IMG/VR virus record: IMGVR_UViG_3300023184_002982
Coordinates: 1 to 53,984 of that record
Length of the DNA: 53,984 nucleotides
From: a virus
Taxonomy: Duplodnaviria; Caudoviricetes
Strand: one strand, 5' to 3'
A program made the translations under genes and the position numbers. Below the pieces are notes generated by a model. The model was given only the letters and a program-made list of their open reading frames with translations, was not told where the DNA came from and ran no database searches. This document shows, one piece after another, positions 1 to 53,984 of the stretch (position 1 is the first letter of the stretch; each line of letters opens with the position of its first letter).

Positions 1-29
1 GCGTGTTATTTGTTGAGTAAGGTGTTTAA

Positions 30-1214
30 ATGAATGATTTTATGATGGATTATGACAAGTTCAAAAGAACTTGGACAGTCAAAACAGAATTACCAGTAGA
101 GTTCAAACTAACATACTCTGCTAATATTTTCAATCCTGCGAACCATGACTTGGTATCATATAGTACCAATAATCGGGTGATGATTGTCATTGATCAAAAT
201 GTACATAAGTTCTATGCTGTACAATTAATGGAATATTTTAATTCCCACAAAGTCAAATATTCTATGTTGGTTATAGACACTAACGAAGAGAGTAAGAATT
301 GGGAAGATGCAGACTATATTTTACAATTTTTTGAAGATGAGGGGGTGTTACGCCGTGAACCGATTATCGCCATTGGTGGTGGTGTGTTGCTTGACATTGT
401 TGGCTTTGCTTGCAGCATATATCGTCGTGGAATCCCATACATCAAAGTCCCAACTACTCTACTGGCCATTGTTGATGCTTCCGTAGGTTCAAAAGTAGCA
501 GTCAATCATTTTGAAAGACGCAATCGACTTGGTGCATACTATCCACCAATCGCTACATTGATTGACAAGAAATTTATCAAGACACAGAGTGAACGTGAGA
601 TTGTTAATGGTATTGCTGAGATATTCAAGTTAGCGATTATTAAATCACCAGAACTGTTTGCTCTGCTCGAAGAGAATGCTGAACTATTGATTGAAGAGAA
701 GTTTCAGTATGGTGCAGTGCCAGTTCGTGTAATCAATCTTGCTATCACAGATATGATTGCTGAACTTGGTCCGAATCTGTGGGAAAGAAAACTTGATCGT
801 TGTGTAGACTTTGGTCACACATTCAGTCCTGTGATTGAAATGGCAAATGTTAAAGATTCATTTGATCCCGATAATCCACCATACTTTACAAAAGATAATA
901 TGTTGCTGCATGGAGAAGCAGTAGCACTTGATTGTCTATACAGTTCATGTATTGCATGTCTCCGAGGTTACATAGGTCAGAGTGTTCTCAATCGAATATT
1001 CAATCTAGCAAAACGATTAAAATTAAAAACATATCATGAAGATTTCACAAAAATAGAATTGCTTCAACAAAGTTTGGCAGATGCGACCAAGCATCGAAAT
1101 GGCAATCAGTTTGCGCCGTTGCCAATATATGTGGGTAATTATAAAATTGTGAATGATATTACCCAAAGTGAGATGAAATACGCAATTGAACTTTTTAGGA
1201 CTTATCATGATTAA
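30..1214 (+). CDS. Sedoheptulose-7-phosphate cyclase, 2-epi-5-epi-valiolone synthase (EEVS)-like, DHQS superfamily
   Basis: GGGVLLDIVGF, VPTTLLAIVDASVG, DFGHTFSP and LLHGEAVALD motifs of the DHQS fold; MIAELGPNLWE resembles the EEVS signature (MLEELxPNLWE) more than AroB or DDGS. Confidence 0.8.
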   Translation: MNDFMMDYDKFKRTWTVKTELPVEFKLTYSANIFNPANHDLVSYSTNNRVMIVIDQNVHKFYAVQLMEYFNSHKVKYSMLVIDTNEESKNWEDADYILQFFEDEGVLRREPIIAIGGGVLLDIVGFACSIYRRGIPYIKVPTTLLAIVDASVGSKVAVNHFERRNRLGAYYPPIATLIDKKFIKTQSEREIVNGIAEIFKLAIIKSPELFALLEENAELLIEEKFQYGAVPVRVINLAITDMIAELGPNLWERKLDRCVDFGHTFSPVIEMANVKDSFDPDNPPYFTKDNMLLHGEAVALDCLYSSCIACLRGYIGQSVLNRIFNLAKRLKLKTYHEDFTKIELLQQSLADATKHRNGNQFAPLPIYVGNYKIVNDITQSEMKYAIELFRTYHD

Positions 1215-1884
1215 GAAAAATGCTGTGGTGACAGGTTGCAGTTATGGTTTGGGTGCAGAGATTTGTCGTAAATTAATTGACGATGGTTATCATGTCTATG
1301 GTCTATCACGCAGTAAACCACCAGAAAGTTTCTTGAAATTTCCAGAAGATTTTACATGGGTTGAATGTGATATTTCAAGTTACGATGACGTTAGATTGGC
1401 ATTCAAATATACGAATCAATACACTGATGTTCTAGTCAATAATGCTGGTGTGTTTACTGGTGGAAAGTTTGCAGCACAAAATCATGAAGCAATCGATAAG
1501 GTGATTGATGTCAATGTCAAAGGTGCCATGTATGTGACCAATGAAGCATTGAAGTGGATGCCATCAGGGTCACGCATATTCTTTATCAATTCAGTTTCTG
1601 GTTTGTATGAAATAGAGCATGAAGCAATCTATGGTGCATCGAAACATGCACTCACCGCATTTGCAGGTGTGTTAGGCAAAGAACTACAGAGTCGTGGCAT
1701 TTCTGTTACTAGCATTCATCCTGGTAGTATTGAGACACCGATGCAAAGAACCAATCCTAATAATGCACCAAATAAGTTTATGAAACCAGAAGAGATTGCT
1801 AATCTGATTTCATTTATTTGTAAGACTGAACATGTAGAATACAAAACAATCAAAATGTTTCCGAGTACAGAATGGCACCAGTAA
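1207..1884 (+). CDS. Short-chain dehydrogenase/reductase
   Basis: VVTGCSYGLG, LVNNAG and YGASK motifs; start moved to ATG 1207 overlapping the upstream stop. Confidence 0.9.
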   Translation: MIKKNAVVTGCSYGLGAEICRKLIDDGYHVYGLSRSKPPESFLKFPEDFTWVECDISSYDDVRLAFKYTNQYTDVLVNNAGVFTGGKFAAQNHEAIDKVIDVNVKGAMYVTNEALKWMPSGSRIFFINSVSGLYEIEHEAIYGASKHALTAFAGVLGKELQSRGISVTSIHPGSIETPMQRTNPNNAPNKFMKPEEIANLISFICKTEHVEYKTIKMFPSTEWHQ

Positions 1885-2579
1885 AAAATAAAACACTATT
1901 CATAGTAACATCTGCTTTGAATCCTGAGATGGGTATCATCAATCGGGAAGATCGATTCAACCAAACCATCGATGGATTAAAATCACTTCGTGAAAAGATG
2001 CCTGATGCATTAGTTTTGACGGTAGACGGATCACCCAACAAGATTGAAGAAGACAAAGTTAAAGCACTTCGTGAATATGTAAACTTCTTTGCAGATTTCT
2101 CACAAGACAAAGAAATACTTCAATTCTCCAGCGCAGGTAGAAAAAGTGAAGCAGAAAATGTGTTGCTCTTTAAAACTATGCTATTATTAAAGCAAGATGA
2201 TGGACTAAAAGAAGTAATGGAATCAGTCAATAGGATAGTAAAACTGTCTGGTCGCACCATCCTGACCGATGGATTTGATATTGCTGAACATGACCATTCC
2301 GGTAAATATGTGTTCAAAACACGTATGCCAACATGGATAGCAGATTCCCGTAAAGAGTTTGCCACAGACTTGCTGATTACCCGTATGTACTCACTCTGCC
2401 CAACCCTGATAGACAACTATATGAATCTGTGCTCTATCAATGTCAACCTAATCAACCAGACCCATATTGACACGGAACATGCCCATTTTGTCAATATAAA
2501 CAAGGACTTACTGGTAGAACTAGACATGATCCACTGCCAAGGCATCATGGCAGGTACTGGATTGACGGAAATTTATTAA
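1872..2579 (+). CDS. Hypothetical protein, possibly glycosyltransferase-like
   Basis: 235-aa ORF coupled to the SDR gene; FIVTSAL...R..QT..L.S and KLSGR segments recall phage sugar-cluster proteins. Confidence 0.5.
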   Translation: MAPVKNKTLFIVTSALNPEMGIINREDRFNQTIDGLKSLREKMPDALVLTVDGSPNKIEEDKVKALREYVNFFADFSQDKEILQFSSAGRKSEAENVLLFKTMLLLKQDDGLKEVMESVNRIVKLSGRTILTDGFDIAEHDHSGKYVFKTRMPTWIADSRKEFATDLLITRMYSLCPTLIDNYMNLCSINVNLINQTHIDTEHAHFVNINKDLLVELDMIHCQGIMAGTGLTEIY

Positions 2580-2581
2580 TG

Positions 2582-2666
2582 CCTAAATATAAAAAACTGC
2601 TATAGAGGCATGTCAATACGAATTCGGTAAACGAATTCCGTCCAAATATCCTGCCTCTACTTTATA
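2582..2666 (+). promoter_or_regulatory. T4-type late promoter-like site followed by a structured leader
   Basis: CCTAAATA 2582-2589; TAGAGGCA 2603-2610 pairs with TGCCTCTA 2652-2659; inner hairpin GAATTCG-GTAAA-CGAATTC 2620-2638. Confidence 0.45.
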
Positions 2667-2676
2667 AAATAGAGAT

Positions 2677-4338
2677 ATGGATTCAGAAAAAAACTACGAT
2701 CAGATTTTAAAAGATACATTACTTGAAGGTGTCCATGATAAGGGCATTTTCAAAGCAGTCTTTTTGGCTGGCGGTCCAGGTTCCGGTAAGGATTATGTCC
2801 TTAATAATACATTAGATGGTCATGGTCTTGTAGAGATTAATTCCGACAAGGCACTTGAGTATTTGATGGATAAGGAAGACCTCGACAAGAGGATGCCAGA
2901 CAATGAAGAAGCACAACGTAATGAAGCACGTAAACGTGCCAAGAATGTTACAGAACTCCGTCAACGATTAGCACTTCATGGTCGTAATGGTTTGATTATT
3001 AATGGCACAGGCGATGATCCCGAAAAGTATAAGAAAATTAAGAAGACTCTTGAGAAGATGGGGTATGAAACCAAGTGTGTGATGGTTAACACTGATGATG
3101 AAGTATCTCAAAGTAGAAACATTGAGCGTGGTCAGCGTGGTGGTCGTACAGTGCCAGAAAACATTCGTAAACAAAAATGGGATGCTGTACAAGCTGCAAG
3201 ACCTGAACTGGCGAAGATGTTTCGTGATAACTATGTTGAGTTCGATAATTCTTTTGATGCTAGAAATATAGATCAAGCAACAAAAGATGAAAAGGATAAA
3301 GAATTACAAGCAATTTATAAAGATGTTGCTAAATTTGTAAATTCTAAACCAAAAAACAATCAGTCTAAAGAATGGGTTGCAAATGAAATGTCTCGTAAAG
3401 ACACAGCACCCATTAATAAAAAAGCTGAACCACATCCTAATTCAAGTGCTGGCGATAAAGCCCGTGAGTTGGGATTAGAATACTATGGTTTTGGACGTTA
3501 TGGTAAGAATGGTAAAGTTACTCATCGTTCAGTTCACGATAGCCTAGTAGAAATTACAAATAAAAAACCACTTACACCTAGAGTTCCAGTTAGTGGAAGT
3601 TCTGGTAGTAATGTTGGTATGAAAACTGTACACAAAGAAAAGTTATCGAGTATTAAATCCAGTTCGAAATTACCAAAAGATATTAAGAAAGAAAATTTTG
3701 ATTCTGAATTCCAAAGTTTCTTAAATGAGAGCATTCCGAAAGAGAAGCATATCACCGATAGGAACGGAAATATTCGTGTATTTGTTTTACGTAATTCAGC
3801 AGCAAAAGAAGCTCATGTGAAAAACGGTGAGGTTCACAAACATCCAAAAGGCTATATTGTCAAACTTAAAGGGGAAAACATCAATGAACTCTATGCTAAC
3901 GAATTTAACTCAATGGATTCAGTCTATTCTCAAACTGTTCCAGCCACTACCGCCGCAGAATTATCAAAGGGTAGAACCAACTCTAAACGAAGAGAAAAGC
4001 CAGCCCTCGACAAACCCTACAGTGAGTCCTACAACGGAACCGGAAGTGAAGCCCGTACCAAAATCACCTTCAACCAAATCAAAGAGAACTGGCGCAAGAA
4101 AATCGAAGAGTCAATCGACAAAGGGATAGAGCCAGGTCTTTCTATGGCAGGTGCGGGTGAATCTCCTGCACGTGACATGGGTGAGAAGTTGAGTAAGAAA
4201 GGTAAGGCAACACAAGTTATACCTATTAAAGAATTAACTGGTGATGAAACCGGAGCATCAATTGGGGATCAAAAAGAAGATGAGTTGAAGAAAAAAGGTA
4301 TTAGTTTACTTTCATTTAAGAAAAAGAATTACGTATGA
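2677..4338 (+). CDS. Zeta-toxin-like P-loop kinase with long charged C-terminal extension
   Basis: KAVFLAGGPGSGKD Walker A, INSD, LIINGTG, RN..R..R lid motif. Confidence 0.7.
   Translation: MDSEKNYDQILKDTLLEGVHDKGIFKAVFLAGGPGSGKDYVLNNTLDGHGLVEINSDKALEYLMDKEDLDKRMPDNEEAQRNEARKRAKNVTELRQRLALHGRNGLIINGTGDDPEKYKKIKKTLEKMGYETKCVMVNTDDEVSQSRNIERGQRGGRTVPENIRKQKWDAVQAARPELAKMFRDNYVEFDNSFDARNIDQATKDEKDKELQAIYKDVAKFVNSKPKNNQSKEWVANEMSRKDTAPINKKAEPHPNSSAGDKARELGLEYYGFGRYGKNGKVTHRSVHDSLVEITNKKPLTPRVPVSGSSGSNVGMKTVHKEKLSSIKSSSKLPKDIKKENFDSEFQSFLNESIPKEKHITDRNGNIRVFVLRNSAAKEAHVKNGEVHKHPKGYIVKLKGENINELYANEFNSMDSVYSQTVPATTAAELSKGRTNSKRREKPALDKPYSESYNGTGSEARTKITFNQIKENWRKKIEESIDKGIEPGLSMAGAGESPARDMGEKLSKKGKATQVIPIKELTGDETGASIGDQKEDELKKKGISLLSFKKKNYV
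3884..4129 (+). CDS. Putative nested (+1 frame) small protein with amphipathic N-helix and Pro/Lys-rich tail
   Basis: AAGGGG upstream of ATG 3884; 81-aa open frame entirely inside 2677..4338. Confidence 0.45.
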   Translation: MNSMLTNLTQWIQSILKLFQPLPPQNYQRVEPTLNEEKSQPSTNPTVSPTTEPEVKPVPKSPSTKSKRTGARKSKSQSTKG

Positions 4339-5174
4339 AAAAATTCAACGATTATATAACTGAAACTGGTGGTTGTTGGTCAGGATATAAAAGAGTTTCA
4401 GGTAAAAAGAAATTTGAAAAAGGTTCCTGTGTTAAAGAAGAAACTAAATCTGGAGATTCTTCTTTACATGATTGGTTCACTAAAAGTAAATCATCGGATG
4501 GTAAACCAGGATGGGTTCAGTTAGGTGGACGATACGCAGGTAAGTCGTGTGCAAAACAACCAGGTCAAACTACAAAACCTAAATGTGGTAGTTCAAAGAT
4601 GGCAGCAAACATGTCGGATAAAGAAGAAGATGCAGCAGCAAAAAGAAAAAGAGCGCAAGACCCAAATCCAAATAGAAGTGGCAAAGCGATAAATGTCCCG
4701 ACAGAAGGAAAAAGAAAAATGAAAGAAGAGATTGAACACATCGAAGAAGATGCATGTACAACTAAAGTCAAATCACGTTACTCTGTATGGCCAAGTGCAT
4801 ATGCTTCTGGCGCATTAGTAAAGTGCCGTAAAGTTGGTGCAGCTAATTGGGGCAATAAAACAAAAAAAGAATCTGTACAAGTACTATCGTTCAAACAATA
4901 CTTAAATGAAGTTGCTGCATGGCAACGCAAAGAAGGCAAGAATCCTGAAGGTGGTTTGAATCGTAAAGGCGTGGAGTCATATCGCGCTGAACATCCTGGT
5001 TCAAAGTTATCTATGGCTGTGACAACGAAGCCAAGTAAATTGAAAGCTGGTTCCAAAGCAGCGAACCGAAGGAAATCATTCTGTGCCAGAATGAGTGGCG
5101 TAGAAGGACCTATGAAAAAACCAAATGGGGAACCAACTCGTAAATCGTTGGCTTTGAGAAAATGGAATTGTTAA
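4335..5174 (+). CDS. Basic multi-module protein conserved in T4-like phages (DUF6321-like C-terminal module); probable internal head protein
   Basis: N-terminus MKKFNDYITE; module AAWQRKEGKNPEGGLN...RRKSFCARM...LRKWNC. Confidence 0.6.
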   Translation: MKKFNDYITETGGCWSGYKRVSGKKKFEKGSCVKEETKSGDSSLHDWFTKSKSSDGKPGWVQLGGRYAGKSCAKQPGQTTKPKCGSSKMAANMSDKEEDAAAKRKRAQDPNPNRSGKAINVPTEGKRKMKEEIEHIEEDACTTKVKSRYSVWPSAYASGALVKCRKVGAANWGNKTKKESVQVLSFKQYLNEVAAWQRKEGKNPEGGLNRKGVESYRAEHPGSKLSMAVTTKPSKLKAGSKAANRRKSFCARMSGVEGPMKKPNGEPTRKSLALRKWNC

Positions 5175-5593
5175 ATAAATGCTGCACTCGTTGTAAAGAA
5201 GAAAAACCTTTAACCAACGAACACTTTCCACCACATAATAAAGTTAAATCAGGATTTGATAGTTGGTGTCGTTTATGTAGGAATTCATATAAAAGAAGTC
5301 GTTTAGAAAAACGATATGCTGAAATGATGCCAGAAGAAGAATTGAAAAAAATACGAGAAGAAATAAAACAATGTGTAATTTGTGGATCAGAAGAAAAATT
5401 AGTGGTTGATCACGATCACAAAACAAACAAAGTAAGAGGTATGTTGTGTAATCATTGTAATAGAGGTTTAGGGCATTTTAGAGATGATCCTATGCTTCTG
5501 GAGTTTGCTGCTCAATATCTTTATGCCAGTGCAGATAAACCCGAATGGAAAAAATATTTGATCACAACACTAAAAAAAGAATTTATAAAATAA
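5162..5593 (+). CDS. Endonuclease VII-family (His-Me) putative homing endonuclease
   Basis: CVICG...LVVDHDH...VRGMLCNHCNRGLGHFRDD plus N-terminal CxxC...CxxC. Confidence 0.85.
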   Translation: MELLNKCCTRCKEEKPLTNEHFPPHNKVKSGFDSWCRLCRNSYKRSRLEKRYAEMMPEEELKKIREEIKQCVICGSEEKLVVDHDHKTNKVRGMLCNHCNRGLGHFRDDPMLLEFAAQYLYASADKPEWKKYLITTLKKEFIK

Positions 5594-5607
5594 AATAGGA
5601 GACTTAA

Positions 5608-7137
5608 ATGTCAATTTTCAATGATAAATCACTAAAAAGTGTAGCAGAAGCAGCAGCCAAGATCATGGAAGCTGAAAAGATGGCTACAAAAGACCACGAT
5701 AAAGATGGCAAGATCGAAACGGGTAAAGAAGAATATCTCGGTTCCCGTATTCGTGCTGCCAGACTTGCTGGTAAGCTGAAGGAAGAGGAGCAGTTAGATG
5801 AACTGAGCAAATCTACAGTTAAATCCTATGTCGTGAAAAAAATGGAAAAGCCAACAACTGACAAGAAAGATGTTAAAGGTATGACAAATGCCTATAATCG
5901 TTTGAAAGGTTACAAACCAACATCCGAAGCAGTTGAGTTGGATGAAGATAGGGGTGATGTTCGTGTTCGTAACAAAACTTCTGGTAAAGAATTAATGGTT
6001 CCCTTTACAGCAGTAAAAACATATGAAAAGCATGGTTACTTTCCAGTTCCTGGTAGCGTCAAAGAAGGTTTTGATGATATGGAAAAATATCTGAAAGACA
6101 AAAACAAAGAAAGTTCTTTTGAAAAAAAGAAAACTGACAAAGGTACTGCATATTCAAGGAAGCCAGAAAAGACTGAGAAGAAAGTCGAAGAAGGTTTCGA
6201 GGATATGGAAAAGTACATGAAAGATAAGAACAAACCACAACCAAGTGGTGGTGCTGGTAAGAAACCAGGTAAGGCATACGGTGGCAGCAAACAACCTGAC
6301 GAAAAGAAAAGCATGACTGAAATGCTTGAGTTGTACAATGAGCACGGTCTTAAAGTTCTTTCGATGATGAACACTAAGTCAGTAAAGTTTGGTGACACTG
6401 AAGTTGAAGTTCTTGATGCTGATGATGTTAACGGTTTTGTTGAGACTGTTGTCGAAGAAGTTGACAACGAAACATTCACCAAAGAAGTTAATGCACAGAA
6501 AGCAAAAGCCGAAGGTAAAGGTAAGAAAGCAGAAGTTGCCAAAGCATCCGTTCAAGCTGTAAAGCAGGAAGAAGTTGAACACTTGGATGAAATAAGTAAA
6601 AAAACTCTTGGTTCCTATGTTAAAAAAGCCTCTAATTCCGATAATGATTCACAGGGTGATTTAGTTAAATCGGGACGCGAATCTGGTGTTACAAAAGCTG
6701 CGTATAGAACACAAGGATTAGCACATAAAAAAGGAACTGATGGTTTCAGGAAATATAAAGCTGAATCAGTTGAACTTGGTGAAGCCCGTAAGTTAGAAGG
6801 TTCTTATAAAAACGCAGGTGGTCACGAATCTAAAGTTTACAAGTTATCTGGTGAACATAACGAAGGTGATCCTTATCACGTAAAACTTTTTAAGGGTGGT
6901 AAACATCACGAACCTGCTGATTACTTCACAAATGACAAAGACGATGCACATTCAACAGCTAAACGTATGGTGAAAGAATCATTGGATGAGCGTCATCTAA
7001 CTGCTGCCGAAACTAAAAAGAAAGAAGAAACTGTCAAATCAATGAAGAAAGGTCTTTCTGGTTTCAAAGCACGTTATGGTGATCGTGCCAAAGAAGTTAT
7101 GTATGCAACTGCAACCAAGCAAGCTAAGAAGGATTAA
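5608..7137 (+). CDS. Lys/Glu-rich modular protein, probable internal head protein
   Basis: Repeated EEEQLDELSK, VELDE, EEVEHLDEISK, VELGE, ESLDE motifs; duplicated EGFxDMEKYxKDKNK. Confidence 0.6.
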   Translation: MSIFNDKSLKSVAEAAAKIMEAEKMATKDHDKDGKIETGKEEYLGSRIRAARLAGKLKEEEQLDELSKSTVKSYVVKKMEKPTTDKKDVKGMTNAYNRLKGYKPTSEAVELDEDRGDVRVRNKTSGKELMVPFTAVKTYEKHGYFPVPGSVKEGFDDMEKYLKDKNKESSFEKKKTDKGTAYSRKPEKTEKKVEEGFEDMEKYMKDKNKPQPSGGAGKKPGKAYGGSKQPDEKKSMTEMLELYNEHGLKVLSMMNTKSVKFGDTEVEVLDADDVNGFVETVVEEVDNETFTKEVNAQKAKAEGKGKKAEVAKASVQAVKQEEVEHLDEISKKTLGSYVKKASNSDNDSQGDLVKSGRESGVTKAAYRTQGLAHKKGTDGFRKYKAESVELGEARKLEGSYKNAGGHESKVYKLSGEHNEGDPYHVKLFKGGKHHEPADYFTNDKDDAHSTAKRMVKESLDERHLTAAETKKKEETVKSMKKGLSGFKARYGDRAKEVMYATATKQAKKD

Positions 7138-7139
7138 TT

Positions 7140-9128
7140 ATGCGTAAGTTAGGCAAAATCAAAATCAACATCAAAGAGCCTACACCTACTGCTGCTGAAC
7201 GTCTTAATCAATCACAACAGGCAATCCGCAAAGCAAAGGGGTTGCCTGATCCATCTCACTATAAACAGATGGCAGCGCAGAAAAAGGCAGAAATTGATGC
7301 AATGAAAGAAGAAAAGCAGACAGAACTTAAACCACGTAATTTTGTGGCTAAAAATGCCAAGACTGTTGGCGCAGGAAAACATAAAGATATCAGAAAAATG
7401 TTAAAAGATGTTCGTGGTCAGAAGCATAAAGGGAAGATGGAAGAAGAAGTTGAACAACTTGATGAGTTGAGTAGAAGAGCATTGGGAAACTATACTACAG
7501 CCGCAGCCCTTAATTTAAGTAAGGTTTCTCATAATATAGGTGGAGAACTAGCTAAATCTAATTATTCGGACAATCCTGAACATAAAAAATATGATTATTT
7601 TAAAGACCCAAATAAAAGGAAAATGCTTAAACGTGTTTCTGGTATCACTAAAGCATCAATGAGATTAGCCAAAGAAGAAGTCGAACAACTCGATGAGATG
7701 CCAGAATCCAGTATGAAGACACGTGATGTACATGCACACCTTAAATCAAAAGGTTGGGCTATTGCACGTACTTCTGGTGGACACGACATCTATAAGCATC
7801 CTAAAGCTAAGAATGTAATTGCTGTTCCACGACATAAACAATTAAAAGCACCTTTAATAAAAGGTATTTTGAAGTCATCACATGTATCTGAAGAAGTGGT
7901 GAAAGAAGCAATCAAACTTGGCGGTACAGGAGGTCGCGGAAATATTTACCAATACGACAGGAATCCACCACCAAAAGATGGCAATGAATTGGAGAACGTA
8001 CCTTTTCATGCTAAAACTGAACCACAAAAAAAGTTACAGAATGCCTTAACCGATTTAGGAAAAAAAATGAAAGAGACACATCCTAAACTAAAAGAAGCTT
8101 TAGGTGACCCTATTACTATTGTTAAGAAGGGTACCAATATCAAGCAAAAGATTAGTCCTAATTCTTATGAAACATTCAAGCATCACGGTTTCCGTAAAGA
8201 AGAAAAAGACAAACGCGAATATGGATACGAAGGTGACATGGCAATTAGTCAATTAAAGACTGTTGCTCGTCATGCTGAACATCTAATGGGTATGTTAAAA
8301 CCTGATACAGATTTACCAGAATGGGTACAATCAAAAATTACTTTGGCAACCGATTATCTTCAGACTGCTCACGATTACATGATGAGTGAAATGAATGAAG
8401 ATACATTAAAGGAAGGTCGTGCATCACAGCGTCATCCTTTAGAAGGTCATGAGTATCACAAGAAGTCTAATGAAGCATTAGTTCACATTGCTAAAGATGC
8501 ACATAAGGCAGCAGAGGCAATGAAAGGTCACAATACAGATGCAGAAAACAAATACCGTGACCAAGCAAATGATTCTGCAACAGTACGTCATTTCCGTCAG
8601 AAAAATGGTATGCCTGATTGGTATAAAAAGAAATACGGTCATGTGAATGAAGAAGTTGAACAAATTGATGAGTTATCAAACAAAACTTTGCACTCATACG
8701 TTCATAAAGCAACTCCTCAGTCACATCTTAGGACTAAAGGGATCAACAAAGCTTTGACTAAATCTATGTACAAAGCAATGGCACCTAAACCTAAATCTGT
8801 GAAAGAAGAATCTGAAGTCATGAGTGAAGACAAGAGTGACTACCAGAGAAAGATTGAAAAGAACAACAAGAGATTTGTAGCGGCAACTAAGCGTCAACAG
8901 AATCCTCTTACCAATGTTCATACAGCAAAAGAAATAGAAAAAAGAATGCAACAGAAATCCGTCAAGGAATCTGCTGAAGAACCAACAGAAGGTGAAATGA
9001 AGGGTAAGCAGCAGGGTATATCTCGTCGAGCACAGATCGTCAAGGATGCTGCCAAGGGTAAGAAATCAGACAATTTAGATAAGTTTCAGAAAGACCCTGA
9101 GTTGTCAAGCGAGATTCATAAGACTTAA
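7140..9128 (+). CDS. Lys/Glu-rich modular protein with an internal HicA-like domain, probable internal head protein
   Basis: EEVEQ(L/I)DE occurs three times; HicA-like segment at about 7713-7884. Confidence 0.65.
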   Translation: MRKLGKIKINIKEPTPTAAERLNQSQQAIRKAKGLPDPSHYKQMAAQKKAEIDAMKEEKQTELKPRNFVAKNAKTVGAGKHKDIRKMLKDVRGQKHKGKMEEEVEQLDELSRRALGNYTTAAALNLSKVSHNIGGELAKSNYSDNPEHKKYDYFKDPNKRKMLKRVSGITKASMRLAKEEVEQLDEMPESSMKTRDVHAHLKSKGWAIARTSGGHDIYKHPKAKNVIAVPRHKQLKAPLIKGILKSSHVSEEVVKEAIKLGGTGGRGNIYQYDRNPPPKDGNELENVPFHAKTEPQKKLQNALTDLGKKMKETHPKLKEALGDPITIVKKGTNIKQKISPNSYETFKHHGFRKEEKDKREYGYEGDMAISQLKTVARHAEHLMGMLKPDTDLPEWVQSKITLATDYLQTAHDYMMSEMNEDTLKEGRASQRHPLEGHEYHKKSNEALVHIAKDAHKAAEAMKGHNTDAENKYRDQANDSATVRHFRQKNGMPDWYKKKYGHVNEEVEQIDELSNKTLHSYVHKATPQSHLRTKGINKALTKSMYKAMAPKPKSVKEESEVMSEDKSDYQRKIEKNNKRFVAATKRQQNPLTNVHTAKEIEKRMQQKSVKESAEEPTEGEMKGKQQGISRRAQIVKDAAKGKKSDNLDKFQKDPELSSEIHKT

Positions 9129-9135
9129 AGAATAA

Positions 9136-9143
9136 CATAAATA
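9136..9143 (+). promoter_or_regulatory. T4-type late promoter
   Basis: CATAAATA, one mismatch to TATAAATA, intergenic and upstream of AGGAG and ATG 9175. Confidence 0.55.
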
Positions 9144-9174
9144 ATAAATCAAATAGTTTTTTTAGGAGAAAAAC

Positions 9175-9765
9175 ATGGCACTTTGGGGAAATTTAGATGC
9201 CTCTAACAATGCACCAAACTTTTCAGGCATCACGGGTTACAAGTCTTCTACAAGTCTTGCTAACTCGGAGATTGATGGAATTTGGGGTAACACAACCATC
9301 GGTCAAACACGTTCAAATGTAGTAATGGGTGTGTTTGGTGTAGATTCTACAGAAGCAAATTCACAATTCACTAGCGGTGATGGTCGTTATGTCACTCATG
9401 CTGGTTGGGTTGTACGTACCGTTGGCACAGGTCCAGTTCTATCGATTGTTGGTAATGGTGTATCAACAAATGGTTACATCACATTTAGTGGTGGTTCATC
9501 TGGTGCTGCTGCTGGTATGACAGGTAACACTACTGCAAATGCTCAAGTATTTGTAAACACTGCTGGTTGGTTGGTAAACGTAACAATTATGACTGCTGGT
9601 TCGTATGCTAATACACCTAATGTTGTATTCCCATCAGGTAATGTTGTACCGACAGTAACTATGGGTGGTCGCGCAAATCGTGTGCAACAAGAAACCATAG
9701 TAGCAATGGGTTCAATAACTGGCGATGCAACTACCGCCGAAGACAGTAACTATCCAGATAGTTAA
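9175..9765 (+). CDS. Putative virion structural protein
   Basis: MALWG start, HAGWV and GRANRVQQETIVAM motifs seen in T4-like structural proteins; Gly/Thr/Asn-rich. Confidence 0.6.
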   Translation: MALWGNLDASNNAPNFSGITGYKSSTSLANSEIDGIWGNTTIGQTRSNVVMGVFGVDSTEANSQFTSGDGRYVTHAGWVVRTVGTGPVLSIVGNGVSTNGYITFSGGSSGAAAGMTGNTTANAQVFVNTAGWLVNVTIMTAGSYANTPNVVFPSGNVVPTVTMGGRANRVQQETIVAMGSITGDATTAEDSNYPDS

Positions 9766-10124
9766 TGAAGTTTAAAAGCTATCTTCAAAGTCATGTAGAG
9801 GAATCTCCGTTTTCTGACCCACAGGTCGAAGCGGAGATTAATCGTGCTTTATTGAATGAGATAGATAGTACAGTTATGATGACACCAGAGGGTGGTGTTC
9901 AACGAATGCGGAAAGTTCTATCACGTTACAGTATAGATTTTCCTGCATTTGAAGATTTAGATACAGATGGTGACGAAAGCATTTATGAACTAGATGCTGG
10001 AGTTTATCTGTATTTCATTTATTATCTCACCGATGATGGTAATTACGAATTCCATGCTGAAATCACAAACGATGAAGGTATAGAAGAAATTCTGTCGGAT
10101 GTGGAGGAAGATACCGAGGAATAA
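9765..10124 (+). CDS. Acidic hypothetical protein
   Basis: Coupled ORF; N-terminus MKFKSYLQSHVEE. Confidence 0.6.
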   Translation: MKFKSYLQSHVEESPFSDPQVEAEINRALLNEIDSTVMMTPEGGVQRMRKVLSRYSIDFPAFEDLDTDGDESIYELDAGVYLYFIYYLTDDGNYEFHAEITNDEGIEEILSDVEEDTEE

Positions 10125-10516
10125 TGTACTTTGATGATTTGACCGATGAGAATGTCATACTCTATGCAGTAAAAGCATATGACAAACCAAACTGTGTAAT
10201 GAGTGAGTTTACTGAAGATATGAAACGGTTAAATTATCTTAAACGCTTATTTCGAAGATATCGTAAACATGGTGAGATGCGTGAGCGTCTTATACTAAAC
10301 CATATTGTAGTATTAAACAATCTGTTTGGACCAGAAGTCACGACCAGATTATTATTTTTTCGTATGTCAAAAGATGATCATAGTGTATTAAAAACATATT
10401 TGACATTTCTGAATCTTATGCCAGATCGTGTCAGAGGGATAAATGGAAAAGATATTATATCGTCTGACATATCAATCGACATGCCTGTCGCAGATGTGCT
10501 TAGAACATTAAAATGA
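10124..10516 (+). CDS. Conserved T4-like hypothetical protein
   Basis: YAVKAYDKP.C...EF.ED.KR..YLKRLF...ERLILNHI..L.NLFG pattern common in T4-like phages. Confidence 0.7.
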   Translation: MYFDDLTDENVILYAVKAYDKPNCVMSEFTEDMKRLNYLKRLFRRYRKHGEMRERLILNHIVVLNNLFGPEVTTRLLFFRMSKDDHSVLKTYLTFLNLMPDRVRGINGKDIISSDISIDMPVADVLRTLK

Positions 10517-11268
10517 TAATCGGACCAGGAATAACAATTACTAATGGAATCTATGTAGATTCTAATGCTCCTGCTGCGCCACCACCACCATCAATCGTAA
10601 CTTCAAATCTGCAATTTAACTTAGCAACTGCACCATCAACTGGTTCAACATGGACTGATTCTAGTGGCAATGGTCGTAATGCAACACTTTTAGGTTCTCC
10701 ATCGTATGTGTCAAACAATGGTGGTGGTATAAGATTGAACAATCTGTCAGCCTATGAAAGCACGGATTATATTAGTGTTCCTTACAATATTGCTTCAAAT
10801 ACTGTAACAGTTGAAGTGGTTGCTTCATTTAATCCAACAATGTTTTGGGCAACTATTTGGGCTAATGAACTTTATGATACTAACAGCGGATACCTAGCAT
10901 ATTTGGATTCTTCAACAACTATAAGTTATGGTATTCCTAATGGTGAAGTTAATAAATCCATAACTGCTAGTAATGCTATAAGACATTGGATTTTTGTTAT
11001 CAATGGCACACAAGGTAGTCTATTTTTAAATGGTTCACAAGTTGGAACAACTGATACTACAAGTAATCAAACACTCTTTGCGACAAATGATTTTTATTTT
11101 GGGGCAAGGCATAATAATGACGGTATAGGTTTTGGAGGAGATACAATGAACAACTCAGATTCCGCACTATATCCAGTTTTTTATCAGATGCGGGTGTATA
11201 ACAAAGCATTGTCTGGTGCTGAGATAACTCAGAATTATAATGCAGTTAAAGGTACTTACGGAATATAA
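10513..11268 (+). CDS. LamG/concanavalin A-like lectin domain virion protein
   Basis: TWTDSSGNGRNATL and MRVYNKALSGAEITQNYNA motifs. Confidence 0.8.
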   Translation: MIIGPGITITNGIYVDSNAPAAPPPPSIVTSNLQFNLATAPSTGSTWTDSSGNGRNATLLGSPSYVSNNGGGIRLNNLSAYESTDYISVPYNIASNTVTVEVVASFNPTMFWATIWANELYDTNSGYLAYLDSSTTISYGIPNGEVNKSITASNAIRHWIFVINGTQGSLFLNGSQVGTTDTTSNQTLFATNDFYFGARHNNDGIGFGGDTMNNSDSALYPVFYQMRVYNKALSGAEITQNYNAVKGTYGI

Positions 11269-11271
11269 ATA
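11264..11271 (+). promoter_or_regulatory. T4-type late promoter
   Basis: Exact TATAAATA upstream of the lysis cluster. Confidence 0.65.
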
Positions 11272-11276
11272 AACTC

Positions 11277-11507
11277 ATGTCAAACGAATTCAAAAAACAA
11301 TGTGGTGCTGGATATTATTGGTGCTCTACCGATAAAGTCTGCAAACCACTTCAAGAAGATGGAATGGCAGGTGGTGCTCCCACTAATGCCGTAGGTGGTG
11401 GTCAAATTGCTGGTTTGGGTGTTGGACCCAAAGGTGAACCTGGTGTCAAGAAAAAGAAGATAGCATCGTTTATCTCATACATGAATCGAAGGATGCCTAA
11501 AGTATGA
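11277..11507 (+). CDS. Hypothetical protein
   Basis: CGAGYYWCSTDKVCK and PTNAVGGGQIAGLG...EPGV motifs typical of T4-like small late proteins. Confidence 0.6.
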   Translation: MSNEFKKQCGAGYYWCSTDKVCKPLQEDGMAGGAPTNAVGGGQIAGLGVGPKGEPGVKKKKIASFISYMNRRMPKV

Positions 11508-11944
11508 TGTGGATGATGCATCTGTTACCAGATTCATTTCTAATTCTCATAATTCATGCACTATTGGTCACTGGACTAATTGGCATGGTGATAGGTTTTG
11601 TCGGCAGTAAATTACCTTTTGTTGGAACATATGCGACTATCATCAAGATAGTATCAATCGTTCTATTCTGTATTGGTTTGTACTGGAAAGGAGGCTATAG
11701 CGTAGAGCAAGATTGGAGACAACGTGTAGCGGAACTTGAGGAGAAAGTAAAAGATGCGGAAGAGAAATCACGACAGACAAATGTTGTTATCGAAACGAAG
11801 TACCGAGATCGAATCAAAACGGTCACAGCGACTAGAGAGAGAATTGTCGAAAAGATTAAAGAGAGGGAAAAAGTTATTGACGCAAAATGCGAACTTGATC
11901 CCGCAGTCATAAGCATCTTGAATGAGGCAGCGAAAAAACCATGA
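11504..11944 (+). CDS. Inner-membrane spanin (Rz-like)
   Basis: N-terminal TM helices, coiled coil and C-terminal Cys; adjacent to a lipoprotein and the endolysin. Confidence 0.7.
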   Translation: MMWMMHLLPDSFLILIIHALLVTGLIGMVIGFVGSKLPFVGTYATIIKIVSIVLFCIGLYWKGGYSVEQDWRQRVAELEEKVKDAEEKSRQTNVVIETKYRDRIKTVTATRERIVEKIKEREKVIDAKCELDPAVISILNEAAKKP

Positions 11945-12201
11945 AGAAATTATTGATTCTTTTGCTGCTTGCAGGTTGCAGTACAACTGTGCCAGTGGCG
12001 CGTAAGTTTCCAGAAGTACCTGATGTACTGATGGTTCCTTGTCCACCACTGACACAGATCAAAGAAGGAACAACCAAGTTAAGTGATGTAGTTGGGGTTG
12101 TTACGGATAATTATTTTGAATATCACAAGTGCAGTGATAAGAATGATTTGTGGATGGAGTGGTTTAAGGCACAAAAAGAAATATTTGATTCTGTAAAATA
12201 A
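11941..12201 (+). CDS. Outer-membrane spanin lipoprotein (Rz1-like)
   Basis: Lipobox LLAGC, Pro-rich P..LM.PCPPL, NY..YH.C. Confidence 0.75.
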   Translation: MKKLLILLLLAGCSTTVPVARKFPEVPDVLMVPCPPLTQIKEGTTKLSDVVGVVTDNYFEYHKCSDKNDLWMEWFKAQKEIFDSVK

Positions 12202-12213
12202 TAAGGATTACGA

Positions 12214-12828
12214 ATGGAACTGACAAAACAACAATTAAAAGAATTGCTTCCAAAAAATCCATACATTGACCAATGGCACAATGCTCTGAGTCAATTGCTT
12301 CCGGATTACGAGATTAACACACCGCAGCGTATTGCAGCATTCATTGCTCAGTGTGCACATGAGAGTGGCAATTTTATTTTTCTCTCTGAGAATTTAAATT
12401 ATAAAGCAGAAAGTCTAATGAAGATATTTGGAAAATACTTCAAAGATATTGGTACTGCTAAAGCATACGAAAAGAATCCTCAAAAAATTGCGAATAAGAT
12501 TTACGCAGATCGTATGGGAAATGGTAATGAAGCATCGGGTGATGGTTTCAAATACCGTGGTCGTGGATTAATTCAGTTGACCGGGAAAACGAACTATACT
12601 TGGTTTGCTGCATCACTTGAAATCACACCAGAAGAAGCCGCAGAATATATGCAATCTTTCGAAGGTGCATGTCAGAGCGCATGTTGGTTTTGGGAGACAA
12701 ATAAATTAAATGATTGGGCAGATAAAGGTGACATCGAAAAAATGACTAAGATCATTAACGGTGGAACCATAGGACTTGAAGATCGCAAAAAACATTATGC
12801 ACATGCCCTACACGTATTGGGGGCATAA
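12214..12828 (+). CDS. Endolysin, glycoside hydrolase family 19
   Basis: AFIAQCAHES, YRGRGLIQLTGKTNY, TKIINGGTIGLEDR. Confidence 0.92.
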   Translation: MELTKQQLKELLPKNPYIDQWHNALSQLLPDYEINTPQRIAAFIAQCAHESGNFIFLSENLNYKAESLMKIFGKYFKDIGTAKAYEKNPQKIANKIYADRMGNGNEASGDGFKYRGRGLIQLTGKTNYTWFAASLEITPEEAAEYMQSFEGACQSACWFWETNKLNDWADKGDIEKMTKIINGGTIGLEDRKKHYAHALHVLGA

Positions 12829-13019
12829 TGATTAAATATATACTACTTCTATTGTTACCACTCTCACTTTTTGCATGTGAAGAACGATATCGTTATCCGT
12901 GCCAAAACCCTGAAAATTGGAATGAAAAAATATGCCAGAAACCATATTGCACTGCAAATGGTACATGCCCCGAAGATTTAAAACACTATGTAAAAGATAA
13001 AAATGGAGGAGAAAAATGA
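12828..13019 (+). CDS. Small lipoprotein
   Basis: Signal peptide with lipobox LFAC; RYRYPCQNPENW. Confidence 0.65.
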   Translation: MIKYILLLLLPLSLFACEERYRYPCQNPENWNEKICQKPYCTANGTCPEDLKHYVKDKNGGEK

Positions 13020-13492
13020 TTAATGAATTATGGTCTGGAGAAAGATATACAACCGAAGAACTGAATGCACGATTAAAGTTCTTTATCGGTCTTATTTTAG
13101 GTCTTACTCTTTTTGGTATTGTGTTTGTGGTTCTGTATAGTTTGATTTTTGTCACTCAACCGATGAACGGGATGAGTCCAGTTGATAACAAATTTTTTGA
13201 ATTAATCATACCTATTGCTACATTCTTGACAGGTACATTGTCGGGTATCATGTTGGCGGGTGACGATAAAGATTTGAGAGCAAAGGCACTTGATGCTGCT
13301 TCCAAACCTTACACACCACCTCCAGAACCCCCATCAGTTGCAAAAGCAGCCGCACCTGAAGCAGTTGTGAACTCTGTACCAGTTGGTGCGGGTGGTATTA
13401 TGACTACAACATCAGCAGTTGCAACAGCAGAAGTTACCACTGGTTTTGGCGGTAAACCTGCACCTGCTCAACCCCCACATCCGGAGATTTAA
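13016..13492 (+). CDS. Two-TM membrane protein, holin candidate
   Basis: Two hydrophobic helices with a Pro/Ala-rich tail, inside the lysis cluster. Confidence 0.5.
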   Translation: MINELWSGERYTTEELNARLKFFIGLILGLTLFGIVFVVLYSLIFVTQPMNGMSPVDNKFFELIIPIATFLTGTLSGIMLAGDDKDLRAKALDAASKPYTPPPEPPSVAKAAAPEAVVNSVPVGAGGIMTTTSAVATAEVTTGFGGKPAPAQPPHPEI

Positions 13493-13690
13493 ATGAAAAA
13501 AGAATTCCTAGTTGGTTCTATGATTCTGTTTCTACTTTTTGCACCATTGACCAAAGCAGCATTTGCTGTCGAGACAAAAAAGGTATGTGTCAAAGAGTTG
13601 GATAATAAAACTAAAAAGCAAAAAGAAGTTTGTAAGACTATCAAAGTCCACAAAAAACTAGATGCTACAGCAATTCCCGATAAAAAGTAA
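13493..13690 (+). CDS. Small exported basic protein
   Basis: Signal peptide, two Cys, KVHKKL motif. Confidence 0.6.
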   Translation: MKKEFLVGSMILFLLFAPLTKAAFAVETKKVCVKELDNKTKKQKEVCKTIKVHKKLDATAIPDKK

Positions 13691-13691
13691 A

Positions 13692-14129
13692 ATGCTACAA
13701 GACGCAGACGAAGTAACGCTAAAAGTAGATGTGAGTGTACTGAAAGAAAGAGTCAGTACACTCACTGAACTTTGTAGTAAAATGGATAGAGTTATTGAGA
13801 AACTCGCGGATAACCAATTGGATTTGGCTGGTCAAATTTACCAAGATATGGATAAGAGAAAAGAGCAGACCGTGAGCGATATTAAAGAACTTCATTCCCG
13901 TATTACTACTGTTGACCGCAATCTATCGGATAAGATAGAATTAACGGAACGCCGCATTATGGACGAAATTAAAGCACTCCGTGAATGTATAGATCAACAT
14001 AATGAAAAAGAAGAAGCCGATATCCAAAAGCTATCACAGTGGCGATGGATGGTGGCTGGTGGTGTTATCGTATTTGCATGGTTAGTATCTAATGTCAAAT
14101 TGGAAATGTTAGGTAAACTTTTTCAATAA
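13692..14129 (+). CDS. Coiled-coil protein with C-terminal TM anchor
   Basis: Heptad pattern and WRWMVAGGVIVFAWLV; start taken at ATG 13692. Confidence 0.65.
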   Translation: MLQDADEVTLKVDVSVLKERVSTLTELCSKMDRVIEKLADNQLDLAGQIYQDMDKRKEQTVSDIKELHSRITTVDRNLSDKIELTERRIMDEIKALRECIDQHNEKEEADIQKLSQWRWMVAGGVIVFAWLVSNVKLEMLGKLFQ

Positions 14130-14130
14130 A

Positions 14131-14159
14131 TTGACTTACTTGAGCAACAATGTTATCAT
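14131..14159 (+). promoter_or_regulatory. Sigma70-type promoter of the primase gene
   Basis: TTGACT-17bp-TATCAT, ATG 6 nt after the -10. Confidence 0.6.
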
Positions 14160-14165
14160 GTATAA

Positions 14166-15206
14166 ATGGCACTCTCTACAGATTCGAAATTTGTTCGACT
14201 AATATCTTCACGCTTACGCAACTTTAAGCAGAAGAATACTTATGTCTGGAACTTCTCTTGCCCATATTGTGGCGATTCCCAAAAGAATAAACTCAAAGCC
14301 CGTGGCTATGTCTATGCCAAGGGTAATGATTTATTCTTTAAATGTTATAATTGTGGATTAGGAACGAATGTATACAATCTCATCAAGCATGTCGATCCTG
14401 CGTTGCATGGAGAATATGTCCTCGAAAAGTATAAATCGGGTGAATCCAACACCTATATCCGCAAATCTAACACTGCACCCACATTTAACATCCCACCATT
14501 ACGATTTGGCAAACTCCAGAAGCAAACTATATTCGACCATGCAGAATGGGTCAGCAAACTGCCGAGTGGACATTTTTGTTTAAACTATGTCGAGAATCGT
14601 TTACTACCCAAAGAAGCCTATGATTTACTGTTATTCACAAGCAAATACAAAGACTTTTGTGATGTACTGATACCTAATCACGGTAAAGTAATAGCTAATG
14701 ATGCACGATTAATTATTCCATTTTATGATCGTCATAATCAATTAGTTGCAGTATCTGGTCGTGCATTAGAAACTTCCGATAAAACTCTGCGTTATGTAAC
14801 ATTGCGTACTGATGATAGTGATGACAAACTTACCTATGGTAAGGAAAGAGTAAACATAGATGAAACTGTGTATCTGGTAGAAGGTCCAATAGATAGTTTA
14901 TTTTTAAAGAATTGTTTGGCATCAGGTGATGCAAATCTTTCACTTACCGCGAAAAATATTAAAGCAAAGAAATTAGTATTAGTTTTTGACAATGAACCAA
15001 GAAATAAAGAAGTGTGTAAGTTGATTGAAAATGCTATCAAATCAGATCATTATGTCGTTATCTGGCCAGATAATATAGATGGTAAAGATATTAATGAGAT
15101 GATACTTAATGGCATTCCAAATAGCGAAATTCAAGATATCATAGATAGTAATACGTTTAGAGGTTTAGAGGCGATAGCGAAATTTACATTTTGGAAGAAA
15201 TTATGA
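14166..15206 (+). CDS. DNA primase (T4 gp61-like)
   Basis: CPYCGDS...FKCYNCG zinc finger; TOPRIM VEGPIDSLF, FDNEPRN, KDINEM. Confidence 0.95.
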   Translation: MALSTDSKFVRLISSRLRNFKQKNTYVWNFSCPYCGDSQKNKLKARGYVYAKGNDLFFKCYNCGLGTNVYNLIKHVDPALHGEYVLEKYKSGESNTYIRKSNTAPTFNIPPLRFGKLQKQTIFDHAEWVSKLPSGHFCLNYVENRLLPKEAYDLLLFTSKYKDFCDVLIPNHGKVIANDARLIIPFYDRHNQLVAVSGRALETSDKTLRYVTLRTDDSDDKLTYGKERVNIDETVYLVEGPIDSLFLKNCLASGDANLSLTAKNIKAKKLVLVFDNEPRNKEVCKLIENAIKSDHYVVIWPDNIDGKDINEMILNGIPNSEIQDIIDSNTFRGLEAIAKFTFWKKL

Positions 15207-15400
15207 GCGTGAAAGTTAAAGAGTTGGCAGAGTTTCATAGTATTAATGTGGATGTGATGCAGGCAATCTATGATGACATTACCTTGTTGATTGTTCGGGA
15301 ATGTGCCGACTATGTGCGAGAAACTTACGACCATGAGGCCGCAGAATCTATTGCTTGGTCAATGGAAGTAAAATATGGACTACATGGAGATTATGTATGA
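15203..15400 (+). CDS. Hypothetical protein (FAELIVxEC family)
   Basis: LLIVRECA...KYGL. Confidence 0.6.
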   Translation: MSVKVKELAEFHSINVDVMQAIYDDITLLIVRECADYVRETYDHEAAESIAWSMEVKYGLHGDYV

Positions 15401-15633
15401 ATGAACGAATTAGATTGATGGCAAAAGCGAATCGAGCATTTACTGAATCTAGGATTACTGAGCCTGAAGTGCGTAAGTTTATGGAGTTGATTGTCAAAGA
15501 ATGTATCGAACAAGGCAATACTTTAGCAAACCATTACATCAATACACATTCTGAACATGAACAGGTGATGTTATTGGCTTCTATTGCCGATTATTCAAAT
15601 GAGATTAGAAAACATTTCGGGGTTGAAGAGTAA
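15397..15633 (+). CDS. Hypothetical protein (FAELIVxEC family)
   Basis: KFMELIVKECI...IRKHFGVEE. Confidence 0.65.
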   Translation: MNERIRLMAKANRAFTESRITEPEVRKFMELIVKECIEQGNTLANHYINTHSEHEQVMLLASIADYSNEIRKHFGVEE

Positions 15634-15677
15634 AAAATACTATATATAAGTGTAGTCTTTATTTCAAGGAAATAACT

Positions 15678-16295
15678 ATGCCGAAATATAGTAGAGAACA
15701 TACGAATGTTTGGAAACAACATAATGGAAAAATACCTAAAGATGAGAATGGTAGGTCTTTTGAAATACATCATGTGGACGGAAATCCACTAAACAATTCA
15801 ATAGAAAACCTCAAATGCGTTTCAATAGAAGAGCATTATAGAATTCATTTAGAGCAAGAAGATTATGGTGGTGCTTTTTTGATTGCCAGACGAATGAAGA
15901 TTCCTCCTGAAGAAATATCAGAATTGGCAAGAAAACAATCATTGAAACAACTTGAAGAGGGAACTCATAATTTTCAAAATATAAAAAATCGCAATCCATT
16001 TGTGAATAAAGGATATGTTGTTGCTCGTAACACGCAAACAAATGAAATTGTTAGAATAAAAAAAGAAGATTTTGACAATAATGAATTATACGTAGGTGCG
16101 AATTCTGACAGAAAATTGAAAAGCATTCACATCAACAGAGGAAAAAATAAAAATAAAACGTGGCAACATAAAAACAAAGAAGAAGCAACAAAAAAATGTT
16201 TATATTGTAATTTTATTGGTCGTGGAAGTCACATAGCAAGATTTCATAATGAAAGGTGTAAAAAATATGAAAGTGGAGTTGATAGCGGTAAGTAA
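15678..16295 (+). CDS. HNH homing endonuclease
   Basis: EIHHVDGNPLNNSIENLKCVSIEEHYRIH; C-terminal CLYC...HNERCK; overlaps the thyX start. Confidence 0.85.
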   Translation: MPKYSREHTNVWKQHNGKIPKDENGRSFEIHHVDGNPLNNSIENLKCVSIEEHYRIHLEQEDYGGAFLIARRMKIPPEEISELARKQSLKQLEEGTHNFQNIKNRNPFVNKGYVVARNTQTNEIVRIKKEDFDNNELYVGANSDRKLKSIHINRGKNKNKTWQHKNKEEATKKCLYCNFIGRGSHIARFHNERCKKYESGVDSGK

Positions 16296-16926
16296 ACCTG
16301 AAGTTGATGGTATCAATACGGCAGAAGAGTTGGTTGCATATTGTGCCAGAGTATCTAATCCATCAAATCAAGTGAGTAATCAAAATGTTGACAAACTAAT
16401 TCGTTATTGTATCAAAAATCAACATTGGTCTATTTTTGAAATGGTGAACATAACAATTTCCATAAGCACAACCAGGGACATAGCAAGGCAAATATTGCGC
16501 CACCGTAGTTTTGCCTTTCAAGAGTTTAGTCAGCGATATGCCGACCCAACAAAAGATTTAGGTTTTGAAATACGTGAGGCGAGATTACAGGACACCAAAA
16601 ATCGTCAGAACTCTATTGAGAGTGATGATAAAGAATTACAAGATAAATGGAATCTCATGCAACAGGCATTAATCAATAATGCTGAGAATGCATATAATTG
16701 GGCAATTAATAATGGTATCGCAAAAGAACAAGCAAGGGCAGTATTACCAGAAGGTAACACACAATCACGCATGTACATGAATGGCACACTCCGTTCTTGG
16801 ATTCATTATTGTGAATTGCGTAGGTCAAATGGTACACAAAAAGAACACATGGAAATAGCAGATGAATGTTGGAAGATTATAGCAGAGAAGTTCCCACAAG
16901 TAGCAGCGGCACTAGAACAACAATAA
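16267..16926 (+). CDS. thyX: Flavin-dependent thymidylate synthase
   Basis: AYCARVS, HWSIFE, QILRHRSFAFQEFSQRY, ARAVLP, LRSWIHY. Confidence 0.95.
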   Translation: MKVELIAVSKPEVDGINTAEELVAYCARVSNPSNQVSNQNVDKLIRYCIKNQHWSIFEMVNITISISTTRDIARQILRHRSFAFQEFSQRYADPTKDLGFEIREARLQDTKNRQNSIESDDKELQDKWNLMQQALINNAENAYNWAINNGIAKEQARAVLPEGNTQSRMYMNGTLRSWIHYCELRRSNGTQKEHMEIADECWKIIAEKFPQVAAALEQQ

Positions 16927-16939
16927 CAACGGAGATGAG

Positions 16940-18748
16940 ATGGTAGATATTAGCAGCATTAAGATAGACTTAGATCGTGATAAACTATTTGACGAATTAG
17001 GAATTAAAAGATTACAAGAATCGTACATGAAAGAGGATGAGAAATCACCGCAAGAAAGGTTCGCATATGTTTCGAAAGCATTTAGCAGTAATGATGACCA
17101 TGCTCAAAGGTTGTATGAGTATAGTAGCAATCATTGGCTATCTTATTCTACTCCTATTCTCTCTTTTGGTCGTTCTAAACGTGGGTTGCCTATTTCTTGT
17201 TTTCTACCTTATCTGGACGATTCTGCTGAAGGATTGGTTAACACCCTCTCAGAAGTAAACTGGTTATCAATGTTAGGAGGCGGTGTTGGAATTGGACTTG
17301 GTATTCGTTCTGCTGATGATAAGTCTGTCGGCATTATGCCTCATTTGCGTACCTATGACGCTTCTTCTTTGGCGTATAGGCAAGGTAGGACACGCCGTGG
17401 TTCTTATGCTGCTTATCTTGACATCTCTCATCCCGATATTATCAACTTTCTTGAAATGAGAAAGCCTACAGGCGATCCAAATCTACGCACATTGAATCTA
17501 CATCATGGTATCAATATTACTGATGACTTTATGCTGTTGATTGAGAAAGCAATGCTCGATCCAGAAGCAGATGATTCGTGGGAATTAAAAGACCCACATA
17601 CACAAGAGGTGCGTGAAGTTGTATCGGCACGTGAATTGTGGCAACGTATACTTGAAACTCGTATGCTAACAGGTGAACCATACATTCACTTTATTGATAC
17701 AAGCAATCGTATGATGCCAGAATTTCAAAAGAAATTGGGATTGAGTATTAAACAATCTAATCTATGCTCTGAAATTATTTTACCAACAGACAAACAACGA
17801 ACAGCAGTGTGCTGCTTATCGTCAGTGAACTTGGAGTATTATGATGATTGGAAAAATAATAAACTTTTTCTGCGGGACGTTGCGGAGATGTTGGATAACG
17901 TACTTCAGCACTTTATTGACAATGCTCCTGATGCTATCAGCAGAGCGAAATTCTCTGCTATCCAAGAGCGCAGCATTGGTGTGGGTGCTCTTGGTTTTCA
18001 TGCTCTTCTTCAGAAAAAGAATATTGCATTCGAATCGGCATTAGCAAAATCGATCAATATGCAAGCGTTTAAACATATCAGGGGTAAACTTGATGAAGCA
18101 AACTTGGAACTCGGTAATGAACGTGGTGAAGCACCAGACGCAAAGGGTACTGGACAGCGATTCAGTCACCTTATGGCTATTGCTCCCAATGCTTCTTCTT
18201 CTATTCTCATGGGTAACACATCCCCATCCGTTGAGCCTTATCGAGCAAATGCATATCGCCAAGACACTCTTTCTGGTTCATATCTAAACAAGAATAAGTT
18301 TTTGGACAGAGTTATAACGAATCATTTGAATCCTAATCCAAATGATTCAATTCCCACAGATGATTATAATGAAATTTGGTCATCTATTATTGCAAACGAT
18401 GGTTCAGTTCAACACTTAGATTGGATGGAACAGTATACCAAAGATGTATTCAAAACATCTATGGAGATTGATCAACGATGGGTTGTAGAACATGCTGCTG
18501 ATAGACAGAAGTATATTGATCAAGCACAATCTTTAAATTTATTTTTTAGACCTGATGTAAATGTAAAATATCTTCATGCTTGTCATTTCTTGGCATGGAA
18601 GCAAGGTTTAAAAACATTATATTATTGCCGTTCCGAGAAACTAGCAAAAGCCGATAAAGTTTCAAAGAAGATTGAACGTAACATCATACAAGAAATTGAT
18701 TTGAAATCTATAGCAGATGGAAATGAATGCCTTGCATGTGAGGGGTAG
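16940..18748 (+). CDS. nrdA: Ribonucleotide reductase class I large subunit (no ATP cone)
   Basis: PISCF, SNLCSEI, VCCLSS, AIAPNASSS, LKTLYY, C-terminal CLACEG. Confidence 0.96.
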   Translation: MVDISSIKIDLDRDKLFDELGIKRLQESYMKEDEKSPQERFAYVSKAFSSNDDHAQRLYEYSSNHWLSYSTPILSFGRSKRGLPISCFLPYLDDSAEGLVNTLSEVNWLSMLGGGVGIGLGIRSADDKSVGIMPHLRTYDASSLAYRQGRTRRGSYAAYLDISHPDIINFLEMRKPTGDPNLRTLNLHHGINITDDFMLLIEKAMLDPEADDSWELKDPHTQEVREVVSARELWQRILETRMLTGEPYIHFIDTSNRMMPEFQKKLGLSIKQSNLCSEIILPTDKQRTAVCCLSSVNLEYYDDWKNNKLFLRDVAEMLDNVLQHFIDNAPDAISRAKFSAIQERSIGVGALGFHALLQKKNIAFESALAKSINMQAFKHIRGKLDEANLELGNERGEAPDAKGTGQRFSHLMAIAPNASSSILMGNTSPSVEPYRANAYRQDTLSGSYLNKNKFLDRVITNHLNPNPNDSIPTDDYNEIWSSIIANDGSVQHLDWMEQYTKDVFKTSMEIDQRWVVEHAADRQKYIDQAQSLNLFFRPDVNVKYLHACHFLAWKQGLKTLYYCRSEKLAKADKVSKKIERNIIQEIDLKSIADGNECLACEG

Positions 18749-19379
18749 AATTGCCCTATTTGTTCATCATCCACGATGTTCAATACAATCAGTAAACGGT
18801 ATTATTAAATCGTTAGAGGAGCATTATGTTTTCAAAACTTTCACTAAACACGAAATTGAAGATGGCTTCTTTGACGATGTGGATATCGTGTGTTTTGCTG
18901 GTGGCATTGGTGATTCTGATGCCTATGATTTTTTGTTTAGAGATAATGGGAATAGTATCCGCAGGTACGTACAAAATGGTGGTAGATACCTTGGAATCTG
19001 TATGGGTGCTTATTGGGCTGATCGCCATTATTTTAATTTGTTGGACGGGATTGATTGCGACCAGTATATTAGAAGACCTAACACCTGCACCAGAAGATAC
19101 TATAGTAAAGCAATTGAATGTAACTGGAACGGCAATACAGATAGGTTCTTCTTTTACGATGGACCTGCATTTGTCGGAAACGAATCAAATTTTGAAACCA
19201 TTGCAAGGTACTCAAACGGGGATTCAGCAGCAATTATCGCGGGACGTATAGGATTAGTTGGACCACACTTAGAGAGCCAAGAGTTTTGGTATGATAAACC
19301 ATACCTACACAAATATTGGCATAAAGACACACACGGAAAACTACTATTAAACTTTGTAGACAGATTAATGGAGAAATAA
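18717..19379 (+). CDS. BPL-N / class I glutamine amidotransferase-like protein
   Basis: FAGG, GGRYLGICMGAY nucleophile elbow, GPHLE. Confidence 0.75.
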   Translation: MEMNALHVRGRIALFVHHPRCSIQSVNGIIKSLEEHYVFKTFTKHEIEDGFFDDVDIVCFAGGIGDSDAYDFLFRDNGNSIRRYVQNGGRYLGICMGAYWADRHYFNLLDGIDCDQYIRRPNTCTRRYYSKAIECNWNGNTDRFFFYDGPAFVGNESNFETIARYSNGDSAAIIAGRIGLVGPHLESQEFWYDKPYLHKYWHKDTHGKLLLNFVDRLMEK

Positions 19380-19380
19380 A

Positions 19381-19509
19381 ATGTTTGTATTGGAAATGTT
19401 AGTTGCAGGATTTTTTTCTGCTCTTGGGTGGTGGGGTGCAAATCATTATGTGGTAGAACCATACTTAGAACCTAAAACAACAATGGAGAAAGATGTAAAT
19501 GGCAAATAA
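19381..19509 (+). CDS. Small membrane protein (not in ORF track)
   Basis: GGAG SD; MFVLEMLVAGFFSALGWWGANHYVV..., 42 aa. Confidence 0.55.
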   Translation: MFVLEMLVAGFFSALGWWGANHYVVEPYLEPKTTMEKDVNGK

Positions 19510-19660
19510 GGATTACACAGATTTTAAAGTACAAAAAGAAATACTATTAGATTATTTACAGGTTATGATTGCGATTGAAGATTGGCATGGTGTATCTGAT
19601 GTAGCGAATGATTTAAGAGAACTAGAAGCAAAACAAGATAAAAACTATAAGAGTAAATAA
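19499..19660 (+). CDS. Small hypothetical protein (not in ORF track)
   Basis: 53 aa, DWHGVSDVANDLRELE; fills the gap before nrdB. Confidence 0.6.
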   Translation: MANKDYTDFKVQKEILLDYLQVMIAIEDWHGVSDVANDLRELEAKQDKNYKSK

Positions 19661-19661
19661 G

Positions 19662-20654
19662 ATGATAAAAAAACAACAAGTAAAGCTAACAGATGAAAGA
19701 ACAGCATTCAAACCATTTGCCTATCCTTGGGCATACAACTCATGGCTACAACATGAACAATCGCATTGGATTCACACTGAAGTACCAATGCTTGAAGATG
19801 TTAAGGATTGGAAGAATAAACTATCGAAAGACGAAAAGAATTTTCTCACTCATGTATTCAGATTTTTTACTCAGGGTGACATTGATGTTGCAGGTGGTTA
19901 CGTTAATAATTATCTACCTTATTTCCCGCAACCTGAAGTAAGAATGATGCTGCTAGGGTTTGCGGCACGTGAGGCACTTCATATCGCAGCATATTCACAC
20001 TTGATTGAAACACTAGGTATGCCAGATACCACATACTCTGAATTTCTAGCATACCAAGAAATGAAGGACAAACATGATTACGTTCTTGATCTTAGCACAC
20101 AGAGTGGCGATAGGGCTACTACTGCTACTCACATTGCAGTATTCTCTGCTTTCACCGAAGGGATGCAACTATTCAGTTCCTTTATCATGTTACTTAACTT
20201 CCCTAGACAAGGCAAGATGAAGGGCATGGGACAAATCATTACTTGGTCTATCGTGGATGAAACACAACACGCCGAGTCAATGATTAAACTATTCCGTACA
20301 TATATTGAAGAGAACAAAGATATATGGAATGATGATCTCAAATCAAGAATCTATTCTATTGCAGAGAAGATGGTAGAACTAGAAGATAACTTCATTGATC
20401 TGGCATTTGCAACAGGTGGCATTGAAGGATTGACTGCGGAAGATGTCAAGAAATACATTCGATACATTGCAGATCGTAGGTTGATTAGTCTTGGACTCAA
20501 AGGTATATTCAAGGTTAAAAAGAATCCTTTACCTTGGGTAGAGGAAATGATTAATGCACCAACCCACACAAACTTTTTTGAGAATCGGGCAACTGATTAT
20601 TCAAAGGGTGCATTGTCCGGTACGTGGGAAAATGTATGGGGTAAAGCAGCATAA
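19662..20654 (+). CDS. nrdB: Ribonucleotide reductase small subunit
   Basis: FFTQGD, EALHIAAY, FTEG, DETQH diiron ligands; NFFENRATDY. Confidence 0.96.
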   Translation: MIKKQQVKLTDERTAFKPFAYPWAYNSWLQHEQSHWIHTEVPMLEDVKDWKNKLSKDEKNFLTHVFRFFTQGDIDVAGGYVNNYLPYFPQPEVRMMLLGFAAREALHIAAYSHLIETLGMPDTTYSEFLAYQEMKDKHDYVLDLSTQSGDRATTATHIAVFSAFTEGMQLFSSFIMLLNFPRQGKMKGMGQIITWSIVDETQHAESMIKLFRTYIEENKDIWNDDLKSRIYSIAEKMVELEDNFIDLAFATGGIEGLTAEDVKKYIRYIADRRLISLGLKGIFKVKKNPLPWVEEMINAPTHTNFFENRATDYSKGALSGTWENVWGKAA

Positions 20655-20773
20655 TTGTGACAGTTGTGTTTAAAAACTTGGTTTTGCTAGATATTAAGAT
20701 AAATCGGTCACGACAATAAGGTGACTCTGGAACCGTAACCAGAAAGAATAACAAATCAACATAGAGTGCGATA

Positions 20774-20947
20774 ATGTGGTTGATGATATTAATAGCTGTA
20801 AATATAAATGATCCAAGCGATCAACCAGCAAGAATGTCAATGGAGTTTCCAGATCAACAGTCCTGCGAACAAGCAAAATCTACTCTATCATATTCAGTAA
20901 AGTTCAAAAATTTCAAAATAGAAGCGGCGTGTAAACCATCTAAATAG
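20774..20947 (+). CDS. Small exported protein (not in ORF track)
   Basis: MWLMILIAV...EFPDQQSCEQAK...AACKPSK, 57 aa. Confidence 0.55.
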   Translation: MWLMILIAVNINDPSDQPARMSMEFPDQQSCEQAKSTLSYSVKFKNFKIEAACKPSK

Positions 20948-20966
20948 GCGTTTAGGGAGTAATTCC

Positions 20967-21431
20967 ATGAAACGCCTATTTTTCTTTGTGGTGGCACTTT
21001 TTGCTTTCAATGCATACGCAGCAGAATCATATCGTTTACCTTTTGTAGAATTACAAAACGGTCCTACTAAAATTCCTTTTATTGAACAAGAATGGGTTCT
21101 CGGAACAGAGAGAGCCGATTGGTTGTTATACTTAGAAAAAGGAATGTTTAAAAAACATAATCAACCAATGTATGAATTTCATGCTGTCACCATATACAAG
21201 AAACCATACCACAATGACTCTATTAAAGCAGATATTAGTAAGATATATACTTACGGAGTTCTGAATTGTAATGAAGCAAACCTGTATATTTTGTTCGAGT
21301 GGTATGTTGATGTAGATGAAAATTTGGTATTTAAATCATCACACGAATTCGGTGCATATACAGTTGAAATGCTGACACCGATTACGGCAAGAAATGATGT
21401 ATATAACCAAATATGTAAGGATTCAGTATGA
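20967..21431 (+). CDS. Exported hypothetical protein
   Basis: Signal peptide ending AYA; two Cys; GGGAG SD. Confidence 0.65.
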   Translation: MKRLFFFVVALFAFNAYAAESYRLPFVELQNGPTKIPFIEQEWVLGTERADWLLYLEKGMFKKHNQPMYEFHAVTIYKKPYHNDSIKADISKIYTYGVLNCNEANLYILFEWYVDVDENLVFKSSHEFGAYTVEMLTPITARNDVYNQICKDSV

Positions 21432-22246
21432 AAAAACTTATAAGTATAATTCTATTGTTCGCAGCACATCATGCATTAGCATGGGAACAGCAAGCACCAC
21501 TATCAATCGACAAGTGTGCAGTTCATGCACCCTACGGTATGCCAACAGTAACCAAAGCAGATGCCACAGTCATTTGCCGCAACGGTTATCTAACAATGCA
21601 CGACAATCAAGCAAAGATACCAGTATGGGCATCATACTCTATTGATGCGACAACAGCACTTGGATGTGTTGCACGTACCAATGCATTCGTTGCAGACAAT
21701 TCCCTACCATTAGGTAAGAAAGCATCACCTACCGATTATGCTGGTACTGGATATGATCAAGGACATATTGTACCTGATGGTGATCAATCATATAACCAAC
21801 AAGTTGAATGGGAATCTTTTCTCATGTCTAACATGTCACCACAATTACCTAATTTAAATCGTGGTGTATGGAAGCAATTAGAATCTACTGTTCGTGCATG
21901 GGCAGTACAACGTAATCATAAACTTATTGTGATACCAGGAGACATCTATGACACTGCTACGGCTAAAAAGATTGGTAAGAGTAATGTGGTTGTACCAACT
22001 GCATTGTTTAAGGTTGTCATTGACACGCAAACAAACGAAGCACTAGCATTTATCTACGAGCATAAAGAATCACAACCAACTGATATTACATTAGGTCAAG
22101 TATCAATTGCAGAAGTAGAGAAGCGCACAGGTATTACATTTCCAGTACCAAAGGGCGTAGATAAGAATGCTAAACCAAAAGTATGGACTGCCGACTTAGG
22201 TGCATTGGGCAAATCCAAGAAAGCTAAGTGTGGTAAAGATGATTAA
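21428..22246 (+). CDS. Secreted DNA/RNA non-specific endonuclease (NucA/EndoG family)
   Basis: Signal peptide; YDQGH, ESFLMSNMSPQLPNLNRGVW, VPTALFKV. Confidence 0.9.
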   Translation: MKKLISIILLFAAHHALAWEQQAPLSIDKCAVHAPYGMPTVTKADATVICRNGYLTMHDNQAKIPVWASYSIDATTALGCVARTNAFVADNSLPLGKKASPTDYAGTGYDQGHIVPDGDQSYNQQVEWESFLMSNMSPQLPNLNRGVWKQLESTVRAWAVQRNHKLIVIPGDIYDTATAKKIGKSNVVVPTALFKVVIDTQTNEALAFIYEHKESQPTDITLGQVSIAEVEKRTGITFPVPKGVDKNAKPKVWTADLGALGKSKKAKCGKDD

Positions 22247-22403
22247 ACTCCAACATGAATGTTCAGCGTGTGCATCCCAATTCAGTATCTCATATAACGA
22301 GATGCATACTGAAACAGACCCAACATATTGCCCATTCTGCGGAGAATATCTAATCCTTGAACAAGAGGATTTCGATGAAGAGGAAGATGACGAACCACTA
22401 TGA
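22239..22403 (+). CDS. Zinc-ribbon protein with acidic tail
   Basis: CSAC...CPFCG. Confidence 0.7.
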   Translation: MIKLQHECSACASQFSISYNEMHTETDPTYCPFCGEYLILEQEDFDEEEDDEPL

Positions 22404-22816
22404 ATTGGTTATTATGTGGAAGTGAGTATATTGATGATGGTTTGAGTTTTGGTTTTGTGTATATGATAGAAAACACAATTACAGGACGAAAATATATTGG
22501 ACGCAAATACTTTACACAAGCTGGCTACAAGCAAGTCAACGGTAAACGAAAGAAAATCCGAAAGCCATCCGATTGGCAAACCTATTACGGTTCCAATGAA
22601 ACACTCAAAGAAGATGTCTCAATCTTAGGTGAGGATAAGTTCGTAAGGACTATCCTTCACCTTTGTAAGACTAAATCCGAATGTTCATACCTTGAAACCT
22701 ACGAGATATTTAATCGTCATGCATTATTATCGGAAAACTATTATAATGATTGGGTATCTGCCAAGATACGCAAAGCCCACTTGACCAAACTCCAAATATC
22801 AGATATCACTAAATAA
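22400..22816 (+). CDS. GIY-YIG endonuclease (T4-like)
   Basis: GFVYMIEN...RKYIGRK, SDWQTYYGS, YLE, YYN. Confidence 0.85.
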   Translation: MNWLLCGSEYIDDGLSFGFVYMIENTITGRKYIGRKYFTQAGYKQVNGKRKKIRKPSDWQTYYGSNETLKEDVSILGEDKFVRTILHLCKTKSECSYLETYEIFNRHALLSENYYNDWVSAKIRKAHLTKLQISDITK

Positions 22817-22868
22817 AATGTTGCAGGACAGCATTTCTATGCTATATAATAACATAGGAGGAAATGCA

Positions 22869-23015
22869 ATGTTTAAAAAAATGATAGAATGGTTCACACA
22901 ACCACAAATAACTGAAATAGAGTATTATATCTGTTCACACAATCCGAAGAATACTGCTGACGTAGAGCAATTAATTAATGAATTCAACTATAAAAGGAAA
23001 TTACAATGTTTTTAA
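22869..23015 (+). CDS. Small hypothetical protein
   Basis: AGGAGG SD before ATG 22869. Confidence 0.55.
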   Translation: MFKKMIEWFTQPQITEIEYYICSHNPKNTADVEQLINEFNYKRKLQCF

Positions 23016-23266
23016 ATCAACCACAATTCCCAATGTTTTACACTCACAATGACCTTACCATTAAAGCGGAGAATTATATCGTGAAAACAATCGATTTTAA
23101 CAAGCAATTCATTGATCAATCGCTTGCATATTTCAACAGTATCACAGATAATAGTTTTGCTACATATACACAGAAGGCAGTTAATTTTAACCAGAATGTA
23201 GCTGAAGATGCGAAAAAAATTATCAGAAGTGAAAAAGCAAAGTCTCCAACTGGAGATACAAAGTAA
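23006..23266 (+). CDS. Helical protein, possibly phasin-like
   Basis: Amphipathic all-helical pattern, AAGGA SD; resemblance only. Confidence 0.35.
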   Translation: MFLNQPQFPMFYTHNDLTIKAENYIVKTIDFNKQFIDQSLAYFNSITDNSFATYTQKAVNFNQNVAEDAKKIIRSEKAKSPTGDTK

Positions 23267-23468
23267 GTCTAAGTTTTGGCATCCAGTGTGTCGCAATGGG
23301 TGGTGGATTAAGTTCTCCACCTATCGTGACCACTATATTTTGTTAATGATCGTTTCCCGTTATACCGCACAAACAATTATACGTTATTATGAGAATGAAG
23401 ATGATGCAGTAGCATTTATCAATTTCGTTACCACATGTAACGCACAACATGTACTTGAATCAGCATAG
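23208..23468 (+). CDS. Hypothetical protein
   Basis: RNGWWIKFS...IIRYYENEDDAVAFINF. Confidence 0.55.
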   Translation: MRKKLSEVKKQSLQLEIQSKSKFWHPVCRNGWWIKFSTYRDHYILLMIVSRYTAQTIIRYYENEDDAVAFINFVTTCNAQHVLESA

Positions 23469-23476
23469 GGATTATT

Positions 23477-24097
23477 ATGAATTTTGTGGAAAAACTGTGC
23501 AATACACAGAAAATGGTAAACGATTTACTCTTGAATAAAAAAGAGAATTTCGCATCAAGTGATATACCCCAACCACTTACCGAATTAGAACTTGCAGCAA
23601 AAGCATGTGTTACTGCACTCCGTAATGGTAATAAAATATTCTTTATGGGTAATGGTGGTTCAGCAGCAGAAGCACAACACCTTTCAGCAGAGTTGGTTGG
23701 TCATTTTATGTGTAACAGTCAACCGTATGCTGCTATCGCATTAAACACCGACACATCAGCAATTACAGCAATTAGTAATGATTATAATTTTGAAGAAATA
23801 TTTTCCCGCCAACTATCAGCACTTGCAAAATCTGGTGATGTAGCAATCTATTTGTCCACATCCGGTTCATCTGAAAATATACTTGAAGCAATGAAGATTG
23901 GTCGTACACTTAATTTGGTCAACATTGCATTTACTGGTATGAAAACAACTTGGATGAAACAATTTTCAGATTATTATATTGCAGTACCATCATTAAGAAC
24001 ACCACAGATTCAAGAAGGGCATTTGATGCTAGGTCATTTACTATGCGAATACATAGAGAATGAAATGGAATCAACAACCGTGAATGACGATTTCTAA
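23477..24097 (+). CDS. gmhA: Phosphoheptose (sedoheptulose-7-phosphate) isomerase
   Basis: GNGGSAAEAQH, TAISNDY, STSGSSEN, IQEGH. Confidence 0.92.
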   Translation: MNFVEKLCNTQKMVNDLLLNKKENFASSDIPQPLTELELAAKACVTALRNGNKIFFMGNGGSAAEAQHLSAELVGHFMCNSQPYAAIALNTDTSAITAISNDYNFEEIFSRQLSALAKSGDVAIYLSTSGSSENILEAMKIGRTLNLVNIAFTGMKTTWMKQFSDYYIAVPSLRTPQIQEGHLMLGHLLCEYIENEMESTTVNDDF

Positions 24098-24100
24098 TGC

Positions 24101-24415
24101 ATGGCTATTCAAAAAACTTGTCCTAGATGTGGAGTAAAGCACCAGAAACGTGGACCATTTTGTTCACGTTCTTGTGGTAATGTACGCGAACACACCGAAG
24201 AAGATAAAGCAATACGCGCACAAAAACTAGCAGAGTATCATCAAACACCAGAGGGTGCAGCAACACGCGAAAAATCATCACGTATGATGACTGCTAAAAC
24301 GACAGGTAAAGAATGGGAAGAAATCGGTGTAGATGATTTTGCCGTAGGTATTCCAGATGTTACCGATTATTCTGCTGACTATGATTGGACATGGCAACGC
24401 GCAGAAAAATGGTGA
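24101..24415 (+). CDS. Zinc-finger hypothetical protein
   Basis: CPRC...FCSRSC. Confidence 0.6.
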   Translation: MAIQKTCPRCGVKHQKRGPFCSRSCGNVREHTEEDKAIRAQKLAEYHQTPEGAATREKSSRMMTAKTTGKEWEEIGVDDFAVGIPDVTDYSADYDWTWQRAEKW

Positions 24416-24444
24416 TTGACACCAATTCAAATCTATTGTAGTAT
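24416..24444 (+). promoter_or_regulatory. Sigma70-type promoter
   Basis: TTGACA-17bp-TAGTAT, ATG 6 nt after the -10. Confidence 0.6.
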
Positions 24445-24450
24445 ATTCAA

Positions 24451-25341
24451 ATGAAAAAAATACGAGAGAAGTTGAAAGATTGGCAATATGCCATCGAGAA
24501 CCTATACAATGCAATCCCATACACATTAATGGAAATGATTGTATTATTTGTGGTATTATGCTTTATTGTAGTTGGCGCAGCAGAAGCAAAACCACATAAA
24601 CATCGTGTTGCCAAAACTATAACAAACAATAATCTATCTTTTTTGGTAACTGATGTGACTACGAATTCTATTGTGCATGGACATAATATAGATCAGGTTC
24701 GAGCATTGGCTAGTATTACCAAATTAATGACTGCTATGGTAGCGTTGGATAGCAGCACTGATATGAATAAAATGCTAAGTTTGAGTAAATTAACTCACAG
24801 TAGGATGCCAGTTCGACAGTATTCTAGGGGTGAATTGTTTCACATGTTGCTAATCAAATCAGATAACGCAGCAGCCGAGACATTAGCAGCAGATTATGAA
24901 GGTGGACGTAGTAAATTCATTCAAGACATGAATACCCGTGCTGAACTAATGGGTATGTACGGCACACATTTTGATGATCCATCGGGTTTAAGTAATGGTA
25001 ATGTAAGCACAGCATCGGATGTTACCACAATGGTTGCCACAGCAGCACAATATTATCCAATAATAAGACAAATAAGCACTAAAAAAGAAGCAGATATTTT
25101 AACTTACACTAAAAATAAAACACGACATACTATCATTCATAACACTAATCATGTATTATTGGATAGTGTCGGTGGCATACAATTAAGCAAAACAGGGTTT
25201 ACTAATCCTGCGGGTTTTTGTGTGGCTATATTGATTGAACGTGAAATTAATTATGAAACACATCATCGAATTGTGGTTGTGATGGGTGCTAAAAATCCAA
25301 TTCAACGAGCAGATACAGTTAAACGTATCATTCATGCGTAA
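24451..25341 (+). CDS. D-Ala-D-Ala peptidase, S11 family (PBP7/PbpG-like)
   Basis: ASITK (SxxK), SDN (SxN), KTG; N-terminal TM segment. Confidence 0.9.
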   Translation: MKKIREKLKDWQYAIENLYNAIPYTLMEMIVLFVVLCFIVVGAAEAKPHKHRVAKTITNNNLSFLVTDVTTNSIVHGHNIDQVRALASITKLMTAMVALDSSTDMNKMLSLSKLTHSRMPVRQYSRGELFHMLLIKSDNAAAETLAADYEGGRSKFIQDMNTRAELMGMYGTHFDDPSGLSNGNVSTASDVTTMVATAAQYYPIIRQISTKKEADILTYTKNKTRHTIIHNTNHVLLDSVGGIQLSKTGFTNPAGFCVAILIEREINYETHHRIVVVMGAKNPIQRADTVKRIIHA

Positions 25342-25349
25342 GGTATATA

Positions 25350-25562
25350 ATGAATAAAGAATTTAAACACATTATGGAACGCATTCAAAATTTGAATGAA
25401 TATGAGGTGCAAGTCCCATTTCCAGATGGATTTGAGTTTGATGGCGTAGTTCCGTTTGATATGAGTATTTCGGGTGGCACTGCTTTTGTTAAAGTTGTTG
25501 CAGAATCATTAGAGGAAGCAAGGTTTAAAGCAAATGAATACTTCGAAGGCAAATACAAATAA
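25350..25562 (+). CDS. Hypothetical protein
   Basis: 70-aa ORF; V.AESLEEA motif. Confidence 0.6.
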   Translation: MNKEFKHIMERIQNLNEYEVQVPFPDGFEFDGVVPFDMSISGGTAFVKVVAESLEEARFKANEYFEGKYK

Positions 25563-25648
25563 ACCGTGGTTGTCGGATGAATACGACATGCCAATATTAG
25601 AAACAGAAGAAATGTGGTCGCAGACTGCAATTGACGAATACAAAGAGG

Positions 25649-26431
25649 ATGAAAATGTCAACAAAAAAGAAAAAGATTAATGAAGTAATTGATACTAGCG
25701 CAAATACAGTTGCTGCTAATACTAATAGTAAAATTACTTTTTATCCAGAGCCAGTAACAAATCAATTATTTCCTACGCCTGTACTTTTTGCTAAACTGCC
25801 TAGAAAATATACTGATGAAGAAGTTGCATTCATAAAAAAATGTGCTAATCAGGTGACCAAAAATACTGGTAACACTACAAGCGTTGATCGTTATGTTTTT
25901 GAAGAACCCGCATTAGCTGATTTAAAATCATATGTACAGTTTTATGTTAATTACTATATGAATGAAATCGAGTGTTCATATAATCCTGTTGAAGCATACA
26001 TCACACAATCGTGGTTAAATTTTACACAACCAGGTGAGTTTCACCATAAGCATGAACATCCGAATAGTTATATTTCTGGTGTGCTGTATATTAATGCTGA
26101 TCCAGAAAAAGATAAAATCTATTTCTATAAAAATGGATATAAGCGCATTTCATTACCAACTGATAGGTATAATCAATTCAATTCAGAATCATGGTGGTTC
26201 AATGTTGGTACATGCGATTTAGTTTTATTTCCTTCATATCTCACACATATGGTTGAACAAACAGAAAGCAAAGATACAAGAATTAGTTTATCATTCAATA
26301 CATTCTTAAAAGGTTATATTGGTGAGGAAGCAAGCTTGACAGCATTGCATACTGGTGATAAAGTTGATACAAAAGAATGGCGTAAAACTGAAGTTGACAA
26401 ACCCAAAGATGGTCGTGGCGGTTCAATTTAA
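25649..26431 (+). CDS. 2OG-Fe(II) oxygenase (TIGR02466-like)
   Basis: SWLN, H.HPNSYISGVLY, LVLFPSYLTHMV, RISLSFN; start uncertain. Confidence 0.85.
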   Translation: MKMSTKKKKINEVIDTSANTVAANTNSKITFYPEPVTNQLFPTPVLFAKLPRKYTDEEVAFIKKCANQVTKNTGNTTSVDRYVFEEPALADLKSYVQFYVNYYMNEIECSYNPVEAYITQSWLNFTQPGEFHHKHEHPNSYISGVLYINADPEKDKIYFYKNGYKRISLPTDRYNQFNSESWWFNVGTCDLVLFPSYLTHMVEQTESKDTRISLSFNTFLKGYIGEEASLTALHTGDKVDTKEWRKTEVDKPKDGRGGSI

Positions 26432-26450
26432 TTGATGGAATGAATATATT

Positions 26451-26834
26451 ATGACTACAGGCACAACATTTGAAGTCCCCCCAACTCCAACAGGAGTATA
26501 TACAATAGCTATAGGTGGTTCTGGTGGCAGCGGTGGTATATTGAGTGGTTCATTAATACCTTCTCCGGTTACTTATGTTGACCATACTATTGCAGGTGAA
26601 ACAGTATTGGCTGAATATATAACGACACCAAGTTATAAAACACTTAATCAAACTGATGAAGAAATAAAAGGTTTATTGATTGAAAAGCTAATACATGAAA
26701 TGTACAGAACTGGTAAAATAGAATTTACACAAATGACAAGACATGATACAGATGAAAAGATTTTTCGTGCTAGAATTCATGTTGTACCTGATACGCAGGT
26801 TAGACTTATCAGAGAACTAAAAAGTGCAAAATAA
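26451..26834 (+). CDS. Hypothetical protein
   Basis: 127-aa ORF; IEFTQ...FRARIHV. Confidence 0.55.
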   Translation: MTTGTTFEVPPTPTGVYTIAIGGSGGSGGILSGSLIPSPVTYVDHTIAGETVLAEYITTPSYKTLNQTDEEIKGLLIEKLIHEMYRTGKIEFTQMTRHDTDEKIFRARIHVVPDTQVRLIRELKSAK

Positions 26835-26889
26835 ACAACGAAAATCTCTATGGCGTAAAAGGCAGTTTCCTAATCGATAGGAGGCATTA

Positions 26890-27168
26890 ATGTTATCATA
26901 CGTGAAAGAATGGTTTAAAGTTAATGATTATCCAATTCATATTGTAGCAGGTAATTTTGACGAGTTTCAAAATTTTGTTATAAAGAAACGACAAATGGGT
27001 TTTCATTTTGAATACAGATATGTTCGTGATGTTGATTCTATTCGTGGTTTAGATAGAATTCGTGGTTTATATGTTGGTACATACAAAGATCGTCCAGACT
27101 TGCCAGAAATACAAGAATTCATTTATATAATAAAATCTAAACACAATTTCTACGAAAATAATGCTTGA
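26890..27168 (+). CDS. Hypothetical protein
   Basis: AGGAGG SD; stop TGA lies inside the first TTGACA of the array. Confidence 0.6.
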   Translation: MLSYVKEWFKVNDYPIHIVAGNFDEFQNFVIKKRQMGFHFEYRYVRDVDSIRGLDRIRGLYVGTYKDRPDLPEIQEFIYIIKSKHNFYENNA

Positions 27169-27222
27169 CACGATTACCGTTATTTGATACTATCTGTTTA
27201 TGGTAATCAATTCGGGGATGTT

Positions 27223-27399
27223 ATGACTATTGATCAAATAAATCTGTTCTTGACTAAGTTGGCTGATGATGCTATAACTGCTGTTGTTGATGCAGAGTAT
27301 GATGAAATGGTATTTGAAATGTTTGCAGGTCATGAACAATTGATGTATGCTTCACAATCTTACACTAATGATTCAATTGCCTACGGGAGCATGATATAA
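27223..27399 (+). CDS. Small acidic early protein
   Basis: First ATG after cassette 1 with GGGG SD. Confidence 0.6.
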   Translation: MTIDQINLFLTKLADDAITAVVDAEYDEMVFEMFAGHEQLMYASQSYTNDSIAYGSMI

Positions 27400-27716
27400 T
27401 GAGCAAAATATCTGATGAATTAGCAGTTGCATTGATTGGTTACAAAGATGCAATCATAACTTCGTATGTAAATGTTACAGAATCTACTTTTATCGATCAT
27501 GGCGTTGAATTTGCTATTGGTAAAAAATATGTCAAGGTAACATTTAAGCCTTGGAGCAGCACAAAATCTACTAAAAAATATACACATTCATTTATTGATA
27601 AAACTACTGGTGATATATGGAAAGCAGCAACATGGAAAGCACCAGCAAAAAACTTTCCAAGAGGTAATGTATTGAATAATCATTATCCTACGCTGCGTTG
27701 GACAGGAATTTCTTAA
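27399..27716 (+). CDS. Conserved T4-like early hypothetical protein
   Basis: KKYVKV...HSFIDKTTGDIWKAATWKAPAK...RGNV. Confidence 0.7.
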   Translation: MSKISDELAVALIGYKDAIITSYVNVTESTFIDHGVEFAIGKKYVKVTFKPWSSTKSTKKYTHSFIDKTTGDIWKAATWKAPAKNFPRGNVLNNHYPTLRWTGIS

Positions 27717-27919
27717 TGATTAAATTGTGTGTATATTGCGCTCACTTTGAATTAGAGGGCGCAATTTGTAACTCTGAATCATCGATCAAAAAAATTGATT
27801 TAATATTTGGCAATCATGAAAAAATGAGTGCTGATGAAATGCGTAAAGATAAAGATAAATGTGGATTAGCAGCAAAACTATTTAAACCTAAACAAGGTTT
27901 TTTGCAGGAGGAAGTATGA
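27716..27919 (+). CDS. Cys-rich small protein
   Basis: LCVYCAHF...C...R....CG..AKLF. Confidence 0.6.
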   Translation: MIKLCVYCAHFELEGAICNSESSIKKIDLIFGNHEKMSADEMRKDKDKCGLAAKLFKPKQGFLQEEV

Positions 27920-28083
27920 AGCAATTTTTTACAAGTAAAGAAGAATATATCGCGGTACTGCAAACAGAAATGGAAACGCTGCTGCGATATTATTATAAAC
28001 CCCAAGGAAGTGCAACAGGACATTATAATACTGCTGCATCTGTGCTGGCTGATCGTATTAAAGAATTGAAGGAACAAGTATGA
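27916..28083 (+). CDS. Small hypothetical protein (not in ORF track)
   Basis: AGGAGG SD; 55 aa, TGHYNTAASVL..RI.EL. Confidence 0.6.
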   Translation: MKQFFTSKEEYIAVLQTEMETLLRYYYKPQGSATGHYNTAASVLADRIKELKEQV

Positions 28084-28217
28084 AAATCGTTTTATTAATT
28101 ATGGTTGTATCATTAGCTGCGTGTAACACAACAGCAGGAATCTTGCAAGGTGCAGGTAAAGATTTACAAGCTGCGGGTGCATGGGTTACACCAAAAGAAC
28201 AGATACCATTAAAATGA
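28080..28217 (+). CDS. Entericidin EcnA/B-family lipoprotein (not in ORF track)
   Basis: MKIVLLIMVVSLAACNTTAGILQGAGKDLQAAG: lipobox LAAC then CNT...G.GKD. Confidence 0.7.
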   Translation: MKIVLLIMVVSLAACNTTAGILQGAGKDLQAAGAWVTPKEQIPLK

Positions 28218-28420
28218 TATTATATGATGATAAAATAGGTTTGATAATATCATTGTTTATCATTGGTAGTATAACAGCATTTGTGGTTGCAACAGAAAAA
28301 AATAAATGGGATGCATTTGAACAAGAATGTATATCTAAAAGCGGATATTATTTGCGTACACGCGATGCACAATTGTGCATTAAAAAAGATATGATTATTA
28401 AATTAAAAGGTGAATCATGA
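28214..28420 (+). CDS. Small membrane-anchored protein
   Basis: One TM helix, C..KSG...C. Confidence 0.55.
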   Translation: MILYDDKIGLIISLFIIGSITAFVVATEKNKWDAFEQECISKSGYYLRTRDAQLCIKKDMIIKLKGES

Positions 28421-28593
28421 ATTACGCATTGATGATCTATACCGTAGTTGCAATGTCAGGTTCAAATGCATCATTGGTACAGGCACACGATTGGCGTTAT
28501 CTTGCTACATTTTATTCGTCAGAACAATGTAAAGATGCAGCAAAGACAATGGGTATTTCATCTGAGCGTTACCGTTGTGTTCCAGCAAAATAA
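28417..28593 (+). CDS. Small exported protein (not in ORF track)
   Basis: 58 aa; F.S.EQC..AA...RCVPAK, like 20774..20947. Confidence 0.55.
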   Translation: MNYALMIYTVVAMSGSNASLVQAHDWRYLATFYSSEQCKDAAKTMGISSERYRCVPAK

Positions 28594-28654
28594 TACTTGA
28601 CAGGTTTACCGTTATTTGATACGATATGCTCTGGTTAATTAATTGGGGCATATT

Positions 28655-28852
28655 ATGAAATACATCTGGATTTTACAGTTTCGTCAAGTTAATTCTAAAT
28701 CTAGCACCAAAGTTTCTCCGTGGATAAATCTATCCGCACACACATCTAAAGAAAAATTGTTAGCATTTAAAAAAGAACAGTTGACTGAGGATTATATCGC
28801 ACAAATCAAAAACGAATATCATGTTCAACAGTTATCGATACTAGATGAATGA
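28655..28852 (+). CDS. Early hypothetical protein
   Basis: ATG after cassette leader and GGGG SD. Confidence 0.6.
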   Translation: MKYIWILQFRQVNSKSSTKVSPWINLSAHTSKEKLLAFKKEQLTEDYIAQIKNEYHVQQLSILDE

Positions 28853-29131
28853 TGTTTATTCTTTTTATAATTCTATTTCAAATAATACTAATCGTCACTT
28901 GCATTGGTATTGTTGCGCTATCTTATACATTACCAGAAATAATTGAATTACCAAAAATAATTGTTGACAACGAACCTATTATTGGTAATAATAGCGTTGT
29001 GGTTGTTAATAATACTGATGATGATTGGGAGTGATGATGGAAACGATAGAAATAGTTTTTGCAATAGTTGGAATCGTTGGCGGCATCTATATTGTCATGG
29101 ATGCATTACTTGATCGCATGGGGATTTAATT

Positions 29132-29350
29132 ATGAGCACATGGAATCTTGAAGGTATGACAGTTTTTGGTAATTATATGGGCGAGTTTCCTATTCGTGGT
29201 ACGGTGAGTTTATCGCGTGTTACCTATGGCGGTGGTGTTAGTCATCATGTCAAATTAGATACACCGATTAATGTGTATGGTGCTGAACGTGATGTGGTAA
29301 TTATGGAACACAAATATATTAATCGCGTGGCATCATCAAAAAGAGATTGA
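29132..29350 (+). CDS. Early hypothetical protein
   Basis: WNLEG..V.G.Y...SRV.YGG.V.H motif; GGGG SD. Confidence 0.65.
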   Translation: MSTWNLEGMTVFGNYMGEFPIRGTVSLSRVTYGGGVSHHVKLDTPINVYGAERDVVIMEHKYINRVASSKRD

Positions 29351-29409
29351 CACGTTTACCGTTTATTGGTACTATATGTTTGTTGATTGATTTTATTGGG
29401 AGATAAAAA

Positions 29410-29766
29410 ATGAAATTCACATATTACACAGATGCAGGTCATGGTTGGTTGAAAGTTCCAAAAGCATTACTCGAAAAATTGGGTATTGCAGGTAAGATAT
29501 CAAATTTTAGTTATCAGCGTGGTGATTATGCGTATCTGGAAGAAGATATCGATTATGCAATATTTGCAAATGCGTATGGTTTGAGTTATTTGCAGGTTGT
29601 TAATAAGCACACAAATCGTAATTCTAAAATACGCAGCTACCGTCATTATATGATAGAAGGTGCGACAAAAACTGTCAAAAATCTAATGACAGGTAAAGAT
29701 GTGGTTATACCTGCTGATACGCCGTGGTGCTGCAATCCTGCTAGTGAAACTTATTGGAGTATGTAA
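29410..29766 (+). CDS. Early hypothetical protein, two-module fusion
   Basis: D.GHGWL.V...YLEED.D module plus C-terminal VKNLMTG...TPWCCNPASETYWSM module. Confidence 0.7.
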   Translation: MKFTYYTDAGHGWLKVPKALLEKLGIAGKISNFSYQRGDYAYLEEDIDYAIFANAYGLSYLQVVNKHTNRNSKIRSYRHYMIEGATKTVKNLMTGKDVVIPADTPWCCNPASETYWSM

Positions 29767-29767
29767 A

Positions 29768-30007
29768 ATGAATTATACACTTGAAAACTTAGCAAGTATC
29801 GAAAAAACAACTAATCGTTTACTTGACATTGTTAATTTGGTATGGTCGGAAGATTCGATTGGATTATCAAATACACAACATCTATCAGTTATTATGAAAG
29901 AGCTACGTTCTGTGGCAATGATGGCAGAATACGATAAAGGTGCTGCTACCGATAGATTATTGGCATTAGTTGCTGATTTGGAAAACCAAGAAATTTTGGT
30001 AAAATAA
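29768..30007 (+). CDS. Early helical protein, paralog of 32136..32420
   Basis: L.SIE.TTN.L.D...ELR.VA..AE....AA..RLLA.VA shared. Confidence 0.65.
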   Translation: MNYTLENLASIEKTTNRLLDIVNLVWSEDSIGLSNTQHLSVIMKELRSVAMMAEYDKGAATDRLLALVADLENQEILVK

Positions 30008-30074
30008 TGCTTGACACGTTTACCGTTTATTGATACTATGTGTGTGTTGGTTGATTAATTCTAGGGAGAAAAAA

Positions 30075-30242
30075 ATGGATCAAGTCTCACAAATGATGGC
30101 ATACGAATCGGGTGAATTAGATGCAGATCAAACCATTGAATTGTTTCAAAGTCTAATTAATTCTGGCTTGGCATGGCAATTGCAAGGTTCCTATGGTCGC
30201 ATGGCATCTGAATTGATTCGTAGTGGTTATTGCGTAGCATAA
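30075..30242 (+). CDS. Conserved small phage early protein
   Basis: AYESGEL....IELFQ.LI.SG.AW.LQG.YGR.A..LI..G. Confidence 0.7.
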
Positions 30243-30256
30243 ACGGGAGAAAAAAA

Positions 30257-30460
30257 ATGAGTCGAATTTATAGTGAGTATGGGACAAGTGTCCGAATTGT
30301 AATTGAGGAACACAACTTAATTGTGCAAAAATTTGTAGAATACAATGATATTGGTTGGGTGCGGGTTGCTGCTTTTCATGAAATATCGGATGATTATGCA
30401 TTTAGCAATGCCCGTGAATGTGCCGAATCAACATTAGCAAAAATGAAGGAGTCTGCATAA
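30257..30460 (+). CDS. Early hypothetical protein
   Basis: GGGAG SD before ATG 30257. Confidence 0.6.
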   Translation: MSRIYSEYGTSVRIVIEEHNLIVQKFVEYNDIGWVRVAAFHEISDDYAFSNARECAESTLAKMKESA

Positions 30461-30663
30461 TGACTAAGAAAATTCGAATCATTGTTAATGGTGTTTCATT
30501 TTATACAACCAAAAAGCAGATTGCAGAGGGCGTGGGCGATTTTATTGAACTCAATAATTATTGCAGAAAAATCTATAAAGAGTGTATTGAGGGTAAATAT
30601 GCAGGTTTAGGGTACACTTGTTACACTAATGATACAAAATACGATTTACAAATTAATTTATAA
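30460..30663 (+). CDS. Early hypothetical protein
   Basis: AGGAG SD; coupled start. Confidence 0.6.
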   Translation: MTKKIRIIVNGVSFYTTKKQIAEGVGDFIELNNYCRKIYKECIEGKYAGLGYTCYTNDTKYDLQINL

Positions 30664-30729
30664 AACACTTGACACGTTTACCGTTTATTGATATAATCTT
30701 TTCATTGGTTAATTAATTAGGGGATTAAA

Positions 30730-30999
30730 ATGACAACACAAATGACTGATTGCGGTAGCATTCCAACAACTGAATTCATCAATGATTTTGTAGATTATAC
30801 ATTTAGTTTTTATGGTGCACTTGGCATCTATCCGCTAGGTTTTACCGTAGAACAAATCCAATTGGCAACACAATTGTACATCACTTGTCTAGATGTAAAC
30901 GATGAAGAATTTTGCGGTGATACTTTAGATCGTGAGCGTGTTCGTGATATCATACTAGCAACAGGTAAAATTTCTGGATTAGAAGCAGGAAATATTTAA
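30730..30999 (+). CDS. Early hypothetical protein
   Basis: F..Y..SFYG..GIY...F.GDTLDRERVRDI. Confidence 0.65.
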   Translation: MTTQMTDCGSIPTTEFINDFVDYTFSFYGALGIYPLGFTVEQIQLATQLYITCLDVNDEEFCGDTLDRERVRDIILATGKISGLEAGNI

Positions 31000-31068
31000 A
31001 TTAATGCTTGACACGTTTACCGTTTATTGATATACTCTGTTCATTGGTTAATTAATTGGGAGAAAAAA

Positions 31069-31425
31069 ATGTCAGCATTTATCGTAAGTAATGAGCACAT
31101 TGCATCATTGGTAAGCTTTGCAGTTGCTAATAATGCATTCACCGCCGATTTAGCACAAACCGCAGCGACTACGTTACTTGATGCAAATATTACAAGTGTC
31201 AATGTGCGCTATAACGAAAAAAATACGGCAACCATTGACTATGCGTCAACCCCTAAAAAATTGCTAACACCAGTTCAGGCAATCAAAGCAGCGAAATGCT
31301 TAGATTATCAGTCATGCGAGTTTGATGGTTATGAAAGCAGCACCGCCAAAAAAGTAATTAATCAAATTATCAATTCAGCATTGTATAAGCTTGATGGTTA
31401 CAATGAAGCTAAGTGGTCAATTTAA
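31069..31425 (+). CDS. Conserved early hypothetical protein
   Basis: MSAFIVS..HI..L, N..SVN.RY, CLDYQSCE. Confidence 0.7.
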   Translation: MSAFIVSNEHIASLVSFAVANNAFTADLAQTAATTLLDANITSVNVRYNEKNTATIDYASTPKKLLTPVQAIKAAKCLDYQSCEFDGYESSTAKKVINQIINSALYKLDGYNEAKWSI

Positions 31426-31437
31426 TAGGGGCATACA

Positions 31438-31611
31438 ATGAGCACAATTACTATTCAGATAACTACCGACAATGCAGCATTTGAGGATAACCCTACAGAA
31501 TTGTCGGATATACTAGAATCGATTGCTACACGTTACAGAGAAAGCGGCGATTTTTCGGATTATGTGTATGATTCAAATGGCAACAAAGTAGGTGAAATAA
31601 ACGTAAAATAA
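31438..31611 (+). CDS. Small early protein (not in ORF track)
   Basis: 57 aa; I.TDNAAFED...IL......D.NGNKVG; GGGG SD. Confidence 0.65.
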   Translation: MSTITIQITTDNAAFEDNPTELSDILESIATRYRESGDFSDYVYDSNGNKVGEINVK

Positions 31612-31675
31612 TGCTTGACAAGTTTACCGTTAATGGTTATAATCTGTTCATTGGTTAATTATTAGTGAGGTGATT

Positions 31676-31819
31676 ATGAGCACAGTTTACAAAATTGAGG
31701 AAGAATTTTCGTTGGGTGAGTTGTCATTTAGACAGATCGCCGAAAAGTATAATGTGAGCATTGCCGATGTTGAATTGATATTTGACGAGTTTATGAAAAA
31801 TATGGCAGAAGCTTATTAA
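31676..31819 (+). CDS. Small HTH-like protein (not in ORF track)
   Basis: 47 aa; LSFRQIAEKYNVSIADVELI; GAGGTG SD; own cassette. Confidence 0.6.
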   Translation: MSTVYKIEEEFSLGELSFRQIAEKYNVSIADVELIFDEFMKNMAEAY

Positions 31820-31887
31820 AAAACACTTGACACGTTTACCGTTTATTGTTATACTTTGTTCTGTTGATTGATTAATAGGGGCAAAAA

Positions 31888-32079
31888 ATGCAAATACTTC
31901 AAGGTTACTCGATTTGTGAATTAGATGATGGCGGATATATTATTCAAGCAAATGAATATGATGGTATTAATGATTTAACACCTAGTAAATTGCGTGATCG
32001 TTTTGGTGAAGTACGATTCGGTACATATTCACAGGCTGTTGTCGTATTGGCAACGCACTTATTAAAAGAAATTGCTTGA
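31888..32079 (+). CDS. Early hypothetical protein
   Basis: Own cassette and GGGG SD. Confidence 0.6.
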   Translation: MQILQGYSICELDDGGYIIQANEYDGINDLTPSKLRDRFGEVRFGTYSQAVVVLATHLLKEIA

Positions 32080-32135
32080 CACGTTTACCGTTATTTGATA
32101 CCATATCATTTCTGGTTAATTAATAGGGGATAAAA

Positions 32136-32420
32136 ATGTCTTTACTTTTCAATACCGATGAATTGCGCTCTATCGAGCAAACCACAAATAAACTAGTTGA
32201 CGTTGCTATGTCACTATCGGATAAAAATTCGCGTGATCGTATCAATGCAGTAACATTATCGACATTGGTATCTGAATTGCGTATGGTTGCATTTATTGCA
32301 GAGACTTCACCCGAAGCAGCAGCAACTAGACTTTTGGCAATGGTTGCGGGTTTGCGTAATAATGTCACAATTACAGATAATGAAGTGTTGGTAAATTCAG
32401 ACGGTGAAATTATCGCTTGA
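32136..32420 (+). CDS. Early helical protein, paralog of 29768..30007
   Basis: Shared motifs; own cassette. Confidence 0.65.
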   Translation: MSLLFNTDELRSIEQTTNKLVDVAMSLSDKNSRDRINAVTLSTLVSELRMVAFIAETSPEAAATRLLAMVAGLRNNVTITDNEVLVNSDGEIIA

Positions 32421-32477
32421 CATTGTTTACCGTTAATGATACCATACGTTTGTTGATTGATTAATAGGGGCGACAAA

Positions 32478-32717
32478 ATGGATATTGATGCGACAGGCGA
32501 TAAAACGGTGAACACAATAAAAACGGCAAAGCAGGGCAAAATTACTTATACCGTTGAAGCAGAGGAAAACGGTGCGGGTGATGTGTCCTATTATGTTGTC
32601 AAATGGGATAGTAATGGAATCGGCGAGTACGATTTTAGAAATTCATTTCGGGATAAAAACAAGGCAATTTATTTGCTTAATAAATTGGTAAGAAAAGAAA
32701 TATCGTGGGGCATCTAA
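32478..32717 (+). CDS. Early hypothetical protein
   Basis: ATG after cassette leader. Confidence 0.6.
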   Translation: MDIDATGDKTVNTIKTAKQGKITYTVEAEENGAGDVSYYVVKWDSNGIGEYDFRNSFRDKNKAIYLLNKLVRKEISWGI

Positions 32718-32785
32718 AAAACACTTGACACGTTTACCGTTTATTGATATAATCTGTTCATTGGTTAATTAATAGGGGCGCGAAA

Positions 32786-33136
32786 ATGAAAGTATTTGTT
32801 TATTACAATTTACATAAGAAAGTATTTTCAGTCAAAGCTCTGGAAGGTGCAGACAAAGGGCGAGTGATTGCACACTTGTCAGAATTGAATCTCGGTCAGG
32901 CTACGTTCAAAGTATCACAGGCAGGGCGTAAGCGTGTTCTATTGGAAAAGCGCAAAAACGTCCATGCGGGTGTAGTTGGTGAATGGTACGGTACAGTTCA
33001 GGCGATGGACAACGGCGTATCGGTGACATATAACCCTTATCTGTATGATTCATTCGTGACAGCAGACACAAAGCAGCCTATTTTCACCGCGAGGGAAGTA
33101 CACTTGAAAGATCGTAGAATTACTGCGATTATCTAA
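32786..33136 (+). CDS. Conserved phage early protein
   Basis: VYYNLHK..FSV, F.VS.AGR.RVL.EKRKNVHA.V.G, YNPY. Confidence 0.75.
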   Translation: MKVFVYYNLHKKVFSVKALEGADKGRVIAHLSELNLGQATFKVSQAGRKRVLLEKRKNVHAGVVGEWYGTVQAMDNGVSVTYNPYLYDSFVTADTKQPIFTAREVHLKDRRITAII

Positions 33137-33200
33137 AATAATGCTTGACATTGTTTACCGTTTATTGTAATATATCATTTTAATCATTAGGGGCGAGAAA

Positions 33201-33365
33201 ATGACCGAACAACAAATAGCAGCGATTAAATGTGCACTTGCTGATTTACAGGGTTCATTGCAAGCTTTTCAGCAGTCGGATATGTACGCACACGATTGGG
33301 AAGCGCATCAGCAGTCGATTGATGATTTATTAAATGAGTTTGATTTTTTAGCACAAATCGCTTGA
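33201..33365 (+). CDS. Small early protein (not in ORF track)
   Basis: 54 aa; AIKCALADLQG...HDWEAH; own cassette. Confidence 0.6.
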   Translation: MTEQQIAAIKCALADLQGSLQAFQQSDMYAHDWEAHQQSIDDLLNEFDFLAQIA

Positions 33366-33423
33366 CATTGTTTACCGTTTATAATATACTGTGTTCTGTT
33401 GATTGATTAATTAGGGGCGAAAA

Positions 33424-33822
33424 ATGGCATATATGAATCAAGAGAAAAAAGCGAAGATCGCGGCGGCAATCAAACCAATCTTAGCAAAATATAAACTCAA
33501 AGGCAGCTTGTCGGTTAATAATCATTCGTCAATTGTGTTGACAATCAAATCAGGCAGCATCGATTTTATCGGTAATTATAACTTGACAAATGCATCAAAA
33601 CCCCGTTTTGAAGGTGCAGAAAAATCGATACAGGTTAATCCATACTGGTATCAAGAGCACTTCGATGGCGTTGCTAAAGCAGCATTATCTGAGTTGGTTC
33701 CTGCGATGTACTCTGCCGATTATTATGACAATTCCGATATTCAAACCGATTATTTTGACACAGCGTATTATATAAGTGTTAACGTGGGACGTTGGAATAA
33801 ACCCTACGAATTAGTAAAATAA
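33424..33822 (+). CDS. LPD29-like (polyvalent-protein-associated) domain protein
   Basis: YDNSDIQTDYFDTAYY motif. Confidence 0.6.
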   Translation: MAYMNQEKKAKIAAAIKPILAKYKLKGSLSVNNHSSIVLTIKSGSIDFIGNYNLTNASKPRFEGAEKSIQVNPYWYQEHFDGVAKAALSELVPAMYSADYYDNSDIQTDYFDTAYYISVNVGRWNKPYELVK

Positions 33823-33886
33823 TTGCTTGACATTGTTTACCGTTTATTGTACACTATCATTTCTGGTTAATTAATAGGGGAAAAAA

Positions 33887-34228
33887 ATGCAAACAGTTAC
33901 ATTATCTGGTTTTCCTGAAATTGCTCGATTAATGCCAGTAGGTTACAAAAAACGCAAGGCATTCATTCAGAGCAGAGAAAAAATAACATTGTCAAATACC
34001 TATTGGGATGGCGGTAGTCGTTCTAGTTATACCATTGTTAATATTGTAACAGGTCAGATTACTACCTGCGCTCAATATTCACCACCAGAGTTCGGCGGTA
34101 TAACTCCAGTTGTCGAAATTGATAACGATATTGCTATTATTGAAACTGGTGTATTTTGCGGTAAACCTGCGACTGCTAGTGTGTTCGTTAGTCCAGAGAA
34201 TTACAATAAATTGTTGAAATTAGTTTAA
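33887..34228 (+). CDS. Conserved early hypothetical protein
   Basis: NTYWDGGSRS.Y, F.GK.A. Confidence 0.65.
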   Translation: MQTVTLSGFPEIARLMPVGYKKRKAFIQSREKITLSNTYWDGGSRSSYTIVNIVTGQITTCAQYSPPEFGGITPVVEIDNDIAIIETGVFCGKPATASVFVSPENYNKLLKLV

Positions 34229-34296
34229 ATAATAGTTGACAACGTTTACCGATTATGAGATAATTCATTTGTTGGTTAATCACATAGGGGCGATAA

Positions 34297-34527
34297 ATGA
34301 CTACAGTAGATCAAGTTAAAATGTTCGGTATGACAGAAGATGCAATACGCAATGAATACATGGATAGTATAACTGCGAAATTTTCAGGGCTTGAGATGGT
34401 CGTGGCAGGTATATTGTCGGATTGTCAAGAGCTAACAGCGATGGGTAGATCAGAGCAGGTAAGACAGCAATTGAACGTGGCAAAATTTATATTGTTTGAG
34501 ATGATTGACAAAAAAGAAACAGCATAA
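34297..34527 (+). CDS. Early hypothetical protein
   Basis: GILSDCQE...RQQLNVAKF. Confidence 0.65.
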   Translation: MTTVDQVKMFGMTEDAIRNEYMDSITAKFSGLEMVVAGILSDCQELTAMGRSEQVRQQLNVAKFILFEMIDKKETA

Positions 34528-34594
34528 AACAGTTGACAACGATTACCGATTAATATATACTTTGTGCATTGGTTGATTAATTAGGGGCGACAAA

Positions 34595-35170
34595 ATGACA
34601 ACAGCATTTTTCGGTAAAGTAATAGAAAACGAAGTTGCATACAATAATGCAATTAAGCGCAATATTATCGCAAATGCCAATAAAACATGGCGTTTAAATA
34701 CTGATCGTGCTGGTGAAATCGAGTTTGCATTGGGTGCTGGTCGCACCGAACATGGCTATACTGATAATTTCATAGGTGCAATGGCTGCTGCGTTTGATAC
34801 TTATGGCAAATTGTCAATTAAACAATCTGCTGCGATTTTAAAGGGTATCGATGCAATGGCTGCACGTAAAGCCGCATGGGTAGCTAAAAATGCCGCCAAT
34901 GATGCTACACGCGCTCATGTAGGCGTTGTGGGTGATAAATTGACAGTTACTCTCACAGTAAAGCACATTGTGTGTGTGGAAAGTCAATTCGGCACTAATT
35001 ACATTCACATTTGTGAAGATGCACAAGCGAATGTTATTATATACAAAGGCAAAGCATCAGGTTTTCCATTGAAGGGTGAAACCGCGACTATAGTTGCCAC
35101 AGTTAAAGAACATGCTTTGCGTGAAGGTGTTAAACAGACAATTATTCAACGACCAAAATTAGCTAACTAA
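34595..35170 (+). CDS. Early protein with C-terminal OB-fold-like domain
   Basis: HVGVVGDK...FG...D...NVIIYKG...ATVKEH...GVKQT.IQRP. Confidence 0.65.
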   Translation: MTTAFFGKVIENEVAYNNAIKRNIIANANKTWRLNTDRAGEIEFALGAGRTEHGYTDNFIGAMAAAFDTYGKLSIKQSAAILKGIDAMAARKAAWVAKNAANDATRAHVGVVGDKLTVTLTVKHIVCVESQFGTNYIHICEDAQANVIIYKGKASGFPLKGETATIVATVKEHALREGVKQTIIQRPKLAN

Positions 35171-35189
35171 TTAACAACTCTCCCCCCTT

Positions 35190-35216
35190 ACCTGCTGAAG
35201 TCTAGCAGGTTTTTTT
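35190..35216 (+). terminator. Rho-independent terminator closing the main cassette array
   Basis: ACCTGCT-GAAGTCT-AGCAGGT followed by a T run. Confidence 0.8.
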
Positions 35217-35235
35217 GTATCCATCGATAAAGTGT

Positions 35236-35256
35236 AAATGAGAATCATTCGCATTT
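35236..35256. promoter_or_regulatory. Fur-box-like palindrome
   Basis: AAATGAGAATCATTCGCATTT versus the 7-1-7 consensus TGATAATnATTATCA. Confidence 0.6.
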
Positions 35257-35378
35257 GTAATTGTATTTGCAAACAATAAATTAATTTGTATTGTCAGTCG
35301 TTTTATGACTGGTCAGTCACAATGTAAACGCACTAGTTGATTTGGTGTGTTTTTGTGGGACATTGTGGTACAGCTAAC

Positions 35379-35395
35379 TGCGAATTATTCTCATT
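35379..35395. promoter_or_regulatory. Second Fur-box-like palindrome, inverted relative to the first
   Basis: TGCGAATTATTCTCATT. Confidence 0.55.
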
Positions 35396-35487
35396 ACCAT
35401 TCAGAGTATCGCGCCATATAACACAGAATCACGCCAATGTCAAGCACCGAGTGTCATTGTTGTATTTCCGCAACACACAGATAATTC

Positions 35488-35516
35488 TTGACAATCCTGA
35501 AAAATTATGCTATACT
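35488..35516 (+). promoter_or_regulatory. Sigma70 promoter with no immediate ORF
   Basis: TTGACA-17bp-TATACT with extended -10 TGc. Confidence 0.65.
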
Positions 35517-35606
35517 GGAAGGTTAATCGTTACTATTAGTAAATTACTAATATAACGCGCAGGGTCACCGTCCACCCCCAGACACGCTGTTCGAACCATT
35601 GCAACC

Positions 35607-35635
35607 ATTATACCCGATAAGCGGTAAAAAATCAA
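35607..35635 (-). promoter_or_regulatory. Minus-strand cassette-type promoter
   Basis: TTGATT-TTTTACCGCTTATCGGG-TATAAT on the minus strand, with a TTTACCG core in a 17-bp spacer. Confidence 0.6.
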
Positions 35636-35722
35636 GTGGTTTATTTTTAAAAAAACAGTTGACACGTTTACCGATAATTGGTATTATACATTTACTGACT
35701 GATTAATAAGGGGATTGACAAA

Positions 35723-35899
35723 ATGACAAAATTAGCCGCCGCAGCAAAATTGTACGACACAAAATTTGCCGAATTGGAAAGTCTAGGTTTTTCTGAACAT
35801 GACGCATGGGTTGCAGCACTTGCAGCAGTTCGCGCAGTTTTTCCAAGTGTTACCGTTACACGCTCAGAGGGTTGGGTTTACGAATTGGCAACAGCTTAA
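35723..35899 (+). CDS. Small early protein (not in ORF track)
   Basis: 58 aa after the last cassette, GGGG SD. Confidence 0.6.
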   Translation: MTKLAAAAKLYDTKFAELESLGFSEHDAWVAALAAVRAVFPSVTVTRSEGWVYELATA

Positions 35900-35912
35900 T
35901 TAGGGGCAGACA

Positions 35913-36044
35913 ATGATTAAATTTATTGCAGGTGCGTTGTTTATGTTAGCTCTGGTTTACCCTGCTGTCACTAAGGACATTTTCGGGGATGCCGTGGACG
36001 CAGCAAATTCTGGTGTTAAAACAGCAATTAATTTAATTTCTTAA
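35913..36044 (+). CDS. Small membrane/exported protein (not in ORF track)
   Basis: MIKFIAGALFMLALVYPAV..., 43 aa, GGGG SD. Confidence 0.55.
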   Translation: MIKFIAGALFMLALVYPAVTKDIFGDAVDAANSGVKTAINLIS

Positions 36045-36058
36045 TCGGGGGGCTTGCC

Positions 36059-36205
36059 ATGTTTGAAACAGTTTACACATACGGAAAATTGGGCTACGTT
36101 GCCAAATTGGTAAGAAATGGGGTTTGCATCGGCACTTGGGTTTCTTACGATCTTAGCAACTTGCGCGATCAGGTAGAATCTTGGAAATTAACAAACTTGC
36201 ACTAA
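36059..36205 (+). CDS. Small early protein (not in ORF track)
   Basis: 48 aa, GGGGGG SD. Confidence 0.5.
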   Translation: MFETVYTYGKLGYVAKLVRNGVCIGTWVSYDLSNLRDQVESWKLTNLH

Positions 36206-36216
36206 GTTATCAGAAT

Positions 36217-36258
36217 GGCAGCGCAGCACAAAAACGCTGCGTTGTCAAGTTTTATTTT
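36217..36258 (+). terminator. Possible terminator hairpin
   Basis: GGCAGCGCAGC-ACAAAAAC-GCTGCGTTGTC (two G-U pairs) then AAGTTTTATTTT. Confidence 0.45.
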
Positions 36259-36407
36259 GAATGCGTTGCAAATACACAACACATGATACCAAAACGACAA
36301 TTGCTATTTTACTACTGTACTGAACGCTACAAGGAACATGCTATTTTGAAAGAGAACTCTTGTATGTGTATGAATTGGCATCCAAAATTTTTTTTTCCAG
36401 TAAAAAC

Positions 36408-36436
36408 TTGACACAGAAATTTTTTTGCGGTAAACT
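36408..36436 (+). promoter_or_regulatory. Sigma70 promoter overlapped by the inverted motif
   Basis: TTGACA-17bp-TAAACT; CGGTAAAC overlaps the -10. Confidence 0.6.
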
Positions 36437-36477
36437 TAGCTCAATTAGTAATTAACGGTAAACGATAGGAAAATACA

Positions 36478-36846
36478 ATGAAACTTAATAAAGATTTTGT
36501 TCCTACTTTCGACCCTAATTTTTTTATCAGATGTGAAGCACACAGAATAATGCGTATCGAAAGTTTTATAGTTTATATTCGCAAGCTTGGTCATTGGAAA
36601 ACCGAAGAGGATATCAGAGAACATCTGGAGTGGGTTTTAACTGAAGCATTGGGATCAACTAATCATTTTTTATCTGATGATGAACGCTCTGAGTTTTTTA
36701 AAGAGTTTGAGAGAATTTTCCGCGAAGATGTTCGCCAGCGTCAGGAACGGTTAGCTGATTACTTTAAATACGTGTGTTACAATGGATTACCTCCCCAACC
36801 ACTTAGACGTAAACGTAAGCACATAAACGTGGACTTGAGTAAATAG
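36478..36846 (+). CDS. Hypothetical protein
   Basis: 122 aa, bracketed by repeats. Confidence 0.65.
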   Translation: MKLNKDFVPTFDPNFFIRCEAHRIMRIESFIVYIRKLGHWKTEEDIREHLEWVLTEALGSTNHFLSDDERSEFFKEFERIFREDVRQRQERLADYFKYVCYNGLPPQPLRRKRKHINVDLSK

Positions 36847-36873
36847 TAATTAACGGTAAACGATAGGAGAATT

Positions 36874-37269
36874 ATGATGAATTGTGTAATTAGAGAATTT
36901 CTTGAAACCGCAGTAAAACAAACTAAACGCCTCCATAAGGCTAATCCTAAATTCGATCAAGATGACTTGAATGAATATTGTGCAGAACAATTTTCTGATA
37001 TGATTATAAAGAGATGTGTTGAACTTTCTAATAATGGTGACGTTATATCAGAGTATTTTGGTTTGAATTTGAATTTTAATGTTAGTAAACGAGATGCTCC
37101 TTTGGATAAATCTGAACAAGTCTCTAAACTAACACACGCATTATCGTTGATGAATGAAGTATTATATAATTGTGATAGTAAGTATGCAAATGATCTTGAG
37201 AACCTAACTGAAGATTTGGAACATATTTCTGATTCAATTGAATGTGACGTTTTGAAGAATATATTCTAA
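36874..37269 (+). CDS. Hypothetical protein (contains FAELIVxEC-like module)
   Basis: QFSDMIIKRCV...ISEYFGL; AGGAG SD. Confidence 0.65.
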   Translation: MMNCVIREFLETAVKQTKRLHKANPKFDQDDLNEYCAEQFSDMIIKRCVELSNNGDVISEYFGLNLNFNVSKRDAPLDKSEQVSKLTHALSLMNEVLYNCDSKYANDLENLTEDLEHISDSIECDVLKNIF

Positions 37270-37301
37270 ATGGAATTAACGGTAAACGATAGGAGATTAT
37301 A

Positions 37302-37601
37302 ATGGATATTGATAATGATGCACTTAATAAGTATTTGAAGCTAATCAGAAAACGGAATAGACATATAATGAAGTTGGATGCTATGCAATTGGAGTTGGAT
37401 AAGGCTAAAGATGAATTGAACAAAGAAACATACGATCAAATTTTTATACAAACACTGGCATATGATGATATATACTTCCCTACCAGAATTTCATTCACTA
37501 TACATCGAGAAGATGGTAAACCGTTTTTGTATTCTTCGACAACCGAACAAGATTTGTATGATCGATTAGAAGATGCTTTCGATGATATAAAAACATGTTA
37601 G
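37302..37601 (+). CDS. Hypothetical protein
   Basis: AGGAG SD directly after the repeat. Confidence 0.65.
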   Translation: MDIDNDALNKYLKLIRKRNRHIMKLDAMQLELDKAKDELNKETYDQIFIQTLAYDDIYFPTRISFTIHREDGKPFLYSSTTEQDLYDRLEDAFDDIKTC

Positions 37602-37633
37602 CCAGTTAAACTCTAATTAACGGTAAACGAACT

Positions 37634-38122
37634 ATGATAACGCAACAAAGACTCCATGAATTATTTGAGTATCGAGAAGATGGTAATCTGATATGGAAGA
37701 TAAAAATAGGTAAAAGAATTAAAGTAGGTGATATCGCTGGTGCCTACGATCAGGGATATACACGAATATCAATTAATTATACAAGATATCCTCTTCACAG
37801 ATTGATTTTTTTATATCATCATGGATATCTAACTGTTGGGTTACAGATAGACCATATTGATGGGAATTCAGAAAATAATCGGATAGAGAATCTTCGAGAG
37901 GTAACACAGAGACAAAATAATATGAATTCAAAACTCAAGGTTACTAATACATCAGGGGTTAAAGGTGTATACTGGAGTAAAGCTCAACGAAAATGGCATT
38001 CTCGAATAAAAGTAAACGGTAAGAATACACATCTAGGTTATTATGATACACTAGAAGAAGCTGAATCCGTAGTGAAAGATGCTAGAAAAAAATATCATGG
38101 TGAATACGCAAGACATAATTAA
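37634..38122 (+). CDS. HNH endonuclease with C-terminal AP2 domain
   Basis: HRLIF, IDHIDGNSENNRIENLR, NTSGVKGV.W, HLGYY...EEA. Confidence 0.9.
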   Translation: MITQQRLHELFEYREDGNLIWKIKIGKRIKVGDIAGAYDQGYTRISINYTRYPLHRLIFLYHHGYLTVGLQIDHIDGNSENNRIENLREVTQRQNNMNSKLKVTNTSGVKGVYWSKAQRKWHSRIKVNGKNTHLGYYDTLEEAESVVKDARKKYHGEYARHN

Positions 38123-38133
38123 CGGTAAACGAT

Positions 38134-38334
38134 ATGCCATTCAGACTGACTGAAGAGATGTGTTTAATTACGGTTCCTGATGCTAATCGGGAAGATGGGT
38201 ATCGCCACGTGGATTTGGGTAATTACTACATGGACGATAATAATAGAAAGTGTCTGGTCACAACCGCCGAACTCGCAGACAAATATTACAGGTATGTGCG
38301 GGTTCCTATGTACATAAGGAAGAAAATCCAATGA
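38134..38334 (+). CDS. Hypothetical protein
   Basis: ATG immediately after the repeat. Confidence 0.5.
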   Translation: MPFRLTEEMCLITVPDANREDGYRHVDLGNYYMDDNNRKCLVTTAELADKYYRYVRVPMYIRKKIQ

Positions 38335-38594
38335 GTACCCGTATTGAATACATTGCCAAGAAGGTCGAGAAACGAATACAGACCCGTGAGAGTGGCACCT
38401 ACGACACCCGCAAGTTCAATTATGAGTTTGCTAGGGATATCATAGACATTTGTATTGATCTGGTAGAAGAGGGTGTGGATCATCGTGAACCCGCCTCGAC
38501 GTATGCCGATAAGATAAAAGACTACTTTGGATTGGGACTTACCGCAGAGGATACCATGCGGAACCGATCCACCTACTATGGGAATAACCCATGA
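38331..38594 (+). CDS. Hypothetical protein (FAELIVxEC family)
   Basis: EFARDIIDICI...IKDYFGL. Confidence 0.6.
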   Translation: MSTRIEYIAKKVEKRIQTRESGTYDTRKFNYEFARDIIDICIDLVEEGVDHREPASTYADKIKDYFGLGLTAEDTMRNRSTYYGNNP

Positions 38595-38839
38595 ACAACA
38601 AATGGCTGATCGATAAACTTGGAACCGATGCTGGTTTACTGAATTACATCGAACATGAAACGCCTCGTCATTACTTTATGTCATCGTGGGCTGTCGAGGA
38701 TGATGTGTATACCTTCGCCAGAATGATAGTAGACGAATGCCTGAAACAGTGCTATGATCGCGGGATGGATGACGAACTGTACGAAGGTCAGTTGAAAGCC
38801 GCTGCCTACATCGAAGAACATTTTGGAATTAAAAAATGA
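38591..38839 (+). CDS. Hypothetical protein (FAELIVxEC family)
   Basis: TFARMIVDECL...IEEHFGIK. Confidence 0.65.
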   Translation: MNNKWLIDKLGTDAGLLNYIEHETPRHYFMSSWAVEDDVYTFARMIVDECLKQCYDRGMDDELYEGQLKAAAYIEEHFGIKK

Positions 38840-40489
38840 ACATTCGGTATAAAATTGGTATGGTGCTTAAAAATGTGTCCAGTGATGTGTGCATTAAACT
38901 CACATCCAAGCATAACGGTAATGGACACTGGAATTCGACCAAGATCAATGAAGGGTCTTCAAATAAGAACCATCGTATTCATGAACATACTCTGAATAAA
39001 TTTTATAGGATCATTGAAGAATGAACCGTCATGACCTAGATATCATATATGTAACATCTTTTTACGACATTCCATTAAAAGGTCTTTGTCGGTATGAAGG
39101 CAAAATCCAGAAGTTTGAAACGGACTATGATACAGAAGAATCCACTATCATTTTCCTGACACCCATGCAAAGGTTTCGTGAATTGTGGTCAAAGTGGTTA
39201 TTTGAGATTTGCGTAGGAACACACCAGACATATGAGAATGGTAAACGTGCTCATTACTTTTATTGGCGTAAACCAAAGTTCCTACATGCAATTCTTTACA
39301 AACTATATTTTAAGAGACGGAGAAAATGATTAATTGGATCAGAAGTTGGTTCGGAAAAGGAAAGGTTCATGTTATATGGGAAGGTGTAGACCGTTCCGGT
39401 AAATCAGTTTCGGGTGACGCTAAAGCACCTTATGTGGGTGTATGGAATGAAACTGCTATGATAAAACATATCAAAGATGAACTAATGTATCAGCATGATG
39501 TAACAGTGACCAACATACAAATTCTTGCTCATGTTGAAGGATAAAAAATGAAAATCCTATTTGTATCTCACTCACCAACACAAACGGTAGTCACCGTAAA
39601 GAAAGCAGGTGATATTAATACCCCAAACGAGTATCAAACCCATCTATACAATCACGATGGTGGATATACTGAAAAATGGAAAATAACCAATACGTTTGAG
39701 GAAGCAGCTTATATGCACAAACAACTATGTCAAAAATGTTATATAACGGTGAACATGTGAGTCCTGAACTAACAAAAAAACTTCTCGATAAGTATCCTAC
39801 ACTTTATAACCAACAACACTTTTGGGGTTTCGAGTGTGGTGACGGATGGTATGATATTATTGATCATCTCTCAAATGCTATTATCACATACACCAATCCA
39901 AAATCTGAGTTTGAGGTATTTAATGTTGTGGTATCTCAAGTCAAAGAGAAGTTCGGTGCGCTCCGATTCTATGCTGACAATACCGACAGAGTGGTTGACG
40001 GTATGATTTGGATGGCTGAACATATGTCGGAACATACCTGTGAGATTTGTGGTAATCGAGGTGAAATACGTAATGGTTCGTGGTTGGTAACGCTCTGTGA
40101 TAAACATCATGAAGAACGATTGAAGAGAGTATAATGGAAGAAGAATACGATGTGGTGGTTGACGTATTGGAGAAGCATTATAATAAACTTTTTCATATGT
40201 CTATAGCACAAATGAATTCGGGGTATGGTATGGGTATCATGGATGATATTCGCTTTAAACAGATGGAACAATTGCAACAGGCGATTGATATGTGGAAAGG
40301 AAGAGAATGAAACGTGATATACGATACCTGACATACAGTGAAGTTCAGGATATATTTGAGGATGTCTATGCCACAGGATGGCCTGGTCCAAAAATCAGTT
40401 CTAATGAAGAGAAATTTGCTCTGTTGATCCAGAAAGCATCTATGAAGATCAATGGTCTAACAATTCCCGTTTTTGAAGAGGATGAATAA
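38836..40489 (+). other. Run of short, translationally coupled hypothetical genes (38836-39024, 39021-39329, 39326-39544, 39548-39760, 39757-40134, 40307-40489 and a small ORF between)
   Basis: Overlapping or adjacent stop/start codons; 39757..40134 has ECGDGW...QVKEKFG.LRFY...CEICG, common in phages. Confidence 0.6.
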
Positions 40490-40622
40490 TGATATTTGCT
40501 ATTTTAATTTTAGTATTTCTATTTGCAGGTGAACCCGATGTATGGGACAATCTGCATGACTATGCTATGCACGTTACGGCTGTTCCTGCCAATCAAGTAA
40601 CTGTCGTGAACAAGGACTGCAA

Positions 40623-40874
40623 ATGAAAAAACTGATTATAATGTCAGTGGTACTTTTAGCAGCATGTAGCAAAGATGATAAACCATTTATTGATGAGCGT
40701 GTGGCAGATCAATGCTTACGTAGAGAACTATTCAATGAATGTATGAAAATGCTACCCGCTGGTCCAGTGGCAACGAAGTATAATGATTGGGATGAGGTTG
40801 TGGCTGAATGTGGTAGTCAAGCATATTATATGTCACACCGAAAAGAAAGCACAATACCACAAGGATGCAGATGA
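40623..40874 (+). CDS. Lipoprotein
   Basis: Lipobox LAAC; DQCLRRELF.EC. Confidence 0.7.
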   Translation: MKKLIIMSVVLLAACSKDDKPFIDERVADQCLRRELFNECMKMLPAGPVATKYNDWDEVVAECGSQAYYMSHRKESTIPQGCR

Positions 40875-41086
40875 TGAATGATCGATGGACTGAACTAGCA
40901 GAAGAGTGTTGGGATGAACATCTAATAGATGGTTGGCATTTTGACCAAGAAAAGTTTGCCGAGTTGATTGTGAGAGAATGTTTGACTCAGGTTGATAAAG
41001 TAGATACTATGCTTGAAGATAATAAAGAGAAAACAGGTGTAGCATGGGTTGGGTTGGCGATTGCAAAACATTTTGGAGTCGAATAA
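40871..41086 (+). CDS. Hypothetical protein (FAELIVxEC family)
   Basis: KFAELIVRECL...IAKHFGVE. Confidence 0.65.
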   Translation: MMNDRWTELAEECWDEHLIDGWHFDQEKFAELIVRECLTQVDKVDTMLEDNKEKTGVAWVGLAIAKHFGVE

Positions 41087-41382
41087 TGAGTTGCTACTTT
41101 GAACGAACCAAGTCGGACTTTCCTGAGTTTGATAGAGTATACAATACGGTACTGCTGCCAGAGAATCCACATGTACTAGATGAAATGGCAGCGTATGCTA
41201 ATTTCAACATATACCATCATGATCTGTGGAACAGCACTGGAAGACGATTCGCCGAAATGATTATCCGTAAATGTATAGAAATAGATAAAGATAATCCAGA
41301 TGCTGCTCCTGGTGTTGAGATAGCAAAATACTTTGGAATACACGATGAAGTACAAGTACAGGGCAAAACGTCCCAAGCGTGA
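41086..41382 (+). CDS. Hypothetical protein (FAELIVxEC family)
   Basis: RFAEMIIRKCI...IAKYFGI. Confidence 0.6.
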   Translation: MSCYFERTKSDFPEFDRVYNTVLLPENPHVLDEMAAYANFNIYHHDLWNSTGRRFAEMIIRKCIEIDKDNPDAAPGVEIAKYFGIHDEVQVQGKTSQA

Positions 41383-42080
41383 TCAACTTCATGGCATGTC
41401 TCCATCTGAATTAAAGACACTGCTAAAACGCCGTGGTTACAAGATTGATCGGGACTTCTTTAAGTTTTGCATTGCACGATACAAGAATCGGTCATATCGG
41501 TTTCGTTGGTGGTATACTGGTGGTGAGTTCTTTGTGGATATAAGTTGTGTCCATTCCGAGTTTGATCGTTGGGCTAATAGTACCGATGATGTCGTTAATT
41601 TTTATAATTGGTTAGAGGGACACGAATGAACGAATATGAATGGCAAGAAAGAAGTTCAGCACACTTTTACTATGACCTTGATACTGGTAAAGTAGTAGGA
41701 CATGTAAGTAAGATGGTGGCTAATGATATCTACATTGCTTTGGTCTATACGGGTCAATATACATTTACTTTGGATGATGAGCGTCATCTTGGTCAGTACA
41801 TTGATTTGAGTTCCGCTAAAGATGCTGTTGAACACTTTTGGGCAATACAGAATCGTACACTGCTGGAAGGTTAATGCACCCTCGCGCCGTTGAATTTCTG
41901 TTTGAGATGCAGTCTGAAAAGATTACTTGTATCTATTGCGGATTCGACAGAATTACTAAAGGCACCCACCTAGACAATAATAACGGATTGTCGGTATTCA
42001 TGAAGTATAGTTGTCAAATGTGCAAGAAAGAATTCTTGGATAAAGAAATACCACAGGCACTTGACACCGAAGATGAATAG
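41345..42080 (+). other. Three short hypothetical genes (41345-41629, 41626-41874, 41874-42080; the last has CxxC...CxxC)
   Basis: Coupled ORFs. Confidence 0.55.
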
Positions 42081-42089
42081 TGGTAAACT
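42061..42089 (+). promoter_or_regulatory. Sigma70-type promoter
   Basis: TTGACA-17bp-TAAACT with extended -10 TG. Confidence 0.55.
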
Positions 42090-42120
42090 ATGCGTACTTT
42101 CTCAATAAAGGAAACATATC

Positions 42121-42279
42121 ATGAGTGGCTTGAACAAGATGATTGTAGAGATTATGGAATTGCTGGAGTCTGATGTAAGCGTCACAGAAATCAGTAATAT
42201 GTTGTGCGTCACTCCGACAATGGTAGAATATGTTGCTACGGAGTATCTTGGTTATATTGATGATTCAGAGGCTCCATGA
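42121..42279 (+). CDS. Small HTH-like protein (not in ORF track)
   Basis: 52 aa; VSVTEISNMLCVTPTMVEYV; AAGGA SD. Confidence 0.55.
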   Translation: MSGLNKMIVEIMELLESDVSVTEISNMLCVTPTMVEYVATEYLGYIDDSEAP

Positions 42280-42550
42280 TAAAAACTACATGGTGGATAC
42301 TTGATCCCAAAGGTGTTAAGATAGGCTATACAGAAGACTTTGTTTATGCTATAGAATTACGCGATCACGGATTTAATATCATACAGGAGGAACCTGACGA
42401 TGTTCGGGCTGCTGCTTAACTTCATCCTGATGACTCTGTTTTGGGTTTGGGCAGTAGATCATTTTCAAGAAGACCGGAATATACAAGGTTGGTTCAATCT
42501 GGTCATGTCGGCAGCTAATGGTGCGTTTATATTATTTTACTTATTTTAAT

Positions 42551-42926
42551 ATGTATAGAGTAGATGTCCTCCGGTACATGACCGGAAAAAAACCCGATGT
42601 GGTTTTTACAAAAGAGTTTGAGACTCGCGGTGAAGCTAAAGACTATTACGAAGACTACAACAAAGGTGTCTTTCGTAATGCTTACTTACGTAATCCGGAC
42701 TTTTATTTCGTTGCAGTATATGTTGGTGGTAAAGTATTTGACCTTTATGGAGATAGACATGGAAAATGATTTTTGGAAGTTTATTGTTGGATTGGTAGTA
42801 TTTTTTGGTATTCTGTTTGGCGCATTGTCATACTCATCTACCCTTCGTACTGAATGTAAAATGTTGGCAATGGAGAAAGGATATTCCGCCATAGAAATCC
42901 AAGGAATTTGCGGTACACACGACTAA
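42551..42926 (+). other. Two short hypothetical genes (42551-42769; 42759-42926 with a TM helix)
   Basis: Coupled ORFs ending just before the terminator. Confidence 0.55.
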
Positions 42927-42941
42927 TCCGTAATTAACGGT

Positions 42942-42971
42942 AAAAAAGCCACAGTGATGTGGCTTTTTTTT
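42942..42971. terminator. Bidirectional rho-independent terminator
   Basis: AAAAAAGCCACA-GTGA-TGTGGCTTTTTTTT. Confidence 0.85.
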
Positions 42972-42996
42972 ATTTCAAAATATTTGCAAATAAAGC

Positions 42997-43026
42997 TTGA
43001 CAAGGTTTTCGAAGTGTGGTTATAAT
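42997..43026 (+). promoter_or_regulatory. Consensus sigma70 promoter pointing antisense into 43058..44671
   Basis: TTGACA-18bp-TATAAT with an A/T-rich upstream element. Confidence 0.65.
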
Positions 43027-43057
43027 GCTGTGTCGCCATTGAAGTTATTAATGGTAA

Positions 43058-44671
43058 TTAAGATACAATGTAATGAGGTGCTGATTTGAATTCATGGATT
43101 ATCTCCTTACCAGCAGTATCCTGAATGGTTTGTGTGATGGCATTCCGCATTCCAGTGTAATCATCCAAGTCAAACACTTTATGTGCTTTCTTAGTAATTA
43201 ATCCATAGATGGTAACAAACATCTTTTGTTTAAAGTACAATTGAAAGTTCTTATTACCTTCATTTAAAAAGTAAGAAATCTGAGCATGAGCAAAGTGTGC
43301 TTTGATTGTCTTAACTCTGGTATCTTTTGCACCAGGATACTTCTTATCGAAATGTCTTACTGCATTAATAAATTCATTCTGGTACTGAGTGTATGATGGA
43401 GTACTGTTGATTCCTTTATTACCAGTATAATCATCGTACCGATCAAAAAATTCTTTGACACCCTTCACTAAAGTTCCATAAACAATCTTCTGTTTAGACA
43501 ACTCAGAATGTGCCGTGGTCTTCAATGCTTTAATCTTCTCAAATGCTTCAGGATTCTTTGCTTGAAGTTTTTCAGTAAACTTATCAAATACCGACAATCT
43601 AAGTTCAACCATCTTTTTGACTGTTCTACCGTATTCTGGATACTCTTTGGCTATTCGCTCAAATGCTGGAATACTGGCACCACCAACCCACTGTTTGTCC
43701 TTAAACTCACGGGTACTAGCGTCAAACTGTCCATTCCAACCTGCACTGTGACCTTGTGCATACAAATTGAATCGTAAATTGTAATCCTCAAGAGGTTGAT
43801 TGGTTCTACGATCAATTAACTTCTTAAAATTGAAGTTTACTGGAAATACCCAATTCAACAACTCATGCATAATAAACTTATCAAAGTCAATCTCAATTAC
43901 TGTATCAATGATATGTTTGGTTTTATTGGGTTCATCTAATATCGCCGCAAGCATCTTCATAAACGGATCAATGTCTTCGCTGGAATTATTTTTCGTATCT
44001 AAACTAACCAATGATATTTTCGGTAAACTTGTTACATTTGTAGGAAGTTTTAATGACACCGGAATCAGCGTTCCTTCCTTCATGTACTTACCCATCATGC
44101 TTGCATAGTCATTGGTTCCAGATTTTCCCCATACCCCTTCTTTCAAAATGGTTTTAGGATCACTAAATGTACGTTTGAAGTCATCCATGATTTTCTTTTT
44201 CTCTGATGACTTAACGAAGAATACATCAACAGCAGAAAAGATGTCAACTTTTACAGATTTTGGATAACCAAATGCTGTTTTGATATTCGTAAGACAATTG
44301 TCTTTGACTGTCTTGGTGAATGGATCATCTTGATCAAGGAATTCGTATTGATTTAGCGGAAACTTAAACATTCGAGATTCCACACAGGCTCTTGCTACAT
44401 TGTAAACTTTTTTAGCAGTCGTATGAAATGATGGTTTACCTGTGGCAGTTTTGGTAACGGCAAATTCCGTTTTTACTTTATCAATCGGAAAAGTATTCGA
44501 TAAATATTTTTTCTTGTAGTTAGTAACGTTTTCCTTACCAGAAAAAAGCGTGTAGAATCTGATGGCATGTTCAGTATCTTTGTTACCAACAGGTTTTTCG
44601 TATTTTGGATGTTCAGCAAAGTATGAAAGTGCTAAACATTGTGCTAATTCTTTGGTATTAACTTTTGCCAT
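43058..44671 (-). CDS. Large putative PD-(D/E)XK nuclease-like protein
   Basis: N-terminal KELAQC helix, DIFSAVDVFFV and LIPVSLK pattern; GATAAATA late-promoter-like site at 44708-44701. Confidence 0.5.
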   Translation of the reverse strand: MAKVNTKELAQCLALSYFAEHPKYEKPVGNKDTEHAIRFYTLFSGKENVTNYKKKYLSNTFPIDKVKTEFAVTKTATGKPSFHTTAKKVYNVARACVESRMFKFPLNQYEFLDQDDPFTKTVKDNCLTNIKTAFGYPKSVKVDIFSAVDVFFVKSSEKKKIMDDFKRTFSDPKTILKEGVWGKSGTNDYASMMGKYMKEGTLIPVSLKLPTNVTSLPKISLVSLDTKNNSSEDIDPFMKMLAAILDEPNKTKHIIDTVIEIDFDKFIMHELLNWVFPVNFNFKKLIDRRTNQPLEDYNLRFNLYAQGHSAGWNGQFDASTREFKDKQWVGGASIPAFERIAKEYPEYGRTVKKMVELRLSVFDKFTEKLQAKNPEAFEKIKALKTTAHSELSKQKIVYGTLVKGVKEFFDRYDDYTGNKGINSTPSYTQYQNEFINAVRHFDKKYPGAKDTRVKTIKAHFAHAQISYFLNEGNKNFQLYFKQKMFVTIYGLITKKAHKVFDLDDYTGMRNAITQTIQDTAGKEIIHEFKSAPHYIVS

Positions 44672-44748
44672 GTGGTTTTCCAGTAAAATGATGATGATAT
44701 TATTTATCCGACCTTGACTTAATTGATTTTTTATGTGAAAATCTGACC

Positions 44749-44943
44749 ATGACTACTAAAAAAATATGGGTTGACCCACCAGCGGGTTGGAAATACGGCT
44801 TTCCAAAGGTTTATGATCAAGAAATCGATGGTGACATGACAAAATGGATGTTAAAAGAAGGTTATCCGCAGAGAGAAATCGATTCTTGCGGCAATCACTT
44901 CCATGTTCGCATGTGGGATTTTGACGAAAACGCCGAAAAATAG
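44749..44943 (+). CDS. Small conserved phage protein
   Basis: VDPPAGWKYGFPK...GYPQ; upstream TTGACT-17bp-GAAAAT. Confidence 0.65.
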   Translation: MTTKKIWVDPPAGWKYGFPKVYDQEIDGDMTKWMLKEGYPQREIDSCGNHFHVRMWDFDENAEK

Positions 44944-44992
44944 CGTTTTTATGCATCCGTTAATGTTTTTATGCAAAACCTAAAGAAAAAAC

Positions 44993-45427
44993 ATGAATTT
45001 ATTCAAAAAAAATAAGCCAGTAGACGATGAAATTGACGAAATTTCGACATTTCCCGAAGAATATGATGGATTTTACTTCGTTCCGACTTATGAAGACTCT
45101 GAAGAAAGCTATCAACTAGCATTTTTCAACTTTAAAGCAGAAATGGCAAATGCCAAACCCGTAGAAACGTCAGATGTGGGCAATAAATTCCATTTGGCGT
45201 TCTTTACACAGGCTGATGACGGTTCTCCAGTGTTCGATGACTCGTTTGAAGCCATTCTTGCCGATCCAATCATTTATGTGAACAACCTAGTGGGTACCGG
45301 ACTGTCTGGTTGCATCTGTCGGAAAACCGACAAATCGGAAATTTGGTTTGAAGACTACCTAAATTATGTAACTGGTGGCGATTTTAAATTAAAAGTAAAA
45401 CAAGCGTTTTCTAATCTTGCGGAGTGA
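44993..45427 (+). CDS. Acidic hypothetical protein
   Basis: 144-aa ORF. Confidence 0.6.
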   Translation: MNLFKKNKPVDDEIDEISTFPEEYDGFYFVPTYEDSEESYQLAFFNFKAEMANAKPVETSDVGNKFHLAFFTQADDGSPVFDDSFEAILADPIIYVNNLVGTGLSGCICRKTDKSEIWFEDYLNYVTGGDFKLKVKQAFSNLAE

Positions 45428-45720
45428 CCATGCCAAAATATATTGTTGAACAATTGATGACTTATCGTAACGTGTACGTTGTTGAGGCAAATGACGAAAC
45501 ACAAGCAATTAAAGTTGCTGAGAATGCCGATGATAATTGGCAAAAGTTCCTTGGTACGACAACAATCGATATCAATGAATATACCGAAGAACGAATTGCG
45601 TATTTTAAACAAAAAGAATACTTTTGGGATGGATGTTCTTACATAGATTCAGAGGGTTTTCTGGCATATAAGTATCCAGATGGCAATAATAACGAACCAA
45701 AGGAAATATTTGTCAAATGA
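45424..45720 (+). CDS. Hypothetical protein
   Basis: YVVEA.DE..A motif. Confidence 0.6.
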   Translation: MTMPKYIVEQLMTYRNVYVVEANDETQAIKVAENADDNWQKFLGTTTIDINEYTEERIAYFKQKEYFWDGCSYIDSEGFLAYKYPDGNNNEPKEIFVK

Positions 45721-45908
45721 GTAAAACTTGGACGTTAACAGTACAGAAGTTTGAAGACGGTGATGAGTATTTGGAGTTTCCACAAGAAGTTATGGATGAA
45801 GCAGGATGGCAACCAGGCGATACTTTGAAGTGGACTGATAACGGTGATGGTTCATGGACATTATCAAAGATTAATGAAAATCCTGAGTCTTCTGACGATC
45901 AGAAATGA
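45717..45908 (+). CDS. AbrB/MazE-like small protein
   Basis: LEFPQEVMDEAGWQPGDTLKW..NGDGSWTL. Confidence 0.65.
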   Translation: MSKTWTLTVQKFEDGDEYLEFPQEVMDEAGWQPGDTLKWTDNGDGSWTLSKINENPESSDDQK

Positions 45909-45944
45909 TTAAATAGAACAGCAGTACCAACTAAGGAGAAGACT

Positions 45945-46019
45945 ATGAAGTGGACTACACCCTCGGCACAAGATATGCGTTTTGGTTTTGAAATTACCAT
46001 GTACATCGCAAATCGATAA
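45945..46019 (+). CDS. pqqA: Pyrroloquinoline quinone precursor peptide (not in ORF track)
   Basis: MKWTTPSAQDMRFGFEITMYIANR, 24 aa with W..P..D.R.GFE.TMY..NR; AAGGAG SD; terminator follows. Confidence 0.92.
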   Translation: MKWTTPSAQDMRFGFEITMYIANR

Positions 46020-46022
46020 AAT

Positions 46023-46043
46023 AAGGGAACTTCGGTTCCCTTT
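46023..46043. terminator. Terminator hairpin with cUUCGg tetraloop between convergent genes
   Basis: AAGGGAAC-TTCG-GTTCCCTT-T. Confidence 0.85.
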
Positions 46044-46815
46044 ATTGTTGTATCTCACAATCAATTCCTTTTAGGTTATTGTATCGATCATATAACCAAC
46101 TTCCTTTAGGTATCAGACATCTACCCAACTCTGGTGAATGTTCTATTCGCAGTTCCACAACTGACCAACCTAATACAAAGATGTACAAAATAAAAAGTAT
46201 GGTCACACCATACTTCCATGCTTCACACCGTATTTTTTCAAGTCTTCTTTTTTTCCTTGCCGCCGCTTCTCTTTCAGCTTGCATCTTTTTAGCAATAGCA
46301 ATGGTTTGTTGCTGTTGCATTTTTTCCATCATTTTTTCAACACGTGTATACAAATCCCCCAATTCAGGTGGACATTGATATACCATAATTTCACGAAGTT
46401 CAGCTTGCATTGCTACAAGTTTGGTTTGCATCAAAACTCTTGATAGAGCACGTTTACCTAAACTTGCGGTACCTGTGTAGACTTCATCGTCATGCCTTTC
46501 TTCTTCTTGGAAGATTGCCATGCACGTAGCCATGTTCTCAAAGTAAGCACCTAAACTTTCACCAATGGCTGTATAGACATCATCGGGTTGTTTTTTGCTG
46601 AGTTCAATTACCCGATTCTTTTCTTGAATGTACTGATTGTGTTCAGCTACGGTAGGAGGACGATCTTTATGAGCGAATTGAAACTGTGACTCAAGGTCAC
46701 CTAAGATTCCCTTGACATCACTTGCCGCTGATGCGATTTCTTTGTAAAGCTTACAGCCTTGCTTGACTGCTGCGACTGCCCCATTTGCCAAAGCAAAGAG
46801 CGTTATCGGGTCCAT
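46042..46815 (-). CDS. Helical protein with C-terminal TM segment
   Basis: MDPITLFALANGAVAAVK start, coiled coil, TM helix; AAGGA SD. Confidence 0.7.
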   Translation of the reverse strand: MDPITLFALANGAVAAVKQGCKLYKEIASAASDVKGILGDLESQFQFAHKDRPPTVAEHNQYIQEKNRVIELSKKQPDDVYTAIGESLGAYFENMATCMAIFQEEERHDDEVYTGTASLGKRALSRVLMQTKLVAMQAELREIMVYQCPPELGDLYTRVEKMMEKMQQQQTIAIAKKMQAEREAAARKKRRLEKIRCEAWKYGVTILFILYIFVLGWSVVELRIEHSPELGRCLIPKGSWLYDRYNNLKGIDCEIQQ

Positions 46816-46929
46816 CTTGTCCTTTAAATAACTTTCCTATAAGAAACATAAAATAGTTCAAAAAAGACATTACTTGACATTCACGGTATATTTATGTTAA
46901 AAGGCAGATATATAGTAGTTGAGGAAATC

Positions 46930-47997
46930 ATGAATAAGCCGACTGACGTTAATATTATATTTTCGGGTGCCGAACCCAAAATCTCCGCTGAGTTGAGTCA
47001 GATAGACTTGACTAAAGCCCTATCTTGGTATTCCCAAAATCGGGATGCCAAAGCCGCACTCAAATACGCCACAGATTACTTCAAAAAGAAATTAAAGGTT
47101 GCTGTACCCGCAGGTATCAAATCGCAGCCACAGACCTTTGGGTTTGTTTGCCGTATCGTTACTAATGGTGGCATTCTTGTCGGTAAAGACAAAGAATGGT
47201 TTGAGAAAACAATCAATGAATTAAAGGGGACTGTTAATGTTACCAATCCTACCAAAGTTGGAAATGTCATATCGATACAAGATCATATTAAACGGAAATC
47301 GAGTGAGTGTATCGGAGAGTTGGAAGGTCAACTTGACGAAATAATACTTTCGGACTTTAAAGCAAGTCCTGCACCGATTGCGGTTATGGATAGTCTGCAA
47401 ATAAAAGGTGCACACACCAAATACATCGTTGAACATTTCAAAATGCGTCGAGCAGAATATGATACTATTTTGACAACGGATGATAGTCTCATCAAAGAAG
47501 CCTATTCCAATTTTACAAAACCACAATTAAAAAAACTGATTGCTTATTGTGATCAAGTAATTGTTGATGGTATGAAGCTTGCAGGGGAAGCTGTTAAAAC
47601 ACGTAGACCCCGTAAACGTAAAACTAAGACACCGGAACAGATATTATCAAAGTTGCAATACTGTAAAGAATTTGCAGATTTAAAATTACAGTCCATTGAC
47701 CCCAAAACAATTTTAGGCGCAACGCAACTTTGGGTGTACAATACCAAGACACGAAAACTTGGTTGTTATATTTCTGAAAACGCTAGTGGGTTTTCAGTTA
47801 CAGGCACATCACTTACTGGACACTCCGAAACTAAATCAAAACAGAAGACATTACGTAAACCAGAAGCTATTTTGCCTGAAATCGTAAAGGGTGGAAAAGT
47901 TTATTTGCGAACTGCACTAGATAGTATAAAGGCTGTTGAATCTGCGTTGTCTGGCAGAATCAATACAGATACATTATTACTGAGAATTATAAAATGA
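46930..47997 (+). CDS. Conserved T4-like hypothetical protein
   Basis: ALSWY, LWVYNTKTRKLG.Y, KTLRKPE, GRINTDT.LL; GAGG SD before ATG 46930. Confidence 0.7.
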   Translation: MNKPTDVNIIFSGAEPKISAELSQIDLTKALSWYSQNRDAKAALKYATDYFKKKLKVAVPAGIKSQPQTFGFVCRIVTNGGILVGKDKEWFEKTINELKGTVNVTNPTKVGNVISIQDHIKRKSSECIGELEGQLDEIILSDFKASPAPIAVMDSLQIKGAHTKYIVEHFKMRRAEYDTILTTDDSLIKEAYSNFTKPQLKKLIAYCDQVIVDGMKLAGEAVKTRRPRKRKTKTPEQILSKLQYCKEFADLKLQSIDPKTILGATQLWVYNTKTRKLGCYISENASGFSVTGTSLTGHSETKSKQKTLRKPEAILPEIVKGGKVYLRTALDSIKAVESALSGRINTDTLLLRIIK

Positions 47998-48842
47998 TAA
48001 TATTTGATTATAATCAGGTGGCTATATCATCCCTGATGGAACAAATTGGTTCTTCTAAAAAACCTGTAGAAGAAGCATTGGTTCGACACATGATATTGAA
48101 TGTTATTCGAACCTATGTAAAGAAATTCAAAGCTACTCACGGACCAGAAGTTGTAATTGCATGTGACAACAGAAGTTACTGGCGGCGTGATCTATTCCCA
48201 CAATACAAAGCTTCTCGTAAAAAGAATCGTGATGCATCGGGTCATGATTGGGGTTCTATTTTCGATTGCCTGAACAAGATCAAAGAAGAACTCAAAGAAT
48301 TCTCACCATACAAAGTGATTGATGTTGAATCGGCTGAAGCTGATGACATCATCGCCGTTCTAGCTATGCGTCAGTCTGCACATGAAAAGGTGATGATTCT
48401 TTCATCGGATAAAGACTTTGCACAATTGCAAAAGCTTTCGAATGTTGAACAGTTTTCTCCTATTCTTAAAAAGTTCATCAAAGAACCACTTCCTGCTGTG
48501 CAATTGAAGCAGATGATTATTCGTGGCGATAAAGGTGATGGTATTCCAAACATCATGTCACCTGATAACGTATTCACAGACGGTGGTCGGCAGAAACCAA
48601 TTACCGAAGCAAAGATTATAGTTTGGTTAAATCAAGAACCAAAAGAATTCTGCAATGAAGATATGTTGCGGAACTATGCACGAAATGAAATGTTGATTGA
48701 CTTGACTAAAATACCTGATGAGTTAAAGCAACGAATTGTTGAAGTCTATGAAGGCACACAAATCAGAACTAAACAACAATTCATGAATTATATGATAGCC
48801 AACAAACTTAAAAATCTAATTGAAGTTCTTGATGAATTTTAA
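47994..48842 (+). CDS. rnh: T4-type RNase H (5'-3' exonuclease)
   Basis: YWRR..FP.YKA.R, EADDIIA, SSDKDFAQL, GDKGDGIPN. Confidence 0.93.
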   Translation: MIIFDYNQVAISSLMEQIGSSKKPVEEALVRHMILNVIRTYVKKFKATHGPEVVIACDNRSYWRRDLFPQYKASRKKNRDASGHDWGSIFDCLNKIKEELKEFSPYKVIDVESAEADDIIAVLAMRQSAHEKVMILSSDKDFAQLQKLSNVEQFSPILKKFIKEPLPAVQLKQMIIRGDKGDGIPNIMSPDNVFTDGGRQKPITEAKIIVWLNQEPKEFCNEDMLRNYARNEMLIDLTKIPDELKQRIVEVYEGTQIRTKQQFMNYMIANKLKNLIEVLDEF

Positions 48843-49251
48843 CGTAACCTAATTTTTTTGCCGTATATCCCTTATAAGTTTTACATGGCCATTTTCCGTT
48901 TGCTAGAGAAGACATAGAACGGTATTTTAAATTATTAATTTTACAATATTCTTTTAGATTGATTATGATTTTTGTTTGACCAGTAGGATCAGTTATTTCA
49001 TACTGACCAAATGCTCTATGTTTAACTTTTTTAAGATTTTTTGCTGCTGAAGGATTCTTACAACCTTTATTGTAAGAATGCCCCATTTTTATGTCAGAAA
49101 TTATTTTTTTAGTTTCAACCGAACACGGTATACCAATATTCCACGGGGGAACATTAGTATTCTCTATTGTTGATAAATCGAGGGGATTATTCCTACACCA
49201 TTCTATTAGGTCTTGAATAAACTCATTATTAGTATTAGAATAAATATTCAT
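48808..49251 (-). CDS. NUMOD3/NUMOD1-type DNA-binding protein with no recognisable nuclease domain
   Basis: PWNIGIPCSVETKKIIS; YEITDPTG...NLKEYCKINNL; start at ATG 49251 after AAAGGA. Confidence 0.6.
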   Translation of the reverse strand: MNIYSNTNNEFIQDLIEWCRNNPLDLSTIENTNVPPWNIGIPCSVETKKIISDIKMGHSYNKGCKNPSAAKNLKKVKHRAFGQYEITDPTGQTKIIINLKEYCKINNLKYRSMSSLANGKWPCKTYKGYTAKKLGYVKIHQELQLDF

Positions 49252-49318
49252 GCTGATACGGTCCTTTCGTATTAGAGTAGGTGCGAACTGGTAATTCGGC
49301 GACCTACACCTATTTAGC
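49252..49318 (-). promoter_or_regulatory. Late promoter-like site plus two-hairpin leader
   Basis: Minus strand: GCTAAATA, GTAGGT...ACCTAC stem with inner CGAATT-ACC-AGTTCG, then ATACG-AAAGGAC-CGTAT. Confidence 0.6.
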
Positions 49319-49345
49319 AATTTAACATTTTTAAGTGAAAAAACT

Positions 49346-49777
49346 ATGAGTTCTGAACTCCTGTATTCTGAAATAATTCAAGAATTTACAAATGCAAAAA
49401 CTAAAGAGGAAAAGATACACATTCTTCGTAAAAATGGTGATCCCCGATTCAAATTCTTTTTGGAATTGATTCTAAATCCGAAAGTGGAATGGGATGTCAA
49501 GATACCTGAAAAGTATCGACCTGCCGTAGAACCTGCTGGATTGAACTTTGCATACTTGGATACAGAAATGCCCAAGATGTACCGATTCATTAAGAATCAT
49601 CCTATGCGTCCACAAGGTTTTACTGCTGAGAAAACTACATCACAATTGCAAGTTATTTTAGAAGCACTTCACAAAGATGAGTCTGCTATTTTTGCTCAAC
49701 TCATTCAGGGCAAGTTCAAGATTAAAGGGTTGACTGTTGCTTTGGCTAAAGAAGCGTTTCCGGAGATTAACGTATGA
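49346..49777 (+). CDS. Conserved T4-like hypothetical protein
   Basis: KTKEEKIHILRK...ILEALHKDE; typical neighbour of rnh. Confidence 0.7.
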   Translation: MSSELLYSEIIQEFTNAKTKEEKIHILRKNGDPRFKFFLELILNPKVEWDVKIPEKYRPAVEPAGLNFAYLDTEMPKMYRFIKNHPMRPQGFTAEKTTSQLQVILEALHKDESAIFAQLIQGKFKIKGLTVALAKEAFPEINV

Positions 49778-50199
49778 GAATAGTTGCCGTATCTGGTGGG
49801 TTTGATCCAATTCATTCTGGTCATCTTGCTATGCTCCGTCAAGCGGCAGCATTAGGCGATAGATTGGTTGTTGGTGTAAACTCCGATGCGTGGTTGACTC
49901 GCAAGAAGGGTAAACCGTTTATGCCTATTGAAGAACGCAAGGGAATTTTATTGGCAATTAAGTGGGTTGATTCTGTGTGGGAGTTTAACGACGATGATGG
50001 CACGGCTTATGACTTTCTTGACAAAGTAAGAACATATTATTACACTAAAGGAAGTGACTTTGTGTTTGTCAATGGTGGTGATAGAAATGAAACAAACAAT
50101 GCCGAAGCGGGTGCTTACGGTTGGAGATTTATGTATGGTATTGGTGGTTCTGACAAAAAGAACTCATCATCTTTAATATTGAAAGCATGGAATGAGTAA
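49774..50199 (+). CDS. Cytidylyl/adenylyltransferase (HxGH family, RfaE/TagD-like)
   Basis: SGGFDPIHSGH, GVNSD.WL.RKKG, NGGDR, K.NSSS. Confidence 0.88.
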   Translation: MRIVAVSGGFDPIHSGHLAMLRQAAALGDRLVVGVNSDAWLTRKKGKPFMPIEERKGILLAIKWVDSVWEFNDDDGTAYDFLDKVRTYYYTKGSDFVFVNGGDRNETNNAEAGAYGWRFMYGIGGSDKKNSSSLILKAWNE

Positions 50200-50341
50200 A
50201 GGATCAAAACCAAGACCCATAGAAATACCTATGGAAAAGTTTAATGCTAATTGGGATGCAATTTTTAAGAAAAAGGTGAAACATGAAAGTAGCAGTCGTA
50301 ACGCCGACAATCGGAGCAAAGACACTAAAGAAGTGCATTGA
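50192..50341 (+). CDS. Small hypothetical protein (not in ORF track)
   Basis: MSKGSKPRP...F..NWDAIF.KK, a common small phage protein pattern. Confidence 0.55.
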   Translation: MSKGSKPRPIEIPMEKFNANWDAIFKKKVKHESSSRNADNRSKDTKEVH

Positions 50342-51035
50342 GTCAGTTGATAATCAAACGTATGAAGATTTAGTACATTACATTTATGTTGATGGTGAAC
50401 AATATGCTGATACAGTTAATAAAGAAATTGTCGGTGCATCCAGAATCCGAACCGTCCATCTTGAAGAGAATGTTGGCAAAGGCTGGTATGGTCATCGTGT
50501 ATATGCTGCATGTGGTTTTCTTGTCAATGCTGATGTTATTTGTTACCTTGACGAGGACAATTGGTTGGAACCTAATCATGTTGAGGCATTGGTTGAGAAA
50601 ATCAAAGGCGGTGCTGATTGGGCATACTCATTAAGAAAGATTGTTGATAAAGATGGTGAATTCGTTTGTGAAGATAACTGCGAATCATTAGGCAAGTGGC
50701 CAATCTATTTCAACAAAGATGCATTCCACATTGATACATCATCATTCATGGTCAAGCGGGATGTTGCTATTCGTGTTGGTCAAACATGGTATGGTCAGTG
50801 GGGTGCAGATCGTCAATTCTTTGCGGCACTGAAACAATACTTTCCAAACTTTGCCTGTACTAAAGAATACACATTAAACTATCGATTAGATGGTAATGAT
50901 AATTCAGTTAATAAGGAATTCTTTGACAAAGGTAATGCTGAAAACGAAAAGCAGTATCCTAATGGATTTCCTTGGAAACAAAAGAATAGCACCGAATATG
51001 TTGTTGGACCTGGCATAACAATCGTGGGAACATAA
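50283..51035 (+). CDS. Glycosyltransferase family 2
   Basis: VAVVTPT, IESV..QTY, VDG, YLDEDN (DxD), GADR. Confidence 0.88.
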   Translation: MKVAVVTPTIGAKTLKKCIESVDNQTYEDLVHYIYVDGEQYADTVNKEIVGASRIRTVHLEENVGKGWYGHRVYAACGFLVNADVICYLDEDNWLEPNHVEALVEKIKGGADWAYSLRKIVDKDGEFVCEDNCESLGKWPIYFNKDAFHIDTSSFMVKRDVAIRVGQTWYGQWGADRQFFAALKQYFPNFACTKEYTLNYRLDGNDNSVNKEFFDKGNAENEKQYPNGFPWKQKNSTEYVVGPGITIVGT

Positions 51036-51036
51036 G

Positions 51037-51534
51037 ATGAGAGTTTTACATACTGTACTTGATGGTGTGAAGTTAATTCAACCTGACATATATGATGATT
51101 TTCGTGGTACAAACTTTGAATCATACAATGAAACAAAATACCGTGATGAGATTCCATATTCTAAATTTGTCGTAGATAGTATTTCCACATCACGCAAACA
51201 TGTTCTGCGTGGTATGCATGGTGATAATAAAACAACCAAACTTGTATCGTGTCTGTATGGTACCATTCATATGGTCATCATCAATCGTGATTCAGATTCT
51301 AAACAATACAATAATTGGTTTCACTTCACACTATCAGATCGCAACAAGTATCAATTGCTGATACCACCAAAGTTTGGTAATGGTCATTTGGTCATGTCTG
51401 ATGAAGCGGTGTTCAGTTACAAGTTAAGTGAATACTATGACCGCGAATCTCAGTTCACAATCAAGTGGAATGATCCGATGCACAATTTCTTTTGGCCAAT
51501 CAAGAATCCTATCCTTTCAGAAAGAGATGCATGA
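51037..51534 (+). CDS. rmlC: dTDP-4-dehydrorhamnose 3,5-epimerase family
   Basis: D.RG...E, VLRGMH, KLVSC, IPP.FGNG, I.WNDP, WP...PILSERD. Confidence 0.85.
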   Translation: MRVLHTVLDGVKLIQPDIYDDFRGTNFESYNETKYRDEIPYSKFVVDSISTSRKHVLRGMHGDNKTTKLVSCLYGTIHMVIINRDSDSKQYNNWFHFTLSDRNKYQLLIPPKFGNGHLVMSDEAVFSYKLSEYYDRESQFTIKWNDPMHNFFWPIKNPILSERDA

Positions 51535-52487
51535 GAACAGCATTGGTGACAGGCGGTGCAGGTTATCTTGGTAGTCATTTAGCAAAAGCATTAAAGAACG
51601 CAGGTTACACAACAATCTGCTACGATAAAAAATTCCCATCCCACATGCGGTATTGGGATGATGTTTTTTCTGGCGATGTTCGTGATATGTTTTTAGAAAC
51701 ACCCTTTATTAAACATCAAATCGATGTAGTATTTCATTTAGCGGGTCGTATTGAAGTTGGTGAATCTGTAGAATATCCAGAATTGTTTTGGGATGTCAAT
51801 GTAGGAGGTACAACAAATCTTTTAAGGATGATGAGGGGTTATAATGTTAGTGATATTGTTTATTCTTCTACTGCCAGCCTTTATCGTTCTTCTGGCACAG
51901 ACCTCTCAGAAAAAGACCAAATAGCAGACAACAATCCGTATGCTAATAGCAAGTATGCTGCGGAATGTGCTATTCGTAATTCCACGTTGAATCACATTAT
52001 TTTTAGGTTCTTTAATCTTGCTGGTGCTGATCCAGATGGCGAAATGGGTGAGATGCACAATCCAGAGACTCATCTGATTCCAGTAATGTTCGAAAATCTA
52101 AATAGCTTTATCATCAATGGTAAAGATTACAGAACACAAGATGGTACATGTATTCGGGACTATGTACACGTGTCTGATGTTGCTGATGCCCACGTTGCTG
52201 CTGCTGACTATATGCAGACACGAATGGCAAATCAACCAACTCTATTCAATCTAGGAACTGGCAAGGGACATTCAGTATTGGAAGTGATTCACACTGCGGT
52301 TGAAGAACTCAAAACTCCTATCAATTACACATTTGGACAAAAGCGTGAGGGTGATCCACCACGACTTGTTGCCATTATTGACCTTGCTAAAAAACACCTC
52401 AAATTTAAACCTAAACACGACTTAAAATCTATATTGAGAACGGCATATGCTTGGCATGGAAAAAACAATCGAACTATCACCGTTTGA
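51531..52487 (+). CDS. galE: UDP-glucose 4-epimerase
   Basis: LVTGGAGYLGSH, VGESV..P, SSTA, YANSK, RFFNLAGA, DGTCIRDYVHV.D.A.AH. Confidence 0.9.
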   Translation: MRTALVTGGAGYLGSHLAKALKNAGYTTICYDKKFPSHMRYWDDVFSGDVRDMFLETPFIKHQIDVVFHLAGRIEVGESVEYPELFWDVNVGGTTNLLRMMRGYNVSDIVYSSTASLYRSSGTDLSEKDQIADNNPYANSKYAAECAIRNSTLNHIIFRFFNLAGADPDGEMGEMHNPETHLIPVMFENLNSFIINGKDYRTQDGTCIRDYVHVSDVADAHVAAADYMQTRMANQPTLFNLGTGKGHSVLEVIHTAVEELKTPINYTFGQKREGDPPRLVAIIDLAKKHLKFKPKHDLKSILRTAYAWHGKNNRTITV

Positions 52488-52989
52488 ACGTCATAATCAT
52501 TTTATTACTGGTGAAATTGATGGTGAAAAAGCCGAGGCAACTATTCGATGGATTCTGTCGGAGAATAGGAATCCTAGCGATGAAACTCTTCAACTCTATA
52601 TTAATTCTGAGGGTGGTAGCCTAAATGATGCATTGGCAATTATTGATATCATGCATCAATCAGAAATTCCGATTACTACCGTAGGATTGGGTAACGTTAT
52701 GAGTGCTGGATTTCTTATATTTGCATCTGGCACAAAAGGAAAGCGTTTAATCGGTAAGAATTCAAGTTTGATGTGTCATCAGTTCTCTCACGAATTATCG
52801 GGAAAATATCACGACATAAAGAACAGTTTTGCTGAAACTGAACGTATTAATGAACGCATGGTGGATGTACTTTTCATGGCATGTGGTATGCAGAAAAATC
52901 TCATACGTTCCAAACTATTAAACCCCACCGATGTTTGGTTGTCACCTGAAGATGCAATCGAGTTAGGTATAGCAGACCATATTTTTTAA
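52456..52989 (+). CDS. ClpP-like serine protease
   Basis: LYINSEGG, VMSAG, MCHQ, WLSPEDAIELGIAD. Confidence 0.85.
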   Translation: MEKTIELSPFERHNHFITGEIDGEKAEATIRWILSENRNPSDETLQLYINSEGGSLNDALAIIDIMHQSEIPITTVGLGNVMSAGFLIFASGTKGKRLIGKNSSLMCHQFSHELSGKYHDIKNSFAETERINERMVDVLFMACGMQKNLIRSKLLNPTDVWLSPEDAIELGIADHIF

Positions 52990-53003
52990 GGAGATATATA
53001 GAG

Positions 53004-53316
53004 ATGTTGTCTGGAGGCAAGAAGTTTCAAAAACCCGAAAAAACTAAGTTTCGTAAGCATCAAGAAAGCGAACTTAAAAATATTAAACAACAAAAGCACC
53101 ACGATAAAACCCTGTACCGATTACTAAAACAGGAAAAAGACTATGTTTAAAGAACTATTACTTAAACGGATTGCTGTCCTAGAAGCAAAGATGGCAGCAT
53201 CTGAGCAAGACCGAACTGAGTTGGAAAATCTCCGAAAAGAACTCATCAAACTATCCGTTCACGACTTCGGCGAAAGTCAACAAAACGAATCCGCACAGCA
53301 ACTCCTCAAAGGGTGA
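53004..53316 (+). other. Two small ORFs (53004-53150 basic; 53143-53316 coiled coil)
   Basis: AAGGAG and AGGA SDs; coupled. Confidence 0.5.
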
Positions 53317-53318
53317 AG

Positions 53319-53326
53319 TATAAATA
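53319..53326 (+). promoter_or_regulatory. T4-type late promoter
   Basis: Exact TATAAATA. Confidence 0.7.
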
Positions 53327-53354
53327 AGTGAGTTAACCAATACTCACTTATTTT

Positions 53355-53984
53355 ATGCCTCCTATTCTTTCTTCACTTGGTTCTGGTTCTAGCAGAGCAT
53401 ACGGGTTCATTAGAACTAGCGGTGTTGCTGGTCTAATCAACACAGTCCAAATATTCACATTTACTCAACAATGGATACCACCTGCTGGTACCACTACCGT
53501 CGATTACCTTGTCGTTGCTGGTGGTGGTGCTGGAGGTTCATTACAAGGTGGTGCTGGCGGTGGTGGCGGTGGTGCTGGTGGTTATAAAGCGGGTACGAAT
53601 TGGGCAGTAACTCCAGGTTCACCCTATTTAATTTTTGTGGGGGGTGGCGGTTATCCAGAACCATCACCATTTCAACCTTATTGGGGTAAAGGTCGTTCAC
53701 TCAATGGAGCGAATTCAGGGATACAAAACGCATCATCTTCAATTTGGGCAACGGGTGGTGGTGGGGGAGCACACAATGGTGGCACAGGTGGTTCTGGTGG
53801 TTCTGGTGGTGGTTGCGGTGAACCTCAAGGTGGCGGCTCTGTAGGACAGGGAACTCCGGGTCAAGGATTTAATGGTGGTGGTGCTACTCCTGGTTCTGGT
53901 GGGGGTGGTGGTGGCGGTGGTGGTGCTGGAGCAGCAGGTGCGGGTGCAGGTGGTGGTGGAGGAGCAGGGGGCACGGGAATAGTC
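53355..53984 (+). CDS. Glycine-rich virion/tail-fibre-like protein, truncated by the window end
   Basis: MPPILSSLGSGSSRAYG...PAGTTTVDYLVVAGGGAGG...GGGGAGG; absent from the ORF track because it has no stop in the window. Confidence 0.75.
   Translation, partial: MPPILSSLGSGSSRAYGFIRTSGVAGLINTVQIFTFTQQWIPPAGTTTVDYLVVAGGGAGGSLQGGAGGGGGGAGGYKAGTNWAVTPGSPYLIFVGGGGYPEPSPFQPYWGKGRSLNGANSGIQNASSSIWATGGGGGAHNGGTGGSGGSGGGCGEPQGGGSVGQGTPGQGFNGGGATPGSGGGGGGGGGAGAAGAGAGGGGGAGGTGIV

Follow-up and report, generated by a model that had tools for sequence, protein, structure and literature searches.

The window analysed here, the whole 53,984-base stretch of DNA, contains an array in which about 30 small early genes lie under 17 near-identical, predicted strong promoter units on the + strand (27165-35725). 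This array is probably the early, hyperplastic gene region of a freshwater T4-like myovirus, whose cassettes are shuffled and whose promoter spacers hold an old, selected sub-element, the TACC(G) box. Two layers can be separated. The entire cassette has been amplified and homogenised recently in the lineage of the window, while the box is present as a clade-wide pattern and would mark a subclass of early promoters.

Roughly 31% (the CheckV completeness of the record) of an uncultivated T4-like phage from a freshwater lake is covered by the window. Its T4-type genes include those for T4 RNase H, endonuclease VII, a SegE-like GIY-YIG endonuclease, the prohead protease and NrdAB, and it encodes a gp61-type primase with 43.5% identity to that of Methylophilales phage Melnitz. 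The genes at 11264 and 53319 are preceded by TATAAATA.

Organization of the promoter units

All 17 units listed in the initial annotation are present on the + strand. Each consists of an A-rich upstream stretch, a consensus -35 hexamer, a 17-bp spacer whose 3' end is usually TGn, a -10 hexamer and an A/T-rich leader with AGGGG or GGGAG as its Shine-Dalgarno (SD) sequence. Where 1.32 matches to the pattern TTGACA-N17-TAnnnT would be expected in the window, 23 are found; none of 100 shuffled sequences has that many, and the largest count among them is 4. These 23 include 16 cassettes; the remaining one, at 34236, has GATAAT as its -10 hexamer and a spacer of 17 bp. The + strand of the window has 17 copies of the motif G[T/A]TTACCG, all in cassette spacers, and the 13-mer GTTTACCGTTWAT, with at most two mismatches, has 29 matches in the window against 3.74 expected (0/100 shuffles). 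The leader sequence first quoted for the units is found as an exact string only at 30669; GGTTAATTAAT is present in 6/17 cassettes and the remainder have variants resembling TTGATTGATTAAT. The leaders are unstructured, with folding z-scores above zero in 14/17, and the intercistronic RNAs taken whole have a mean z of 0.10.

Cassette 1 (27165..27225), made up of TTGACA, the spacer CGATTACCGTTATTTGA, TACTAT, a leader and ATG, would drive about seven small ORFs (27223-28593), and its promoter has an orthologue in G001. In register A, TACCG occupies spacer positions 5-9. This register is found in cassettes 2 (28597..28657), 3 (29347..29412), 4 (30011..30077; predicted to drive g30075, g30257 and g30460), 5 (30669..30732; -10 TATAAT), 6 (31008..31071), 7 (31615..31678; GTTTACCGTTAAT in the spacer, predicted to drive a 47-aa helix-turn-helix ORF), 8 (31827..31890; leader type L2), 9 (32076..32138; leader type L3, predicted to drive g32136), 11 (32725..32788; predicted to drive an ORF of the L5 gp82 family) and 17 (35659..35725). 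In register B the core is displaced by one base, as in cassettes 10 (32417..32480; leader type L2), 12 (33145..33203), 13 (33362..33426; leader type L2, predicted to drive g33424) and 14 (33827..33889; leader type L3). Cassettes 15 (34236..34299) and 16 (34533..34597; core GATTACCG, predicted to drive a 191-aa ORF) also have a shifted register. The one-base shift described initially for these six cassettes is thus confirmed, and the spacer is 17 bp long in 17/17. Cassette 5 is the first in a block (30669-33362) of genes without a homologue among the relatives examined.

The first terminator-like hairpin with a T run past the array is located at 35190..35217 on the + strand. As had been proposed, a simple + strand scan for terminator-like sites other than Rho-dependent ones finds none between this hairpin and a site at 26865 (+), upstream of cassette 1. 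Between this terminator and cassette 17, farther downstream, lie 450 bp of non-coding DNA. That the promoters are active, where transcripts start and how far they read through are predictions from the sequence. Host sigma-70 polymerase would fire all units right after infection, each unit would launch one to seven small ORFs, and transcripts may continue to the terminator at 35190. A further consensus promoter (36408..36436, +; -10 TAAACT), which lacks the forward box, heads a low-GC module and is conserved in L223.

Relationship between the cassettes

The strong conservation of the spacer, emphasized in the initial annotation, is real; it is not unique to the spacer, since mean pairwise identity among the 17 cassettes is 0.62 in the 10 nt upstream, 0.60 in the spacer and 0.52 in the leader, compared with 0.30 in the flanks. 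Exact runs of at least 20 nt are common to 27 of the 136 cassette pairs, reaching 38 nt between cassettes 5 and 11. Adjacent cassettes are more similar than random pairs (the observed value is reached in 45 of 5000 permutations). All four combinations of register A or B with leader L2 or L3 are found (31827, 32076, 33362 and 33827), which indicates crossovers between spacer and leader. Two of the genes, g29768 and g32136, are also paralogues (E = 4e-13). The register-shifted cassettes form spatially clustered subfamilies, and one or two indel events could suffice to produce them. In the 146-kb relative G005, 15 promoters have only both hexamers in common, with an identity of 0.31 in the spacer and 0.31 in the leader.

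Recent copying or gene conversion might by itself account for the likeness of the spacers, box included, in which case the only function of the repeats would be as homology for recombination. The roughly equal rise in identity across upstream stretch, spacer and leader, the clustering of subfamilies along the array and the free spacers of G005 are all in keeping with such pure descent, as are conversion-like replacements in orthologues, for example of P31615 in L228 and of P35659 in L223. The distribution of variation within the spacer, however, makes this explanation unlikely, as described below.

The conserved box in the spacer

The TACC(G) box, at spacer positions 5-9 or about -25 to -21, is invariant in 17/17 cassettes. 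Within the same 17 bp, none of the 102 cells of TTACCG varies, while 35 of the 187 other spacer cells do, with the reservation that the core was defined from the sequences used to count its invariance; the corresponding figures are 0/102 for the -35 and 22/102 for the -10 hexamer. Nine groups of orthologous promoters show 6 changes in the 90 columns of the core and 20 in the 63 columns of the remaining spacer (p = 6e-5, which, like the p-values below, overstates independence, given the common descent of cells and promoters). The core thus evolves about five times more slowly. Four strain orthologues of cassette 2 retain TTACCGTT and diverge at spacer positions 1-3, in the -10 hexamer and in the leader. 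Likewise, the orthologue of cassette 15 in L223 retains GTTTACCG and differs in the spacer flank and -10 hexamer. In the L228 orthologue of cassette 6 the core TTACCG is changed to TTACCT.

In distant relatives, the spacers are random except for the box, which has the identical position; this, together with the slow change of the core, argues against pure descent. Of 140 unique promoters of relatives, 22 have TACC beginning exactly at spacer position 5, and these account for 22 of the 29 occurrences of TACC in their spacers. The same placement is seen in 7/51 promoters from genomes picked regardless of the motif (p = 4e-9) and in 8/85 from motif-chosen genomes after the selecting matches are removed (p = 7e-9). 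In the case of g33424, the box is shared by the promoter in the window and those of its orthologues in G010 and G014, the latter a distant complete genome. CGGTA occurs 3 times in the 140 spacers of relatives, which is about background, and orientation is therefore strictly forward. About 85% of the consensus promoters in relatives are box-less, and the box is thus dispensable for a consensus promoter.

In the lineage of the window the box has the extended form GTTTACCGTTwAT, and it is not confined to one orientation or to promoters. One variant promoter carries an exact in-place 14-nt inversion, in contrast to the strict orientation in relatives; an inverted-core promoter replaces cassette 17 in run X4 and precedes it in L223. 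Downstream of the array, the 13-mer is inverted in five translation-start regions outside promoters, all on the + strand. The first copy (36450..36465) lies within AATTAACGGTAAACGA, directly 5' of the SD and ATG of g36478, and the others are upstream of g36874 (36848..36863), upstream of g37302 (37274..37289), upstream of an HNH-AP2 endonuclease gene (37615..37630) and across the stop codon of that gene, upstream of g38134 (38117..38132).

The initial proposal that the core is an independent binding site is partly supported, by its constraint and by the inverted copies. The register shift is a poorer argument, since it fits clustered indel subfamilies, and position and orientation are fixed in relatives. 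A free-standing operator explains this fixed geometry no better than an element that is read within the polymerase-promoter complex. An explanation intrinsic to the polymerase, in which host RNA polymerase contacts TACCG directly or the box tunes bending or twist to give a stronger promoter with no added factor, draws on the same strictness of position and orientation, and on the T4 early promoters, whose consensus exceeds the canonical elements according to the available text of PMC2988021. It is nevertheless rather unlikely, as the +1 register is tolerated in 6/17 cassettes of the window, the 14-mer is inverted in one variant promoter, copies of the 13-mer lie outside promoters and most consensus promoters in the clade lack the box. 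For a selected sub-element, the best guess is a protein that acts on the complex of polymerase and promoter and would read the box. The box-bearing class would then be regulated together, and separately from consensus promoters that lack the box, such as those at 24416, 35488 and 36408, with shut-off or timing as the likeliest effect. As proposed initially, one phage factor may switch the whole array, which may also act as an RNA polymerase sink; both readings are hypothetical, and no regulator for the box was found. The sole helix-turn-helix ORF of the array (31676..31819, +; 47 aa, three helices) is a weak candidate for a DNA binder and is specific to the lineage, in contrast to the clade-wide box; a search of G005 and G010-G014 did not detect this ORF.

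Gain, loss and movement of cassettes

The repeats had been suggested to accompany the gain, loss and shuffling of cassettes, and this is borne out by relatives, which differ in gene order and content, and by strain contigs in which single cassettes are missing or replaced. Gene order is variable. In relatives, the homologues of g34297 and g30075 are located before that of g26890, g27916 and g28080 are in reverse order, and the g33424 homologue immediately follows that of g30460, while in the window the two are separated by 2.76 kb and nine cassettes. Strain contig L228 lacks g30257. Contigs of run X4 lack P34533 with g34595 (the entire unit of cassette 16), g35723 or the HNH gene, with joints whose shorter side is 184-255 nt, and in L223 the same junctions hold other ORFs, one of them in place of the cassette 16 unit. 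Two cassette-to-cassette deletion joints have only 30-47 nt on one side and may be assembly or alignment effects. ORFs are thus inserted, deleted and moved cassette-wise, and the exact runs of up to 38 nt common to cassettes provide portable homology for a phage recombination system.

More specifically, a site-specific nuclease or recombinase, such as the HNH-AP2 endonuclease, might act on the 13-mer and move the cassettes as in integrons. Two copies of the element flank the HNH gene, and all three are missing together from a run X4 contig; the element also lies at variable-ORF junctions of the low-GC module in the window and in L223, and the exact 14-nt inversion also fits. The breakpoints observed, however, fall outside the core: the deletion of P34533 and g34595 begins 6 nt 5' of the -35 hexamer, and the weak joints between cassettes are in the leader, at offsets 43-46. 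Since Pfam detects no integrase or recombinase in the window and the cassettes, unlike those of integrons, have their own promoters, this possibility is very improbable. Both integrons and the array consist of small exchangeable ORFs with a conserved sequence at the junctions between them; in the array, the junction is a promoter rather than an attC site, and exchange looks homology-driven.

Comparison with known systems

The closest likeness is to the PeSL elements of T4-type phages (RB49/phi1, T4/PST and KVP40/nt-1). As far as the available text of PMC2839356 and PMC4122927 describes them, PeSLs and cassettes both have an A-rich upstream stretch, a sigma-70-type -35/N17/-10 promoter and SD and ATG at the 3' end, both form clusters within a hyperplastic region whose genes are small ORFans, and both mark boundaries of insertion, deletion or replacement between relatives; those of RB49/phi1 also have near-perfect TTGACA/TATAAT. 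The parallel drawn initially thus holds for behaviour and fails for membership, because upstream of the cassette promoters neither a terminator nor the stem-loop that defines PeSLs is present, and the cassettes are hence without transcriptional insulation. A conserved, selected spacer box is not described for PeSL in the available parts of PMC2839356 and PMC4122927 (the word 'spacer' occurs 0 times in that of PMC2839356).

T4 early promoters have a consensus that extends past the -35, TGn, -10 and UP elements, according to the available text of PMC2988021 and PMC1524935. In these accounts they resemble the cassettes in being very strong, host-type promoters with A-rich upstream sequence and TGn, in having extra conserved positions, and in that many lie upstream of novel ORFs, and they differ in having GTTTAC as the -35 region where the cassettes have TTGACA. 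In the cassettes, GTTTAC is located in the spacer, 8 nt 3' of a full TTGACA; inspection of the sequence reveals no usable -10 at 16-18 bp, and its use as a second -35 is rejected.

The MotA box takes the place of the -35 hexamer, 11-13 bp from the -10. The MotA parallel named in the initial annotation does not hold, since the MotA pattern has 0 matches in the window and the cassettes keep a perfect -35, and no member of the MotA/AsiA family is reported in the window by Pfam. The two boxes are alike in concept only, as phage-specific sequences in the -35/-10 interval that tag a promoter class. In the host-takeover module of SPO1, early promoters are clustered and TF1 binds at early promoters. 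This module and the array both have dense, strong early promoters and small ORFs, which in SPO1 serve host takeover. The SPO1 phage and host group is unrelated to that of the window, in which no homologue of the HU-like TF1 was seen.

In the Aca systems, as presented in the available text of PMC9410906, strong early anti-CRISPR promoters are repressed through a site embedded in an immediate-early core promoter, and a small helix-turn-helix ORF lies among the regulated genes, as in the array. The helix-turn-helix ORF of the array has no match to an Aca family. Unlike the Aca sites, the cassette site is only a partial palindrome (8/11 positions), its box is clade-wide while the ORF is lineage-specific, and its role as an operator is putative. 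Among the early anti-defence genes of archaeal viruses, in the available text of PMC11065993, a common regulatory sequence also tags many unrelated small ORFs, as it does in the array.

Architecture of the promoter cassettes

All 17 promoter units described in the initial annotation are present on the + strand, between 27165 and 35725. The pattern TTGACA-N17-TAnnnT has 23 matches in the window, against 1.32 expected, and 16 of the cassettes are among them; the 17th (34236) was found in the promoter scan and has GATAAT as its -10 element behind a 17-bp spacer. Each cassette consists of an A-rich stretch (consensus AAAAtAAtGC), the -35 element, a spacer that mostly ends in TGn, the -10 element, and a leader of 27-35 nt with AGGGG or GGGAG that runs to an ATG. 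The stop codon of the preceding ORF adjoins the A-rich stretch in most units. About 32 small ORFs lie 3' of the promoters. Family assignments are lacking for the majority; a few fall into phage families without known function (DUF7717, DUF7417, L5 gp82, PHROGs 10415 and 27218). In agreement with the initial annotation, the scan of the + strand finds a terminator-like site at 26865, 5' of the first cassette, and then none until 35190.

G[T/A]TTACCG occurs 17 times on the + strand of the window, each time within a cassette spacer. TACCG, referred to here as the box, lies at positions 5-9 of the spacer in eleven units and at 6-10 in the other six. The one-base shift of register reported in six units is real, and the spacer is 17 bp long in all 17.

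The Shine-Dalgarno sequence of the array genes (27165-35725) is AGGGG(C) or GGGAG, as against TAGGAG in a downstream low-GC module (36450-37310). The difference might relate to a nuclease that cuts Shine-Dalgarno sequences, such as T4 RegB. Many short-read contigs from public runs start or stop exactly at cassettes within 30669-33900 (for example 30670-31009, 31819-32416 and 32726-33023), and assemblies of the array will tend to be prone to breaks or mis-joins.

Past the terminator, the non-coding stretch holds a 20-nt inverted repeat that is 90% complementary, with arms at 35237-35256 and 35376-35395, 119 nt apart. The segment 35488-35655 has a consensus promoter without a box (35488-35516), located in a 450-bp non-coding gap and followed by about 130 nt without an ORF. 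The RNA that would start there folds into one hairpin at its 5' end and another, with a U run, at its 3' end (z = -2.4), is 88% conserved in L223, a metagenome contig of the same lineage, and has no match in Rfam. A partial inverted copy of the spacer core lies in the 3' part of this segment (35617-35629). The segment is a candidate small RNA.

Comparison with PeSLs and other known systems

The initial annotation had likened the units to the PeSL cassettes of T4-type phages. According to PMC4122927 and PMC2839356, a PeSL comprises an A/T-rich upstream stretch, a sigma-70-type promoter, a Shine-Dalgarno sequence with ATG, and a stem-loop terminator directly 5' of the promoter; PeSLs are described there as gathering in hyperplastic regions and at indel boundaries. 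The window cassettes share most of these features. A is found at -5 and -9 of the upstream stretch in 17/17 cassettes, and TTGACA, the 17-bp spacer, and A2 and T6 of the -10 element are each found in 17/17. The ATG is 27-35 nt past the -10 element and is preceded by AGGGG, GGGAG or GAGG. The cassettes are located in a hyperplastic region, at indels or replacements between close relatives. The stem-loop, however, is missing. Folding of the 60 nt 5' of each -35 element is no more stable than that of shuffled sequence (z from -2.01 to +1.65), and none of these stretches has a G+C hairpin with a T run. Structure in the leaders is, if anything, weaker than in shuffled controls (14 of 17 have z above 0), and the intercistronic RNAs as wholes have a mean z of 0.10. 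A role of the cassettes as RNA structures is rejected on this shuffle-level folding of upstream stretches, leaders and intercistronic RNAs.

Since three elements and the genomic behaviour agree while the stem-loop does not, the units act like PeSLs and yet are not composite promoter-terminators. The likeness thus holds for portable promoter and translation-start modules and for the way they behave in the genome, and ends at the stem-loop. The feature is an array of PeSL-like cassettes without a stem-loop, to which a position-specific spacer box is added. The parts of the PeSL and T4 literature examined describe no such box, motif strings gave only unrelated primer-type matches, and the 14-mer TTGACACGTTTACC has no literature match.

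Another of the parallels named, with the T4 MotA box, does not hold. The MotA box (wwwTGCTTtA) lies near -30 and replaces the -35 element; it has no match in the window when tested at N12 spacing. TGCTTGA is present 5' of eight cassettes, but there it overlaps the -35 element and is 19 bp from the -10 element, whereas the MotA box is at 11-13 bp. A MotA-type reading of the cassettes is rejected, the window having no MotA-type promoter at that N12 spacing. GTTTAC as a second -35 element is rejected as well, there being no -10 element at 16-18 bp. An integron would have a tyrosine-recombinase integrase and promoterless cassettes bounded by attC sites. No recombinase families were found in the window (31% of the genome) and, unlike integron cassettes, every window cassette has its own promoter. 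An Aca-like autoregulated early promoter would have an operator with an inverted repeat inside the core promoter, and an HTH regulator encoded among the genes under its control. In the spacer, TTTACCGTTAA is palindromic at 8 of 11 positions and can equally be read as a direct repeat, CGTTTAC/CGTTTAT.

Gain, loss and shuffling of cassettes

Relatives were located through the neighbouring 2OG-oxygenase gene. The close IMG/VR relative G001, with 91% amino-acid identity at this gene and nucleotide identity of about 91%, has the same gene order as the window throughout positions 22238-31025. The relatives G005-G009 (67-79% amino-acid identity) have consensus-promoter arrays in the corresponding location, with different gene content and order. 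Homologues of g34297 and g30075 (ORFs are named by their start) lie between the oxygenase gene and the g26890 homologue, and the order of g27916 and g28080 is reversed. Directly after the g30460 homologue comes the g33424 homologue; in the window the two are separated by 2.76 kb containing nine cassettes (30669-33362), and the ORFs of this block have no homologue in G005-G009. The g28417 homologue has a different location in G005, and the array is further rearranged in G010-G013.

Similar differences are found between strains. Contigs of sequencing run X4 lack the promoter at 34533 together with g34595, lack g35723, and lack an HNH gene along with the repeat copies on either side of it. At these three joints the shorter side measures 184-255 nt. 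In L223, a different 59-aa ORF takes the place of the 34533 promoter and g34595, an additional promoter-plus-ORF unit precedes cassette 17, and other ORFs lie between the downstream repeat copies. In L228, another contig of the lineage, g30257 is absent. Two joints in the assembled contigs, 31054 to 31661 and 33405 to 33870, connect identical offsets in two cassettes and hint at homologous deletions, with only 30-47 nt on one side. Mini-circles are known as excision products of recombination between PeSL cassettes, and the two joints are no more than hints of such recombination here. They are counted as hints only, together with the short-sided joints 33395 to 34273, 36346 to 38442, 26359 to 34471 and 38491 to 28417 and with the parts of the stretch that have no contig cover in runs X3-X5.

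The cargo of the cassettes is promiscuous, since the 191-aa ORF g34595, driven by cassette 16, has homologues at 54 loci in many unrelated and mostly higher-GC phages. A core-bearing promoter is found at 0 of these 54 loci, and their genomes, being unrelated phages, were dropped as relatives. ORFs g29768 and g32136 are paralogues, and g31069 has no relatives in IMG/VR.

These comparisons of relatives and strain contigs support the proposed gain, loss and shuffling of gene cassettes, and gene order is not fixed. To our knowledge, promoter cassettes that shuffle ORFans have so far been described only in cultured T4-type phages of enterobacteria and vibrios. The same shuffling now extends to an abundant, uncultured lake phage lineage, in which the stem-loop is dispensable.

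Conservation of the spacer

Conservation of the spacer has two layers. The first is descent of the cassettes. Pairwise identity among window cassettes is 0.62 in the upstream stretch, 0.60 in the spacer, 0.70 in the -10 element and 0.52 in the leader, and 0.30 further upstream. Exact runs of 20 nt or more are found in 27 of 136 cassette pairs (maximum 38 nt), and neighbouring cassettes resemble each other more than random pairs do. Each of the four combinations of spacer register and leader type is found, which points to crossovers between spacer and leader. In G005, 15 promoters in the syntenic 40 kb have only the two hexamers in common (identity 0.31 in the spacer, 0.31 in the leader), and G006 is intermediate between the window and G005. 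Because identity is raised along the whole unit in the window but not in G005, much of the conservation reflects a single cassette family that was recently amplified and homogenised in this lineage. The units with a shifted register fall into two subfamilies that are neighbours, four units with TTG ahead of the core and two with AC, so that one or two indels with a compensating loss before the -10 element suffice to produce the shift. The shift alone, which had been taken as a sign that the core is an independent site, is therefore no proof of this.

The second layer is a pattern within the spacer for which descent is not a sufficient explanation. Among window cassettes, TTACCG varies in 0 of 102 cells and the -35 element is likewise invariant, while the rest of the spacer varies in 35 of 187 and the -10 element in 22 of 102. 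In orthologous promoters (nine promoter groups, six other contigs), GTTTACCGTT has 6 changes in 90 columns; the other spacer positions have 20 in 63 (p = 6e-5), and the -35 element has 0 in 54. Of 140 unique consensus promoters in eleven stretches of related genomes, 29 have TACC in the spacer, and in 22 of these it starts exactly at position 5. In genomes chosen regardless of the motif, 7 of 51 promoters have the box at position 5 (p = 4e-9); in motif-chosen genomes, once the selecting matches are removed, 8 of 85 do (p = 7e-9). These p-values, like that for the orthologues, are generous, since the counts share ancestry and the core was picked after looking. Without selection, it would nevertheless be hard to account for the positional signal in the genomes that were chosen independently.

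Judging by the relatives, the box predates the cassette family. It is also present in G014, a complete 170-kb genome with a primase identity of only 41%, and the promoter of the g33424 orthologue has the box in the window, G010 and G014, while the remaining spacer differs. The IMG/VR scans for the sister-lineage box (37 stretches forward, 18 inverted) force the box by design and served genome choice only. The 17-mer TTGACACGTTTACCGTT is found in 14 IMG/VR stretches, with G001 as the sole relative (4 matches), and in 93 metagenome stretches; of 79 loci examined, L182, L223, L228, L233 and L241 are in this lineage. L179 and L184 have single TTGACACGTTTACCGTT matches without cassette context, and the remaining loci were dropped. 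The position-specific box is a concrete promoter element that is testable in a 29-bp promoter.

Inverted copies of the core

The 13-mer GTTTACCGTTAAT also occurs five times in reverse orientation, within AATTAACGGTAAACGA, directly 5' of five genes in a row (36450-38132) in a low-GC module, one of whose genes encodes an HNH-AP2 endonuclease. In L223, the AATTAACGGTAAACGA element flanks different ORFs. In IMG/VR it is found in 37 stretches, with a single match in each, which is the chance level, and multiple copies are found in no other contig there. One variant promoter, TTGACA-TTAACGGTAAACAATGA-GATACT, carries the exact in-place reverse complement of the cassette 10 14-mer and thus has CGGTA at positions 5-9. 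It is present in an X4 contig and in L223, where it has a different leader and gene. The inverted-core promoter pattern has 11 matches in IMG/VR, none with a -10 element in place. The five inverted copies might pair as antisense with read-through early RNA. The inverted copies together with the in-place inversion favour a double-strand element tolerant of being inverted. In relatives there is no enrichment of the inverted pentamer (3 of 140 spacers), and the evidence on the orientation of the box is mixed.

The low-GC module (36408-38334; GC about 0.34) has its own promoter and a different gene content in L223, and is apparently skipped in a contig of run X5 (short-sided joint). It looks like a recently acquired block. 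Its gene for an endonuclease with HNH_3 and AP2 domains (37634-38122) is present or absent by strain; in an X4 contig, this gene and both flanking 16-mers are replaced by 11 nt containing GGAG.

Possible readers of the box

No regulator was identified in the window. The 47-aa ORF g31676 of cassette 7 is predicted to form a three-helix HTH fold (pLDDT 89.6). Its best PDB matches, the DNA-binding domains of DeoR, TrpR and NarL, are weak (E = 0.4-1), and its Pfam match to Trp_repressor (E = 0.022) is below the cut-off. A 94%-identical homologue is named 'Trp operon repressor' by its source. Homologues form eight clusters with 83-96% identity, all within the lineage, and are absent from G005 and G010-G014. 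Since g31676 is confined to the lineage, it cannot be the clade-wide reader of the box, and at most could read the extended 13-mer. A MazE/AbrB-like ORF (45717-45908) is also below the Pfam cut-off.

The proposals of the initial annotation that one phage factor switches the whole array, and that the array acts as an RNA polymerase sink, are conjectural. Tentatively, and with more doubt than confidence, the TACC(G) box may be the recognition element of a hitherto undescribed, clade-conserved phage protein that acts on the host polymerase at perfect sigma-70 promoters and switches an entire class of early genes in concert. ORFs captured by cassette recombination in this lineage would then automatically gain a regulatory address, and the array would serve as a platform for acquiring genes, with promoter, translation start and timing already built in. 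Such a box would also provide a sequence-defined handle on the shut-off of early promoters, which in T4, according to PMC2988021, still takes place in asiA and modA mutants and lacks an explanation. A factor that reads the box would have a bearing on early-gene timing in T4-like phages without MotA. A shared regulatory tag could help to pick early host-takeover or anti-defence ORFs from metagenomic phage contigs, a use described for archaeal viruses (PMC11065993).

Genomic context

The window is the whole of a 53,984-base IMG/VR record, for which CheckV estimates 31% completeness; this corresponds to a phage of roughly 170 kb. The gp61-type primase has its best cultured match in Methylophilales phage Melnitz (43.5%), followed by pelagiphages and cyanomyophages. 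Other genes encode T4 RNase H, endonuclease VII, a SegE-like GIY-YIG endonuclease, NrdA/NrdB, prohead protease, a thymidylate-synthase-like enzyme and a group of sugar-nucleotide enzymes. The T4 late-promoter octamer, TATAAATA, lies 5' of the genes at 11264 and 53319. Megablast of 27000-36000 gave no match to cultured phages, and distant blastn gave only one, of 200 bp, to a gene of a Limnohabitans phage. Parts of the region are present in DNA runs of 10 studies labelled lake, freshwater or plankton; none of the runs listed with the region is an RNA run. We read the window as part of an uncultivated freshwater T4-like myovirus.

The window yielded no tRNA genes and, in Rfam, nothing at the gathering score; 35100-36500 likewise yielded no Rfam match at E <= 1. 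Sugar and nucleotide-sugar enzymes are encoded at 30-2579, 23477-24097 and 49774-52487, and include 3-dehydroquinate-synthase-like, short-chain dehydrogenase, SIS-domain, cytidylyltransferase, family-2 glycosyltransferase, dTDP-sugar epimerase and NAD epimerase members. Together with the 2OG-Fe(II) oxygenase (25631-26431), they could have a role in DNA or surface modification. Of two large ORFs (2677-4338 and 7140-9128), Pfam annotation alone assigns a Zeta-toxin-like kinase/AAA domain to one and an internal HicA-like domain to the other. Between the primase gene and the thymidylate-synthase-like gene, a 1.2-kb segment (15215-16389) holds a second HNH endonuclease gene (15678-16295), and G001 has 108 bp in its place. 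The nrdA-nrdB interval is about 0.8 kb in G001 and 0.25 kb in the window.

What the first reader, a model, noticed from the sequence alone, without database searches (positions are those of the whole stretch)
35600..42945. The spacer motif flips orientation at the hub and becomes a promoter-less gene-junction repeat
Seen: the 17 cassette copies (27165-35687) read GTTTACCG on +; from 36428 on the copies read CGGTAAAC (36428, 36449, 36847, 37274, 37614, 38116, partial 42931) although genes stay on +. The right-hand copies, TAATTAACGGTAAACGAT, lack flanking -35/-10 and sit between a stop codon and the next SD or ATG. One motif in two roles with polarity converging on a non-coding hub recalls iterons, KOPS or Ter sites. 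Inference: an oriented-site system for replication, packaging/ejection or site-specific cassette recombination; alternatively a roadblock or translational operator. No recombinase is visible in the window.
Basis: partly seen in the sequence, partly recalled or inferred. Interest (0 to 1): 0.82.

Follow-up and report, generated by a model that had tools for sequence, protein, structure and literature searches.

The report
Shared site in promoters and gene junctions
An uncultured freshwater T4-like phage carries one 15-16 base motif inside 17 near-identical early promoters and, reversed, at six gene junctions of the next operon; it looks like a private regulatory site, not a replication or packaging signal.

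Summary
GTTTACCG occurs 26 times against 0.85 expected. Fifteen + strand copies, plus two GATTACCG variants, lie in the spacers of 17 TTGACA-17-TAnnnT promoters at 27165-35687. Six reversed copies lie at 36428-38130, and a 14/16 copy lies at 42932.

The right-hand unit AATTAACGGTAAACGA matches the reverse complement of the left spacer at 14 of 16 positions (chance about 4e-4).

The polarity reading is not supported:
- Each set is a family of repeats related by descent, so there are two orientation events, not 23.
- GC skew does not switch at the "hub".
- The "hub" holds three genes, three promoters and two terminators.
- Relatives with 56-83% primase identity lack the motif.
- Contigs from four lake metagenomes show no joints at the copies.

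The window is a hyperplastic region of a T4-superfamily myovirus. The left copies are PeSL-like promoter cassettes. The right copies separate four unrelated genes, including an HNH-AP2 endonuclease, behind promoter P36408.

TTACCG is invariant in 17 of 17 spacers while the -10 hexamer has nine variants, which suggests selection. My best reading (0.35) is an asymmetric binding site for an unidentified protein, working as an operator in the promoters and as a stoperator-like roadblock at the junctions. Rivals are recombination junctions, mRNA-mRNA pairing and a translational operator.

The parts
27165..27193 (+). early promoter cassette 1, spacer core GATTACCG
28597..28625 (+). early promoter cassette 2, spacer GTTTACCG
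29347..29375 (+). early promoter cassette 3
30011..30039 (+). early promoter cassette 4
30669..30697 (+). early promoter cassette 5 (TTGACA-17-TATAAT)
31008..31036 (+). early promoter cassette 6
31615..31643 (+). early promoter cassette 7 (spacer GTTTACCGTTAAT, the variant closest to the right unit)
31827..31855 (+). early promoter cassette 8
32076..32104 (+). early promoter cassette 9
32417..32445 (+). early promoter cassette 10 (motif shifted 1 nt from the -35)
32725..32753 (+). early promoter cassette 11
33145..33173 (+). early promoter cassette 12
33362..33390 (+). early promoter cassette 13
33827..33855 (+). early promoter cassette 14
34236..34264 (+). early promoter cassette 15
34533..34561 (+). 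early promoter cassette 16, spacer core GATTACCG
35190..35210 (+). terminator-like hairpin that ends the left array
35659..35687 (+). early promoter cassette 17, drives genes 35723-36205
36216..36247 (+). terminator-like hairpin between cassette 17 unit and the right operon
36408..36436 (+). promoter P36408 (TTGACA-17-TAAACT); reversed 8-mer CGGTAAAC at 36428-36435 overlaps its -10
36450..36465 (+). right unit 1 AATTAACGGTAAACGA, in the 5' leader of gene 36478
36478..36846 (+). gene, 122 aa, no family, no homolog in relatives
36848..36863 (+). right unit 2, begins 1 nt after the stop of 36478-36846, followed by TAGGAGA and ATG
36874..37269 (+). gene, 131 aa, no family
37274..37289 (+). right unit 3
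37302..37601 (+). gene, 99 aa, no family
37615..37630 (+). right unit 4, 3 nt before the ATG of the HNH gene, no Shine-Dalgarno
37634..38122 (+). HNH_3 + AP2 endonuclease gene, flanked on both sides by the 16-nt unit
38117..38132 (+). right unit 5, contains the HNH stop codon, 1 nt before ATG 38134
38134..38334 (+). ORF, 66 aa, no Shine-Dalgarno, no homolog in relatives; overlaps start of conserved gene 38331-38594
42932..42944 (+). partial right unit (14 of 16) after the last gene of the operon
42942..42969 (+). terminator hairpin that ends the P36408 operon

Best explanation
The element is a discrete, asymmetric 15-16 bp site. It is a tandem pair of heptads, CGTTTAC|CGTTWAT as read on the left. 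It is private to this phage lineage and has been built into two kinds of repeated regulatory junction in a hyperplastic region of a freshwater T4-superfamily myovirus.

On the left, the site fills the spacer of 17 strong sigma-70 early promoters, which are PeSL-like cassettes without the stem-loop. On the right, it overlaps the -10 and the early transcribed region of promoter P36408. It then recurs, in the opposite orientation, at the stop-to-start junctions of the first four or five genes of that operon and once more at its end.

I infer that an unidentified sequence-specific DNA-binding protein, probably phage-encoded, recognises the site. Bound in a spacer it would occlude RNA polymerase and shut off the early promoters together. 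Bound at the junctions it would act as a roadblock to elongation, as the stoperators of mycobacteriophage L5 do.

Shown: the copies, their contexts, the 14/16 shared core, its invariance, and its absence from relatives.
Inferred: that a protein binds, and what binding does.

The change of orientation reflects only that the two repeat families each descend from one founder copy.
For: (1) The right conserved unit is exactly coextensive with the part it shares with the left spacer. AATTAACGGTAAACGA against the reverse complement of the left consensus, AATAAACGGTAAACGT, gives 14/16. A local score this high arose in 8 of 20000 shuffles and in 6 of 15861 random window 23-mers.
(2) The spacer core is more conserved than the promoter's own -10. 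G 17/17, T/A, TTACCG 17/17 and a following T 17/17, against nine different -10 hexamers among the 17 promoters. The copies were found through TTGACA and TAnnnT, not through the motif.
(3) In a strain with 92% nucleotide identity, 5 of 5 cassettes keep TTTACCG, although one has changed the two bases next to it.
(4) The flanks of the right units diverge immediately outside the 16 bases. The distance to the next ATG varies from 1 to 12 nt from the end of the 16-nt unit, and one copy has no downstream gene. The unit is therefore not tied to the ribosome-binding site.
(5) The right junction RNAs have no stable fold (z +0.5 to +1.7 in four of five). This argues against an RNA structure.
(6) The copies at 36428 and 36450 sit at -10 and about +5 to +20 of P36408, which are classical operator positions.
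(7) There is precedent. The L5-type repressor binds an asymmetric 13-mer as a monomer, both in promoters and in short intergenic spaces (PMC9283540, passages read).
Against: - No DNA-binding protein was identified. 61 proteins of 26.4-46.8 kb gave no DNA-binding Pfam domain except the AP2 domain of the HNH endonuclease. Only about 31% of the genome is in hand.
- Relatives manage without the motif. By my reading of the list, 0 of 67 listed promoter-like sites in G001 and G002 have TTACCG in the spacer, so the promoters do not need it.
- The copies within each family are related by descent. Part of the invariance could come from recent spread or gene conversion.
- In L5, stoperators share one orientation with respect to transcription across the whole set. 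Here the promoter copies and the junction copies are opposite.
- A heptad spacing places the two half-sites on different faces of the helix, which is unusual for a repressor.
- No expression or binding data exist.
Confidence: 0.35

Rival explanations
1. The copies are recombination junctions with no binding factor. Both families would be short repeated sequences that spread by, and then serve, homologous or microhomology-mediated modular shuffling in the hyperplastic region, as proposed for PeSLs. The reversed core on the right would be a relic of an inverted fragment of a promoter cassette that was multiplied as genes were inserted one after another.
For: - The region is a hyperplastic region. 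Window 26.4-44.7 kb corresponds to G001 119.5-129 kb, with shared genes in shuffled order.
- The right-block genes 36478-38334 have no homolog in G001 or G002, nor in the nearest metagenome relatives.
- The four genes between the units are unrelated to each other, so they look like independent insertions.
- The HNH gene is bracketed by 16-nt direct repeats. In 80 homologous loci the longest flanking repeat was 4-8 nt in 79 and 11 nt in one.
- PeSL papers describe degraded partial PeSLs at indels (PMC4122927, parts 1-2 read).
Against: - Sixteen bases is short for homologous exchange.
- No other phage in IMG/VR carries the 16-mer more than once (37 loci, each with a single match), so no donor pool is visible.
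- Contigs from four lake metagenomes show no joints at the copies, and the same order is bridged in three further studies. Contigs drop rare variants, so this is weak evidence.
- A relic does not explain why TTACCG is more conserved than the -10 hexamer.
- It does not explain the sharp 16-nt boundary kept in 5 of 5 copies.
Confidence: 0.25
2. The right unit is a translation-level element, and its likeness to the promoter spacer has no function. It would be a standard translation-initiation cassette or an operator for an RNA-binding repressor such as RegA.
For: - Three of five units are followed by the same TAGGAGA Shine-Dalgarno and an ATG 5-7 nt further on.
- The leaders are unstructured.
- RegA (PF01818) is present in 4 of 4 long relatives searched.
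- Cluster K mycobacteriophages carry a repeated 13-mer, GGGATAGGAGCCC, just before start codons (PMC3203893, passages read).
Against: - Two of five units have no Shine-Dalgarno and abut the ATG at 3 and 1 nt.
- The 42932 copy precedes a terminator, not a gene.
- The conserved block is the 16-mer upstream of the Shine-Dalgarno, and it is exactly the part shared with the promoters (chance about 4e-4).
- RegA is in relatives that lack the motif.
Confidence: 0.15
3. The two families pair as RNA. All genes are on +, and no terminator is predicted between the left cassettes, so read-through early RNA carries up to 16 copies of CGUUUACCGUUUAU. These are complementary to AAUUAACGGUAAACG next to the ribosome-binding sites of the right operon. 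Pairing would mask those sites or mark them for cleavage.
For: - Reversed orientation on the same transcribed strand is what complementarity requires.
- Predicted duplex energy, left against right, has a mean of -18.4 kcal/mol (85 pairs). Shuffled left sequences give -10.5 +/- 3.1, and random window 40-mers give -9.0 +/- 3.3; 7 of 500 of the latter reach the mean.
- The only + strand terminator-like hairpins from 27.1 to 43 kb are at 35190, 36216 and 42942.
Against: - I know of no such mRNA-mRNA control in T4-like phages (recalled, not searched).
- Fifteen base pairs with a mismatch is short for RNase III.
- Both partners come from sigma-70 promoters of the same class, so no timing logic is evident.
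- The 42932 copy and the 36428 copy do not fit this reading.
Confidence: 0.1
4. This is the reader's main idea: an oriented-site system such as iterons, KOPS or Ter, or a packaging signal, whose polarity marks an origin, a terminus or a packaging start at 35.7-36.4 kb.
For: The only support is the change of orientation itself.
Against: - There is no GC-skew switch.
- The orientations come from two repeat families, so n = 2.
- The motif is at background in five relatives, two of them complete genomes with terminal repeats.
- The copies are confined to promoter spacers and to one operon, not spread along the DNA.
Confidence: 0.03

Closest known systems
PeSL (promoter-early stem-loop) cassettes of T4-like phages (PMC2839356, listing and start of abstract only; PMC4122927, parts 1-2 of 3 read)
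   Same: Both are repeated, near-consensus sigma-70 early promoters with an AT-rich upstream part and a shared leader, Shine-Dalgarno and ATG. Both are clustered between small ORFans in a hyperplastic region whose gene content and order differ between relatives.
   Different: - No stem-loop terminator precedes the promoters here.
- The spacer carries an invariant core.
- That core recurs reversed at promoter-less junctions, which the PeSL papers I read do not describe.
Operator and stoperator sites of the cluster A mycobacteriophage (L5) repressor (PMC9283540, passages)
   Same: In both, one asymmetric short site occurs in many copies, in promoters and in short intergenic spaces between stop and start. 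The junction copies here all share one orientation with respect to transcription.
   Different: - This is a lytic T4-like phage with no identified repressor.
- The sites lie in the promoter spacer.
- The promoter and junction copies have opposite orientation.
- The junction copies are confined to one operon.
- Binding is untested.
Start-associated sequences (SAS) of cluster K mycobacteriophages (PMC3203893, passages)
   Same: Both are repeated motifs at stop-to-start junctions of non-structural genes, with function unknown. The SAS contains GATAGGAG, which also follows three of the right units here.
   Different: The SAS is the Shine-Dalgarno region itself, 3-7 bp from the start. Here the conserved unit lies upstream of the Shine-Dalgarno at a variable distance, and it also occurs where no gene follows.

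Membership tests
PeSL cassette | Strong sigma-70-like early promoter (TTGACA-N17-TATAAT type) with shared leader, Shine-Dalgarno and ATG | tested here: met
   17 of 17 left copies
PeSL cassette | Stem-loop terminator just upstream of the promoter | tested here: not met
   No + strand terminator-like hairpin between 27165 and 35190
PeSL cassette | Located in a hyperplastic region next to genes that differ between relatives | tested here: met
   Synteny with G001 and G002 and with metagenome relatives
PeSL cassette | Exchanges, deletions or mini-circles with breakpoints in the repeats | tested here: inconclusive
   No joints at the copies in contigs of 4 runs.
L5-type operator/stoperator system | Asymmetric short site in many copies, in promoters and in short intergenic spaces | tested here: met
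   17 promoter copies, 5 full junction/leader units, 1 copy overlapping a -10 and 1 partial copy
L5-type operator/stoperator system | One orientation with respect to transcription across the set | tested here: not met
   Promoter copies and junction copies are opposite, although all genes are on +. Within each set the orientation is uniform.
L5-type operator/stoperator system | Cognate repressor gene | tested here: inconclusive
   None found among 61 proteins of 26.4-46.8 kb. Only about 31% of the genome is in hand.
L5-type operator/stoperator system | Protein binding and block of elongation | not testable with these tools
   Needs EMSA and in vitro transcription
Start-associated sequence (SAS) | Conserved motif that includes the Shine-Dalgarno at a fixed 3-7 bp from the start codon | tested here: not met
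   From the end of the 16-nt unit to the ATG: 12, 10, 12, 3 and 1 nt. Two copies have no Shine-Dalgarno, and one has no downstream gene.
Iterons / KOPS / Ter-type polar sites | Orientation switch coincides with an origin, terminus or skew switch | tested here: not met
   GC skew stays positive throughout 1-43 kb
Iterons / KOPS / Ter-type polar sites | Conserved in related genomes | tested here: not met
   Background counts in G001-G005 and in 80 metagenome loci totalling 523,684 bases
Integron-like cassette array | Site-specific recombinase next to the array | tested here: not met
   No recombinase domain in the window's proteins that I scanned
Integron-like cassette array | Junction sites that fold as imperfect hairpins (attC) | tested here: not met
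   The junctions are unstructured
T7-type single-subunit RNA polymerase promoter | Cognate polymerase gene (PF00940) | tested here: inconclusive
   0 of 5 records, but the control genomes also gave no match, so the search has no positive control
T7-type single-subunit RNA polymerase promoter | Conserved initiation region after the binding region in all copies | tested here: not met
   Two of five units lack the ATAGGAGA part. The likeness to T3/T7 promoters is recalled, not computed.

The most novel reading that the evidence does not exclude
The reversal is the point. The left array's read-through early RNA, with up to 16 copies of CGUUUACCGUUUAU, would act as a multi-copy antisense partner for the ribosome-binding leaders of the adjacent operon. 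That operon carries the exact complement 3-4 nt before its Shine-Dalgarno sequences. This would be an mRNA-mRNA timing switch inside a lytic T4-like phage.
Probability: 0.1. Interest if true: 0.75.

Novelty: new variant of a known kind. Interest (0 to 1): 0.42.

Why it matters
T4-like phages outside the T-even group lack MotA (0 of 5 records here, though that search had no positive control). How they switch off early genes is poorly understood.

A lineage-private site sits in every early promoter of a hyperplastic region and again at the junctions of a neighbouring operon. That would point to a recently evolved, dedicated regulator, and it would give a simple handle for finding it: a 16-mer probe.

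If instead the copies are recombination junctions, they would extend the PeSL idea to much shorter, promoter-less repeats.

Either way, the finding removes an attractive but unsupported origin or packaging reading.

Tried and rejected
- RNA families. Rfam gave no match over the whole window at gathering scores, nor over 35100-36500 at E up to 1. ARAGORN found no tRNA in the window.
- RNA sequencing runs: no RNA holder listed.
- Close relatives of the block proteins. There were none in IMG/VR for 36478-36846, 36874-37269 or the 537-aa protein 43058-44671.
- The 191-aa protein 34595-35170 as an anchor. It returned 54 loci, mostly from unrelated phages with 40-62% GC and without the motif or the cassettes.
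- The exact 16-mer in IMG/VR. It matched 37 loci, each once, which is what I estimate chance would give. Several of these lie in coding sequence, and four encode ...NGKRYIG. I read this as the start of GIY-YIG-type genes but did not test it.
- The exact 17-mer of the left promoter. It matched only one other multi-copy contig, a strain with 92% identity that ends at the sixth cassette.
- ESM Atlas. There were no usable leads for the 122-aa and 131-aa proteins.
- Reversed copies as minus-strand promoters. Only one of five has a weak match, TTTACC-17-TATATT at 9 of 12.
- T7/T3-type promoter likeness. It is recalled, and two of five copies lack the initiation part.
- MotA (PF09114) and T7-type polymerase (PF00940). 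Both gave 0 of 5 records, but neither search had a positive control.
- The HNH endonuclease as the cause of the repeats. This is rejected because 80 homologous loci carry neither the motif nor long flanking repeats.
- Low GC of the block as a sign of foreign origin. The block genes have 0.30-0.37 GC, inside the range of the left-array genes at 0.29-0.43.
- Supplements of the cited papers were not consulted.

Full report
WHAT THE WINDOW IS

The window is a whole IMG/VR virus record of 53,984 bases, which CheckV estimates to be 31% complete. Its DnaG-type primase is most similar to those of Methylophilales phage Melnitz (43.5%), Pelagibacter phage Mosig and cyanomyoviruses. The window also encodes both ribonucleotide reductase subunits, an exonuclease and a 2OG-Fe(II) oxygenase. 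Near-identical DNA is present in lake and freshwater metagenomes from several studies. This is a fragment of an uncultured freshwater myovirus of the T4 superfamily.

THE OBSERVATION

GTTTACCG occurs 26 times, against 0.85 expected. All 15 + strand copies lie between 28604 and 35666.

A promoter scan that did not use the motif found 17 TTGACA-17-TAnnnT promoters between 27165 and 35659. Each has the motif in its spacer: 15 as GTTTACCG and 2 as GATTACCG. All share an A-rich upstream part and a leader of the type TTGGTTAATTAATTAGGGG...ATG.

Six reversed 8-mers lie at 36428, 36456, 36854, 37280, 37621 and 38123. Five of them belong to an identical 16-mer, AATTAACGGTAAACGA. A 14/16 copy lies at 42932, between the last stop codon of the operon and a strong terminator hairpin.

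THE TWO SETS SHARE ONE SITE

The reverse complement of the left spacer consensus is AATAAACGGTAAACGT, and the right unit matches it at 14 of 16 positions. Two left copies (31615, 32417) read GTTTACCGTTAAT, as the right unit does. A local match this good arose in 8 of 20000 shuffles of the right consensus and in 6 of 15861 random 23-mers of the window.

The shared part is coextensive with what is conserved on the right, because the flanks differ immediately outside the 16 bases. Read on the left strand, the site is a tandem pair of heptads, CGTTTAC|CGTTTAT.

SIGNS OF CONSTRAINT

Anchored on the core, G, TTACCG and the second following T are each present in 17 of 17 left copies, while the -10 hexamer has nine variants among the 17. 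A strain contig with 92% nucleotide identity keeps TTTACCG in 5 of 5 shared cassettes, although one changed the two adjacent bases. Overall, the cassettes are not more conserved than the surrounding genes: 30 differences in 296 columns against 288 in 3405.

ANATOMY OF THE RIGHT SIDE AND THE 'HUB'

- Terminator-like hairpins on + lie at 35190, 36216 and 42942.
- Promoters lie at 35488, 35659 (cassette 17) and 36408.
- Three small genes lie at 35723-36205.
- P36408 is TTGACA-17-TAAACT. The 36428 8-mer overlaps its -10, and right unit 1 lies a few bases after the expected start.

The operon then runs to the terminator at 42942. Its first four genes are unrelated to each other. Three have no family, and the fourth is an HNH_3 + AP2 endonuclease.

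Three units are followed by TAGGAGA and an ATG. The units before the HNH gene and before ORF 38134 have no Shine-Dalgarno. The junction RNAs have no stable fold.

RELATIVES

The primase search recovered long relatives: G001 (146 kb, 83% identity), G002 (172 kb, terminal repeats, 76%), G003, G004 and G005 (56-73%). The 8-mer is at background in all five.

G001 and G002 have many TTGACA-17-TAnnnT promoters, but their spacers differ from one another. By my reading of the list, 0 of 67 contain TTACCG, and no non-coding 10-mer is repeated in these genomes.

Synteny shows that window 26.4-44.7 kb is a hyperplastic region equivalent to G001 119.5-129 kb. Shared small genes appear in a different order. 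Genes 36478-38334 have no homolog there, while 38331, 38591, 39727 and 40489 do, behind a different promoter.

Eighty metagenome loci anchored on gene 39727 gave the same picture. These total 523,684 bases, and the nearest are 76-87% identical. The motif and the right block are therefore private to this lineage.

TESTS OF THE POLARITY AND RECOMBINATION IDEAS

- GC skew stays positive across the switch.
- Because each set is a repeat family related by descent, the orientation contrast rests on two events.
- Contigs of four runs from four studies reproduce the arrangement. They bridge the copies at 36428/36456, 36854, 37280+37621 and 38123 with no differences, and none of the listed joints ends at a copy.
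- The HNH gene is bracketed by the 16-mer. In 80 homologous loci the longest flanking direct repeat was 4-8 nt in 79 and 11 nt in one, and none carries the motif nearby. The repeats therefore do not travel with the endonuclease.

READING

A stand-alone 16-base unit occurs in three settings: promoter spacers, the -10 and leader of another promoter, and stop-to-start junctions. Its core is invariant, its boundaries are sharp and it has no RNA fold. It is most simply a recognition site on DNA.

The closest worked example is the repressor of mycobacteriophage L5. That protein binds an asymmetric 13-mer as a monomer, both in promoters and in short intergenic spaces, where it stops elongation (PMC9283540). 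I therefore favour an operator plus roadblock system that shuts off early genes of the hyperplastic region, at confidence 0.35.

The weaknesses of this reading:
- No binder has been found. 61 proteins of 26.4-46.8 kb have no DNA-binding Pfam domain apart from the AP2 domain of the endonuclease, and about 69% of the genome is missing.
- Relatives do without the site.
- The two sets have opposite orientation.
- Descent could explain part of the invariance.

RIVALS

- PeSL-like recombination junctions with no binding factor (0.25). The setting and the lineage-specific, unrelated genes fit (PMC4122927). I found neither breakpoints nor a donor pool.
- A translational element (0.15). RegA is present in 4 of 4 long relatives searched. 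The variable spacing, the copies without a Shine-Dalgarno and the copy before a terminator argue against it.
- RNA-RNA pairing between read-through left-array RNA and the right leaders (0.10). The mean predicted duplex energy is -18.4 kcal/mol, against -10.5 +/- 3.1 for shuffles.
- The polar-site system (0.03).

NOVELTY

Repeated early-promoter cassettes in T4-like hyperplastic regions are known as PeSLs. Repeated junction motifs are known in mycobacteriophages as stoperators and start-associated sequences (PMC3203893). What is new here is that a single private site links the two contexts in a T4-like phage, with a spacer core more conserved than the -10 hexamer. I did not search the literature specifically for this combination beyond.

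Statements about lambda Q, SPO1 TF1, and T4 RegA, RegB and MotA that shaped my thinking are recalled and are not used as evidence.

Noticed in passing
window 2620-2638 (IGR 2580-2676): A further reversed copy, CGGTAAACGA, forms the apex of a perfect hairpin GAATTCG-GTAAA-CGAATTC. This sits inside a larger stem (TAGAGGCA...TGCCTCTA) in the intergenic region before gene 2677-4338. The fold energy is -20.6 kcal/mol with z -3.6. It is followed by TATAAAATA, which resembles a T4 late promoter (recalled). G001 has an extra gene at this place.
   Followed up: partly
window 35488-35660: A strong promoter, TTGACA-17-TATACT, faces about 140 nt of non-coding sequence before cassette 17. This stretch contains GTTCGAACC (like a tRNA T-loop) and a partial reversed motif, CGGTAAAAAA, at 35622. 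Neither ARAGORN nor Rfam matched it. Strains differ here (table 3). It could be a small RNA or a decayed tRNA.
   Followed up: partly
L186 (G002 41.8-46.4 kb), L182 (G001 128.6-130.4 kb): The relatives carry tRNA clusters in the equivalent hyperplastic region: 23 in L186 alone for G002 and 3 in G001. The window has none. Instead it has a 537-aa minus-strand gene (43058-44671) with no family and no relatives in IMG/VR.
   Followed up: no
window leaders after each left promoter; also G001, G002 and metagenome relatives: The leaders (TTGGTTAATTAATTAG, or CTGTTGATTGATTAAT) place stop codons in all three frames just before the Shine-Dalgarno. The TGATTGATTAA type recurs in relatives whose spacers differ.
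   Followed up: no
G002 34156 and 40249; G001 121117 and 123473; L274 288; L277 3535; L279 2820 / L281 4997: Some hyperplastic-region promoters of relatives have ACCG(A/T) at a similar place in the spacer, for example agtaAACCGATactctg. One promoter, seen in two loci, has the reversed 7-mer CGGTAAA in its spacer. This may be shared ancestry of the cassettes or a weaker version of the site.
   Followed up: no
window 40940-40985 (gene 40871-41086): This stretch of about 45 bases attracts very high depth and many unrelated contigs in all four metagenomes (tables 2 and 7). It is evidently a short segment shared by many other phages or organisms.
   Followed up: no
window 42997-43026: A consensus promoter, TTGACA-18-TATAAT, on + lies just after the operon terminator. 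It points into the 3' end of the minus-strand gene 43058-44671, so it may drive an antisense transcript.
   Followed up: no
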